Assembly (NCBI GenBank): GCA_010909165.1
Contig: VJWM01000172.1
Coordinates: forward strand, 124,001 to 188,000
Direction of reading: 5' to 3'
DNA: 64,000 bases
Origin: Anthoceros angustus
Taxonomy: Eukaryota; Plantae; Anthocerotophyta
The position numbers and the translations under genes were made by a program. Shown here in pieces: positions 1 through 64,000 of this stretch; the stretch's first letter is position 1, and each line of letters starts with the position of its first letter. The notes beneath the pieces are model-generated. The model was not told the DNA's origin. It saw only the letters and a list, made by a program, of their open reading frames with translations, and made no database searches.

Positions 1-17
1 AAGTAAAGAGACGTAAT

Positions 18-1607
18 TTACAATTTCGAACTCTGCATTTGCAGGGCCTCGTAATGACCAAACCCGTGGTAAAGAACTCTCACTGGATCATCTTTGCCAT
101 ACTCCTGCCCGTACTCAGCAATAGATATTAGACCTTGCAGTTTCCTGTCGAACATATAAACGGTGATAGGCATCCTGAAACACAGACAAGTCAAGGCATT
201 TAAGCCACTGAGGACTGAATGCCGGGGACCACAGTACAAGAGGGAGTGGAATCAACAATACATACTTGAGAACATGGGAAAGCATCAGCAGCTCAGGCTC
301 TCCACCCCAAGAGTGCGGCTGCCTCATTTTCCTTGTATAACTATCAAAATTACCTTCGATGAACCTGCCACATATGAAAAAGAATAGTTGGGGATTGATC
401 TGTATTTCTATGACAACTGCGATTTGGACAGTACACAAAAGACGGGAAAAAGAAAATAGCGTTCGAAGCTCACCACTCAGTCTCATCTCGACGTCTTACC
501 AATTCATCCACAGCCTACAACACAAGAAGCAAACCATAAAATCGGTGTTACAGCTGAAGAGAGAGACCAGATTAGGTCACCACCTGATGACCAGACATTG
601 TTTGCTTTGCAGCTCGGATACCAGCAGGCCACCACTTACCTTGCTGCGCAATTCATCAGCTAACTCCCTTTGGAGACTTTCGCTTGGAGCTGGCTTCCCA
701 CTTCGGAGACAAGCTCCATGAGCCACCGCACGGAACAGACACCGACCGTCCCCTGGGACACCTGCTTCCGTGACAGGTCCCCAGCATCAGCTACTTTCCC
801 CCCATGCATGCAAGACGTTCGACACACCCAGAACGAGCACTCACCAGTGACTGTGTAATCGGTGTGCACTTGTTTCTGTTCCGGTAAGTCAGCCTTCACC
901 TCCAACACCTTGCTCACCTCATTATCATCCTCAAGCGTCACCGCCAAGGGAGCGTCCGCAAGAGCAGGATTGGCAGGCGAGATGAGAGGTACAGGGGCGC
1001 CGCCAGCCACCGAAAAGCAGGCACAAACCCCAAACATTAGCCACACCGAGTGCCTTCCTTGCAGCCAACGTGTAGACCTAGAGTTCCAAGAGCTGCTCCA
1101 CCACCCATACAAGGAGCGTGCATATACCCTAGCGCTTTCACTCCTAAATCCATCACTAGCCAACATCCCAGACTTCAACGCTACCACACTATCAGCTGCG
1201 ACCGACTCACCCTGTAAACCCTTCCCTCTCCTCCCTGCCCCTGACAACCTCCTCACGGACACAATATTCTCCCTCACCGAGCTGGACAGCTGCCGAGAAG
1301 GCAACAATGCATGCCTAATCGCCAAGCCAAACGCTCCAGCTCCTGTGAGCAGCCGCGAGCCGGAATGACTCTGGAACTGCGCCAAAGGAGAGCACGACAG
1401 CTGCAAAATCCCTTGCTCTAGCGGCCCCGATGAGCGAGTTCTCCGGATCTTCCTGAGCCGGCCCGCCAGCGGAGACTGTCCAGAGCTGACTCTGGTAGAA
1501 CAAGAATGCGGGCCATAATGGCTGGACTTCGCCAGCGCCACTGCTGCCAAACACGAGCAGCTCTTGCCCTTGTTAGCAGAGAGCCCGGTACGCACAGATT
1601 CAAGCAT
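18..1607 (-). CDS. OTU4: OTU-domain deubiquitinase (OTU4-like), 5 exons: 1607-845, 761-640, 514-474, 364-266, 174-18; ~393 aa
   Basis: GT-AG splicing gives VHTDYTVTG|VPGDGRCLFRAVAHG...RELADELRSK|AVDELVRRRDETEW|FIEGNFD...WGGEPELLMLSHVLK|MPITVY...VLYHGFGHYEAL. The catalytic GDGRC and His motifs are present and exon phases are consistent. Start taken as the first in-frame ATG (1607). Symbol is based on recalled similarity to Arabidopsis OTU4. Confidence 0.9.
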
Positions 1608-2601
1608 GTAACTAGCACTGTGATATCCTCCCCGCTCACAAAATCCAGCTTCCGTCCCAACTCCAGACAACAAAAACACCACACCGCCTTTCAGCACCTC
1701 ATTCCATCCACCACTTAATCATGTGCCACTCGATAAATCTGAACAACAAAACACAAAACCAAAGCAACGTTGTCAGCGAATTCCACATGACATCAACACA
1801 TCCAAAACAGCTCCAAGAAGTCCAAGAATCTGCGTCAGCCAAGGATCCATCCCATCCACAACATCTGGCACACAGAACGACATCCACGCTTTAGAACGGC
1901 AGCTGGAAGGCAACCCTACCCGCCATAGATGTTCTCCTCTCCCGCCTGAGCTCACAATCGCACGCTCCGCAGCTCAGCCAAACCCTGGCCCTGCAGCAGC
2001 AGCTGCGAAGAAACTTCCAACAAAAATGTCCTCTCCCCCGTCTCTTGCCGGTTGCAGCACCAGAATTGCGCGACGTTAAACGTGCGCTCGAGGGGAGCGG
2101 TTTCCAAAAAAGTGGAGCTCACCGAGACGCCGGCTCGCCTTGAGGCGTGTTAAATAGCGCCCGAATCTTGCGCTGCTCCTACCGCTCCGGCGATGGAGTG
2201 GTGTCGGCGGACGAGGGGTTGTTACAACAGGGTCTTATTTCCGTGGGCTCGCACCCTGCCTCGCTTTCTCCAGCACCTTCCGGCACAGGAGCATCGCATT
2301 CTGCGAAATATGAAAAAATATCACGGGATGCGGCATGTCCTGGATCTCACGTTGCGCCGAACGGGTTTCGCCACGTATGTAACCGCTGCACGTGGTTGGG
2401 CACTTGACCGCTGGTGCAACGAGTCGCGGTTCGACTGCAGTGATCGTCCAACGGTCCTGAACCTCACATTCAAAACTCTCCTTCGCTTCACTTCCAGGCA
2501 AGTTCTGCTGCTGCTGCTGCGCTGCTGCTTCCTAGATACTTCACTTTGGCATTGCTGCGTTTTGATTTCGACCCAATTCTAAGGTTTTGTGTTGGAGCAG
2601 A

Positions 2602-4363
2602 ATGTGGATTGTGGGCGGTACTGGTGATGGGGGATGCTGGAGGCATGCGTTGGGGATGGCGTGTTTGTTGGTTTGGATCGGTGGTGGGCATGGGAAGCCC
2701 TGTTATCCTGCGGTGTATGTGTTTGGAGATGCTTCTGCGGATGTGGGGAGCATGGAAGCTGCGTTCCCTCGGTCGACTGCTGCTGAGAGATCGCCATACG
2801 GGCACACCTACTTCAAGAAGCCTGCCAATCGGTTCTCGGATGGGCGGCTGTTTGTGGATCTGTTAGGTTGGTATTCCGTGGTGCCCATCTCTTTTGCGAT
2901 GTGTTTCTGGATGTGGGTTGTGTGGGGATGTTGGTCTGACTCATGGAATGTGGGGCATCCAGTGCAAGCGGTGGGGCATCCGCTGCTGAGCCCGTACTTG
3001 CAAGCAGCTGGATCCAACTTCAGCCATGGTGCCAGCTTCGCAGCCTCGGGATCAGGTGTGCGGGGTGCCGCTCCCCACAGCCCGTTTAGTCTCACGGTGC
3101 AGCTGCAGCAGTTTAGAGCTTTCAAGCAGCGCATTCGGGAAGTCCGGAGGATGCATTCGTATGGTCGGTGACAAGCCTGAGCTCATGGAAGTCTTGGGCA
3201 GTACAGTACTATGATGATGTTGGATGCAGGATTGTGAGAGCTCATGTTGTTCATCTTGTGATGGAGTTTGTGCACATCTGCAGAGAAAGCACACTTGCTG
3301 CCCAAGCTCAGGAGCCTGAGGCGTTCTTTGTTCTACATCTCCTTCATGGGGGACGACTACACCAACGGCTACCTGAGTGGCATGGAGGTGGGCAAGGTGC
3401 AGGAGTACGTGCCTGAGGTGGTGCGAGGAATCGTGAACGGCATTCGGGTATTGGATCCAGCCAAGCCAGATTCCTGTTGCTGCTGTTTGTGAGATGCTTG
3501 TGTGTGAGGGAGTGAGTGAGTGAATGAGTGATCATGACCTCACATGCAGATATGGTTTGCAGGCCCTGTACCATGAAGGTGCGAGACACTTCATCGTGTC
3601 AAACATGCCTCCGCAGGGATGCTTGCCGTCGTACTTGACCCTGTTCCACTATACAGCTCATGATCTCAACTCTGCTGGCTGCCTTGTAAACTACAACAGA
3701 GTGAACGAGCTGCACAACAATCTGTTGAAGAAGGCAGCTTTGTCGCTGAGAAAGCAGCTGAAGAATGCCACACTGATCTACATGGATGCCTACGCCATGA
3801 TGACCAATGTGCTCAATGACCCTTCCCTCTATGGTAAGCTGCTCACACTGATCACCTCCCAATCCCCTCTTCCCTCTGCTCACACCATTGAACCACCCAG
3901 CACATTGAAAAAAGTCTCCAGCCTTTCGTCCTTCCTAATCCATGATGAGACCACGAGAGTCTCACCGGGGCACACTTCCCCACAAATCGAAGATTGAAAT
4001 GGAAGGTGATTCATTGGAAACGAATCAAGAAATATGCTCTACCTATCTCTGAACTGAACAAATGCATCCATCTCTCTGACCTAATCAGGATTCACACATA
4101 CAACGACAGCATGCTGTGGCTCCAGCGGCGGACCTTACAACTACGACCCTGCTGTTGGCTGCGGGTCCTCCATCAAACACCTGGAAGACGCCACCTCCTT
4201 CACTGCTGATTCATGTCCAGATCCTCAACACTATGTTCAGTGGGATGGAGTCCACCAGACCGAGGCGTACAACCTATATGCCATCAAGGCTGCAATATCC
4301 GGAGACTACTTCCAACCTCGGTACGTACTGCAGCACAAGTGCAAGCTGCATCTTAGGCTGTGA
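2602..4363 (+). CDS. GDSL/SGNH esterase-lipase family protein with non-canonical active site, 5 exons: 2602(or 2656)-2866, 2963-3163, 3284-3447, 3563-3833, 4089-4363
   Basis: Blocks VYVFGDASADVG, PYGHTYF..PANRFSDGRLFVD, GSNFSHGASFAASGSG, GARHFIVSNMPPQGCLP, ACCG..GGPYNY and WDGVHQTEA. Typical 5-exon GDSL structure with phase-consistent GT-AG introns. Start codon uncertain. Confidence 0.88.
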
Positions 4364-4545
4364 GACTTGCATCTTCGTCAGCGTGTGACATCATTCTACA
4401 AACTGCACGTGAGGAGGAGCATAAGGCAATGCAGCAAGCAAAACAAACCACCCAGTTAGGAAGAAGAAGCAACACTGTCACTAGATGCGATAGTCAAACT
4501 GTCCGTCCGTCCATTCGAGTATAAGTCCCACCACATCGATGCAAG

Positions 4546-5415
4546 TCATGTCAATTCATCGTCAGCATCTTCCTGAGCCTTCAACTGGTTCTTTGCACGA
4601 AGCAACAAGGTGGTTTTCCACTGATCCAGCCTACTGATGCCATCAAACTCCCTGACCACGTCAGTGAACTTCTCCACGTCACCGTCATCAACTGCTGCAG
4701 CCAAATCCATGAGAAGCTTGCACTCCCTGGTGTTGGGAAACGTGGGATCAAAGTCTTGGTACTTGTCCAAGGCGTTGTGGATGGCCACCGCATCCTTACC
4801 GCACAGATGACACAGGCCAGCACTCAGTAGATAGTTTTTGACGCTGTACTTGAGCAGGTTGCTGTCCAAGGACTCCCTGGCCACGGCCTCAAAGATCTCG
4901 ATCGCTTTCGGGTACACCTCGAGCTGGGCTGCCATCTGAGCCACCTTCAACCTGCACTGCATACCTGTGCTGTTCACCTCCTCCCCTTGATACAAGTCTG
5001 CTGCCTTCTCATATGCCAACATGGCTCCCTCCATTTTCTCATCCTTCTCCAGGATCTCTCCCATGTCCTTGTAGTGCTTGGCAGCCATGGACAACCTTCC
5101 AATTTCCATGAAGATGTTGCAGGCTTTGTCAAGAAGAGCACAAGATTCTTTCAGGTTGGTTTTCTTGTAGCAGTTGGCTGCATCCACGTAGCATGAAGCT
5201 GCTTCATGCTTGCTCTCCATCTTGAACTGGCAATCAGCAAGCTTGATGTAGGCCCCTGCTGCCTTATCCCAGCATTTTCCCAGCTTGTAGGAGTTGGCCG
5301 CCTTCTCTAGCAGTTCAGCTGCCTCATCCCATTTGCTCCCAAACAATCCCCACCCTTTGGCCTTTTTCTCCGCCTTGGATTCATACTCATCACCTTTTGC
5401 CTCAAAGTCTCCCAT
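4546..5415 (-). CDS. ASNAP: alpha-soluble NSF attachment protein (alpha-SNAP), 289 aa, intronless
   Basis: Uninterrupted ORF MGDFEAKG...GWGLFGSKWDEAAELLEKAANSYKL...NLLKYSVK...DPTFPNTRECKLL...LDQWKTTLLLR...DDELT, colinear with plant alpha-SNAP. The ATG is at 5415; the track's 5418 start is a GTG. Confidence 0.96.
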   Translation of the reverse strand: MGDFEAKGDEYESKAEKKAKGWGLFGSKWDEAAELLEKAANSYKLGKCWDKAAGAYIKLADCQFKMESKHEAASCYVDAANCYKKTNLKESCALLDKACNIFMEIGRLSMAAKHYKDMGEILEKDEKMEGAMLAYEKAADLYQGEEVNSTGMQCRLKVAQMAAQLEVYPKAIEIFEAVARESLDSNLLKYSVKNYLLSAGLCHLCGKDAVAIHNALDKYQDFDPTFPNTRECKLLMDLAAAVDDGDVEKFTDVVREFDGISRLDQWKTTLLLRAKNQLKAQEDADDELT

Positions 5416-5483
5416 CACTTCTCACAATTGCCACTCATTTTCTTGCTGTTTGCCTTTGCCTCCTACACTCTGTTTTGTAAACC

Positions 5484-5491
5484 AAACCCTA
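5484..5491. promoter_or_regulatory. Telo-box (AAACCCTA) upstream of alpha-SNAP
   Basis: Exact AAACCCTA ~70 bp upstream of the ATG. The motif is common in plant housekeeping-gene 5' regions; a single short motif only. Confidence 0.35.
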
Positions 5492-5525
5492 TGCGTCTCC
5501 CAAACCTTCCAACATGCAAGTAACT

Positions 5526-5592
5526 TTTCTTCTCATCCTCCTTCGTATTATTCTCTTTTTTCTTCTCATCCTCCTTCGTATTATTCTCTTTT
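5526..5592. repeat. 33-bp tandem duplication
   Basis: ttcttctcatcctccttcgtattattctctttt occurs twice. Confidence 0.85.
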
Positions 5593-6697
5593 GTCGCTGT
5601 TTGTTGCTTTTGTGCTGGAGGTGGATTCCAAGCTTTGATTCTTTCAACCTTTCTTCTAGAAGAATAAAAAATATATAACAAATTGTAGATTGATGTATTG
5701 ATATTGATGTTATATAAAACTTCAATTTTTTTATTATTCATATATTTTCACAAATAGATAGAAGATGATGATTTTCTTGATGTTCATTGTGTTAACTTCT
5801 AGATCCAATTGCAATATTCAACAGGTATCACCAAATCATGAAATCCCCATTCATTTTTGGATCTATTCCATCTAGAAGTCTTTTCTCTACTTTTACAGAG
5901 ATTCATATATCATTCATATGTGATTCATTTAATACAAAGCAGAACCAAAAAGAAACTATTTGTTTTGAACATATGATTATACGATCTATTCCAACTTGGA
6001 GTAGAAAATATAGATTGTTCAAAATGAAGGAAAGCTGAATGTACTTGGTACTTAGAAGTAAAGTGTAGTTGTTTTCATTGATAACCTACTCAATCACTAT
6101 ATTTAATCTATTTAACCAATAAGATATTTTATTGAATCATAGAATTTTATACAATGAGCATTATATATTATTCAATCCAAGCTCTAAAATTTTATTATTA
6201 AATTAAAAATCATGGAATGATCAAAATAGGAATTCAGGAGATAACCAACACAAGTTCTACAATATGATCAAAAACTCATTAAACAAAGATAGGGGCAGTG
6301 GAGACTTTATGTAAGAAAAGATATAAGTTATGAATCAAAGAACTAACTAATGATTGAAGGTTCCCAACAAAGGTAAAAATGAGTTGATCTTATAAAATCA
6401 TTATATTTCATAAATAAAGTGCTTAGATTTATGTGTTTATTTCAACAAAGCCCCCTTGCAAGTGGGCCTTTGCAAATCCTTGACTATAATATTTAGGAGC
6501 CTTGGGTGACTATCAGCTTAATATTTATGAGAATTATTTTCCAACTTTTGGAGGGATTTGGGGTCTCTCTTTCACGTGCTGTGCTATTTATAGGACTATC
6601 CACGTCCACATATGACATTCAAACTTTTCTTTAATTTATAAAACTTAATAATATTATTTTAAAAAATTCACTCTCTTTCAAAATCAGTACACTCATT

Positions 6698-6728
6698 GGT
6701 CAATTCCGTGTTAGGTCAATTCCGTGTT
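6698..6728. repeat. 15-bp direct repeat (ggtcaattccgtgtt x2)
   Basis: Copies at 6698-6712 and 6714-6728, at the edge of an AT-rich tract; possibly a TE subterminal repeat. Confidence 0.6.
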
Positions 6729-7161
6729 TGGTCCCATCAACGTCGGATCCAGACCAACAGCTGGCTTAACTAGGGCAACATATTTGCGAAGCTCTGCTTC
6801 TTAGATACTAAATCTAAAACGCATTTTCTCTGCTATTGTCCTCGCCATGCTGACATTTGAGCTCGATACACTCCTCTTTTCTAATATGCTGGTTTTGCCT
6901 TGCGCATATTCTTCTCTTTTCACATCCTTAAGCTCTCTAGCCTCTGTCTCTCTGGGCTTCTTGCTCATCGGCAGGCCTTTTTGGACTCCTATAGATTTTA
7001 CCTCTTCTTTTCCTCTCTTATAACTTTTGCCTCCTTTTTCTCTCATCCCATACGGTCATTATCTTTCTAGTTCCAACGTTCCTATGTGTGCTCCGTTTTT
7101 CACCTCTTTTACACTGTTCAATCCTTGTCCCATGATGGTCATTTCATCCTTAGCGGATACA

Positions 7162-7436
7162 AATAAAGTTATTGTTGTTGTTGTTGTAACCGGAAGTTCA
7201 TTGGAACTTCGTGATTAAGCAACCCTCCGCTTGAATCACTAACGGGATGGGGTACCACCCCTGATTACTCGTGGTCCTTGATAGCCTGCTTGATGTGAAG
7301 CCCCATATGATCTTTGCTGTCTTGCTCACAAAAAAGGCTCCTATTCCAAGGTTCTGAAGCCCTTCGGGATGCCTAAGAGCTCTAGAGTCGCCTAATAAAT
7401 TTTTTATCTTGCCCACAGAAAAAAGGGTTGTTGTTG
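7162..7436 (+). mobile_element. Two possible non-LTR retroelement 3' ends (AATAAA plus (TTG)n tail)
   Basis: aataaa at 7162 followed by (ttg)5 at 7172-7186; aataaa at 7394 followed by (ttg)3 at 7428-7436. (TTG)n tails are known from plant RTE-clade LINEs/SINEs. No RT or target-site duplication identified. Confidence 0.3.
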
Positions 7437-8280
7437 TAAGGCTCTTCGGAATCCTCTAAATTACATGGACTATAAATACACAATCAATTTTTCTATTAAA
7501 AATATATATATATCACTGACTTTTCAGTCGAAGAACGACATACATACTTATAACATAGGGATGTACATAGTTGGCACTGCTGCGTGTGGTTGGCTAGACT
7601 TAGAACTCTAGACAAGAGACGCAATTTAGAGTTCTAAAAAGCCTAAAATGCAGAAGCGGAGACTGCCAGTAGTGTGTTTTGTTAAACGAACTAACTGAGA
7701 GATCTTGCTATTGGAGAGGATTCAGCCTATCTCTCCGCCTTTCCCTCACACGAGATAAATTGTAGCCACATCTGGGGTACAGACCAGCCTAAAAAAAGAT
7801 TTGGACACTATTTGGCCGGATGAAGGAAAGACGCTTCCCTTATCTAAATATTAAAAAAGCGAACTTCACAAAAATGATAACTTTCTCAACCTGGTTGCCC
7901 ATGTTTAGAATCATTTAAACCGATTAAAGGGTTTGCATGCAGGCAGGCACATTCCCCGAGTTCGTAAAAACATTGTGACAAATGCTCGTTGGGGGAGACA
8001 ATGCTTGTCCCACGTAGTCTCCAGATTCAGTTTTTTTTTAAATAATTATTTTAAAATATAAATTTAGACCTGATGTAAAAATAATATATTTTTATAACCG
8101 ACAAAAAAATTAGACAGTTTGAAAAAAAAAGATAAAACTATTAAGTATAAGTGAGGACAAAATAAGAGCGTTTCGTCCGTTTTTCACTATTGTGAGCAAG
8201 AAACCATGCTTGCACCTAGCTCGAAAATCATCTTTTTGTGGCTGGAAGGCATCGACCAAGAACACATATGTCCATGGTAT

Positions 8281-8650
8281 TCCGAGATGGCGGACCGTGC
8301 TCGCCGTGCTTTGAACTTGAGAATTCTGGTCTTGGTAATGACATTGTTGCACCACTTGTGGCTGCAAAGAAGTTTCTCAATAGGCTAGAGGTCGATGTGG
8401 TCGTTCCTTGAGCCTTCTGGCTTAGAAAGGATCCTAGTAGGGAGCGCATATTGATTATGACTTTTTACTCTATGAATGATCGCCTCCAGGTTATGAAGGC
8501 TAGGTCTATGTTACGGACAACTCCGTTATATATCAATGAGGATCTTACACAATTGCAATGGAAGACTAAGAAGGAGAAGTTACTTGCTTTCAGAGTAGCT
8601 CGTACTGCAGGTCAAGTGGCTTTCTTTCGTGGGGATGAATTGGTGGTGTT
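8281..8650 (+). mobile_element. Degenerate LINE ORF1p-like fragment (RRM plus C-terminal region)
   Basis: MADRARRALNLRIL... then, after frameshift/stop, ...RERILIMTFYSMNDRLQVMKARSMLRTTPLYINEDLT...AFFRGDEL. Resembles the RRxNLRI and YINEDLT motifs of non-LTR ORF1 proteins. Confidence 0.62.
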
Positions 8651-10507
8651 TGCCCTCGTTCACACAATTTCATTGACACTGTTGATTGATTGAAGATTAT
8701 TTGTCTTGTTTGAAATTTACCTTTACATTCGTCCAGACCATTTTACCGCAATCTATGTAGTTATCATATTTCAGTCCCATGACGGAAATCCGTCCTTAGT
8801 GGACTTAAATAAAATTTTTCTTCTTCTTCTTCTAGTGAGGTGGTTGAGGAGTTGGGACGGGTACAATGTTTTGTCTCTTGCACTCGAGGCAAAGTGGCAT
8901 GGGCTCTTCGCCAAGGTGACATCAACTTTGAAGAAGAGCTGGAAACCACCCTCGGACTTGGCTCTGGTTTCAACACCAGTACAGCATAGGTTTGATAATT
9001 CGTCGTAGACGACATGAGTACTGCTTTGATATTCCAAGGAGGGACACGCTGCTTTGGCATATTTAAAAAATAAAAATTGGATGAGGTGATGGTAAGATAC
9101 CCATGACATAGTGGTGGGCACCTGCCTAGTGAGCATTTGTGCACACCAGTAGAGCCTATTGAACGAGAACCGGGGGTGCAAAACCTCAAGTAACCAGGCT
9201 TCAACCGAAGGAGGACAGCAATGACAGATAGCAGGCTGGTCTCAAACACCTATTAACATGGACGACATTGCGTTCTGAATATGTGCAGCAAGGGCTCGGC
9301 TAAGAGGCACTTATGGTTTGGTTTATGGAAACATGGTGATATGAGTAGGCCCTGATAGTGTCAAACCATGTTACTTTTGCTTGCCTTCCGAAACCCTTCC
9401 AAGCACAGGTGCCTTGCAGAAAGGAGTAAGCAGCTGCATCCAAACATTGTGAAAAGAGGGCTGCGGGATAACGAAATTTAGTATGTGAATTTGTATCATC
9501 TACCAAGCTAGGCTTCAATTTACTATGTGAACTTGTTCCACCTACCAAGCTGAGCTTCTGCTATAACCCAAAAGTTGGGTTTCTCCCAAAGTTGCTAAAC
9601 CGGGTTTATTTGACCGGGTTTATTTGGAGCGGCTCCAGGGCTGACACATTGCTGATCCTCTTACAAGATTCCACAACCTCTTCTAACTATCTAAGGATTT
9701 GAAGTCAAGAAACAAATAAGATGAAGGAATTGAAATCTGGAAAGAAAGGGCTCTCTCAGCACAACCCAAGACGCATGCTGCAGCATGCACATAGTCAGTT
9801 ATATACTGCCTAAAGGGTCAGCCTAATGTGTATATATTGTCATTGGAGTTATGAGTATTTTGCAACAATAACATTGTCGCATCCTTTTTGAATAGCAGGT
9901 CCGGTACCAGAGGTTCAGAGACAATTTGAACATTCCCAAGCTTCCTGCTATGCGTGAGGATAAATAGGAAGTCTCGGATGCCAAAGCAAAGGGAATCCAG
10001 GCTGAATCTCTTATTCAGCGTCACCCGCTTTCCACAGCGGGGAAAATACCTACTTCCATCCTCGCTGTGGAAGAGGGGCAAGGAAGAAAGCAGAGTATCT
10101 ATGCCAGTCGGGATTCCCTGGCCCTGTTCACCTGCCATTGGATTGAGAGTCGAAGGGTGCTGGAGGTGGGTTGTGCTGATCCCTCGAGCCGTGCTAGCAA
10201 CAGTCTGCTTGGAATTGATGTACATGGAATCGATCTGAATTGGTAGGGATCTGGAGTTGGTGTGTAGAGTCGGTCTCCATTCGTGGGATTCTGCGGTTGG
10301 CGTGTAAAATGTGTCTGAATTCGTGGGATTCCGATGTGGGTATTGTGAATTGGTGGGCTGGTGTTGAATTGTTGGGTTGTTGAATTGGCCTCAATTCATA
10401 GGATTCCAAGTTGCGCTGAACTTGTGATGGAATGGGGAACAGGTCTTCCTGCATGCAAGACTGCCCACAACAGAATGGATTGGGGAGAAGGTGGTAGGAC
10501 ATGCAGC

Positions 10508-10940
10508 ATGAAGGAGCAACACAGCAAAATGGGCAGAGAGGAAGGTGGGCTCCCACAACACAAGGGTTCCAATCCAAGAGCCAGGGAGGCAGCAGAGGAG
10601 GTGCTGGTGGTGTGGAATTACGGCCATGACGTGATCCAGCTCCCGCCGCTTCATCGATTTGGAGGAGGTTAGGCAGCGCACCTGCGTGATCGTGACGCAG
10701 GGGCGGGATGGGAGCCGGGGGTATGGAGATGGGTTCGAGTTCCTTGGGCCGCCCTTCGCTGCGGAGGAGGTGGATCCGACCGGGGCCGGGGATTCGTTGG
10801 TGGCGGGATTCTGCACCGGGTTGCAACACGGGCTGGAGGTGGGGAAGGCTGTGTTGACGGGGAAGTACTTCGGGGCTCTGGCAGTGGGGCAGGTCGGGGT
10901 GCCCACCTTCTCGACGCTGCAGCTGCAGATGCAGCTTCAG
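10508..10940 (+). pseudogene. MIK: MIK copy with ~494-bp internal deletion (frameshift)
   Basis: NYGHDVIQLP is joined directly to the FIDLEEVRQRT region; reads ...IQLPPLHRFGGG*. Confidence 0.88.
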
Positions 10941-12366
10941 GCAAGTTGGACTATGGCTTTCTTCTTTTCTTGCTGCTGGGTGTGGGTTGGGTGGAGGTTG
11001 ATTGGTTGGAGGGTTTGTGTGTTGTTGCTCAGATGCTGGATGTGTGCTTGATGATGTGCAGGGGTGGGGTTGCAACGGTCTGAGGCAGGGGATGTGCATG
11101 ATCCTTGAGTCCAATGCTGTGTTGGGTATTAACATGGACGACATTATGCTGAATATGTGCGAAGGGCTCGGCTAAGAGGCACTTATGGTTTGGTTTATGG
11201 AAACATGGTGATATGAGTAGGCCCGATAGTGTCAAACCATGTTACTTTTGCTTGCCTTCCGAAACCCTTCCAAGCACAGGTGCCTTGCAGAAAGGAGTAA
11301 GCAGCTGCATCCAAACATTGTGAAAAGAGGGCTGCGGGATAACGAAATTTAGTATGTGAATTTGTATCATCTACCAAGCTAGGCTTCAATTTACTATGTG
11401 AACTTGTTCCACCTACCAAGTGAGCTCGCTATAACCCAAAGTTGGGTTTCTCCCAAAGTTGCTAAACCGGTTTATTTGACCGGGTTTATTTGGAGCGGCT
11501 CAGTGACATTGCTGATCCTCTTACAAGATTCCACAACCTCTTCTAACTATCTAAGGATTTGAAGTCAAGAAACAAATAAGATGAAGGAATTGAAATCTGG
11601 AAAGAAAGGGCTCTCTCAGCACAACCCAAGACGCATGCTGCAGCATGCACATAGTCAGTTATATACTGCCTAAAGGGTCAGCCTAATGTGTATATATATT
11701 GTCATTGGAGTTATGAGTATTTTGCAACAATAACATTGTCGCATCCTTTTGAATAGCAGGTCCGGTACCAGAGGTTCAGAGACAATTTGAACATTCCCAA
11801 GCTTCCTGCTATGCGTGAGGATAAATAGGAAGTCTCGGATGCCAAAGCAAAGGGAATCCAGGCTGAATCTCTTATTCAGCGTCACCCGCTTTCCACAGCG
11901 GGGAAAATACCTACTTCCATCCTCGCTGTGGAAGAGGGCAAGGAAGAAAGCAGAGTATCTATGCCAGTCGGGATTCCTGGCCCTGTTCACCTGCCATTGG
12001 ATTGAGAGTCGAAGGGTGCTGGAGGTGGGTTGTGCTGATCCCTCGAGCCGTGCTAGCAACAGTCTGCTTGGAATTGATGTACATGGAATCGATCTGAATT
12101 GGTAGGGATCTGGAGTTGGTGTGTAGAGTCGGTCTCCATTCGTGGGATTCTGCGGTTGGCGTGTAAAATGTGTCTGAATTCGTGGGATTCCGATGTGGGT
12201 ATTGTGAATTGGTGGGCTGGTGTTGAATTGTTGGGTTGTTGAATTGGCCTCAATTCATAGGATTCCAAGTTGCGCTGAACTTGTGATGGAATGGGGAACG
12301 GGTCTTCCTGCATGCAAGACTGCCCACAACAGAATGGATTGGGGAGAAGGTGGTAGGACATGCAGC

Positions 12367-12795
12367 ATGAAGGAGCAACACAGCAAAATGGGCAGAGAGG
12401 AAGGTGGCTCCCACAACACAAGGGTTCCAATCCAAGAGCCAGGGAGGCAGCAGAGGAGGTGCTGGTGGTGTGGAATTACGGCCATGACGTGATCCAGCTC
12501 CCGCCGCTTCATCGATTTGGAGGAGGTTAGGCAGCGCACCTGCGTGATCGTGACGCAGGGGCGGGATGGGAGCCGGGGTATGGAGATGGGTTCGAGTTCC
12601 TTGGGCCGCCCTTCGCTGCGGAGGAGGTGGATCCGACCGGGGCCGGGGATTCGTTGGTGGCGGATTCTGCACCGGGTTGCAACACGGGCTGGAGGTGGGG
12701 AAGGCTGTGTTGACGGGGAAGTACTTGGGGCTCTGGCAGTGGGGCAGGTCAGGGTGCCCACCTTCTCGACGCTGCAGCTGCAGATGCAGCTTCAG
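12367..12795 (+). pseudogene. MIK: MIK deletion copy
   Basis: Same deletion junction ccagctcccgccgcttcatcg. Confidence 0.88.
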
Positions 12796-13234
12796 GCAAG
12801 TTGGACTATGGCTTTCTTCTTTCTTGCTGCTGGGTGTGGGTTGGGTGGAGGTTGATTGGTTGGAGGGTTTGTGTGTTGTTGCTCAGATGCTGGATGTGTG
12901 CTTGATGATGTGCAGGTGGGGTTGCAACGGTCTGAGGCAGGGGATGTGCATGATCCTTGAGTCCAATGCTGTGTTGGGTATTAACGATGGCTGCACTCGT
13001 GGGCTGGGAGCAGGAGTGTGTGCTCGCCGTAGCCCTCCTCGGCAGGAGAATGGCTGCCGAGAGCATGCTGGTGCAGCAGGGAAGGTGATGAAGATGGAGG
13101 AGCAGGTGCTGGGGTTAGGGCAACGGACGGACGTCCCTGGTTGCACTGAATGAATGTTGCCATGCTGCAGTATGTGTGCTCGGGCTTGAGACCTGAGAGA
13201 GAGCTGCTGGGGCCCTGTGATGAGATGGGCTCGA

Positions 13235-14522
13235 GGATGGTGTGCTCATCTGTTGTCGGAGAAGAACCTTGTGCTTTCATAACGGCAGATAAGGATAAGG
13301 TGGATGTCTGATTTGATAAGGGTCATGCTCGTTTTTTTTATCCTCTCCTTCTCTGAAGGTGTGTGTTCTGATGGGGGATTGGCTGTAACAGGTTGCTGCC
13401 TCGAACAGAGAGAGTCAGAGTGAAGTGGAAGGACACACAGTTCCTGGTGGTAGTGTGAGATGGCGTGCTAGAGGTAGAGGCAGAAGATGTTTGGTCCTTC
13501 ATATCTATTTCGACAACCATTTTCCTGGAGGGATGGTCCGTAAGGAAATAGATGTGATTGGTTGGGTCTTGCTCAACTAGCCAAGTTTGGCAAATCGTGG
13601 AGACTTATTGCTTGCTTATGAGACAAGCCTTCTTGTTGTCAGTGACTTGTTGTCCAGTTTGCTGAATATGATTAAGGAACAGACTTCGTTTCTCAAATGG
13701 TTCTATTTGGCAAATCAATTTGGGAGCTTTGATCTCGTCTTCAATTCTGTGTACATCCAAGGCACTTTGAGCTGGGCACTGGGATTTGGAATACCAGCAG
13801 GCGCCATCAATCTGGGAGGTCTGGGAGGTTTTGTGTCATGCTTAATTCTGGTGTACATCCTAGACGAGCTGGCTGGGTATTGGGATTCTAAATACCACAG
13901 CGGCCATGGGAATTGTACTGTCTGACGCCATACAGACACCAGAAGGGGGCAGCGCTTTGACCAGGATTGCCCAGGTCCTTGGTGTTGCGGGGAGAAAGTA
14001 GGAGGTGGCTTCTGCTAAACTTTTGGATCAGGTGTGAGAAGATGAGTCATAAAAGCACGAGCAGGCACGCAGAAAGCTTGAAACATACCCTACAGTTCAC
14101 GTAAGTCTGTCCTCCTTGTGCTCCGTGTTGTTGCTCGGTCGCTATTATGGTGATCAAGCAGTTTTAACGGAATCGGATGACGTTCGATCCATTTCAGATT
14201 CCTGGAGAAGCCCGCCATTGACATACATGGCAGCTCTTCACACACACTCGGGTGGAGGAGGTGAAGGTCAGACAGCACGCCGAGGTTTCGAAGGATATGC
14301 ATTGAGCTTGTGATGGGGACATTTGCCATGGTGGCAGGATAGAAGACAGCAGGCTCTTGTTTGAGTTATTCTTGCACCTCCGATCTCTTGGTTTCGCATC
14401 ACCATGTCAGGATCAGTACCAACATCAGTTGCAAAGACTGCATCGCTTTATGGGTTGGGTGAAAGTACTCGTCATAATGGCGTTCGACTAACCTCATGGC
14501 AGAACCTGCCTTGTGGGCTGTG
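13235..14522 (+). pseudogene. NPF (NRT1/PTR) transporter pseudogene, forward-orientation type
   Basis: Degenerate motifs KEQTSFLKWFYL, VYIQGTLSWALGFGIP, ALTRIAQVL, HFRFLEKPAI, TRVEEVK and IELVMGTFAMVAG, with many stops and frameshifts. Confidence 0.75.
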
Positions 14523-14871
14523 AAAGGGAGCTTTCTACACAACCTGCGCGTGGCCACCTCCAGCCTGGGTGAAAACTGGGAGGCCACCTCCAGCCTGGGT
14601 GAAAACTGGGAGGTCAGTGGAAGTATGCCATCCCATTTCCGTCTTCAAGATATGGACGGATGGCTTGCTACAGTTTCTACGACCCCATGCACTCAAAGTC
14701 CCTCGAAGTATTTGACTCAAAGTCTCTCGGCAGCGCATTCGCTCAACGTCCAAAAGCTGTTGAGAAGGCTTCCATGGTCAAAAGCAGCGTATGCACCGGC
14801 AAGATACAAAATTGCAAATAAATACAGCAGACATTTTCTTTGTCCATAGTTCACAGTTCATATCCTAATGG

Positions 14872-15263
14872 TCAAAAGGTTGAATCGAAATATATGAATT
14901 ATCCAAATTTATCACTAAATGATAGCCTAGAGAGTCAGCTATGCAAACTATTGCCGAACCTTGAGCAAATGTTAATGGAAACCTGGATATCTTCCATGCT
15001 CCATTCTGCCTTTCAAGTTGCGAAAGGCACGAAATTTATCGTCGTGAACATGGGCAGAAAGGATTTTGTACATATCTACGATGGCTCTAACTTGGTCATC
15101 AATGGATTGCCAACCTGCGGAGGTCTTGATACACTGAAACAACTTAGCATCTGCAGATAGAAAATATTGCCACCAACTAGCTCTGGTACTTCTATCCTTG
15201 GTGTCTCCATACTTCACCTTCAAGTGCTCTTCAAAAGGCTCGAAAACGCCTCTCATGTTGTTG
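14872..15263 (-). pseudogene. 3' part of the coiled-coil gene (C-terminal domain only), product of a 1.13-kb tandem duplication
   Basis: MRGVFEPFEE...YKILSAHVH; joined to NPF sequence through TGTTGTTG at 15256-15263. Confidence 0.85.
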
Positions 15264-15647
15264 CTCAGTCGCTATTATGGTGATCAAGTAGTTTTAACGG
15301 AATCGGATGACGTTCGTTCCATTTCAGATTCCTGGAGAAGCCCGCCATTGACATACATGGCAGCTCTTCACGCACACTCGGGTGGAGGAGGTGAAGGTCA
15401 GACAGCACGCCGAAGGATATGCATTGAGCTTGTGATGGGGACATTTGCCATGGCGGCAGGATAGAAGACAGCAGGCTCTTGTTTGAGTTATTCTTGCACC
15501 TCCGATCTCTTGGTTTCGCATCACCATGTCCAAGGATCAGTACCCAACATCAGTTGCAAAGACTGCATCGCTTTATGGGTTGGGTGAAAGTACTCGTCAT
15601 AATGGCGTTCGACTAACCTCATGGCAGAACCTGCCTTGTGGGCTGTG
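15256..15647 (+). pseudogene. Partial NPF pseudogene duplicate
   Basis: Copy of 14126-14522. Confidence 0.7.
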
Positions 15648-15993
15648 AAAGGGAGCTTTCTACACAACCTGCGTGGCCACCTCCAGCCTGGGTGGCTGGG
15701 AGGCCACCTCCAGCCTGGGTGAAAACTGGGAGGTCAGTGGAAGTATGCCATCCCATTTCCGTCTTCAAGATATGGACGGATGGCTTGCTACAGTTTCTAC
15801 GACCCCATGCACTCAAAGTCCCTCGAGAAAGTATTTGACTCAAAGTCTCTCGGCAGCGCATTCGCTCAACGTCCAAAAAGCTGTTGAGAAGGCTTCCATG
15901 GTCAAAACGCGTATGCACCGGCAAGATACAAAATTGCAAATAAATACAGCAGACATTTTCTTTGTCCATAGTTCACAGTTCATATCCTAATGG

Positions 15994-16785
15994 TCAAAAA
16001 GGTTGAATCGAAATATATGAATTATCCAAATTTATCACTAAATGATAGCCTAGAGAGTCAGCTATGCAAACTATTGCCGAACCTTGAGCAAATGTTAATG
16101 GAAACCTGGATATCTTCCATGCTCCATTCTGCCTTTCAAGTTGCGAAAGGGCACGAAATTTATCGTCGTGAACATGGGCAGAAAGGATTTTGTACATATC
16201 TACGATGGCTCTAACTTGGTCATCAATGGATTGCCAACCTGCGGAGGTCTTGATACACTGAAACAACTTAGCATCTGCAGATAGAAAATATTGCCACCAA
16301 CTAGCTCTGGTACTTCTATCCTTGGTGTCTCCATACTTCACCTTCAAGTGCTCTTCAAAAGGCTCGAAAACGCCTCTCATGTTGTTGACGCTTTTTGCCG
16401 CTAAGAGATCGAATTCGAGATCCCGAATTCTTCGTTTACAGAAAGAAATAGCCAGGTCCTTAGCCCTCGAAGCTTCAATGGCCTGCTCCTTAGCTTCAAT
16501 GGCCTGCTGCAAGGCTTGCTCCCTAGCCCTCGAGACATGCTCCCTAGCCCTCGAGACCTGGATGGTTTCTTCATGCAGCGTCTTGACTGAATCAATGAGC
16601 ATCTGTTGCCTCTCGGCGTCCTTCTCTGTTCTCAACAGGGTCAACAAAGGGTCCATATTGGAAGCTCTAACACTGAAAGCCTTGACATGCCTATCCCGAG
16701 CCCGAGCATAATCTCTTCTTGGCATACTCAAGCCCATGAGTGATTCAGAAGCAGAGCCGCTAATCGGCACCAGCAAAGCCGCCAT
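15994..16785 (-). CDS. Uncharacterised 263-aa protein: putative plastid transit peptide, heptad-repeat coiled coil, unknown C-terminal domain (only uninterrupted copy)
   Basis: Intronless ORF. The N-terminal 42 aa are Ser/Ala/Arg-rich and end in FSVRAS. Then REHVSRA/REQALQQAIEA/KEQAIEA heptads, then NMRGVFE...WWQYFL...YKILSAHVH...GYHL. The ORF is seen directly; expression is not shown. Confidence 0.7.
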   Translation of the reverse strand: MAALLVPISGSASESLMGLSMPRRDYARARDRHVKAFSVRASNMDPLLTLLRTEKDAERQQMLIDSVKTLHEETIQVSRAREHVSRAREQALQQAIEAKEQAIEASRAKDLAISFCKRRIRDLEFDLLAAKSVNNMRGVFEPFEEHLKVKYGDTKDRSTRASWWQYFLSADAKLFQCIKTSAGWQSIDDQVRAIVDMYKILSAHVHDDKFRALSQLERQNGAWKISRFPLTFAQGSAIVCIADSLGYHLVINLDNSYISIQPF

Positions 16786-16871
16786 AGCTAAAGACGCCCG
16801 CAATCCTCAACCAGCAAAGGCTTCCCGATTCTCCACTACCTCTCACCCCGCGAGCTGAAGAGCAAAGCCCT

Positions 16872-16983
16872 CCCTCCAATTCGTCTCTCAAACAGGGCGC
16901 AGCCAGGACAGCTCCTCCAATTCGTCTCTCAAACAGGGCGCAGCCAGGACAGCTCCTCCAATTCGTCTCTCAAAGGGCGCAGG
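16872..16983. repeat. ~42-bp VNTR, 3 units
   Basis: Unit cctccaattcgtctctcaaacagggcgcagcc(a)aggacagct. Confidence 0.9.
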
Positions 16984-17354
16984 CAAAGACAGGTAGCCCA
17001 GCCCAGCTCAGCGAAGCAGACAGCGGCTCCTTTCCTCAGCACAGCGGCAGACAGTGGGCAGAAGGAGGCGGCAAGCTCCCAAGATGCGAGAGCAGCACGG
17101 GGACTCAAATTCCCTTCCGCACCGAATTCAGCGGAGCTGTATAGAGCGGAAGACAGCGGCAGGAGGAACAGCGCCAGGGGCCAGGGCAGGGTCAGCAGGA
17201 GGCGTTGCTGCGTCTGCTGAGCAAGGAATCTGTTGAGGCCTTCTGCTGGCCCTGTCGCTATGTCTCAGGCTCCTCTGATGAGTGGCAACAGCTTGTGTTT
17301 TGCGTGCGCGTGGCAAGAAGTATCTCTCGGGGTGAAGACGTCCTCCGCCACGGA

Positions 17355-20100
17355 AAGCCCTGTACATGTGTATGCGAGAAGTCGTGAAGTGGAAGATGCA
17401 TGCCAGGTTTTCATTCTGTGAGATTCGGTAGTGATGGAGTAGTTAGTGGTAGGAGCTGCCTGGGTTCAATCCATCCTAGCCATTCTGTGAGTACTGCCAG
17501 TCGAGCATGACGCGCTTGTTGTGTATGAACAACTGGCTTGCCGGGGATGTGTTTGTCAGCAACTAGTTGGCTTGTGGACATACTGTACATGGAAAATGTG
17601 GGAGTTTGAAGGATGCCCGGTGAGTGTTAGCACAGCACGGCCACCTGCGCCATGCCATGGAATGCCCTGATATCTGTGTATGCGAAATGACGTGAACCTG
17701 AGGGCTTGAGGCAGGACCGGAAATGGGGTCGTGACGGCTGCAAATTGAGTAAGTTCACCTTTTGTAGCTGGCCTCTGAGTGCGTGCAGTTGCTGCGGATT
17801 TGTCAGGGTTGGGTTTTCTGGACAGCGTGGCCATGAAAGGATGAGTGGACATGGGCTGCCGTTCTTGGACAGGCTCTTTATTTGAAATGGTCTGATGTAC
17901 TGAAGGATGGTTTGCATTGAAGCTGATGGCATTCTGTTGCCGATCTGCTGATCCATTCGTGGTAGGCGGACGAGTTTGGGATGAGTGGATCTGGATAGCT
18001 GTGTGTGTGGGGGCTGTGTCTTGATGGTGGCTTGTGGGTATGCCAACCTCGTGTGTGCAGGATTGGGAATGGCCTCCGTGACTGCTGGAACTCTGTGAGC
18101 CTGTTATGTCAGGAGAGGAAGCCCTCTGTTACGTCCTTTTGGCTGACCCTGTTACTTTTGCTTAGATTGTATTGGGCGTCGTGATGGCTGGGATTGTAGA
18201 ATGTTATGTCGGCAGGGGATGCTTTCTGAGGCCGTTGGAGCTGCCCTGGATTCTATGGCGCAGATAGACCTTGCTGTTTCACAGCCTCTGGTTCATAATG
18301 CGCACGAAAGTGTCCGTCTGTAAGAAGGATTCATTTGTGGAGCGACGAGTACATTGATCTCAGTGTCCATTTGGGGTGCAGTGGAATATTCCATCTGGAA
18401 TGCTATGAGAGCTGGGTATGCCGAGCACGGGCTTGCTCGAATATGAAGCGCCAGTTGTGTGTGGACGACTGGAGCCGGAGGGCCTCATTTTCGCTGACCA
18501 TGTTACTTTGCTGTGCTTGAAAAGGCTGGTGCACAGCACTGGTGCCTTCAGAAGAGCATGGAGGTGCACACGCTGATTGCCCAAACACTGACTGCAGGGT
18601 ATCAAGGTGGGCAGCTGCCTGCAGATATGTGTGCCCAAGCAAAATGTTGCAAACTGAAGGATGCATGCCAGTTTTTCACATCATGGCCACAATGATGTGG
18701 TGACATGGAATGTCGTGATAGCAGGTTATGCAAAATGTGATGAACTGAGAGAGGCACGCCAGGTGTTTGACAGCATGAACTCGAAGAATGAGGTGACATG
18801 GAATGCCTGATAGCTGGGTACGCTGGGTACGCTGGACAAGGGCTCGGACATGAGTACCTTGTTCTGGAGGGAGGGCTGATCCTAGATGCTCATGCCTTTT
18901 CACTTGCCTCCTGAAGGCTAGTGCAAGTACTGGGGCCTTAAAGAAGGATGGGCAGCTGCACTCACTGGTTGACGAAAGAGGACTGCTGGGTAACGTGGTG
19001 TTGGGCAGATGGACGAAGAATTTCAATTTGCCGTACCAACCTGCGGCAGAGGATGCTTTCTGAGGCCGTTGGAGCTGCCCTGGATTCTATGGCGCAGATA
19101 GACCTTGCTGTTTCACAGCCTCTGGTTCATAATGCGCACGAAAGTGTCCGTCTGTAAGAAGGATTCATTTGTGGAGCGACGAGTACATTGATCTCAGTGT
19201 CCATTTGGGGTGCAGTGGAATATTCCATCTGGAATGCTATGAGAGCTGGGTATGCCGAGCACGGGCTTGCTCGAACATGAAGCGCTAGTTGTGTGGACGA
19301 CTGGAGCCGGAGGGCCTCATTTTCGCTGACCATGTTACTTTGCTGTGCTTGAAAAGGCTGGTGCACAGCACTGGTGCCTTTTCAGAAGAGCATGGAGGTG
19401 CACACGCTGATTGCCCAAACACTGACTGCAGGGTATCAAAGGTGGGCAGCTGCCTGCGGATATGTGTGCCCCCAAAAATGTTGCAAACTGAAGGATGCAT
19501 GCCAGTTTTTCACATCATGGCCACAAATGATGTGGTGACATGGAATGTCGTGATAGCAGGTTATGCAAAATGTGATGAACTGAGAGAGGCACGCCAGGTG
19601 TTTGACAGCATGAACTCGAAGAATGAGGTGACATGGAATGCCTGATAGCTGGGTACGCTGGGTACGCTGGACAAGGGCTCGGACATGAGTACCTTGTTCT
19701 GGAGGAGGGCTGATCCTAGATGCTCATGCCTTTTCACTTGCCTCCTGAAGGCTAGTGCAAGTACTGGGGCCTTAAAGAAGGATAGGCAGCTGCACTCACT
19801 GGTTGACGAAAGAGGACTGCTGGGTAACGTGGTGTTGGGCAGATGGACGAAGAATTTCAATTTGCCGTACCAACCTGCGGCAGAGGTAACAACCCATCCG
19901 CCCCTGCGACAGCATGACTCAGCACATCAGCAGAGCGAGGCTCCTCGTCAGCGGGACTTTTGGGAGGTCTGGCTCCAGTGCCATACAACCGGAAATTCCA
20001 ACAGAGAAATCCCGGAAATTTCCCCACACAAACCCAACCTGACAATGCTGTCAGCAGCTAGGTGCAAGCACACCATGATCTCACCTTGAAGCCCCAGGCT
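17355..20100 (+). pseudogene. PLS-class PPR pseudogene with an 834-bp internal tandem duplication
   Basis: VHVYARSREVEDACQVF, WNALISVYAK, NDVVTWNVVIAGYAKCDELREARQVFDSMNSKNEVTWNA; stops and frameshifts are shared between copies. Confidence 0.85.
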
Positions 20101-20933
20101 GGGCGTCCAATCTGTGCATGAAGCTGGGCGACCCAGCATGCGAATACGCAAGTGGCACACAAATATCTGATTCATCATCAGAGAAAGTCCATGTCACCAC
20201 ATGTTGTCGAGGAAGCCTGCCACGGCAATCACGCTTTGAGCGTTCTTCCTTCTTTCAGGCTGTCACACTTTGCATATACTAGTAGCCAACACCGTTGCCA
20301 TGTACAGAAAGCGAGACGAGGAAAGGAGGAAGAAGAGTCCGTTACATATTTGGTGGGTGTCGAATTAATGCTGTGCGTGAGGATAAATAGGAAGTCTGGG
20401 ATTCCAAAGCAAAGGGAATCCAGACTGAATCTCTCATTCAGCGTCACGTGCTTTCCACAGCGGGGAAAAGACCTACGTCCATCCTCGCTGTTTCAATCCA
20501 GAGGGGCAAGGAAGAAAGCAGAGTACCTGTGCCAGTCGGGGTTCCCTGGTCCTCTTCACCTGCGATTGGATTGAGAATCGAAGGGTGCTGATCCCTCGAG
20601 CCGTGCTAGCGACAGTCTGCTTGGAATTGATGTACATGGAATGGATGTGAATTGGTGGGGATCTGGGTTGGTGGGTTCCAGGTTGGTGTGTAGAATCGGT
20701 CTCCATTTCGTGGGATTCTGCGGTTGGTGTGTAAAATGTGTCTGAATTCGTGGGATTCCGATGTGGGTATTGTGAATTGGTGGGCTGGTGTTGAAGTGTT
20801 GGGTTGTTGAATTGGCCTCAATTCGTAGGATTCCGAAGTTGCGCTGAGCTTGTGATGGAATGGGAACAGGTCTTCCTGCATGCAAGACTGCCCACAACAG
20901 AATGGATTGGGAGAAGGCGGTAGGACATGCAGC

Positions 20934-21361
20934 ATGAAGGAGCAACACAGCAAAATGGGCAGAGAGGAAGGTGGGCTCCCACAACACAAGGGTTCCAATC
21001 CAAGAGCCAGGAGGCAGCAGAGGAGGTGCTGGTGGTGTGGAATTACGGCCATGACGTGATCCAGCTCCCGCCGCTTCATCGATTTGGAGGAGGTTAGGCA
21101 GCGCACCTGCGTGATCGTGACGCAGGGGCGGGATGGGAGCCAGGGGTATGGAGATGGGTTCGCGTTCCTTGTGCCGCCTTTCGGTGCGGAGGAGGTGGAT
21201 CCGACCGGGGCCGGGGATTCGTTGGTGGCAGGATTCTGCACCGGTTGCAGCACGGGCTGGAGGTGGGGAAGGCTGTGTTGACGGGAAGTACTTCGGGCTC
21301 TGGCAGTGGGGCAGGTCAGGTGCCCACCTTCTCGACGCTGCAGGTGCAGATGCAGCTTCAG
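20934..21361 (+). pseudogene. MIK: MIK deletion copy
   Basis: Same deletion junction. Confidence 0.88.
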
Positions 21362-21801
21362 GCAAGTTGGACTATGGCTTTCTTCTTTTCTTGCTGCTGG
21401 GTGTGCGTTGGGTGGAGGTTGATTGGTTGGAGGGTTTGTGTGTTGTTGCTCAGATGCTGGATGTGTGCTTGATGATGTGCAGGGGTGGGGTTGCAACGGT
21501 CTGAGGCAGGGGATGTGCATGATCCTTGAGTCCAATGCTGTGTTGGGTATTAACGATGGCTGCACTCGTGGGCTGGGAGCAGGGAGTGTGTGCTCGCCGT
21601 AGCCCTCCTCGGCAGGAGAATGGCTGCCGAGAGCATGCTGGTGCAGCAGGAAGGTGATGAAGATGGAGGAGCAGGTGCTGGGGTTAGGGCAACGGACGGA
21701 CGTCCATGGTTGCACTGAATGAATGTGGCAATGCTGCAGTATGTGTGCTCGGGCTTGAGACCTGAGAGAGCTGCTGGGGCCCTGTGATGAGATGGGCTCG
21801 A

Positions 21802-22264
21802 GGATGGTGTGCTCATCTGTTGTCGGAGAAGAACCTTGTGCTTTCATAACAGCAGATAAGGATAAGGTGCCTGTCTGATTTGATAAGGGTCATGCTCGTT
21901 TTTTCGATCCTCTCCTTCTCTGAAGGTGTGTGTTCTGATGGGGGATTGGCTGTAACAGGTTGCTGCCTCGAACATAGAGAGTCAGCGTGAAGTGGAAGGA
22001 CACACAGTTCCTGGTGGTAGTGTGAGATGGCGTGCTAGAGGTAGAGGCAGAAGATGTTTGGTCCTTCATATCTATTTCGACAACCATTTTCCTGGAGGGA
22101 TGGTCCGTAAGGAAATAGATGCGATTGGGTCTTGCTCAACTAGCCAAGTTTGGCAAATCGTGGAGACTTATTGCTTGCTTATGAGACGAGCCTCTTGTTG
22201 TCAGTGACTGTTAGTCCAGTTTGATGAATAGACTTCGTTTCTCAATTGGTTCTATTTGGCAAAT
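21802..22264 (+). pseudogene. NPF pseudogene 5' stub (also at 39742-40200, 45630-46092, 50171-50628, 54600-55056, 56624-57078)
   Basis: GWCAHLL..NLV to QFDE..SFLNWFYL, truncated at tttggcaaat and joined to the 3' flank of the coiled-coil gene. Confidence 0.6.
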
Positions 22265-22330
22265 TTGTGCACATTGTTTGTCCATAGGACAAAGTTCACA
22301 TCCTAATAGTCAAAAAGGTTGCATCGAAAT

Positions 22331-23193
22331 CTATGATTTATCCAAATCTATCAGTAAGTGATAGCCTAGAGAGTCAGCTATGCAAACTATTGCCGAACCT
22401 TGAGCAAATGTTAATGGAAACCTGGATATCTTCCATGCTCCATTCTGCCTTTCAAATTGCGAAAGGGCACCATTTTGCCTTTGATGTTGCGAAAGGGCAC
22501 GAAATTTATCGTCGTGAACATGGGCAGAAAGGATTTTGTACATATCTACGATGGCTCTAACTTGGTCATCAATGGATTGCCAACCTGCGGAGGTCTTGAT
22601 ACACTGAAACAACTTAGCATCTGCAGATAGAAAATATTGCCACCAACTAGCTCTGGTACTTCTATCCTTGGTGTCTCCATACTTCACCTTCAAGTGCTCT
22701 TCAAAGAGCTCAAAACGCCTCTCATGTTGTTGACGCTTTTTGCCGCTAAGAGATCGAATTCGAGATCCCGAATTCTTCGTTTACAGAAAGAAATAGCCAG
22801 GTCCTTAGCCCTCGAAGCTTCTATGGCCTGCTCCTTAGCTTCTATGGCCTGCTCCTTAGCTTCAATGGCCTGCTGCAAGGCTTGCTCCCTAGCCCTCGAG
22901 ACTTGCTCCCTAGCCATCGAGGCTTGCTCCCTAGCCCTCGAGACCTCCTCCCTAGCCCTCGAGACCTGGATGGTTTCCTCATGCAGCGTCTTGACTGAAT
23001 CAATGAGCATCTGTTGCCTCTCGGCGTCCTTCTCTGTCCTCAACAGGGTCAACAAAGGGTCCATATTGGAGCTCTAACACTGAAAGCCTTGACATGCCTA
23101 TCCCGAGGCCCAGGCATAAGGTCTTCTTGGCATACTCAAGCCCATGAGTGATCCAGAAGCAGAGCCGCTAATCAGCACCAGCAATGCCGCCAT
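22331..23193 (-). pseudogene. Coiled-coil gene copy, full length with 1-bp indels
   Basis: All three parts present; extra heptads; short duplication FRALSQHQRQNGALSQFERQNG. The indels may be sequencing errors. Confidence 0.7.
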
Positions 23194-23277
23194 AGATAAA
23201 AGACGCCCGCAATCCTCAACAGCAAAGGCTTCCCGATTCTCCACTACCTCTCACCCCGCGAGCTGAAGAGCAAAGCC

Positions 23278-23385
23278 CTCCTCCAATTCGTCTCTCAAAC
23301 AGGGCGCAGCCAAGGACAGCTCCCTCAATTCGTCTCTCAAACAGGGCGCAGCCAAGGACAGCTCCTCCAATTCGTCTCTCAAACA
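23278..23385. repeat. 42-bp VNTR, 2 full plus 1 partial unit
   Basis: aattcg at 23285, 23327 and 23369 (period 42). Confidence 0.9.
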
Positions 23386-23689
23386 GACAGTGGGCAGAAG
23401 GAGGCGGCAAGCTCCCAAGATGCGAGAAGCACGGGGACTCAAATTCCCTTCCGCACCAGATTCAGCGGAGCTGTAGAAACGGAAGACAGCGGGCGGGAGG
23501 AACAGCGCTAGGGGCCAGGGCAGGGTCAGCAGGAGGCGTTGCTGCGTCTGCTGAGCAAGGAATCTGTTGAGGCCTTCTGCTGGCCCTGTCGCTATGTCTC
23601 AGGCTCCTCTGATGAGTGGCAACAGCTTGTGTGTTTTGCGTGCGCGTGGCAAGAAGTGTCTCTCGGGTGAAGACGTCCTCCGCCACGGA

Positions 23690-25760
23690 AAGCCCTGTAC
23701 ATGTGTATGCAGAAGTCGTGAAGTGGAAGATGCATGCCAGGTTTTCATTCTGTGAGATTCGGTAGTGATGGAGTAGTTAGTGGTAGGAGCTGCCTGGGTT
23801 CAATCCATCCTAGCCATTCTGTGAGTACTGCCAGTCGAGCATGACGCGCTTGTTGTGTATGAACAACTGGCTTGCCGGGGATGTGTTTGTCAGCAACTAG
23901 TTGGCTTGTGGACATACTGTACATGGAAAATGTGGGAGTTTGAAGGATGCCCGGTGAGTGTTAGCACAGCACGGCCACCTGCGCCATGCCATGGAATGCC
24001 CTGATATCTGTGTATGCGAAATGACGTGAACCTGAGGGCTTGAGGCAGGACCGGAAATGGGAGTCATGACGGCTGCAAATTGAGTAAGTTCACCTTTTTG
24101 TAGCTGGCCTCTGAGTGCGTGCAGTTGCTGCGGATTTGTCAGGGTTGGGTTTTCTGGACAGCGTGGGCATGAAAGGATGAGTGGACATGGGCTGCCGTTC
24201 TTGGACAGGCTCTTTATTTGAAATGGTCTGATGTACTGAAGGATGGTCTGCATTGAAGCTGATGGCATTCTGTTGCCGATCTGCTGATCCATTCGTGGTA
24301 GGCGGACGAGTTTGGGATGAGTGGATCTGGATAGCTGTGTGTGTGGGGGCTGTGTCTTGATGGTGGCTTGTGGGTATGCCAACCTCGTGTGTGCAGGATT
24401 GGGAATGGCCTCCGTGACTGCTGGAACTCTGTGAGCCTGTTATGTCAGGAGAGGAAGCCCTCTGTTACGTCCTTTTGGCTGACCCTGTTACTTTTGCTTA
24501 GATTGTATTGGGCGTCGTGATGGCTGAGATTGTAGAATGTTATGTCGGCAGGGGATGCGTTCTGAGGCCGTTGGAGCTGCCCTGGATTCTATGGCGCAGA
24601 TAGACCTTGCTGTTTCACAGCCTCTGGTTCATAATGCGCACGAAAGTGTCCGTCTGTAAGAAGGATTCATTTGTGGAGCGACGAGTACATTGATCTCAGT
24701 GTCCATTTGGGGTGCGAGTGGAATATTCCATCTGGAATGCTATGAGAGCTGGGTATGCCGAGCACGGGCTTGCTCGAATATGAAGCGCTAGTTGTGTGTG
24801 AACGACTGGAGCCGGAGGGCCTCATTTTCGCTGACCATGTTACTTTTGCTGTGCTTGAAAAGGCTGGTGCACAGCACTGGTGCCTTTCAGAAGAGCATGG
24901 AGGTGCACACGCTGATTGCCCAAACACTGACTGCAGGGTATCAAAGGTGGGCAGCTGCCTGCGGATATGTATGCCCAAGCAAAATGTCGCAAACTGAAGG
25001 ATGCATGCCAGTTTTTTCACATCATGGCCACAAATGATATGGTGACATGGAATGTCGTGATGGCGGGTTATGCAAAATGTGATGAACTGAGAGAGGCACG
25101 CCAGGTTTTTGACAGCATGAACTCGAGGAATGAGGTGACATGGAATGCCTGATAGCTGGGTACGCTGGGTACGCTGGACAAGGGCTCGGACATGAGTACC
25201 TTGTTCTGGAGGGGAGGGCTGATTCTAGATGCTCATGCCTTTTCACTTGCCTCCTGAAGGCTAGTGCAAGTACTGGGGCCTTAAAGAAGGATAGGCAGCT
25301 GCACTCACTGGTTGACGAAAGAGGACTGCTGGGTAACGTGGTGTTGGGCAGCTGTCTGATGGCCGTGTATCCAAAATGTGGTGAACTGGAAGATGCCCGC
25401 TATGTTTTTAAGAGCTGAGCCACAAGGGATGCCGTGACATGGAATGCCCTGATAGCTGGGTATGCACAGCAAGGGCCTGGCCAAGAGGCGGGTGCTGTGT
25501 ATGTGCAGATGGACGAAGAATTTCAATTCGCCGTACCAACCTGCGGCAGAGGTAACAACCCATCCGCCCCGGCGACAGCGTGACTCGGCACATCAGCAGT
25601 GCGAGGCTCCTCGTCAGCGGGACTTTTGGGAGGTCTGGCTCCAGTGCCATACAACCGAAAATTTCAACTGAGAAATCCCCGGAGATTTCCCTACACAAAC
25701 TCAACCCTGACTATGCCGTCAGCGGCTAGGTGCAAGCACACCATCATCTCACCTTGCAGC
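23690..25760 (+). pseudogene. PLS-PPR pseudogene, longest form
   Basis: Retains 25352-25508 (SCLMAVYPKCGELEDARYVF...VTWNALIAGYAQQG), which is deleted in most other copies. Confidence 0.85.
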
Positions 25761-26659
25761 CCAAGGCTGGGCGTCCAATAGTGGACGAACCTGCTTCCCC
25801 ATCTCCAAGGCTGGGCGACCCAGCAAGCGATCAAGTTAGACACAAATATCTGATTCATCATTAGAGAAGTCCATGTCACCACATGTTGTCGAGGAAGCCT
25901 GCCATGGCAATCACCCGCTTTGAGCGTTCTTCCTTCTTTCAGGCTGTCACACTTTGCATACATGTCTTGCAGACCACTAGTAGCCACTACCGTTTACCAT
26001 GTACAAAAAGCGAGACGAGGAAAGGAGGAAGAAGAGTCCGTTACATATTTGGTGGGTGTCGCATTAATGTTTTCTAAAATGGTATGTGCCAGCCTGTGCG
26101 TGAGGAAAAATAGGAAGTCTGGGATTCCAAAGCAAAGGGAATCCAGGCTGAATCTCTTATTCAGCGTCACGCGCTTTCCACAGCGGGGAAAAGACCTACT
26201 TCCATCCTCGCTGTTTCAATCCAGAGGGGCAAGGAAGAAAGCAGAGTACCTGTGCCAGTCGGGGTTCCCTGGCCCTCTTCACCTGCGATTGGATTGAGAA
26301 TCGAAGGGTGCTGATCCCTCGAGCCGTGCTAGCGACAGTCTGCTTGGAATTGATGTACATGGAATCGATCTGAATTGGTGGGGATCTGGAGTTGGTGGGT
26401 TCCGGAGTTGGTGTGTAGAATCGGTCTCCATTCGTGGGCTTCTGCGGTTGGTGTGTAAAATCTGTCTGAATTCGTAGGATTCCGATGTGGGTATTGTGAA
26501 TTGGTGGGTTGGTGTTGAATTGTTGGGTTGTTGAATTGGCCTCAATTCGTAGGATTCCGAAGTTGCGCTGAACTTGTGATGGAATGGGGAACGGGTCTTC
26601 CTGCATGCAAGACTGCCCACAACAGAATGGATTGGGGAGAAGGTGGTAGGACATGCAGC

Positions 26660-26709
26660 ATGAAGGAGCAACACAGCAAAATGGGCAGACAGGAAGGTGG
26701 GCTCCCACA
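26660..26709 (+). pseudogene. MIK: MIK 5' stub at a duplication junction
   Basis: atgaaggagcaac... is joined to the PPR 3' end through TCCCACA. Confidence 0.7.
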
Positions 26710-27650
26710 CAAACTCAACCCTGACAATGCTGTCAGCAGCTAGGTGCAAGCACACCATCATCTCACCTTGCAGCCCAAGGCTGGGCGTCCAATAGTGGAC
26801 GAACCTGCTTCCAATCTGTGCAGCCCAGGCTGGGCGACCCAGCAAGCGATCAAGTGACACAAATATCTGATTCATCATTAGAGAAGTCCATGTCACCACA
26901 TGTTGTCGAGGAAGCCTGCCATGGCAATCACGCTTTGAGCGTTCTTCCTTCTTTCAGGCTGTCACACTTTGCATACATGTCTTGCAGACCACTAGTAGCC
27001 ACTACCGTTTACCATGTACAGAAAGCGAGACGAGGAAAGGAGGAAGAAGAGTCCGTTACATATTTGGTGGGTGTCGCATTAATGTTTTCTAAAATGGTAT
27101 GTGCCAGCCTGTGCGTGAGGAAAAATAGGAAGTCTGGGATTCCAAAGGGAATCCAGGCTGAATCTCATTCAGCGTCACGCGCTTTCCACAGCGGGAAAAG
27201 ACCTACTTCCATCCTCGCTGTTTCAATCCAGAGGGCAAGGAAGAAAGCAGAGTACCTGTGCCAGTCGGGGTTCCTGGCCCTCTTCACCTGCGATTGGATT
27301 GAGAATCGAAGGTGCTGATCCCTCGAGCCGTGCTAGCGACAGTCTGCTTGGAATTGATGTACATGGAATCGATCTGAATTGGTGGGGATCTGGAGTTGGT
27401 GGGTTCCGGAGTTGGTGTAGAATCGGTCTCCATTCGTGGGCTTCTGCGGTTGGTGTGTAAAATCTGTCTGAATTCGTAGGATTCCGATGTGGGTATTGTG
27501 AATTGGTGGGTTGGTGTTGAATTGTTGGGTTGTTGAATTGGCCTCAATTCGTGGGATTCAGTTGCGCTGAACTTGTGATGGAATGGGAACGGGTCTTCCT
27601 GCATGCAAGACTGCCCACAACAGAATGGATTGGGGAGAAGGTGGTAGGAC

Positions 27651-28286
27651 ATGAAGGAGCAACACAGCAAAATGGGCAGACAGGAAGGTGGGCTCCCACA
27701 CAAGGGTTCCAAGCCCAAGAGCCAGGAGGCAGCAGAGGAGGTGCTGGTGGTGGGGAATTACTGCCATGACGTGATCCAGCTCCCGCGGGTGTGGAAGCGG
27801 AGGTCCTGGGGGTCGGTGTCCTACATCAGGAACGTGCTGGACGCGGTTGGAGTGGACGCCTTGGTGGTGGCCAAGGTCGGTCCGGACTTCGCCTACGCGG
27901 AGAGTTCTGCGCCCAAGGCGCACCCGCCTCAGGTGGTGCCAGGCCGCCACAACCAGTTCTTCGCAGACCTGAGCAAGAAAGGAGAAGGCGCGTCCTTCGA
28001 GCCGGCAATCTGTGCAGCCCATCTTCCCGTGGGACATCCGGGGACTGCCAATTCCGGACTGGCTAGCGGTGGGCGTGGCGGGCGAGATCCGGGCGGACAC
28101 CCTGGAGCGCATGGCGGCTGCCTCGGATTGTTTGGTGGTGGATGTGCAGGCTTTGATCCGTACAATCGAGCCCGGAAGCGGGGTGGTGGGGCTGTGCCCG
28201 CTCCGGGACACGGCCTTCTACCCGCTTTTGCACAATGTGGCATACCAAGGCATCCAGCTCCGAGGCCGCCTTCATCGATTTGGAGG
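27651..28286 (+). pseudogene. MIK: 5' two-thirds of a non-deleted MIK, truncated by a duplication junction
   Basis: Contains the interior missing from the deletion copies; many small indels; joins PPR at 28287. Confidence 0.85.
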
Positions 28287-28680
28287 TTGGGCAGCTGTCT
28301 GATGGACGAAAATGTGGTGAACTGGAAGATGCCCGCTATGTTTTTAAGAGCTGAGCCACAAGGGATGCGTGACATGGAATGCCCTGATAGCTGGGTATGC
28401 ACAGCAACCAGCCCCTGTGTATGTGCAGATGGACGAAGAATTTCAATTCGCCGTACCAACCTGCGGCAGAGGTAACAACCCATGCGACAGCGTGACTCGG
28501 CACATCAGCAGTGAGGCTCCTCGTCAGCGGGACTTTTGGGAGGTCTGGCTCCAGTGCCATACAACCGAAAATTTCAACTGAGAAATCCCGGAGATTTCCC
28601 ACACAAACTCAACCCTGACAATGCTGTCAGCTAGGTGCAAGCACACCATGATCTCACCTTGAAGCCCCAGGCTGGGCGTC
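28287..28680 (+). pseudogene. PPR 3' fragment (long form)
   Basis: Copy of sequence from ~25345 onward, including VTWNALIAGYAQQ. Confidence 0.75.
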
Positions 28681-29549
28681 CAATAGTGGACGAACCTGCT
28701 TCCCCATCTCCAAGGCTGGGCGACCCAGCAAGCGATCAAGTGGCACACAAATATCTGATTCATCATCAGAGAAGTCCATGTCACCACATGTTGTCGAGGA
28801 AGCCTGCCACGGCAATCACGCTTTGAGCGTTCTTCCTTCTTTCAGGCTGTCACACTTTGCATACATGTCTTGCAGACCACTAGTAGCCACTACCGTTTAC
28901 CATGTACAGAAAGCGAGACGAGGAAAGGAGGAAGAAGAGTCCGTTACATATTTGGTGGGTGTCGCATTAATGTTTTCTAAAATGGTATGCTGTGCGTGAG
29001 GATAAATAGGAAGTCTGGGATTCCAAAGCAAAGGGAATCCAGGCTGAATCTCTTATTCAGCGTCACGCGCTTTCCACAGCGGGAAAAGACCTACTTCCAT
29101 CCTCGCTGTTTCAATCCAGAGGGCAAGGAAGAAAGCAGAGTACCTGTGCCAGTCAGGGTTCCTGGCCCTCTTCACCTGCGATTGGATTGAGAATCGAAGG
29201 GTGCTGATCCCTCGAGCCGTGCTAGCGACAGTCTGCTTGGAATTGATGTACATGGAATGGATCTGAATTGGTGGGGATCTGGAGTTGGTGGGTTCCGGAG
29301 TTGGTGTGTAGAATCGGTCTCCATTCGTGGGATTCTGCGGTTGGTGTGTAAAATCTGTCTGAATTCGTAGGATTCCGATGTGGGTGTGAATTGGTGGGTT
29401 GGTGTTGAATTGTTGGGTTGTTGAATTGGCCTCAATTCGTAGGATTCCGAAGTTGCGCTGAACTTGTGATGGAATGGGGAACGGGTCTTCCTGCATGCAA
29501 GACTGCCCACAACAGAATGGATTGGGGAGAAGGTGGTAGGACATGCAGC

Positions 29550-30617
29550 ATGAAGGAGCAACACAGCAAAATGGGCAGACAGGAAGGTGGGCTCCCACAA
29601 CACAAGGGTTCCAAGCCCAAGAGCCAGGGGAGGCAGCAGAGGGAGGTGCTGGTGGTGGGGAATTACTGCCATGACGTGATCCAGCTCCCGCGGGGTGTGG
29701 AAGCGGAGGTCCTGGGGGGGTCGGTGTCCTACATCGGGAACGTGCTGGACGCGGTTGGAGTGGACGCCTTGGTGGTGGCCAAGGTCGGTCCGGACTTCGC
29801 CTACGCGGAGAGTTCTGCGCCCAAGGCGCACCCGCCTCGGGTGGTGCCAGGCCGCCGCACAACCCAGTTCTTCGCAGACCTGAGCAAGAAAGGAGAAGAG
29901 CGCGTCCTTCGAGCCGGCAATCTGTGCGAGCCCATCTTCCCGTGGGACATCCCGGGGGACTGCCAATTCCGGACTGGCCTAGCGGTGGGCGTGGCGGGCG
30001 AGATCCGGGCGGACACCCTGGAGCGCATGGCGGCTGCCTCGGATTGTTTGGTGGTGGATGTGCAGGCTTTGATCCGTACAATCGAGCCCGGAAGCGGGGT
30101 GGTGGGGCTGTGCCCGCTCCGGGACACGGCCTTCTACCCGCTTTTGCACAATGTGGCATACCTTAAGGCATCCAGCTCCGAGGCCGCCTTCATCGATTTG
30201 GAGGAGGTTAGGCAGCGCACCTGCGTGATCGTGACGCAGGGGCGGGACGGGAGCCGGGTGTATGGAGATGGGTTCGAGTTCCTTGTGCCGCCCTTCGCTG
30301 CGGAGGAGGTGGATCCGACCGGGGCCGGGGATTCCTTCCTGGCGGGATTCTGCACCGGGTTGCATCACGGGCTGGAGGTGGGGAAGGCTGTGTTGATGGG
30401 GAACTACTTCGGGGCTCTGGCCGTGGGGCAGGTCGGGGTGCCCACCTTCTCGACGCTGCAGCTGCAGATGCAGCTTCAGGCAAGTTGGACTATGGCTTTC
30501 TTCTGGCCGCTGGGTTTGCGTTGGGTGGAGGTTGATTGGTTGGAGGATTTTTGTGTTGTTGCTCAGATGCTGGATGTGTGCTTGATGATGTGCAGGGGTG
30601 GGGTTGCAACGGTCTGA
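29550..30617 (+). CDS. MIK: myo-inositol kinase (inositol 3-kinase, PfkB family), the only intact copy; exon 1 29550-30479, probable GC-AG intron 30480-30566, last exon 30567-30617
   Basis: VLVVGNYCHDV, LGGSVSYI, GLAVGVAGEI, VVDVQALIR, LKASSSEA and PfkB signature EVDPTGAGDSFLAG, colinear with plant MIK/maize LPA3. Start codon (29469/29517/29550/29571) and last exon are uncertain. Confidence 0.9.
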   Translation: MKEQHSKMGRQEGGLPQHKGSKPKSQGRQQREVLVVGNYCHDVIQLPRGVEAEVLGGSVSYIGNVLDAVGVDALVVAKVGPDFAYAESSAPKAHPPRVVPGRRTTQFFADLSKKGEERVLRAGNLCEPIFPWDIPGDCQFRTGLAVGVAGEIRADTLERMAAASDCLVVDVQALIRTIEPGSGVVGLCPLRDTAFYPLLHNVAYLKASSSEAAFIDLEEVRQRTCVIVTQGRDGSRVYGDGFEFLVPPFAAEEVDPTGAGDSFLAGFCTGLHHGLEVGKAVLMGNYFGALAVGQVGVPTFSTLQLQMQLQASWTMAFFWPLGLRWVEVDWLEDFCVVAQMLDVCLMMCRGGVATV

Positions 30618-30917
30618 GGCAGGGGATGTGCATGATCCTTGAGTCCAATCCTCTGTTGGGTATTAACGATGGCTGCACTCGTGGGCTGGGAGCAGGGAGT
30701 GTGTGCTCGCCGTAGCCCTCCTCGGCAGGAGAATGGCTGCCGAGAGCATGCTGGTGCAGCAGGGAAGATGATGAAGATGGAGGAGCAGGTGCTGGGGTTA
30801 GGGCAACGGACGGACGTCCCTGCTTGCACTGAATGAATGTTGCAATGCTGCAGTATGTGTGCTCGGGCTTGAGACCTGAGAGAGAGCTGCTGGGGCCCTG
30901 TGATGAGATGGGCTCGA

Positions 30918-32560
30918 GGATGGTGTGCTCATCTGTTGTCGGAGAAGAACCTTGTGCTTTCATAACAGCAGATAAGGATAAGGTGGATGTCTGATGTGAT
31001 AAGGGTCATGCTCGTGTTTTTTATCTTCTCCTTCGTTGAAGGTGTGTGTTCTGATGGGTGACTGGCTGTTACAGGTTGCTGCCTCGAACAGAGAGAGTCA
31101 GAGTGAAGTGGAAGGACACACAGTTCCTGGTGGTAGTGTGAGATGGCGTGCTAGAGGTAGAGGCAGAAGATGTTTGGTCCTTCATATCTGTTTCGACAGC
31201 CATTTTCCTGGAGGGATGGTCCGTAAGAAAATAGATGTGATTGGGTCTTGCTCAACTAGCCAAGTTTGGCAAATCATGGAGACTTATTGCTTGCTAATGA
31301 GACAAGCCTTCTTGTTGTCAGTGACTGTTGTCCAGTTTGATGAATATGAATAAGGAACAGACTTCGTTCCTCAATTGGTTCTATTTGGCAAATCAATTTG
31401 GGAGCTTTGATCTCGTCTTCAATTCTGTGTACATCCAAGGCACTTTGAGCTGGGCACTGGGATTTGGAATACCAGCAGCCGCCATCAATCTGGGAGGTCT
31501 GGGAGGTTTTGTGTCATGCTTAATTCTGGTGTACATCCTAGACAATGTGAGCTGGGCATTGGGATTCGGAATACCACAACGGCCATGGGAATTGTACTGT
31601 CTGACGTCATACAGACATCAGGAGGGGGCAGCCCTTTGACCAGGATTGCCCAGGTCATTGTTGTTGCGGTGAGAAAGTAGGGAGGTGTCTTCTGCTAAAC
31701 TTTTGGATCAGGTGTGAGAAGATGAGTCATACAAAGAGGAAAAGAAAACTTTACGTAAAAAATAGATTGGGAAAAATCCACCCACCCCAAAAACAAAGGG
31801 GAAAAACCTAACATCCTTCGAAACCTCAGCGTGCAGTCTGCCCTTCACCTCCTCCACCCGAGTGTGTGTGAAGAGCTGCCATGTATGTCAATGGCAGGCT
31901 TGTCCATGAATCTGAAATGGAGCGAATGTGATCTGATTCCGTGAAAACTACTTGATCAACATAATAGCAACCGAGCAACAACACGAGCACAAGGAGGACA
32001 GACTTACCTGAACTGTAGGGTATGTTTCAAGCTTTCTGCGTGCCTGCTCGTCCTTTTATGATCGTGGGGGGGACTACTTTTATGATCGTGGGGGCTAGTC
32101 CCCTGGCATGGTGCCCTTGAGCTTGTCATGGGGACATTTGCCATGGTGGCAGGATAGAAGACATCAGCCTCTTCTCTGACAAGCATTTGGAGTTATTCTC
32201 GCACCTCCAATCTCTTGGTTTCGCATCACCATGTCCAAGGATCAGTACTCAGCATCAGTTCCAAAGACTGCATCGCTTTTATGGGCTGGGTGAAAGTACT
32301 AGTATGATGGCCTTCGACTAACTCCATGGCAGAACCTGCGTTGTGGGCTGTGCAGATAATGCCAGCTTATCCATCGACATCGATATGCTTGGGGCTTTCC
32401 CCTTCTAGCTGGATGTAAGAGACCCATTGCGTCCTTCTCGTGAACAGCGATGCTACGAACACTACATACATATGGGAATGACTCCTTAACCTATCGGGTT
32501 ATGGGAGGCGTCCTGGGCTTGTAATACTGCGGGCCCTTCCCGTTTGTCACTGGTTTCTCA
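30918..32560 (+). pseudogene. NPF (NRT1/PTR) pseudogene, most complete copy, with internal inversion 31727-32061
   Basis: QFDE..KEQTSFLNWFYL, DNVSWALGFGIP, YRHQEG.PLTRIAQVIV and, after re-inverting, TRVEEVK...FFSSLYDR, then LELVMGTFAMVAG. Confidence 0.75.
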
Positions 32561-33038
32561 ATAGGTACACTGATCATGCAGTAGGAAGGCCGCACTCATG
32601 CCCCACAGATTCTTCGTTCCTCCATTACAGCGCGGCAGAGTCATGTACTCATTCACCTTGCTCTTCCCCAGCGTTGATGCAAGACCAAATTCAGTGATTT
32701 GCCGACACTGCACCCGCATCCTCTCCTGGCTCCTGAAGTGTCGGCATGTCGCCAAAGCTCCAAACCCAGCCGTCGTTTTGGACCGCCAGCCTGCGCAGCT
32801 CACGACATGCAAGGAGAAGGTGGACAGAGTGCGGCTGCCACAGTTAGCATGAGTTACGGCATTGTGCAGTGGACTCAAGCCATGGCTAGCAGTGCGTGTC
32901 CTATCCAGCTTCTGGCGCTGTGCTGTGCAGTTGCCGCAGATCAGACAGCGGAGCGGAATTAGGGTTACGGCGTTGCCGAGCAGCGGTTCAACGAGGGGCG
33001 AGCAGGTGTCCGCCATGACTCCCCTGTGCATGTTGCCA

Positions 33039-33390
33039 CAGGAAGACGAACCAAGGATGAACCAGGTGAGGAAGGTGGCAGGAGAGCGGGCAGGTGTACG
33101 CCGCCACGAATCCCCTCGTGCATGCTTCTCCAGGCAGAAGGATCGGGGATGAACCAGGAGGACGGATCAAGGATTGTGAATCAAGGATGAACCTGGAGCG
33201 CGCACGCATCAAGGATGGACCAGGAATTCGAATCAAGGATGGACCAGGAATTCGAATCAAAGATGAACCAGAATTCGAATCAAGGATGAACCAGGAATTC
33301 AGATCAAGCATGAACCAGAATTGAATCAGGATGAACCAGGAAAGGGTGAACCTAAGAAAACGAAAAGGATGAACCAGGAAGACGAACCAA
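33039..33390. repeat. Minisatellite (24-bp core atcaaggatggaccaggaattcga) bounded by 16-bp direct repeats
   Basis: Multiple degenerate units; caggaagacgaaccaa at 33039-33054 and 33375-33390. Confidence 0.85.
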
Positions 33391-33682
33391 ACATTCAATC
33401 AGTATGGCTATCCTTGAAGTGGGTTGATGTTTACCATTCAGGTACTTCGGATTGTTTTGTTTTACACCTTTACAAGCAACCGCTTGCTCCCGTTACTGTC
33501 CGCTGCATTCATGAGCCGCCCGCTCCACCTGCGATTCTATGCCACTTGATTTTCTTTTAACTGTCCCAAATCTATCTTAATGTCTAACTTATCTGTACTT
33601 ATCATATGTATATATAGTATACTACATATATACACATCATATACATATTCATGATATCAGACACATGGATTCTATTATTCAT

Positions 33683-33748
33683 CATGGCACATACGTGCAT
33701 ACCATCATCCACCATGGTACATACGTGCATACCATCATCCACCATGGC
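33683..33748. repeat. 30-bp tandem repeat (2.2 units) at the junction back into NPF
   Basis: catgg(c/t)acatacgtgcataccatcatccac x2 plus catggc. Confidence 0.85.
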
Positions 33749-34430
33749 GGAATACCAGCAGGCGCCATCAATCTGGGAGGTCTGGGAGGTTTTGTGTCAT
33801 GCTTAATTCTGGTGTACATCCTAGACAATGTGAGCTGGCTGGGTATTGGGATTCTAAATACCACGGCCATGGAATTGTCTTGTCGGCATATCTGAGACAC
33901 GGAGAAGGCGCTTTGACAGGGACACAGGTCCTTGGTGTTGCGGGGAGAAAGTAGGAGGTGGCTTCCTAAACTTTTGGATCGGTGTGAGAAGATGAGTCAT
34001 AAAAGCACGGCAGCAGCTTGAAACATACCCTCAGGTTCACGTGAAGTCTCCTCCTTGTGCTCGTGTTGTTGCTCTGGCCGCTATTATGGTGATCAAGTAG
34101 TTTTAACGGAATCGGATGGCGTTCGTTCCATTTCGATTCAGAGAAGCCCGCCATTGACATACATGGCGCTCTTCACGACACTCGGTGGAGGAGGTGAAGG
34201 TCGACAAAGACGAAGGATATGCATTGAGCTTGTGATGGGGACATTTGCCATGGCGGCGGGATAGAAGACAAAGAGCTCTTGTTTGAGTTATTCTTGCACC
34301 TCCGATCTCTTGGTTTCGCATCACCATGTCCAAGGATCGATCAACATCGATTGCAAGAGCGCATCGCTTTATGGGTTGGGTGAAAGTACCGTCATAATGG
34401 CGTTCGACTAACCTCATGTAACTGCCTTGT
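33749..34430 (+). pseudogene. Partial NPF pseudogene (forward type), noisy copy
   Basis: Copy of ~13790-14522 with many indels. Confidence 0.65.
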
Positions 34431-34744
34431 GGGCAGAAAGGAGCTTTCTACACAACTGCGTGGCCATCTCCGGCTGGATGGCGGGAGGTCGGTGGGAGTA
34501 TGCCATCCCATTTCCGTCTTCAAGATATGGACGGGGATGGCTTGCTACGGTTTCTACGACCCCATGCACTCAAAGTCCCTCGAGAAAGTATTCGCTCAAC
34601 GTCGAGAAAGCTGTTGAGAAGGCTTCCATGGCCAAAATGCGTATGCACCGGCAAGATATGAAGTTGCAAACAAATACAGCAGACATTCTCTTTGTCCATA
34701 GGTCAAAGTTCACATCCAAATAGTCAAAAAGCTTGCATCGAAAT

Positions 34745-35515
34745 CTATGAATTATCCAAATCTATCACTAAGTGATAGCCTAGAGAGTCAGCTATGCAAA
34801 CTATTGCCGAACCTTGAGCAAATGTTAATGGAAACCTGGATATCTTCCATGCTCCATTCGCCTTTCAAGTTGCGAAGGGCACGAAATTTATATCGTCGTG
34901 AACATGGGCAGAAAGAATTTTGTACATATCCACGATGGCTTTAACTTGGTCATCAATGGATTGCCAACCTGCGGAGGTCTTGATACACTGAAACAACTTA
35001 GCATCTGCGGATAGAAAATATCGCCACCAATTAGCTCTAGTACCTCTATCCTTGATGTCTCCATACTTCACCTTCAAGTGCTCTTCAAAGAGCTCGAAAA
35101 CGCCTCTCATGTTGTTGACGCTTTTTGCCGCTAAGAGATCGAATTCGAGATCCCGAATCCTTCGTTCACAGAGAGAAATAGCCAGCTCCTTAGCCCTCGA
35201 AGCTTCAATGGCCTGCTGCAAGGCTTGCTCCCTAGCCATCGAGGCTTGCTCCCTAGCCCTCGAGACCTCCTCCCTAGCCCTCGAGACCTGGATGGTTTCT
35301 TCATGCAGCGTCTTGACTGAATCAATGAGCATCTGTTGCCTCTCGGCGTCCTTCTCTGTCCTCAACAGGGTCAACAAAGGGTCCATATTGGAAGCTCTAA
35401 CACTGAAAGCCTTGACATGCCTATCCTGAGCCCGAGCATAAGGTCTTCTTGGCATACTCAAGCCCATGAGTGATCCAGAAGCAGAGCCGCTAATCGGCAC
35501 CAGCAATGCCGCCAT
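34745..35515 (-). pseudogene. Coiled-coil gene copy, open for most of its length, frameshift near the 3' end
   Basis: ORF 34865-35566 covers transit peptide, coil and most of the domain; the frame breaks after VHDD. Possible sequencing error. Confidence 0.7.
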
Positions 35516-35599
35516 AGATAAAAGACGCCCGCAATCCTCAACCAGCAAGGCTTCCTGATTCTCCACTACCTCTCACCCGCGAGCTGAAGAGCAAAGCCC

Positions 35600-35708
35600 T
35601 CCCTCCATTCGTCTCTCAAACAGGGCGCAGCCAAGGACAGCTCCTCAATTCGTCTCTCAAACAGGGCGCAGGACAGCTCCTCAATTCGTCTCTCAAATAG
35701 GGCGCAGG
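35600..35708. repeat. 42-bp VNTR, 3 units
   Basis: Same unit. Confidence 0.88.
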
Positions 35709-36079
35709 CAAGACAGGTAGCCCAGCCCAGCTCAGCGAAGCAGACAGCGGCTCCTTTCCCTCAGCACAGCGGCAGACAGTGGGCAGAAGGAGGCGGCAAG
35801 CTCCCAAGATGCGAGAGCAGCACGGGGACTCAAATTCCTTCCGCACCGAATTCAGCGGGCTGTAGAGCGGAAGACAGCAGGCGGGAGGGAACAGCGCCAG
35901 GGGCCAGGGCAGGGTCAGCAGGGAGGCGTTGCTGCGTCTGCTGAGCAAGGAATCTGTTGAGGCCTTCTGCTGGCCCTGTCGCTATGTCTCGGGCTCCTCT
36001 GATGAGTGGCAACAGCTTGTGTGTTTTGCGTGCGCGTGGCAAGAAGTGTCTCTCAGGGTGAAGACGTCCTACGCCACGG

Positions 36080-38040
36080 AAAGCCCTGTACATGTGTATG
36101 CGAGAAGTCGTGAAGTGGAAGATGCATGCCAGGTTTTCATTCTGTGAGATTCAGTAGTGATGGAGTAGTTAGTGGTGAGCTGCCTGGGTTCAATCCATCC
36201 TAGCCATTCTGTGAGATTCTGAGTGTTAGTGGTACTGTTCAATCCATCCAGTCGAGCATGCCAGTCGAGCATGACGCGCTTGTTGTGTATGAACAACTGG
36301 CTTGCCGGGGATGTGTTTGTCAGCAACTAGTTGGCTTGTGGACATACTGTACATGGAAAATGTGGGAGTTTGAAGGATGCCCGGTGAGTGTTAGCACAGC
36401 ACGGCCACCTGCGCCATGCCATGGAATGCCCTGATATCTGTGTATGCGAAATGACGTGAACCTGAGGGCTTGAGGCAGGACCGGAAATGGGAGTCGTGAC
36501 GGCTGCAAATTGAGTAAGTTCACCTTTTGTAGCTGGCCTCTGAGTGCGTGCAGTTGCTGCGGATTTGTCAGGGTTGGGTTTTCTGGACAGCGTGGCCATG
36601 AAAGGATGAGTGGACATGGGCTGCCGTTCTTGGACAGGCTCTTTATTTGAAATGGTCTGATGTACTGAAGGATGGTCTGCATTGAAGCTGATGGCATTCT
36701 GTTGCCGATCTGCTGATCCATTCGTGGTAGGCGGACGAGTTTGGGATGAGTGGATCTGGATAGCTGTGTGTGTGTGGGGGCTGTGTCTTGATGGTGGCTT
36801 GTGGGTATGCCAACCTCGTGTGTGCAGGATTGGGAATGGCCTCCGTGACTGCTGGAACTCTGTGAGCCTGTTATGTCAGGAGAGGAAGCCCTCTGTTACG
36901 TCCTTTTGGCTGACCCTGTTACTTTTGCTTAGATTGTATTGGGCGTCGTGATGGCTGGGATTGTAGAATGTTATGTCGGCAGGGGATGCTTTCTGAGGCC
37001 GTTGGAGCTGCCCTGGATTCTATGGCGCAGATAGACCTTGCTGTTTCACAGCCTCTGGTTCATAATGCGCACGAAAGTGTCCGTCTGTAAGAAGGATTCA
37101 TTTGTGGAGCGACGAGTACATTGATCTCAGTGTCCATTTGGGGTGCAGTGGAATATTCCATCTGGAATGCTATGAGAGCTGGGTATGCCGAGCACGGGCT
37201 TGCTCGAACATGAAGCGCTAGTTGTGTGTGGACGACTGGAGCCGGAGGGCCTCATTTTCGCTGACCATGTTACTTTGCTGTGCTTGAAAAGGCTGGTGCA
37301 CAGCACTGGTGCCTTTGAGAAGAGCATGGAGGTGCACACGCTGATTGCCCAAACACTGACTGCAGGGTATCAAAGGTGGGCAGCTGCCTGCGGATATGTG
37401 TGCCCAAGCAAAATGTTGCAAACTGAAGGATGCATGCCAGTTTTTCACATCATGGCCACAAATGATGTGGTGACATGGAATGTCGTGATGGCAGGTTATG
37501 CAAAATGTGATGAACTGAGAGAGGCACGCCAGGTTTTTGACAGCATGAACTCGAAGAATGAGGTGACATGGAATGCCTGATAGCTGGGTACGCTGGGTAC
37601 GCTGGACAAGGGCTCGGACAGGAGTACCTTGTTCTGGAGGGAGGGCTGATCCTAGATGCTCATGCCTTTTCACTTGCCTCCTGAAGGCTAGTGCAAGTAC
37701 TGGGGCCTTAAAGAAGGATAGGCAGCTGCACTCACTGGTTGACGAAAGAGGACTGCTGGGTAACGTGGTGTTGGGCAGATGGACGAAGAATTTCAATTTG
37801 CCGTACCAACCTGCGGCAGAGGTAACAACCCATCCGCCCCTGCGACAGCATGACTCGGCACATCAGCAGAGCAGGGCTCCTCGTCAGCGGGACTTTTGGG
37901 AGGTCTGGCTCCAGTGCCATACAACCGGAAATTCCAACAGAGAAATCCCGGAAATTTCCCCACAAACCCAACCCTGACAATGCTGTCAGCAGCTAGGTGC
38001 AAGCACACCATGATCTCACCTTGAAGCCCCAGGCTGGGCG
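36080..38040 (+). pseudogene. PLS-PPR pseudogene
   Basis: Same motifs and shared lesions. Confidence 0.85.
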
Positions 38041-38866
38041 TCCAATCTGTGCATGAAGCTGGGCGACCCAGCATGCGAATACGCAAGTGGCACACAAATA
38101 TCTGATTCATCATCAGAGAAAGTCCATGTCACCACATGTTGTCGAGGAAGCCTGCCACGGCAATCACGCTTTGAGCGTTCTTCCTTCTTTCAGGCTGTCA
38201 CACTTTGCATATACTAGTAGCCAACACCGTTGCCATGTACAGAAAGCGAGACGAGGAAAGGAGGAAGAAGAGTCCGTTACATATTTGGTGGGTGTCGAAT
38301 TAATGCTGTGCGTGAGGATAAATAGGAAGTCTGGGATTCCAAAGCAAAGGGAATCCAGGCTGAATCTCTCATTCAGCGTCACGTGCTTTCCACAGCGGGA
38401 AAAGACCTACGTCCATCCTCGCTGTTTCAATCCAGAGGGCAAGGAAGAAAGCAGAGTACCTGTGCCAGTCGGGGTTCCTGGCCCTCTTCACCTGCGATTG
38501 GATTGAGAATCGAAGGGTGCTGATCCTCGAGCCGTGCTAGCGACAGTCTGCTTGGAATTGATGTACATGGAATGGATGTGAATTGGTGGGGATCTGGAGT
38601 TGGTGGGGTTCGGAGTTGGTGTGTAGAATCGGTCTCCATTTCGTGGGATTCTGCGGTTGGTGTGTAAAATGTGTCTGAATTCGTGGGATTCCGATGTGGG
38701 TATTGTGAATTGGTGGGCTGGTGTTGAAGTGTTGGGTTGTTGAATTGGCCTCAATTCGTGGGATTCGAAGTTGCGCTGAGCTTGTGATGGAATGGGAACG
38801 GGTCTTCCTGCATGCAAGACTGCCCACAACAGAATGGATTGGGGAGAAGGCGGTAGGACATGCAGC

Positions 38867-39298
38867 ATGAAGGAGCAACACAGCAAAATGGGCAGAGAGG
38901 AAGGTGGGCTCCCACAACACAAGGGTTCCAATCCAAGAGCCAGGGAGGCAGCAGAGGGAGGTGCTGGTGGTGTGGAATTACAGCCATGACGTGATCCAGC
39001 TCCCGCCGCTTCATCGATTTGGAGGAGGTTAGGCAGCGCACCTGCGTGATCGTGACGCAGGGGCGGGATGGGAGCCAGGGGTATGGAGATGGGTTCGAGT
39101 TCCTTGTGCCGCCTTTCGGTGCGGAGGAGGTGGATCCGACCGGGGCCGGGGATTCGTTGGTGGCGGGATTCTGCACCGGGTTGCAGCACGGGCTGGAGGT
39201 GGGGAAGGCTGTGTTGACGGGGAAGTACTTCGGGCTCTGGCAGTGGGGCAGGTCAGGTGCCCACCTTCTCGACGCTGCAGGTGCAGATGCAGCTTCAG
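38867..39298 (+). pseudogene. MIK: MIK deletion copy
   Basis: Same deletion junction. Confidence 0.88.
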
Positions 39299-40264
39299 GC
39301 AAGTTGGACTATGGCTTTCTTCTTTTCTTGCTGCTGGGTGTGCGTTGGGTGGAGGTTGATTGGTTGGAGGGTTTGTGTGTTGTTGCTCAGATGCTGGATG
39401 TGTGCTTGATGATGTGCAGGGGTGGGGTTGCAACGGTCTGAGGCAGGGGATGTGCATGATCCTTGAGTCCAATGCTGTGTTGGGTATTAACGATGGCTGC
39501 ACTCGTGGGCTGGGAGCAGGGAGTGTGTGCTCGCCGTAGCCCTCCTCGGCAGGAGAATGGCTGCCGAGAGCATGCTGGTGCAGCAGGGAAGGTGATGAAG
39601 ATGGAGGAGCAGGTGCTGGGGTTAGGGCAACGGACGGACGTCCATGGTTGCACTGAATGAATGTGGCAATGCTGCAGTATGTGTGCTCGGGCTTGAGACC
39701 TGAGAGAGAGCTGCTGGGGCCCTGTGATGAGATGGGCTCGAGGATGGTGTGCTCATCTGTTGTCGGAGAAGAACCTTGTGCTTTCATAACAGCAGATAAG
39801 GATAAGGTGCCTGTCTGATTTGATAAGGGTCATGCTCGTGTTTTCGATCCTCTCCTTCTCTGAAGGTGTGTGTTCTGATGGGGATTGGCTGTAACAGGTT
39901 GCCGCCTCGAACAGAGAGTCAGAGTGAAGTGGAAGGACACAGTTCCTGGTGGTAGTGTGAGATGGCGTGCTAGAGGTAGAGGCAGAAGATGTTTGGTCCT
40001 TCATATCTATTTCGACAACCATTTTCCTGGAGGATGGTCCGTAAGGAAATAGATGTGATTGGTTGGGTCTTGCTCAACTAGCCATGTTTGGCAAATCGTG
40101 GAGACTTATTGCTTGCTTATGAGACAAGCCTCTTGTTGTCAGTGACTGTCATCCGGTTGGATGAATAGACTTCGTTCTCAATTGGTTTTATTTGGCAAAT
40201 TTGTGCACATTGTTTGTCCATAGGTCAAAGTTCACATCAAATAGTCAAAAGCTTGCATCGAAAT

Positions 40265-41111
40265 CTATGAATTATCCAAATCTATCACTAAGTGATAGCC
40301 TAGAGAGTCAGCTATGCAAACTATTGCCGAACCTTGAGCAAATGTTAATGGAAACCTGGATATCTTCCATGCTCCATTCTGCCTTTGATGTTGCGAAAGG
40401 GCACGAAATTTATCGTCGTGAACATGGGCAGAAAGGATTTTGTACATATCTACGATGGCTCTAACTTGGTCATCAATGGATTGCCAACCTGCGGAGGTCT
40501 TGATACACTGAAACAACTTAGCATCTGCAGATAGAAAATATTGCCACCAACTAGCTCTGGTACTTCTATCCTTGGTGTCTCCATACTTCACCTTCAAGTG
40601 CTCTTCAAAGGCTCGAAAACGCCTCTCATGTTGTTGACGCTTTTTGCCGCTAAGAGATCGAATTCGAGATCCCGAATTCTTCGTTCACAGAGAAATAGCC
40701 AGCTCCTTAGCCCTCAAGCTTCAATGGCCTGCTCCTTAGCTTCAATGGCCTGCTCCTTAGCTTCAATGGCCTGCTCCTTAGCTTCAATGGCCTGCTGCAA
40801 GGCTTGCTCCCTAGCCATCGAGGCTTGCTCCCTAGCCTTGAGACCTCCTCCTAGCCCTCGAGACCTCCTCCTAGCCCTCGAGACCTGGATGGTTTCTTCA
40901 TGCAGCGTCTTGACTGAATCAATGAGCATCTGTTGCCTCTCGGCGTCCTTCTCTGTCCTCAACAGGGTCAACAAAGGGTCCATATTGGAGCTCTAACACT
41001 GAAAGCCTTGACATGCCTATCCCGAGCCCGAGCATAAGGTCTTCTTGGCATACTCAAGCCCATGAGTGATCCAGAAGCAGAGCCGCTAATCGGCACCAGC
41101 AATGCCGCCAT
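40265..41111 (-). pseudogene. Coiled-coil gene copy with 1-bp indels
   Basis: Full length; three KEQAIEA units. Confidence 0.7.
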
Positions 41112-41196
41112 AGATAAAAGACGCCCGCAATCCTCAACCAGCAAAGGCTTCCCGATTCTCCACTACCTCTCACCCCGCAGGCTGAAGAGCAAAGCC

Positions 41197-41311
41197 CTCC
41201 TCAATTCGTCTCTCAAACAGGGCGCAGCCAGGACAGCTCCCTCAATTCGTCTCTCAAACAGGGCGCAGCCAAGGACAGCTCCCTCCAATTCGTCTCTCAA
41301 ATGGGGCGCAG
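41197..41311. repeat. 42-bp VNTR, 3 units
   Basis: Same unit. Confidence 0.88.
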
Positions 41312-41687
41312 GCAAGACAGGTAGCCCAGCCCAGCTCGGCAGAAACAGACAGCGGCTCCTTTCCCTCAGCACAGCGGCAGACAGTGGGCAGAAGGAGGCG
41401 GCAAGCTCCCAAGATGCGAGAGCAGCACGGGGACTCAAATTCCCTTCCGCACCGAATTCAGCGGGCTGTGTGAAACGGAAGACAGCAGCGGGAGGAACAG
41501 CGCCAGGGGCCAGGGCAGGGTCAGCAGGGAGGCGTTGCTGCGTCTGCTGAGCAAGGAATCTGTTGAGGCCTTCTGCTGGCCCTGTCGCTATGTCTCAGGC
41601 TCCTCTGATGAGTGGCAACAGCTTGTGTGTTTTGCGTGCGCGTGGCAAGAAGTATCTCTCGGGTGAAGACGTCCTACGCCACGGAAA

Positions 41688-43940
41688 GCCCTGTACATGT
41701 GTATGCGAGAAGTCGTGAAGTGGAAGATGCATGCCAGGTTTTCATTCTGTGAGATTCGGTAGTGATGGAGTAGTTAGTGGTAGGAGCTGCCTGGGTTCAA
41801 TCCATCCTAGCCATTCTGTGAGTACTGCCAGTCGAGCATGACGCGCTTGTTGTGTATGAACAACTGGCTTGCCAGGGATGTGTTTGTCAGCAACTAGTTG
41901 GCTTGTGGACATACTGTACATGGAAAATGTGGGAGTTTGAAGGATGCCCGGTGAGTGTTAGCACAGCACGGCCACCTGCGCCATGCCATGGAATGCCCTG
42001 ATATCTGTGTATGCGAAATGACGTGAACCTGAGGGCTTGAGGCAGGACCGGAAATGGGAGTCGTGAAGTGGAAGATGCATGCCAGGTTTTCATTCTGTGA
42101 GATTCGGTAGTGATGGAGTAGTTAGTGGTAGGAGCTGCCTGGGTTCAATCCATCCTAGCCATTCTGTGAGTACTGCCAGTCGAGCATGACGCGCTTGTTG
42201 TGTATGAACAACTGGCTTGCCGGGGATGTGTTTGTCAGCAACTAGTTGGCTTGTGGACATACTGTACATGGAAAATGTGGGAGTTTGAAGGATGCCCGGT
42301 GAGTGTTAGCACAGCCACCTGCGCCATGCCATGGAATGCCCTGATATCTGTGTATGCGAAATGACGTGAACCTGAGGGCTTGAGGCAGGACCGGAAATGG
42401 GAGTCGTGACGGCTGCAAATTGAGTAAGTTCACCTTTTTGTAGCTGGCCTCTGAGTGCGTGCAGTTGCTGCGGATTTGTCAGGGTTGGGTTTTCTGGACA
42501 GCGTGGCCATGAAAGGATGAGTGGATATGGGCTGCCGTTCTTGGACAGGCTCTTTATTTGAAATGGTCTGATGGACTGAAGGATGGTCTGCATTGAAGCT
42601 GATGGCATTCTGTTGCCGATCTGCTGATCCATTCGTGGTAGGCGGACGAGTTTGGGATGAGTGGATCTGGATAGCTGTGTGTGGGGGAGCTGTGTCTTGA
42701 TGGTGGCTTGTGGGTATGCCAACCTCGTGTGTGCAGGATTGGGAATGGCCTCCGTGACTGCTGGAACTCTGTGAGCCTGTTATGTCAGGAGAGGAAGCCC
42801 TCTGTTACGTCCTTTGGCTGACCCTGTTACTTTTGCTTAGATTGTATTGGGCGTCGTGATGGCTGGGATTGTAGAATGTTATGTCGGCAGGGGATGCTTT
42901 CTGAGGCCGTTGGAGCTGCCCTGGATTCTATGGCGCAGATAGACCTTGCTGTTTCACAGCCTCTGGTTCATAATGCGCACGAAAGTGTCCGTCTGTAAGA
43001 AGGATTCATTTGTGGCGCGACGAATTGATCTCAGTGTCCATTTGGGGTGCAGTGGAATATTCCATCTGGAATGCTATGAGAGCTGGGTATGCCGAGCACG
43101 GGCTTGCTCGAACATGAAGCGCTAGTTGTGTGTGGACGACTGGAGCCGGAGGGCCTCATTTTCGCTGACCATGTTACTTTGCTGTGCTTGAAAAGGCTGG
43201 TGCACAGCACTGGTGCCTTTGAGAAGAGCATGGAGGTGCACGCTGATTGCCCAAACACTGACTGCAGGGTATCAAAGGTGGGCAGCTGCCTGCGGATATG
43301 TGTGCCCAAGCAAAATGTTGCAAACTGAAGGATGCATGCCAGTTTTTCACATCATGGCCACAAATGATGTGGTGACATGGAATGTCGTGATAGCAGGTTA
43401 TGCAAAATGTGATGAACTGAGAGAGGCACGCCAGGTTTTTGACAGCATGAACTCGAAGAATGAGGTGACATGGAATGCCTGATAGCTGGGTACGCTGGGT
43501 ACGCTGGACAAGGCTCGGACAGGAGTACCTTGTTCTGGAGGAGGGCTGATCCTAGATGCTCATGCCTTTTCACTTGCCTCCTGAAGGCTAGTGCAAGTAC
43601 TGGGGCCTTAAAGAAGGATAGGCAGCTGCACTCACTGGTTGACGAAAGAGGACTGCTGGGTAACGTGGTGTTGGGCAGATGGACGAAGAATTTCAATTTG
43701 CCGTACCAACCTGCGGCAGAGGTAACAACCATCCGCCCCTGCGACAGCATGACTCAGCACATCAGCAGAGCAGGCTCCTCGTCAGCGGGACTTTTGGGAG
43801 GTCTGGCTCCAGTGCCATACAACCGGAAATTCCAACAGAGAAATCCCGGAAATTTCCCACACAACCCAACCCTGACAATGCTGTCAGCAGCTAGTGCAAG
43901 CACACCATGATCTCACCTTGAAGCCCCAGGCTGGGCGTCC
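41688..43940 (+). pseudogene. PLS-PPR pseudogene with a 348-bp internal tandem duplication
   Basis: Junction AGTCGTGA at 42059-42066 (source 41711-41718). Confidence 0.85.
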
Positions 43941-44763
43941 AATCTGTGCATGAAGCTGGGCGACCCAGCATGCGAATACGCAAGTGGCACACAAATATCT
44001 GATTCATCATCAGAGAAAGTCCATGTCACCACATGTTGTCGAGGAAGCCTGCCACGGCAATCACGCTTTGAGCGTTCTTCCTTCTTTCAGGCTGTCACAC
44101 TTTGCATATACTAGTAGCCAACACCGTTGCCATGTACAGAAAGCGAGACGAGGAAAGGAGGAAGAAGAGTCCGTTACATATTTGGTGGGTGTCGAATTAA
44201 TGCTGTGCGTGAGGATAAATAGGAAGTCTGGGATTCCAAAGCAAAGGGAATCCAGGCTGAATCTCTCATTCAGCGTCACGTGCTTTCCACAGCGGGAAAA
44301 GACCTACGTCCATCCTCGCTGTTTCAATCCAGAGGGCAAGGAAGAAAGCAGAGTACCTGTGCCAGTCAGGGTTCCCTGGCCCTCTTCACCTGCGATTGGA
44401 TTGAGAATCGAAGGTGCTGATCCCTCGAGCCGTGCTAGCGACAGTCTGCTTGGAATTGATGTACATGGAATGGATGTGAATTGGTGGGGATCTGGAGTTG
44501 GTGGGGTTCCGGAGTTGGTGTGTAGAATCGGTCTCCATTTCGTGATTCTGCGGTTGGTGTGTAAAATGTGTCTGAATTCGTGGGATTCCGATGTGGGTAT
44601 TGTGAATTGGTGGGCTGGTGTTGAAGTGTTGGGTTGTTGAATTGGCCTCAATTCGTAGGATTCAAGTTGCGCTGAGCTTGTGATGGAATGGGGAACGGGT
44701 CTTCCTGCATGCAAGACTGCCCACAACAGAATGGATTGGGGAGAAGGCGGTAGGACATGCAGC

Positions 44764-45192
44764 ATGAAGGAGCAACACAGCAAAATGGGCAGAGAGGAAG
44801 GTGGGCTCCCACAACACAAGGGTTCCAATCCAAGAGCCAGGGAGGCAGCAGAGGGAGGTGCTGGTGGTGTGGAATTACGGCCATGACGTGATCCAGCTCC
44901 CGGCGCTTCATCGATTTGGAGGAGGTTAGGCAGCGCACCTGCGTGATCGTGACGCGGGGCGGGATGGGAACCAGGGTATGGAGATGGGTTCGAGTTGCTT
45001 GTGCCGCCTTTCGGTGCGGAGGAGGTGGATCCGACCGGGGCCGGGATTCGTTGGTGGCGGGATTCTGCACCGGGTTGCAGCACGGGCTGGAGGTGGGGAA
45101 GGCTGTGTTGACGGGGAAGTACTTCGGCTCTGGCAGTGGGGCAGGTCGGGTGCCCACCTTCTCGACGCTGCAGGGTGCAGATGCAGCTTCAG
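44764..45192 (+). pseudogene. MIK: MIK deletion copy
   Basis: Same deletion junction. Confidence 0.88.
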
Positions 45193-46158
45193 GCAAGTTG
45201 GACTATGGCTTTCTTCTTTCTTGCTGCTGGGTGTGCGTTGGGTGGAGGTTGATTGGTTGGAGGGTTTGTGTGTTGTTGCTCAGATGCTGGATGTGTGCTT
45301 GATGATGTGCAGGGGTGGGGTTGCAACGGTCTGAGGCAGGGGATGTACATGATCCTTGAGTCCAATGCTGTGTTGGGTATTAACGATGGCTGCACTCGTG
45401 GGCTGGGAGCAGGGGTGTGCTCGCCGTAGCCCTCCTCGGCAGGAGAATGGCTGCCGAGAGCATGCTGGTGCAGCAGGAAGGTGATGAAGATGGAGGAGCA
45501 GGTGCTGGGGTTAGGCAACGGACGGACGTCCATGGTTGCACTGAATGAATGTGGCAATGCTGCAGTATGTGTGCTCGGGCTTGAGACCTGAGAGAGAGCT
45601 GCTGGGGCCCTGTGATGAGATGGGCTCGAGGATGGTGTGCTCATCTGTTGTCGGAGAAGAACCTTGTGCTTTCATAACAGCAGATAAGGATAAGGTGCCT
45701 GTCTGATTTGATAAGGGTCATGCTCGTGTTTTCGATCCTCTCCTTCTCTGAAGGTGTGTGTTCTGATGGGGATTGGCTGTAACAGGTTGCCGCCTCGAAC
45801 AGAGAGAGTCAGAGTGAAGTGGAAGGACACAGTTCCTGGTGGTAGTGTGAGATGGCGTGCTAGAGGTAGAGGCAGAAGATGTTTGGTCCTTCATATCTAT
45901 TTCGACAACCATTTTCCTGGAGGGATGGTCCGTAAGGAAATAGATGTGATTGGTTGGGTCTTGCTCAACTAGCCATGTTTGGCAAATCGTGGAGACTTAT
46001 TGCTTGCTTATGAGACAAGCCTCTTGTTGTCAGTGACTGTCATCCGGTTGGATGAATAGACTTCGTTTCTCAATTGGTTTTATTTGGCAAATTTGTGCAC
46101 ATTGTTTGTCCATAGGTCAAAGTTCACATCCAAATAGTCAAAAAGCTTGCATCGAAAT

Positions 46159-47009
46159 CTATGAATTATCCAAATCTATCACTAAGTGATAGCCTAGAGA
46201 GTCAGCTATGCAAACTATTGCCGAACCTTGAGCAAATGTTAATGGAAACCTGGATATCTTCCATGCTCCATTCTGCCTTTGATGTTGCGAAAGGGCACGA
46301 AATTTATCGTCGTGAACATGGGCAGAAAGGATTTTGTACATATCTACGATGGCTCTAACTTGGTCATCAATGGATTGCCAACCTGCGGAGGTCTTGATAC
46401 ACTGAAACAACTTAGCATCTGCAGATAGAAAATATTGCCACCAACTAGCTCTGGTACTTCTATCCTTGGTGTCTCCATACTTCACCTTCAAGTGCTCTTC
46501 AAAGAGCTCGAAAACGCCTCTCATGTTGTTGACGCTTTTTGCCGCTAAGAGATCGAATTCGAGATCCGAATTCTTCGTTCACAGAGAGAAATAGCCAGCT
46601 CCTTAGCCTCGAAGCTTCAATGGCCTGCTCCTTAGCTTCAATGGCCTGCTCCTTAGCTTCAATGGCCTGCTCCTTAGCTTCAATGGCCTGCTGCAAGGCT
46701 TGCTCCTAGCCATCGAGGCTTGCTCCCTAGCCCTTGAGACCTCCTCCTAGCCCTCGAGACCTCCTCCCTAGCCCTCGAGACCTGGATGGTTTCTTCATGC
46801 AGCGTCTTGACTGAATCAATGAGCATCTGTTGCCTCTCGGCGTCCTTCTCTGTCCTCAACAGGGTCAACAAAGGGTCCATATTGGAAGCTCTAACACTGA
46901 AAGCCTTGACATGCCTATCCTGAGCCCGAGCATAAGGTCTTCTTGGCATACTCAAGCCCATGAGTGATCCAGAAGCAGAGCCGCTAATCGGCACCAGCAA
47001 TGCCGCCAT
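46159..47009 (-). pseudogene. Coiled-coil gene copy with 1-bp indels
   Basis: Full length; three KEQAIEA units. Confidence 0.7.
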
Positions 47010-47094
47010 AGATAAAAGACGCCCGCAATCCTCAACCAGCAAAGGCTTCCGATTCTCCACTACCTCTCACCCCGCGAGCTGAAGAGCAAAGCCC

Positions 47095-47251
47095 TCCCTC
47101 CAATTCGTCTCTCAAACAGGGCGCAGCCAAGGACAGCTCCCTCAATTCGTCTCTCAAACAGGGCGCAGCCAGGACAGCTCCCTCCAATTCGTCTCTCAAA
47201 CAGGGCGCAGCCAGGACAGCTCCTCAATTCGTCTCTCAAATAGGGCGCAGG
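47095..47251. repeat. 42-bp VNTR, 4 units
   Basis: Same unit. Confidence 0.88.
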
Positions 47252-47629
47252 CAAGACAGGTAGCCCAGCCCAGCTCGGCGAAGCAGACAGCGGCTCCTTT
47301 CCCTCAGCACAGCGGCAGACAGTGGGCAGAAGGAGGCGGCAAGCTCCCAAGATGCGAGAGCAGCACGGGGACTCAAATTCCCTTCCGCACCGAATTCAGC
47401 GGAGCTGTATGTAGAGCGGAAGACAGCGGGCAGGAGGGAACAGCGCCAGGGGCCAGGGCAGGGTCAGCAGGAGGCGTTGCTGCGTCTGCTGAGCAAGGAA
47501 TCTGTTGAGGCCTTCTGCTGGCCCTGTCGCTATGTCTCGGCTCCTCTGATGAGTGGCAACAGCTTGTGTGTTTTGCGTGCGCGTGGCAAGAAGTGTCTCT
47601 CGGGTGAAGACGTCCTACGCCACGGAAAG

Positions 47630-49590
47630 CCCTGTACATGTGTATGCGAAGTCGTGAAGTGGAAGATGCATGCCAGGTTTTCATTCTGTGAGATTCGGTA
47701 GTGATGGAGTAGTTAGTGGTAGGAGCTGCCTGGGTAGCCATTCTGTGAGATTCGGTAGTGATGGAGTGGTAGGAGCTGCCTGGGTTCAATCCATCCTAGC
47801 CATTCTGTGAGTACTGCCAGTCGAGCATGACGCGCTTGTTGTGTATGAACAACTGGCTTGCCGGGGATGTGTTTGTCAGCAACTAGTTGGCTTGTGGACA
47901 TACTGTACATGGAAAATGTGGGAGTTTGAAGGATGCCGGTGAGTGTTAGCACAGCACTGGCCACCTGCGCCATGCCATGGAATGCCCTGATATCTGTGTA
48001 TGCGAAATGACGTGAACCTGAGGGCTTGAGGCAGGACCGGAAATGGGAGTCGTGACGGCTGCAAATTGAGTAAGTTCACCTTTTGTAGCTGGCCTCTGAG
48101 TGCGTGCACTTGCTGCGGATTTGTCAGGGTTGGGTTTTCTGGACAGCGTGGCCATGAAAGGATGAGTGGACATGGGCTGCCGTTCTTGGACAGGCTCTTT
48201 ATTTGAAATGGTCTGATGTACTGAAGGATGGTCTGCATTGAAGCTGATGGCATTCTGTTGCCGATCTGCTGATCCATTCGTGGTAGGCGGACGAGTTTGG
48301 GATGAGTGGATCTGGATAGCTGTGTGTGTGTGGGGGCTGTGTCTTGATGGTGGCTTGTGGGTATGCCAACCTCGTGTGTGCAGGATTGGGAATGGCCTCC
48401 GTGACTGCTGGAACTCTGTGAGCCTGTTATGTCAGGAGAGGAAGCCCTCTGTTACGTCCTTTGGCTGACCCTGTTACTTTTGCTTAGATTGTATTGGGCG
48501 TCGTGATGGCTGGGATTGTAGAATGTTATGTCGGCAGGGGATGCTTTCTGAGGCCGTTGGAGCTGCCCTGGATTCTATGGCGCAGATAGACCTTGCTGTT
48601 TCACAGCCTCTGGTTCATAATGCGCACGAAAGTGTCCGTCTGTAAGAAGGATTCATTTGTGGAGCGACGAGTACATTGATCTCAGTGTCCATTTGGGGTG
48701 CAGTGGAATATTCCATCTGGAATGCTATGAGAGCTGGGTATGCCGAGCACGGGCTTGCTCGAACATGAAGCGCTAGTTGTGTGTGGACGACTGGAGCCGG
48801 AGGGCCTCATTTTCGCTGACCATGTTACTTTTGCTTGAAAAGGCTGGTGCACAGCACTGGTGCCTTTGAGAAGAGCATGGAGGTGCACACGCTGATTGCC
48901 CAAACACCACTGCAGGGTATCAAAGGTGGGCAGCTGCCTGCGGATATGTGTGCCCAAGCAAAATGTTGCAAACTGAAGGATGCATGCCAGTTTTTCACAT
49001 CATGGCCACAAATGATGTGGTGACATGGAATGTCGTGATAGCGGGTTATGCAAAATGTGATGAACTGAGAGAGGCACGCCAGGTTTTGACAGCATGAACT
49101 CGAAGAATGAGGTGACATGGAATGCCAATAGCTGGGTACGCTGGGTACGCTGGACAAGGGCTCGGACAGGAGTACCTTGTTCTGGAGGAGGGCTGATCCT
49201 AGATGCTCATGCCTTTCACTTGCCTCCTGAAGGCTAGTGCAAGTACTGGGGCCTTAAAGAAGGATAGGCAGCTGCACTCACTGGTTGACGAAAGAGGACT
49301 GCTGGGTAACGTGGTGTTGGGCAGATGGACGAAGAATTTCAATTTGCCGTACCAACCTGCGGCAGAGGTAACAACCCATCCGCCCTGCGACAGCATGACT
49401 CAGCACATCAGCAGAGCGAGCTCCTCGTCAGCGGGACTTTTGGGAGGTCTGGCTCCAGTGCCATACAACCGGAAATTCCAACAGAGAAATCCCCGGAAAT
49501 TTCCCACACAAACCCAACCCTGACAATGCTGTCAGCAGCTAGGTGCAAGCACACCATGATCTCACCTTGAAGCCCCAGGCTGGGCGTCCA
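47630..49590 (+). pseudogene. PLS-PPR pseudogene
   Basis: Same motifs. Confidence 0.85.
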
Positions 49591-50694
49591 ATCTGTGCAT
49601 GAAGCTGGGCGACCCAGCATGCGAATACGCAAGTGGCACACAAATATCTGATTCATCATCAGAGAAAGTCCATGTCACCACATGTTGTCGAGGAAGCCTG
49701 CCACGGCAATCACGCTTTGAGCGTTCTTCCTTCTTTCAGGCTGTCACACTTTGCATATACTAGTTGCTGCTGGGTGTGCGTTGGGTGGAGGTTGATTGGT
49801 TGGAGGTTTGTGTGTTGTTGCTCAGATGCTGGATGTGTGCTTGATGATGTGCAGGGGTGGGGTTGCAACGGTCTGAGGCAGGGGATGTGCATGATCCTTG
49901 AGTCCAATGCTGTGTTGGGTATTAACGATGGCTGCACTCGTGGGCTGGGAGCAGGGGTGTGTGCTCGTAGCCCTCCTCGGCAGGAGAATGGCTGCCGAGA
50001 GCATGCTGGTGCAGCAGGGAAGGTGATGAAGATGGAGGAGCAGGTGCTGGGGTTAGGGCAACGGACGGACGTCCATGGTTGCACTGAATGAATGTGGCAA
50101 TGCTGCAGTATGTGTGCTCGGGCTTGAGACCTGAGAGAGCTGCTGGGGCCCTGTGATGAGATGGGCTCGAGGATGGTGTGCTCATCTGTTGTCGGAGAAG
50201 AACCTTGTGCTTTCATAACAGCAGATAAGGATAAGGTGCCTGTCTGATTTGATAAGGGTCATGCTCGTTTTTCGATCCTCTCCTTCTCTGAAGGTGTGTG
50301 TTCTGATGGGGGATTGGCTGTAACAGGTTGCCGCCTCGAACAGAGAGTCAGAGTGAAGTGGAAGGACACACAGTTCCTGGTGGTAGTGTGAGATGGCGTG
50401 CTAGAGGTAGAGGCAGAAGATGTTTGGTCCTTCATATCTATTTCGACAACCATTTTCCTGGAGGATGGTCCGTAAGGAAATAGATGCGATTGGGTCTTGC
50501 TCAACTAGCCATGTTTGGCAAATCGTGGAGACTTATTGCTTGCTTATGAGACAAGCCTCTTGTTGTCAGTGACTGTTGTCCAGTTGGATGAATAGACTTC
50601 GTTTCTCAATTGGTTTTATTTGGCAAATTTGTGCACATTGTTTGTCCATAGGTCAAAGTTCACATCCAAATAGTCAAAAAGCTTGCATCGAAAT

Positions 50695-51479
50695 CTATGA
50701 ATTATCCAAATCTATCACTAAGTGATAGCCTAGAGAGTCAGCTATGCAAACTATTGCCGAACCTTGAGCAAATGTTAATGGAAACCTGGATATCTTCCAT
50801 GCTCCATTCTGCCTTTCAAGTTGCGAAAGGGCACGAAATTTATCGTCGTGAACATGGGCAGAAAGGATTTTGTACATATCACGATGGCTCTAACTTGGTC
50901 ATCAATGGATTGCCAACCTGCGGAGGTCTTGATACACTGAAACAACTTAGGATCTGCGGATAGAAAATATCGCCACCAACTGGCTCTGGTACCTCTATCC
51001 TTGGTGTCTCCATACTTCACCTTCAGTGCTCTTCAAAGAGCTCGAAAACGCCTCTCATGTTGTTGACGCTTTTTGCCGCTAAGAGATCGAATTCGAGATC
51101 CCGAATCCTTCGTTCACAGAGAAATAGCCAGCTCCTTAGCCCTCGAAGCTTCAATGGCCTGCTGCAAGGCTTGCTCCCTAGCCATCGAGGCTTGCTCCTA
51201 GCCCTCGAGACCTCCTCCTAGCCCTCGAGACCTCCTCCCTAGCCCTCGAGACCTGGATGGTTTCTTCATGCAGCGTCTTGACTGAATCAATGAGCATCTG
51301 TTGCCTCTCGGCGTCCTTCTCTGTCCTCAGCAGGGTCAACAAAGGGTCCATATTGGAAGCTCTAACACTGAAAGCCTTGACATGCCTATCCAGGCCCGAG
51401 CATAAGGTCTTCTTGGCATACTCAAGCCCATGAGTGATCCAGAAGCAGAGCTGCTGATCGGCACCAGCAATGCCGCCAT
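50695..51479 (-). pseudogene. Coiled-coil gene copy with 1-bp indels
   Basis: Full length; no KEQAIEA expansion. Confidence 0.7.
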
Positions 51480-51562
51480 AGATAAAAGACGCCCGCAATC
51501 CTCAACCAGCAAAGGCTTCCCGATTCTCCACTACCTCTCACCCGCGAGCTGAAGAGCAAGCC

Positions 51563-51722
51563 CTCCCTCCAATTCGTCTCTCAAACAGGGCGCAGCCAGG
51601 ACAGCTCCCTCCAATTCGTCTCTCAAACAGGGCGCAAGAAGGACAGCTCCCTCCAATTCGTCTCTCAAACAGGGCGCAGCCAAGGACAGCTCCTCCAATT
51701 CGTCTCTCAAATAGGGCGCAGG
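51563..51722. repeat. 42-bp VNTR, 4 units
   Basis: Same unit. Confidence 0.88.
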
Positions 51723-52097
51723 CAAAGACAGGTAGCCCAGCCCAGCTCGGCGAAGCAGACAGCGGCTCCTTTCCCTCAGCACAGCGGCAGACAGTGGGCA
51801 GAAGGAGGCGGCAAGCTCCCAAGATGCGAGAGCAGCACGGGACTCAAATTCCCTTCCGCACCGAATTCAGCGGAGCTGTATATGGAAACGGAAGACAGCG
51901 GCGGGAGGAACAGCGCCAGGGCAGGGCAGGGTCAGCAGGGAGGCGTTGCTGCGTCTGCTGAGCAAGGAATCTGTTGAGGCCTTCTGCTGGCCCTGTCGCT
52001 ATGTCTCGGGCTCCTCTGATGAGTGGCAACAGCTTGTGTGTTTTGCGTGCGCGTGGCAAGAAGTGTCTCTCGGGGTGAAGACGTCCTACGCCACGGG

Positions 52098-54020
52098 AAG
52101 CCCTGTACATGTGTATGCGAGAAGTCGTGAAGTGGAAGATGCATGCCAGGTTTTCATTCTGTGAGATTCGGTAGTGATGGAGTAGTTAGTGGTAGGAGCT
52201 GCCTGGGTTCAATCCATCCTAGCCATTCTGTGAGTACTGCCAGTCGAGCATGACGCGCTTGTTGTGTATGAACAACTGGCTTGCTGGGATGTGTTTGTCA
52301 GCAACTAGTTGGCTTGTGGACATAACTGTACATGGAAAATGTGGGAGTTTGAAGGATGCCCGGTGAGTGTTAGCACAGCACAGCCACCTGCGCCATGCCA
52401 TGGAATGCCCTGATATCTGTGTATGCGAAATGACGTGAACCTGAGGGCTTGAGGCAGGACCGGAAATGGGAGTCGTGACGGCTGCAAATTGAGTAAGTTC
52501 ACCTTTTGTAGCTGGCCTCTGAGTGCGTGCACTTGCTGCGGATTTGTCAGGGTTGGGTTTTCTGGACAGCGTGGCCATGAAAGGATGAGTGGACATGGGC
52601 TGCCGTTCTTGGACAGGCTCTTTATTTGAAATGGTCTGATGGACTGAAGGATGGTCTGCATTGAAGCTGATGGCATTCTGTTGCCGATCTGCTGATCAAT
52701 TCGTGGTAGGCGGACGAGTTTGGGATGAGTGGATCTGGATAGCTGTGTGTGGGGGCTGTGTCTTGATGGTGGCTTGTGGGTATGCCAACCTCGTGTGTGC
52801 AGGATTGGGAATGGCCTCCGTGACTGCTGGAACTCTGTGAGCCTGTTATGTCAGGAGAGGAAGCCCTCTGTTACGTCCTTTTGGCTGACCCTGTTACTTT
52901 TGCTTAGATTGTATTGGGCGTCGTGATGGCTGGGATTGTAGAATGTTATGTCGGCAGGATGCTTTCTGAGGCCGTTGGAGCTGCCCTGGATTCTATGGCG
53001 CAGGTAGACCTTGCTGTTTCACAGCCTCTGGTTCATAATGCGCACGAAAGTGTCCGTCTGTAAGAAGGATTCATTTGTGGAGCGACGAGTACATTGATCT
53101 CAGTGTCCATTTGGGGTGCGAGTGGAATATTCCATCTGGAATGCTATGAGAGCTGGGTATGCCGAGCACGGGCTTGCTCGAATATGAAGCGCTAGTTGTG
53201 TGTGAACGACTGGAGCCGGAGGGCCTCATTTTCGCTGACCATGTTACTTTGCTGTGCTTGAAAAAGGCTGGTGCACAGCACTGGTGCCTTTCAGAAGAGC
53301 ATGGAGGTGCACACGCTGATTGCCCAAACACTGACTGCAGGGTATCAAAGGTGGGCAGCTGCCTGCGGATATGTATGCCCAAGCAAAATGTTGCAAACTG
53401 AAGGATGCATGCCAGTTTTTCACATCATGGCCACAAATGATGTGGTGACATGGAATGTCGTGATAGCGGGTTATGCAAAATGTGATGAACTGAGAGAGGC
53501 ACGCCAGGTTTTTGACAGCATGAACTCGAAGAATGAGGTGACATGGAATGCCTGATAGCTGGGTACGCTGGGTACGCTGGACAAGGGCTCGGACAGGAGT
53601 ACCTTGTTCTGGAGGGGAGGTCTGATCCTAGATGCTCATGCCTTTTCACTTGCCTCCTGAAGGCTAGTGCAAGTACTGGGGCCTTAAAGAAGGATAGGCA
53701 GCTGCACTCACTGGTTGACGAAAGAGGACTGCTGGGTAACGTGGTGTTGGGCAGATGGACGAAGAATTTCAATTGCCGTACCAACCTGCGGCAGAGGTAA
53801 CAACCCATCCGCCTGCGACAGCATGACTCGGCACATCAGCAGAGCGAGGCTCCTCGTCAGCGGGACTTTTGGGAGGTCTGGCTCAGTGCCATACAACCGG
53901 AAATTCCAACAGAGAAATCCCGGAAATTTCCCACACAAACCCAACCCTGACAATGCTGTCAGCAGCTAGGTGCAAGCACACCATGATCTCACCTTGAAGC
54001 CCCAGGCTGGGCGTCCAATC
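52098..54020 (+). pseudogene. PLS-PPR pseudogene
   Basis: Same motifs. Confidence 0.85.
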
Positions 54021-55121
54021 TGTGCATGAAGCTGGGCGACCCAGCATGCGAATACGCAAGTGGCACACAAATATCTGATTCATCATCAGAGAAAGTCCAT
54101 GTCACCACATGTTGTCGAGGAAGCCTGCCACGGCAATCACGCTTTGAGCGTTCTTCCTTCTTTCAGGCTGTCACACTTTGCATATACTAGTTGCTGCTGG
54201 GTGTGCGTTGGGTGGAGGTTGATTGGTTGGAGGTTTGTGTGTTGTTGCTCAGATGCTGGATGTGTGTGATGATGTGCAGGGGTGGGGTTGCAACGGTCTG
54301 AGGCAGGGGATGTGCATGATCCTTGAGTCAATGCTGTGTTGGGTATTAACGATGGCTGCACTCGTGGGCTGGGAGCAGGGAGTGTGTGCTCGTTGTAGCC
54401 CTCCTCGGCAGGAGAATGGCTGCCGAGAGCATGCTGTGCAGCAGGGAAGGTGATGAAGATGGAGGAGCAGGTGCTGGGGTTAGGGCAACGGACGGACGTC
54501 CATGGTTGCACTGAATGAATGTGGCAATGCTGCAGTATGTGTGCTCAGGCTTGAGACCTGAGAGAGAGCTGCTGGGGCCCTGTGATGAGATGGGCTCGAG
54601 GATGGTGTGCTCATCTGTTGTCGGAGAAGAACCTTGTGCTTTCATAACAGCAGATAAGGATAAGGTGCCTGTCTGATTTGATAAGGGTCATGCTCATATC
54701 GATCTCTCCTTCTCTGAAGGTGTGTGTTCTGATGGGGATTGGCTGTAACAGGTTGCCGCCTCGAACAGAGAGAGTCAGAGTGAAGTGGAAGGACACAGTT
54801 CCTGGTGGTAGTGTGAGATGGCGTGCTAGAGGTAGAGGCAGAAGATGTTTGGTCCTTCATATCTATTTCGACAACCATTTTCCTGGAGGGATGGTCCGTA
54901 AGGAAATAGATGTGATTGGTTGGGTCTTGCTCAACTAGCCATGTTTGGCAAATCGTGGAGACTTATTGCTTGCTTATGAGACAAGCCTCTTGTTGTCAGT
55001 GACTGTCATCGGTTGGATGAATAGACTTCGTTCTCAATTGGTTTTATTTGGCAAATTTGTGCACATTGTTTGTCCATAGGTCAAAGTTCACATCCAAATA
55101 GTCAAAAGCTTGCATCGAAAT

Positions 55122-55699
55122 CTATGAATTATCCAAATCTATCACTAAGTGATAGCCTAGAGAGTCAACTATGCAAACTATTGCCGAACCTTGAGCAAAT
55201 GTTAATGGAAACCTGGATATCTTCCATGCTCCATTCTGCCTTTGATGTTGCGAAAGGGCACGAAATTTATCGTCGTGAACATGGGCAGAAAGGATTTTGT
55301 ACATATCTACGATGGCTCTAACTTGGTCATCAATGGATTGCCAACCTGCGGAGGTCTTGATACACTGAAACAACTTAGCATCTGCGGAGAAAATATTGCC
55401 ACCAACTAGCTCTGGTACTTCTATCCTTGGTGTCTCCATACTTCACCTTCAAGTGCTCTTCAAAGAGCTCGAAAACGCCTCTCATGTTGTTGACGCTTTT
55501 TGCCGCTAAGAGATCGAATTCGAGATCCCGAATTCTTCGTTCACAGAGAGAAATAGCCAGCTCCCAGCCCTCCTTCAATGGCTGCTCCTTAGCTTCAATG
55601 GCCTGCTCCTTAGCTTCAATGGCCTGCTCCTTAGCTTCAATGGCCTGCTGCAAGGCTTGCTCCTAGCCATCGAGGCTTGCTCCCTAGCCCTTGCCTCCT
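55122..55699 (-). pseudogene. Coiled-coil gene 3' part, truncated by a 2.04-kb duplication junction
   Basis: Joins the PPR 3' region through CTTGCCTCCT at 55690-55699. Confidence 0.8.
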
Positions 55700-56060
55700 G
55701 AAGGCTAGTGCAAGTACTGGGGCCTTAAAGAAGGATAGGCAGCTGCACTCACTGGTTGACGAAGAGGACTGCTGGGTAACGTGGTGTTGGGCAGATGGAC
55801 GAAGAATTTCAATTTGCCGTACCAACCTGCGGCAGAGGTAACAACCCATCCGCCTGCGACAGCATGACTCGGCACATCAGCAGGCAGGCTCCTCGTCAGC
55901 GGGACTTTTGGGAGGTCTGGCTCCAGTGCCATACAACCGGAAATTCCAACAGAGAAATCCCGGAAATTTCCCACACAAACCCAACCTGACAATGCTGTCA
56001 GCAGCTAGGTGCAAGCACACCATGATCTCACCTTGAAGCCCCAGGCTGGGCGTCCAATCT
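55700..56060 (+). pseudogene. PPR 3' fragment
   Basis: Copy of 53659 onward. Confidence 0.75.
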
Positions 56061-57143
56061 GTGCATGAAGCTGGGCGACCCAGCATGCGAATACGCAAGT
56101 GGCACAAATATCTGATTCATCATCAGAAAGTCCATGTCACCACATGTTGTCGAGGAAGCCTGCCACGGCAATCACGCTTTGAGCGTTCTTCCTTCTTTCA
56201 GGCTGTCACACTTTGCATATACTAGTTGCTGGGTGTGCGTTGGGTGGAGGTTGATTGGTTGGAGGTTTGTGTGTTGTTGCTCAGATGCTGGATGTGTGCT
56301 TGATGATGTGCAGGGTTGCAACGGTCTGAGGCAGGGGATGTGCATGATCCTTGAGTCAATGCTGTGTTGGGTATTAACGATGGCTGCACTCGTGGGCTGG
56401 GAGCAGGGAGTGTGTGCTTGTGTAGCCCTCGGCAGGAGAATGGCTGCCGAGAGCATGCTGGTGCAGCAGGAAGGTGATGAAGATGGAGGAGCAGGTGCTG
56501 GGGTTAGGGCAACGGACGGACGTCCATGGTTGCACTGAATGAATGTGGCAATGCTGCAGTATGTGTGCTCAGGCTTGAGACCTGAGAGAGAGCTGCTGGG
56601 GCCCTGTGATGAGATGGGCTCGAGGATGGTGTGCTCATCTGTTGTCGGAGAAGAACCTTGTGCTTTCATAACAGCAGATAAGGATAAGGTGCCTGTCTGA
56701 TTTGATAAGGTCATGCTCGTTTTCGATCCTCTCCTTCTCTGAAGGTGTGTGTTCTGATGGGGATTGGCTGTAACAGGTTGCCTCGAACAGAGAGAGTCAG
56801 AGTGAAGTGGAAGGACACAGTTCCTGGTGGTAGTGTGAGATGGCGTGCTAGAGGTAGAGGCAGAAGATGTTTGGTCCTTCATATCTATTTCGACAACCAT
56901 TTTCCTGGAGGATGGTCCGTAAGGAAATAGATGTGATTGGTTGGTCTTGCTCAACTAGCCATGTTTGGCAAATCGTGGAGACTTATTGCTTGCTTATGAG
57001 ACAAGCCTCTTGTTGTCAGTGACTGTCATCCGGTTGGATGAATAGACTTCGTTTCTCAATTGGTTTTATTTGGCAAATTTGTGCACATTGTTTGTCCATA
57101 GGTCAAAGTTCACATCCAAATAGTCAAAAGCTTGCATCGAAAT

Positions 57144-57974
57144 CTATGAATTATCCAAATCTATCACTAAGTGATAGCCTAGAGTCAGCTATGCAAACTA
57201 TTGCCGAACCTTGAGCAAATGTTAATGGAAACCTGGATATCTTCCATGCTCCATTCTGCCTTTGATGTTGCGAAAGGGCACGAAATTTATCGTGAACATG
57301 GGCAGAAAGGATTTTGTACATATCCACGATGGCTCTAACTTGGTCATCAATGGATTGCCAACCTGCGGAGGTCTTGATACACTGAAACAACTTAGCATCT
57401 GCAGATAGAAAATTGCCACCAACTAGCTCTGGTACTTCTATCCTTGGTGTCTCCATACTTCACCTTCAAGTGCTCTTCAAAGAGCTCGAAAACGCCTCTC
57501 ATGTTGTTGACGCTTTTTGCCGCTAAGAGATCGAATTCGAGATCCCGAATTCTTCGTTCACAGAGAGAAATAGCCAGCTCCCAGCCCTCCTTCAATGGCT
57601 GCTCCTTAGCTTCAATGGCCTGCTCCTTAGCTTCAATGGCCTGCTCCTTAGCTTCAATGGCCTGCTGCAAGGCTTGCTCCTAGCCATCGAGGCTTGCTCC
57701 CTAGCCCTTGCCTCCTAGCCCTCGAGACCTCCTCCCTAGCCCTCGAGACCTGGATGGTTTCTTCATGCAGCGTCTTGACTGAATCAATGAGCATCTGTTG
57801 CCTCTCGGCGTCCTTCTCTGTCCTCAACAGGGTCAACAAAGGTCCATATTGGAAGCTCTAACACTGAAAGCCTTGACATGCCTATCCAGCCCGAGCATAA
57901 GGTCTTCTTGGCATACTCAAGCCCATGAGTGATCCAGAAGCAGAGCCGCTAATCGGCACCAGCAATGCCGCCAT
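57144..57974 (-). pseudogene. Coiled-coil gene copy with small indels
   Basis: Full length; shares the KEQPLKEGWELA variant with the 55122 copy. Confidence 0.7.
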
Positions 57975-58069
57975 AGATAAAAGACGCCCGCAATCCTCAA
58001 CCAGCAAAGGCTTCCTGATTCTCCACTACCTCTCACCCGCGAGCTGAAGAGCAAAGCCCTCCCTCCAAT

Positions 58070-58300
58070 TCGTCTCTCAAACAGGGCGCAGCCAAGGACA
58101 GCTCCTCCAATTCGTCTCTCAAACAGGGGCAGCCAAGGACAGCTCCCTCCAATTCGTCTCTCAAACAGGGCGCAGCCAGGACAGCTCCCTCCAATTCGTC
58201 TCTCAAACAGGGCGCAGCCAAGGACAGCTCCCTCCAATTCGTCTCTCAAACAGGGCGCAGCCAAGGACAGCTCCTCAATTCGTCTCTCAAATAGGGCGCA
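58070..58300. repeat. 42-bp VNTR, 6 units
   Basis: Five full units plus one terminal unit. Confidence 0.9.
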
Positions 58301-58679
58301 GGCAAGACAGGTAGCCCAGCCCAGCTCGGCAGAAGCAGACAGCGGCTCCTTTCCCTCAGCACAGCGGCAGACAGTGGGCAGAAGGAGGCGGCAAGCTCCC
58401 AAGATGCGAGAGCAGCACGGGGACTCAAATTCCCTTCCGCACTGAATTCAGCGGAGCTGTATGTAGAGCGGAAGACAGCGGGCAGGAGGGAACAGCGCCA
58501 GGGGCCAGGGCAGGGTCAGCAGGGAGGCGTTGCTGCGTCTGCTGAGCAAGGAATCTGTTGAGGCCTTCTGCTGGCCCTGTCGCTATGTCTCAGGCTCCTC
58601 TGATGAGTGGCAACAGCTTGTGTTTTGCGTGCGCGTGGCAAGAAGTGTCTCTCAGGGTGAAGACGTCCTACGCCACGGA

Positions 58680-60650
58680 AAGCCCTGTACATGTGTATGC
58701 GAAGTCGTGAAGTGGAAGATGCATGCCAGGTTTTCATTCTGTGAGATTCGGTAGTGATGGAGTAGTTAGTGGTAGGAGCTGCCTGGGTTCAATCCATCCT
58801 AGCCATTCTGTGAGATTCGATGGAGTAGTTAGTGGTACTGCCTGGGTTCAATCCATCCTAGCCATTCTGTACTGCCAGTCGAGCATGACGCGCTTGTTGT
58901 GTATGAACAACTGGCTTGCCGGGGATGTGTTTGTCAGCAACTAGTTGGCTTGTGGACATACTGTACATGGAAAATGTGGGAGTTTGAAGGATGCCCGGTG
59001 AGTGTTAGCACAGCACGGCCACCTGCGCCATGCCATGGAATGCCCTGATATCTGTGTATGCGAAATGACGTGAACCTGAGGGCTTGAGGCAGGACCGGAA
59101 ATGGGAGTCGTGACGGCTGCAAATTGAGTAAGTTCACCTTTTGTAGCTGGCCTCTGAGTGCGTGCACTTGCTGCGGATTTGTCAGGGTTGGGTTTTCTGG
59201 ACAGCGTGGCCATGAAAGGATGAGTGGACATGGGCTGCCGTTCTTGGACAGGCTCTTTATTTGAAATGGTCTGATGTACTGAAGGATGGTCTGCATTGAA
59301 GCTGATGGCATTCTGTTGCCGATCTGCTGATCCATTCGTGGTAGGCGGACGAGTTTGGGATGAGTGGATCTGGATAGCTGTGTGTGTGGGGGCTGTGTCT
59401 TGATGGTGGCTTGTGGGTATGCCAACCTCGTGTGTGCAGGATTGGGAATGGCCTCCGTGACTGCTGGAACTCTGTGAGCCTGTTATGTCAGGAGAGGAAG
59501 CCCTCTGTTACGTCCTTTGGCTGACCCTGTTACTTTGCTTAGATTGTATTGGGCGTCGTGATGGCTGGGATTGTAGAATGTTATGTCGGCAGGGGATGCT
59601 TTCTGAGGCCGTTGGAGCTGCCCTGGATTCTATGGCGCAGATAGACCTTGCTGTTTCACAGCCTCTGGTTCATAATGCGCACGAAAGTGTCCGTCTGTAA
59701 GAAGGATTCATTTGTGGAGCGACGAGTACATTGATCTCAGTGTCCATTTGGGGTGCAGTGGAATATTCCATCTGGAATGCTATGAGAGCTGGGTATGCCG
59801 AGCACGGGCTTGCTCGAACATGAAGCGCTAGTTGTGTGTGGACGACTGGAGCCGGAGGGCCTCATTTTCGCTGACCATGTTACTTTGCTGTGCTTGAAAA
59901 GGCTGGTGCACAGCACTGGTGCCTTTGAGAAGAGCATGGAGGTGCACACGCTGATTGCCCAAACACTGACTGCAGGGTATCAAAGGTGGGCAGCTGCCTG
60001 CGGATATGTGTGCCCAAGCAAAATGTTGCAAACTGAAGGATGCATGCCAGTTTTTCACATCATGGCCACAAATGATGTGGTGACATGGAATGTCGTGATA
60101 GCGGGTTATGCAAAATGTGATGAACTGAGAGAGGCACGCCAGGTTTTGACAGCATGAACTCGAAGAATGAGGTGACATGGAATGCCTGATAGCTGGGTAC
60201 GCTGGGTACGCTGGACAAGGGCTCGGACAGGAGTACCTTGTTCTGGAGGAGGGCTGATCCTAGATGCTCATGCCTTTTCACTTGCCTCCTGAAGGCTAGT
60301 GCAAGTACTGGGGCCTTAAAGAAGGATAGGCAGCTGCACTCACTGGTTGACGAAAGAGGACTGCTGGGTAACGTGGTGTTGGGCAGATGGACGAAGAATT
60401 TCAATTTGCCGTACCAACCTGCGGCAGAGGTAACAACCCATCCGCCCCTGCGACAGCATGACTCGGCACATCAGCAGAGCGAGGCTCCTCGTCAGCGGAC
60501 TTTTGGGAGGTCTGGCTCCAGTGCCATACAACCGGAAATTCCAACAGAGAAATCCCGGAAATTTCCCCACACAAACCCAACCCTGACAATGCTGTCAGCA
60601 GCTAGGTGCAAGCACACCATGATCTCACCTTGAAGCCCCAGGCTGGGCGT
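58680..60650 (+). pseudogene. PLS-PPR pseudogene
   Basis: Same motifs. Confidence 0.85.
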
Positions 60651-61479
60651 CCAATCTGTGCATGAAGCTGGGCGACCCAGCATGCGAATACGCAAGTGGC
60701 ACACAAATATCTGATTCATCATCAGAGAAAGTCCATGTCACCACATGTTGTCGAGGAAGCCTGCCACGGCAATCACGCTTTGAGCGTTCTTCCTTCTTTC
60801 AGGCTGTCACACTTTGCATATACTAGTAGCCAACACCGTTGCCATGTACAGAAAGCGAGACGAGGAAAGGAGGAAGAAGAGTCCGTTACATATTTGGTGG
60901 GTGTCGAATTAATGCTGTGCGTGAGGATAAATAGAAGTCTGGGATTCCAAAGCAAAGGGAATCCAGGCTGAATCTCTCATTCAGCGTCACGTGCTTTCCA
61001 CAGCGGGAAAAGACCTACGTCCATCCTCGCTGTTTCAATCCAGAGGGCAAGGAAGAAAGCAGAGTACCTGTGCCAGTCAGGGTTCCCTGGCCCTCTTCAC
61101 CTGCGATTGGATTGAGAATCGAAGGGTGCTGATCCCTCGAGCCGTGCTAGCGACAGTCTGCTTGGAATTGATGTACATGGAATGGATGTGAATTGGTGGG
61201 GATCTGCAGTTGGTGGGGTTCCGGAGTTGGTGTGTAGAATCGGTCTCCATTTCGTGGGATTCTGCGGTTGGTGTGTAAAATGTGTCTGAATTCGTGGGAT
61301 TCCGATGTGGGTATTGTGAATTGGTGGGCTGGTGTTGAAGTGTTGGGTTGTTGAATTGGCCTCAATTCGTAGGATTCCGAAGTTGCGCTGAGCTTGTGAT
61401 GGAATGGGGAACGGGTCTTCCTGCATGCAAGACTGCCCACAACAGACTGGATTGGGGAGAAGGCGGTAGGACATGCAGC

Positions 61480-61903
61480 ATGAAGGAGCAACACAGCAAA
61501 ATGGGCAGAGAGGAAGGTGGGCTCCCACAACACAAGGGTTCCAATCAAGAGCCAGGGAGGCAGCAGAGGAGGTGCTGGTGGTGTGGAATTACGGCCATGA
61601 CGTGATCCAGCTCCCGCCGCTTCATCGATTTGGAGGAGGTTAGGCAGCGCACCTGCGTGATCGTGACGCGGGGCGGGATGGGAGCCGGGGTATGGAGATG
61701 GGTTCGAGTTGCTTGTGCCGCCTTTCGGTGCGGAGGAGGTGGATCCGACCGGGGCCGGGGATTCGTTGGTGGCGGGATTCTGCACCGGTTGCAGCACGGG
61801 CTGGAGGTGGGAAGGCTGTGTTGACGGGGAAGTACGGGCTCTGGCAGTGGGGCAGGTCGGGGTGCCCACCTTCTCGACGCTGCAGGTGCAGATGCAGCTT
61901 CAG
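61480..61903 (+). pseudogene. MIK: MIK deletion copy
   Basis: Same deletion junction. Confidence 0.88.
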
Positions 61904-62342
61904 GCAAGTTGGACTATGGCTTTCTTCTTTCTTGCTGCTGGGTGTGCGTTGGGTGGAGGTTGATTGGTTGGAGGGTTTGTGTGTTGTTGCTCAGATGCTG
62001 GATGTGTGCTTGATGATGTGCAGGGTGGGGTTGCAACGGTCTGAGGCAGGGGATGTGCATGATCCTTGAGTCCAATGCTGTGTTGGGTATTAACGATGGC
62101 TGCACTCGTGGGCTGGGAGCAGGGAGTGTGTGCTCGCCGTAGCCCTCCTCGGCAGGAGAATGGCTGCCGAGAGCATGCTGGTGCAGCAGGGAAGGTGATG
62201 AAGATGGAGGAGCAGGTGCTGGGGTTAGGGCAACGGACGGACGTCCATGGTTGCACTGAATGAATGTGGCAATGCTGCAGTATGTGTGCTCGGGCTTGAG
62301 ACCTGAGAGAGCTGCTGGGGCCCTGTGATGAGATGGGCTCGA

Positions 62343-64000
62343 GGATGGTGTGCTCATCTGTTGTCGGAGAAGAACCTTGTGCTTTCATAACAGCAGATAA
62401 GGATAAGGTGCCTGTCTGATTTGATAAGGGTCATGCTCGTTTTTCGATCCTCTCCTTCTCTGAAGGTGTGTGTTCTGATGGGGGATTGGCTGTAACAGGT
62501 TGCCGCCTCGAACAGAGAGTCAGAGTGAAGTGGAAGGACACACAGTTCCTGGTGGTAGTGTGAGATGGCGTGCTAGAGGTAGAGGCAGAAGATGTTTGGT
62601 CCTTCATATCTATTTCGACAACCATTTTCCTGGAGGGATGGTCCGTAAGGAAATAGATGCGATTGGGTCTTGCTCAACTAGCCATGTTTGGCAAATCGTG
62701 GAGACTTATTGCTTGCTTATGAGACGAGCCTCTTGTTGTCAGTGACTGTTGTCCAGTTTGATGAATATGAATAAGGAACAGACTTCGTTCCTCAATTGGT
62801 TCTATTTGGCAAATCAATTTGGGAGCTTTGATCTCGTCTTCAATTCTGTGTACATCCAAGGCACTTTGAGCTGGGCACTGGGATTTGGAATACCAGCAGC
62901 CGCCATCAATCTGAGAGGTCTGGGAGGTTTTGTGTCATGCTTAATTCTGGTGTACATCCTAGACAATGTGAGCTGGGCATTGGGATTCGGAATACCACAA
63001 CGGCCATGTGAATTGTACTGTCTGACGTCATACAGACATCAGGAGGGGGCAGCCCTTTGACCAGGATTGCCCAGGTCATTGTTGTTGCGGTGAGAAAGTA
63101 GGGAGGTGTCTTCCGCTAAACTTTTGGATCAGGTGTGAGAAGATGAGTCATACAAGAGGAAAAGAAAACTTTACGTAAAAAATAGATTGGGAAAAATCCA
63201 CCCACCCCAAAAACAAAGGGAAAAAACCTAACATCCTTCGAAACCTCAGCGTGCAGTCTGCCCTTCACCTCCTCCACCCGAGTGTGTGTGAAGAGCTGCC
63301 CTTCACCTCCTCCACCCGAGTGTGTGTGAAGAGCTGCCATGTATGTCAATGGCAGGCTTGTCCATGAATCTGAAATGGAGCGAATGTGATCTGATTCCGT
63401 GAAAACTACTTGATCAACATAATAGCAACTGAGCAACAACACGAGCACAAGGAGGACAGACTTACCTGAACTGTAGGGTATGTTTCAAGCTTTCTGCGTG
63501 CCTGCTCGTCCTTTTATGATCGTGGGGGGCACTACTTTTATGATCGTGGGGGCTAGTCCGCTGGCATGGTGCCCTTGAGCTTGTGATGGGGACATTTGCC
63601 ATGGTGGCAGGATAGAAGACATCAGCCTCTTCTCTGACAAGCATTTGGAGTTATTCTCGCACCTCCAATCTCTTGGTTTCGCATCACCATGTCCAAGGAT
63701 CAGTACTCAGCATCAGTTCCAAAGACTGCATCGCTTTATGGGTTGGGTGAAAGTACTCGTCATGATGGCCTTCGACTTACTCCATGGCAGAACCTGCGTT
63801 GTGGGCTGTGCAGATAATGCCAGCTTATCCATAGAAATCGATATGCTTGGGGCTTTCCCCTTCTAGCTGGATGTAAGAGACCCATTGCGTCCTTCTCGTG
63901 AACAGCGATGCTACGAACACTACATACATATGGGAATGACTCCTTAACCTATCGGGTTATGGGAGGCGTCCTGGGCTTGTAATACTTCGCGGGCCCTTCC
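62343..64000 (+). pseudogene. NPF pseudogene, inversion type (inversion 63148-63519, containing an extra 38-bp duplication)
   Basis: Near-identical to 30918-32535. Confidence 0.75.

Follow-up and report, generated by a model that had tools for sequence, protein, structure and literature searches.

A tandemly repeated intronless gene of Anthoceros angustus as a candidate member of a small, undescribed land-plant family

INTRODUCTION

HEPN ribonucleases act as dimers, and HEPN domains are frequent toxin domains. To our knowledge, no HEPN domain has been described that is fused to a long N-terminal coiled coil or that is limited to a few plant lineages. The HEPN fold is a helical bundle of two alpha-hairpins of about 100 to 120 amino acids, and its hallmark is an Rx4-6H motif whose catalytic arginine and histidine lie at the last core helix, with an acidic residue upstream that typically stands in an E-x3-[KR] context (PMC3710099). 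Some HEPN families have lost the arginine or the histidine of this motif and appear to use another conserved histidine, so that a re-wired HEPN-type site has precedent (PMC3710099).

The locus described here lies in a 64,000-nucleotide stretch of DNA from the hornwort Anthoceros angustus (the window), in which an initial annotation had singled out an amplified, apparently plastid-targeted coiled-coil gene and proposed it as a candidate driver of the array that carries it. Set beside lineage-restricted ("orphan") plant genes in tandem arrays, this gene is alike in being intronless and short, in belonging to no Pfam family, in its patchy taxonomic spread, and in having apparently expanded by unequal crossing-over along with neighboring gene fragments. 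It differs from such genes in not being a de novo ORF; distant homologs, a confident predicted fold, and invariant polar residues set it apart, and for these reasons its C-terminal domain can be regarded as old and constrained. The explanation that we favor, and consider probable as a whole, is that this is a real gene of an undescribed family, that it is a passenger of a segmental repeat, that the breaks seen in its copies are mostly errors, and that a HEPN-like mechanism may tentatively be attached to it.

RESULTS AND DISCUSSION

Gene structure and protein layout

If read from a TTG start, the minus-strand ORF spans 15994-16803(-) and encodes 269 amino acids; read from the ATG at 16785, the gene and its protein are laid out as follows.

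15994..16785, minus strand: open gene copy of 263 amino acids plus stop, ATG at 16785, intronless; the sole open frame in the assembly
16660..16785, minus strand: N-terminal 42 residues, presequence-like, with an MA start, Ser/Ala/Arg-rich composition, and a VRAS end; homologs show no conservation here
16381..16653, minus strand: heptad coiled coil, approximately residues 45-135, made in part of 21-bp repeats, with in-frame differences in repeat number among copies
16030..16380, minus strand: conserved C-terminal domain, approximately residues 136-252 (~120-125 amino acids), delimited by the homolog alignment and the AlphaFold model
16159..16194, minus strand: family signature Y-x2-L-[SF]-x-H-x-H-x2-K (YKILSAHVHDDK), which contains the Y-x2-L-S-x2-V-H noted earlier

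AlphaFold, run on the single sequence, models the coil as one long helix (residues 57-151; pLDDT 83-89 at residues 50-110), and the length variants found among the copies come in units of 21 or 42 bp, which are in frame and correspond to 7 or 14 amino acids, that is, one or two heptads. The ORF protein has the long unbroken helix and the heptad periodicity of a coiled coil, and the heptad coil that had been noted from the letters alone is borne out both by the AlphaFold helix and by these whole-heptad steps in length.

The C-terminal part of the protein starts with NMRGVFE. The DNA of this domain has a GC content of 40.8% and a GC3 of 38%, versus 51% and 57% for the 5′ half, so the more AT-rich 3′ part reported in the initial annotation is a real feature of the gene. 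The motif Y-x2-L-S-x2-V-H, which had been picked out at 16168-16194, is equally real and is the best-conserved motif across the family described below.

Relatives of the protein

The last 139 residues served as the phmmer query in an exhaustive search of 1.84 billion representative proteins. Two of the five matches were repeat-protein noise, and the other three were true relatives: P0001 (197 amino acids; E = 3.5e-11), P0004 (236 amino acids), and P0005 (239 amino acids). Each of these consists of an N-terminal coiled coil followed by the same C-terminal domain. Identity to these distant homologs is 23-34%, and about 19-20 columns are invariant in the four-sequence domain alignment, among them G138, F140, E141, W164, C177, Y198, H204, H206, K209, P229, Q234, and C240; written as consensus elements, the family reads G-x-F-E, W, C, Y-x2-L-x2-H-x-H-x2-K, P-x4-Q, and C.

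P0004 derives from run SRR8185329, a transcriptome of the fern Cyclosorus parasiticus (PMC6913697), and lies on a 922-nt contig that holds a complete ORF with both UTRs. P0001 derives from run SRR4210093, on a transcript contig without an ATG upstream of the coil; by accession this run adjoins a Ceratopteris RNA-seq series (PMC10893450), and P0001 may be of fern origin. The 5′ end of its contig (Logan contig SRR4210093_86954, positions 1-165) contains, as judged by eye, a direct duplication of ~90-95 nt, and the contig may be 5′-rearranged or partial. The 17-kb metagenome contig that carries P0005 as an intronless ORF has a neighboring gene whose match to Pfam Tub is weak and whose sequence we interpret as that of a plant tubby-like F-box gene.

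Scans of all four members against Pfam, NCBIfam, and PADLOC returned no consistent family, PDB sequence and profile searches returned only noise, and ESM Atlas feature searches gave no match. A word-indexed search of 5.8 billion protein clusters yielded no match for the single protein and, with two alignments, only the known members; the exact protein is absent from a collection of 15 billion proteins. No relatives were found among viral contigs, in two metagenome scans, or by tblastn against phages. The C-terminal domain had been called unrecognized, and it is indeed absent from Pfam, NCBIfam, and PADLOC; it is also conserved in three distant homologs and has a confident predicted fold.

Judged by these searches, the family would extend over the hornwort lineage and one fern or more, and no member is detectable in seed plants. 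Its patchy distribution could reflect transfer between those two lineages, of the kind reportedly proposed for neochrome. On the sequence evidence, the ORF can be taken as a functional intronless nuclear gene belonging to a small, undescribed land-plant family.

Predicted fold and comparison with HEPN domains

Given an alignment of the four sequences only, AlphaFold modeled the last 152 residues with a mean pLDDT of 82.6 and a pTM of 0.79; in the single-sequence model, the C-terminal domain was poor. In this alpha/beta model, the end of the coil is followed by four to five helices, then by a beta-hairpin, one more helix, and a last strand. A Foldseek search of the domain model against the PDB returned nothing usable (all E > 0.4), and an ESM Atlas structure search with the same model gave TM values of at most 0.37. 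We take at least 20 of the 50 weak structural matches listed to be members of the HEPN superfamily in the sense of Anantharaman et al. (PMC3710099). These presumably comprise HI0074 (1jog), both GlnE helical domains (3k7d and 1v4a), and the HEPN proteins 1wwp, 2hsb, and 1ylm, and, on the same assumption, the HEPN toxins 8xdj, 5yep, and 7ae2, several Cas13 HEPN lobes, Csm6, AbiA, and HepS. What we take to be MtlR/YggD and the C-terminal domains of aminoglycoside nucleotidyltransferases are also among the weak matches.

The resemblance is closest to the HEPN-T/HI0074-type, nucleotidyltransferase-associated domains (1jog, 1wwp, 2hsb, and GlnE 3k7d). Like these, the domain measures ~110-125 amino acids and has a core predicted to be mostly helical, and its best matches, though weak, are overwhelmingly of HEPN type. 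An acidic residue in the first domain helix is followed by a conserved histidine and lysine; this residue, E141, does not vary among the members and sits in G-[VL]-F-E where that helix starts, and the residue at +4 is not consistently basic. The oligomeric context may be alike as well, the family having a coiled coil and HEPN ribonucleases being dimeric.

Unlike HEPN domains, the family carries [SF]-x-H-x-H-x2-K where a long helix ends and, later, [RK]-x6-Q, and a terminal strand and a beta-hairpin are part of its model. It lacks the Rx4-6H motif: in all four members, no arginine stands 4-6 residues before either invariant histidine of YKILSAHVHDDK, and the [RK]-x6-Q element (residues 227-234, ending in the invariant glutamine), which precedes the last helix, is a degenerate match in spacing only. 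None of the HEPN family models in Pfam, PADLOC, NCBIfam, or a PDB profile search matched. An hhalign comparison of the family with the C-terminal helical domain of Escherichia coli GlnE gave a probability of 0.3%; it paired YKILSAHVH with the GlnE segment YTTLRDELH, which is suggestive, not significant.

The likeness to HEPN that the initial annotation had tentatively raised has weak structural backing: the weak structural matches are mostly of HEPN type, but the Rx4-6H motif is missing and there is no similarity in sequence or profile. We would call the predicted domain HEPN-like in shape and, because sequence-level support is absent, do not file it as a HEPN member.

A possible mechanism, held at low confidence, would have the coil form a dimer or higher oligomer that joins the C-terminal domains, each with a HEPN-like helical core that has lost the canonical arginine. 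The conserved histidines, lysine, and glutamate might then make up a non-canonical site that binds RNA or nucleotides and perhaps acts as an RNase, and the protein may go to an organelle in this lineage. Taken to its full extent, this would be an unrecognized branch of HEPN-like nucleases or RNA binders in eukaryotes, in which His-x-His, Lys, and Glu replace Rx4-6H in a re-wired site. The protein would be oligomerized by its length-variable coil, sent to an organelle in this lineage, and maintained in tandem arrays of variable copy number in two related species, where it would serve in conflict or immunity or else in RNA processing within the organelle. We regard that full proposal as speculative and decidedly unlikely.

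Copies in the window and the origin of their frame breaks

BLASTN of the ORF against the window reproduced the earlier count of nine copies of this intronless minus-strand ORF, seven of them full length. All nine have one orientation, with starts at 14874, 15994, 22310, 34724, 40247, 46138, 50674, 55104, and 57126; the two partial ones, at 14874 and 55104, span just the 3′ 391 nt and the 3′ 555 nt of the ORF, respectively. The copies other than the open one are listed here.

14874..15263, minus strand: partial copy, C-terminal domain only, which arose by a local 1.13-kb tandem duplication (14126-15263 / 15256-16387)
22310..23212, minus strand: full-length copy, frame broken by 1-bp indels, with added in-frame insertions of 42, 21, and 30 bp
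34724..35534, minus strand: full-length copy of type B (nearest to the version in a related species), frame broken by small indels
40247..41130, minus strand: full-length copy of the main type, its frame disrupted by deletions of 1-2 bp that lie in homopolymers or short repeats
46138..47028, minus strand: full-length copy of the main type, second only to the 16-kb copy in having few breaks
50674..51498, minus strand: full-length copy of type B, frame broken by small deletions
55104..55691, minus strand: partial copy, the 3′ 555 nt of the ORF
57126..57993, minus strand: full-length copy of the main type, with several 1-3-bp deletions

Short-read contigs from the same species have a depth of ~80-87 over the ORF, versus ~10-13 for neighboring low-copy pieces; the sequencing runs retrieved, all at contig level, look like DNA. 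This depth supports a real copy number of ~7-8, and the array is therefore not an assembly artifact. Codon 257 is changed from TAT to TAG in all copies but the 15-kb and 16-kb ones, which ends the protein 7 codons earlier, past the conserved domain. The family-invariant residues are intact in every copy in the window, save for codons hit by indels and for L216H in the main type. Upstream of the open copy lies a short repeat.

16873..16982, no strand assigned: 41-42-bp tandem repeat ~90 bp upstream of the ATG, found with TRF

The same repeat (consensus starting CTCCCTCCAATTCGTCTCTCAAACAGGG; 2.7-6 units) stands upstream of the five copies for which TRF lists it (16873-16982, 41199-41320, 47094-47259, 51563-51731, and 58059-58310), and it may be a variable promoter or 5′-UTR element.

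No disabling lesion is common to all copies. The small indels are copy-specific, save for a T deletion (1 bp) that the 22-kb copy has in common with the 40-kb copy and a TC deletion (2 bp) that the 40-kb copy has in common with the 51-kb copy; with these two pairwise-shared deletions excepted, the initial observation of no all-copy stop and of chiefly copy-specific 1-bp indels is confirmed. Almost all of the small indels are 1-2-bp deletions, located in homopolymers (G in GGG, T in TTTT, and C in CCC) or in di- and trinucleotide runs such as TCTC, ATAT, and ACGACG. In the array as a whole, gap openings are at least as frequent as mismatches, with 8-18 gap openings per kb in the flanking blocks at 0.3-1% mismatch; such a ratio of gaps to substitutions is not evolutionary and therefore points to assembly errors. 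Over 15961-16487, short-read contigs from the same species show the main and commonest type of copy, with 0 gaps and 17 substitutions, and over 16492-16899 they contain a single gap plus a clean in-frame insertion of 42 bp; this gap would correspond to a 1-bp difference 7 nt upstream of the ATG. Because the deletions fall in homopolymers and short repeats and the short-read contigs carry no frame-breaking gap over the parts that they cover, most of the breaks are probably long-read homopolymer errors and most of the copies are probably intact.

Over the whole array (9251-64000), the assembly seems to hold uncorrected long-read indel errors, and the reading frames in it are for that reason untrustworthy.

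Taken at face value, the same breaks would mean that the indels are real, that all copies but one are pseudogenes, and that the gene is a decaying passenger of a neutral segmental tandem duplication, the open copy being either the sole functional gene or a matter of luck. Such decay would account for the fact that eight of the nine copies are interrupted or partial in the assembly, that dN/dS among the copies is 0.4-1 (from very few changes, and indistinguishable from neutral), that the PPR, MIK, and NPF pieces of the same units are mostly fragments, and that the ORF segment is no better conserved than its flanks. It does not sit well with indels that occur almost only in homopolymers and short repeats and whose density equals or exceeds that of substitutions, a pattern typical of errors, nor with short-read contigs of multi-copy depth that show the main type without frame breaks over the covered parts, nor with substitutions that spare the family-invariant residues, L216H excepted. 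We consider it unlikely that the copies are decaying in this way and prefer to see them as largely intact genes whose frames are broken by sequencing error.

Amplification and divergence of the array

The pieces of PPR, MIK (pfkB), and NPF (PTR2) genes that had been reported in the repeat unit are present. The array looks like an ordinary segmental tandem duplication, in which the gene would be one passenger of a ~6-kb repeat that also carries these pieces and that unequal crossing-over may have brought to about 7-9 copies. One MIK copy looks full length, an uninterrupted 399-amino-acid ORF of the pfkB family (myo-inositol-kinase-like) at 29418-30617 (+); the other array units have only C-terminal MIK fragments, for example at 39019-39441. 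An irregular stretch between array units contains a 24-bp tandem repeat (also scored as 47 bp) at 33208-33342, with 5.8 units and 86% match. Just outside the array, the Pfam SNAP model is matched over its full length (E = 2.9e-107) by an uninterrupted 290-amino-acid ORF at 4546-5418 (-), apparently an alpha-SNAP gene without introns and perhaps a retrogene.

The ORF and the 0.7 kb upstream of it are the most diverged part of the repeat unit, at ~2.3% versus 0.3-1% elsewhere. This uneven divergence points to a mosaic history or to partial homogenization by gene conversion. A single unit illustrates the pattern, with ~2.3% between units for 40247-41746 and 0.3-1% for the PPR and MIK blocks at 41747-46137, and other units behave likewise. 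Indel density in the ORF is about half that of the flanks; should the indels be errors, sequence composition alone may account for this difference.

The proposal that this gene is the driver or retained cargo of the amplicon finds no support in these figures: the ORF segment is the most diverged one, its dN/dS lies in the range given above, and the only favorable point is the halved indel density.

In a related species, the ORF and 0.7 kb downstream (15304-16911) are found at 90-95% identity and a contig depth of ~300-400, versus ~7-13 for low-copy sequence, which corresponds to roughly 30-50 ORF copies; the upstream flank (17046-17581) has no depth there. Of the 12 ORF differences listed between the two species, 4 are synonymous and the other 8 are not. 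Amplification of the gene seems to have gone further in that species, and in a different context. Because the related species holds an amplified ORF with a different upstream flank, amplification must be old or recurrent, and for this reason we keep a mobile or selfish reading, at a low probability. Under that reading the ORF would belong to an unclassified self-amplifying element, transposable or satellite-like, and would owe to it a high copy number in two species. The ~30-50 copies in the related species and the absence there of the window's upstream flank could be explained in this way, as could the intronless structure and the separate divergence history of the ORF segment within the unit. 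Against it, there is no match to any Pfam family, those of transposable elements included, and no viral relative; the copies in the window occur only within one head-to-tail array with fixed neighbors; the fern homolog is a short stand-alone mRNA-like contig; and P0005 is a single ORF beside what reads as an ordinary plant gene. A transposable-element protein was likewise sought by sequence in Pfam and the PDB, with no match, and the window copies are confined to the head-to-tail array. An identity as a LINE ORF1-like or gag-like protein was considered and rejected, since there is no similarity to such proteins and the homologs stand alone. On balance, we think a mobile element very unlikely and retain passage within an ordinary segmental duplication as the preferred account.

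The N terminus and the question of a chimera

The Ser/Ala/Arg-rich N terminus of 42 residues ending in VRAS, described in the initial annotation, is present in the translated ORF. In the 16-kb copy, these residues include 7 serines, 7 alanines, 7 arginines plus lysines, and 3 acidic residues; E14G and D25P in the majority of copies leave 1 acidic residue in 42. Chloroplast transit peptides are N-terminal extensions with many hydroxylated and basic residues, few acidic ones, and a V-x-A|A-like cleavage site, and the composition found here fits that description. The MA start, the Ser/Ala/Arg-rich and acid-poor composition, and the V-R-A|S end are shared with nuclear-encoded organelle proteins that have cleavable transit peptides, a likeness limited by the fact that composition alone fits a plastid presequence, a mitochondrial presequence, or none equally well. 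Among the relatives, P0004 starts with a basic, acid-poor stretch, P0005 has no N-terminal extension, and neither P0001 nor P0005 conserves the N-terminal region.

From these features the initial annotation had inferred a chimera in which a host targeting peptide is joined to a domain of foreign or orphan origin, possibly a toxin, with dosage or selfish behavior as the possible cause of the amplification. The presequence-like N terminus ending in VRAS, the AT-richer C-terminal domain, the enrichment of HEPN domains among the weak fold matches, and the lack of a lesion common to all copies are each compatible with such a gene. The homologs tell against it: the coil-plus-domain layout occurs in all three of them, at least one of which is from a fern, and the comparison indicates that this architecture is ancestral to the family and not a recent fusion. 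A foreign origin finds no backing in homology, as no bacterial, viral, phage, or plasmid relative was found in the collections searched, the C-terminal domain having a non-plant relative in none of them. The toxin idea is likewise unsupported. The ORF is also not preferentially conserved within the array. We judge this chimera and driver model extremely unlikely and retain the reading of a gene that belongs to an undescribed plant family.

AT-richness as a sign of foreign origin was rejected, since the same GC3 gradient is seen in all homologs (a 5′-to-3′ drop from 0.64-0.68 to 0.50-0.54 in each of the three). The sole plasmid match, a set of 66 Ralstonia megaplasmid hits from tblastn against plasmids (E = 0.03), was rejected as chance; most invariant residues are missing, stops lie nearby, and the site is intergenic, between an alcohol dehydrogenase gene and a LysR gene.

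Significance

A practical lesson of this locus is that the apparent pseudogenization of the tandem copies is largely a pattern of assembly error. Annotation of the array will under-call intact genes, and the same probably applies to other repeats in this assembly. For the family, the analysis defines a conserved and confidently folding domain that no family library or structure database recognizes, with detected relatives only in a fern and in unplaced plant sequences. If the weak HEPN-like signal holds, a nuclease superfamily known mainly from microbial defense and toxin systems would have in this family an unusual offshoot specific to plants, with a non-canonical active site and perhaps an organellar address.
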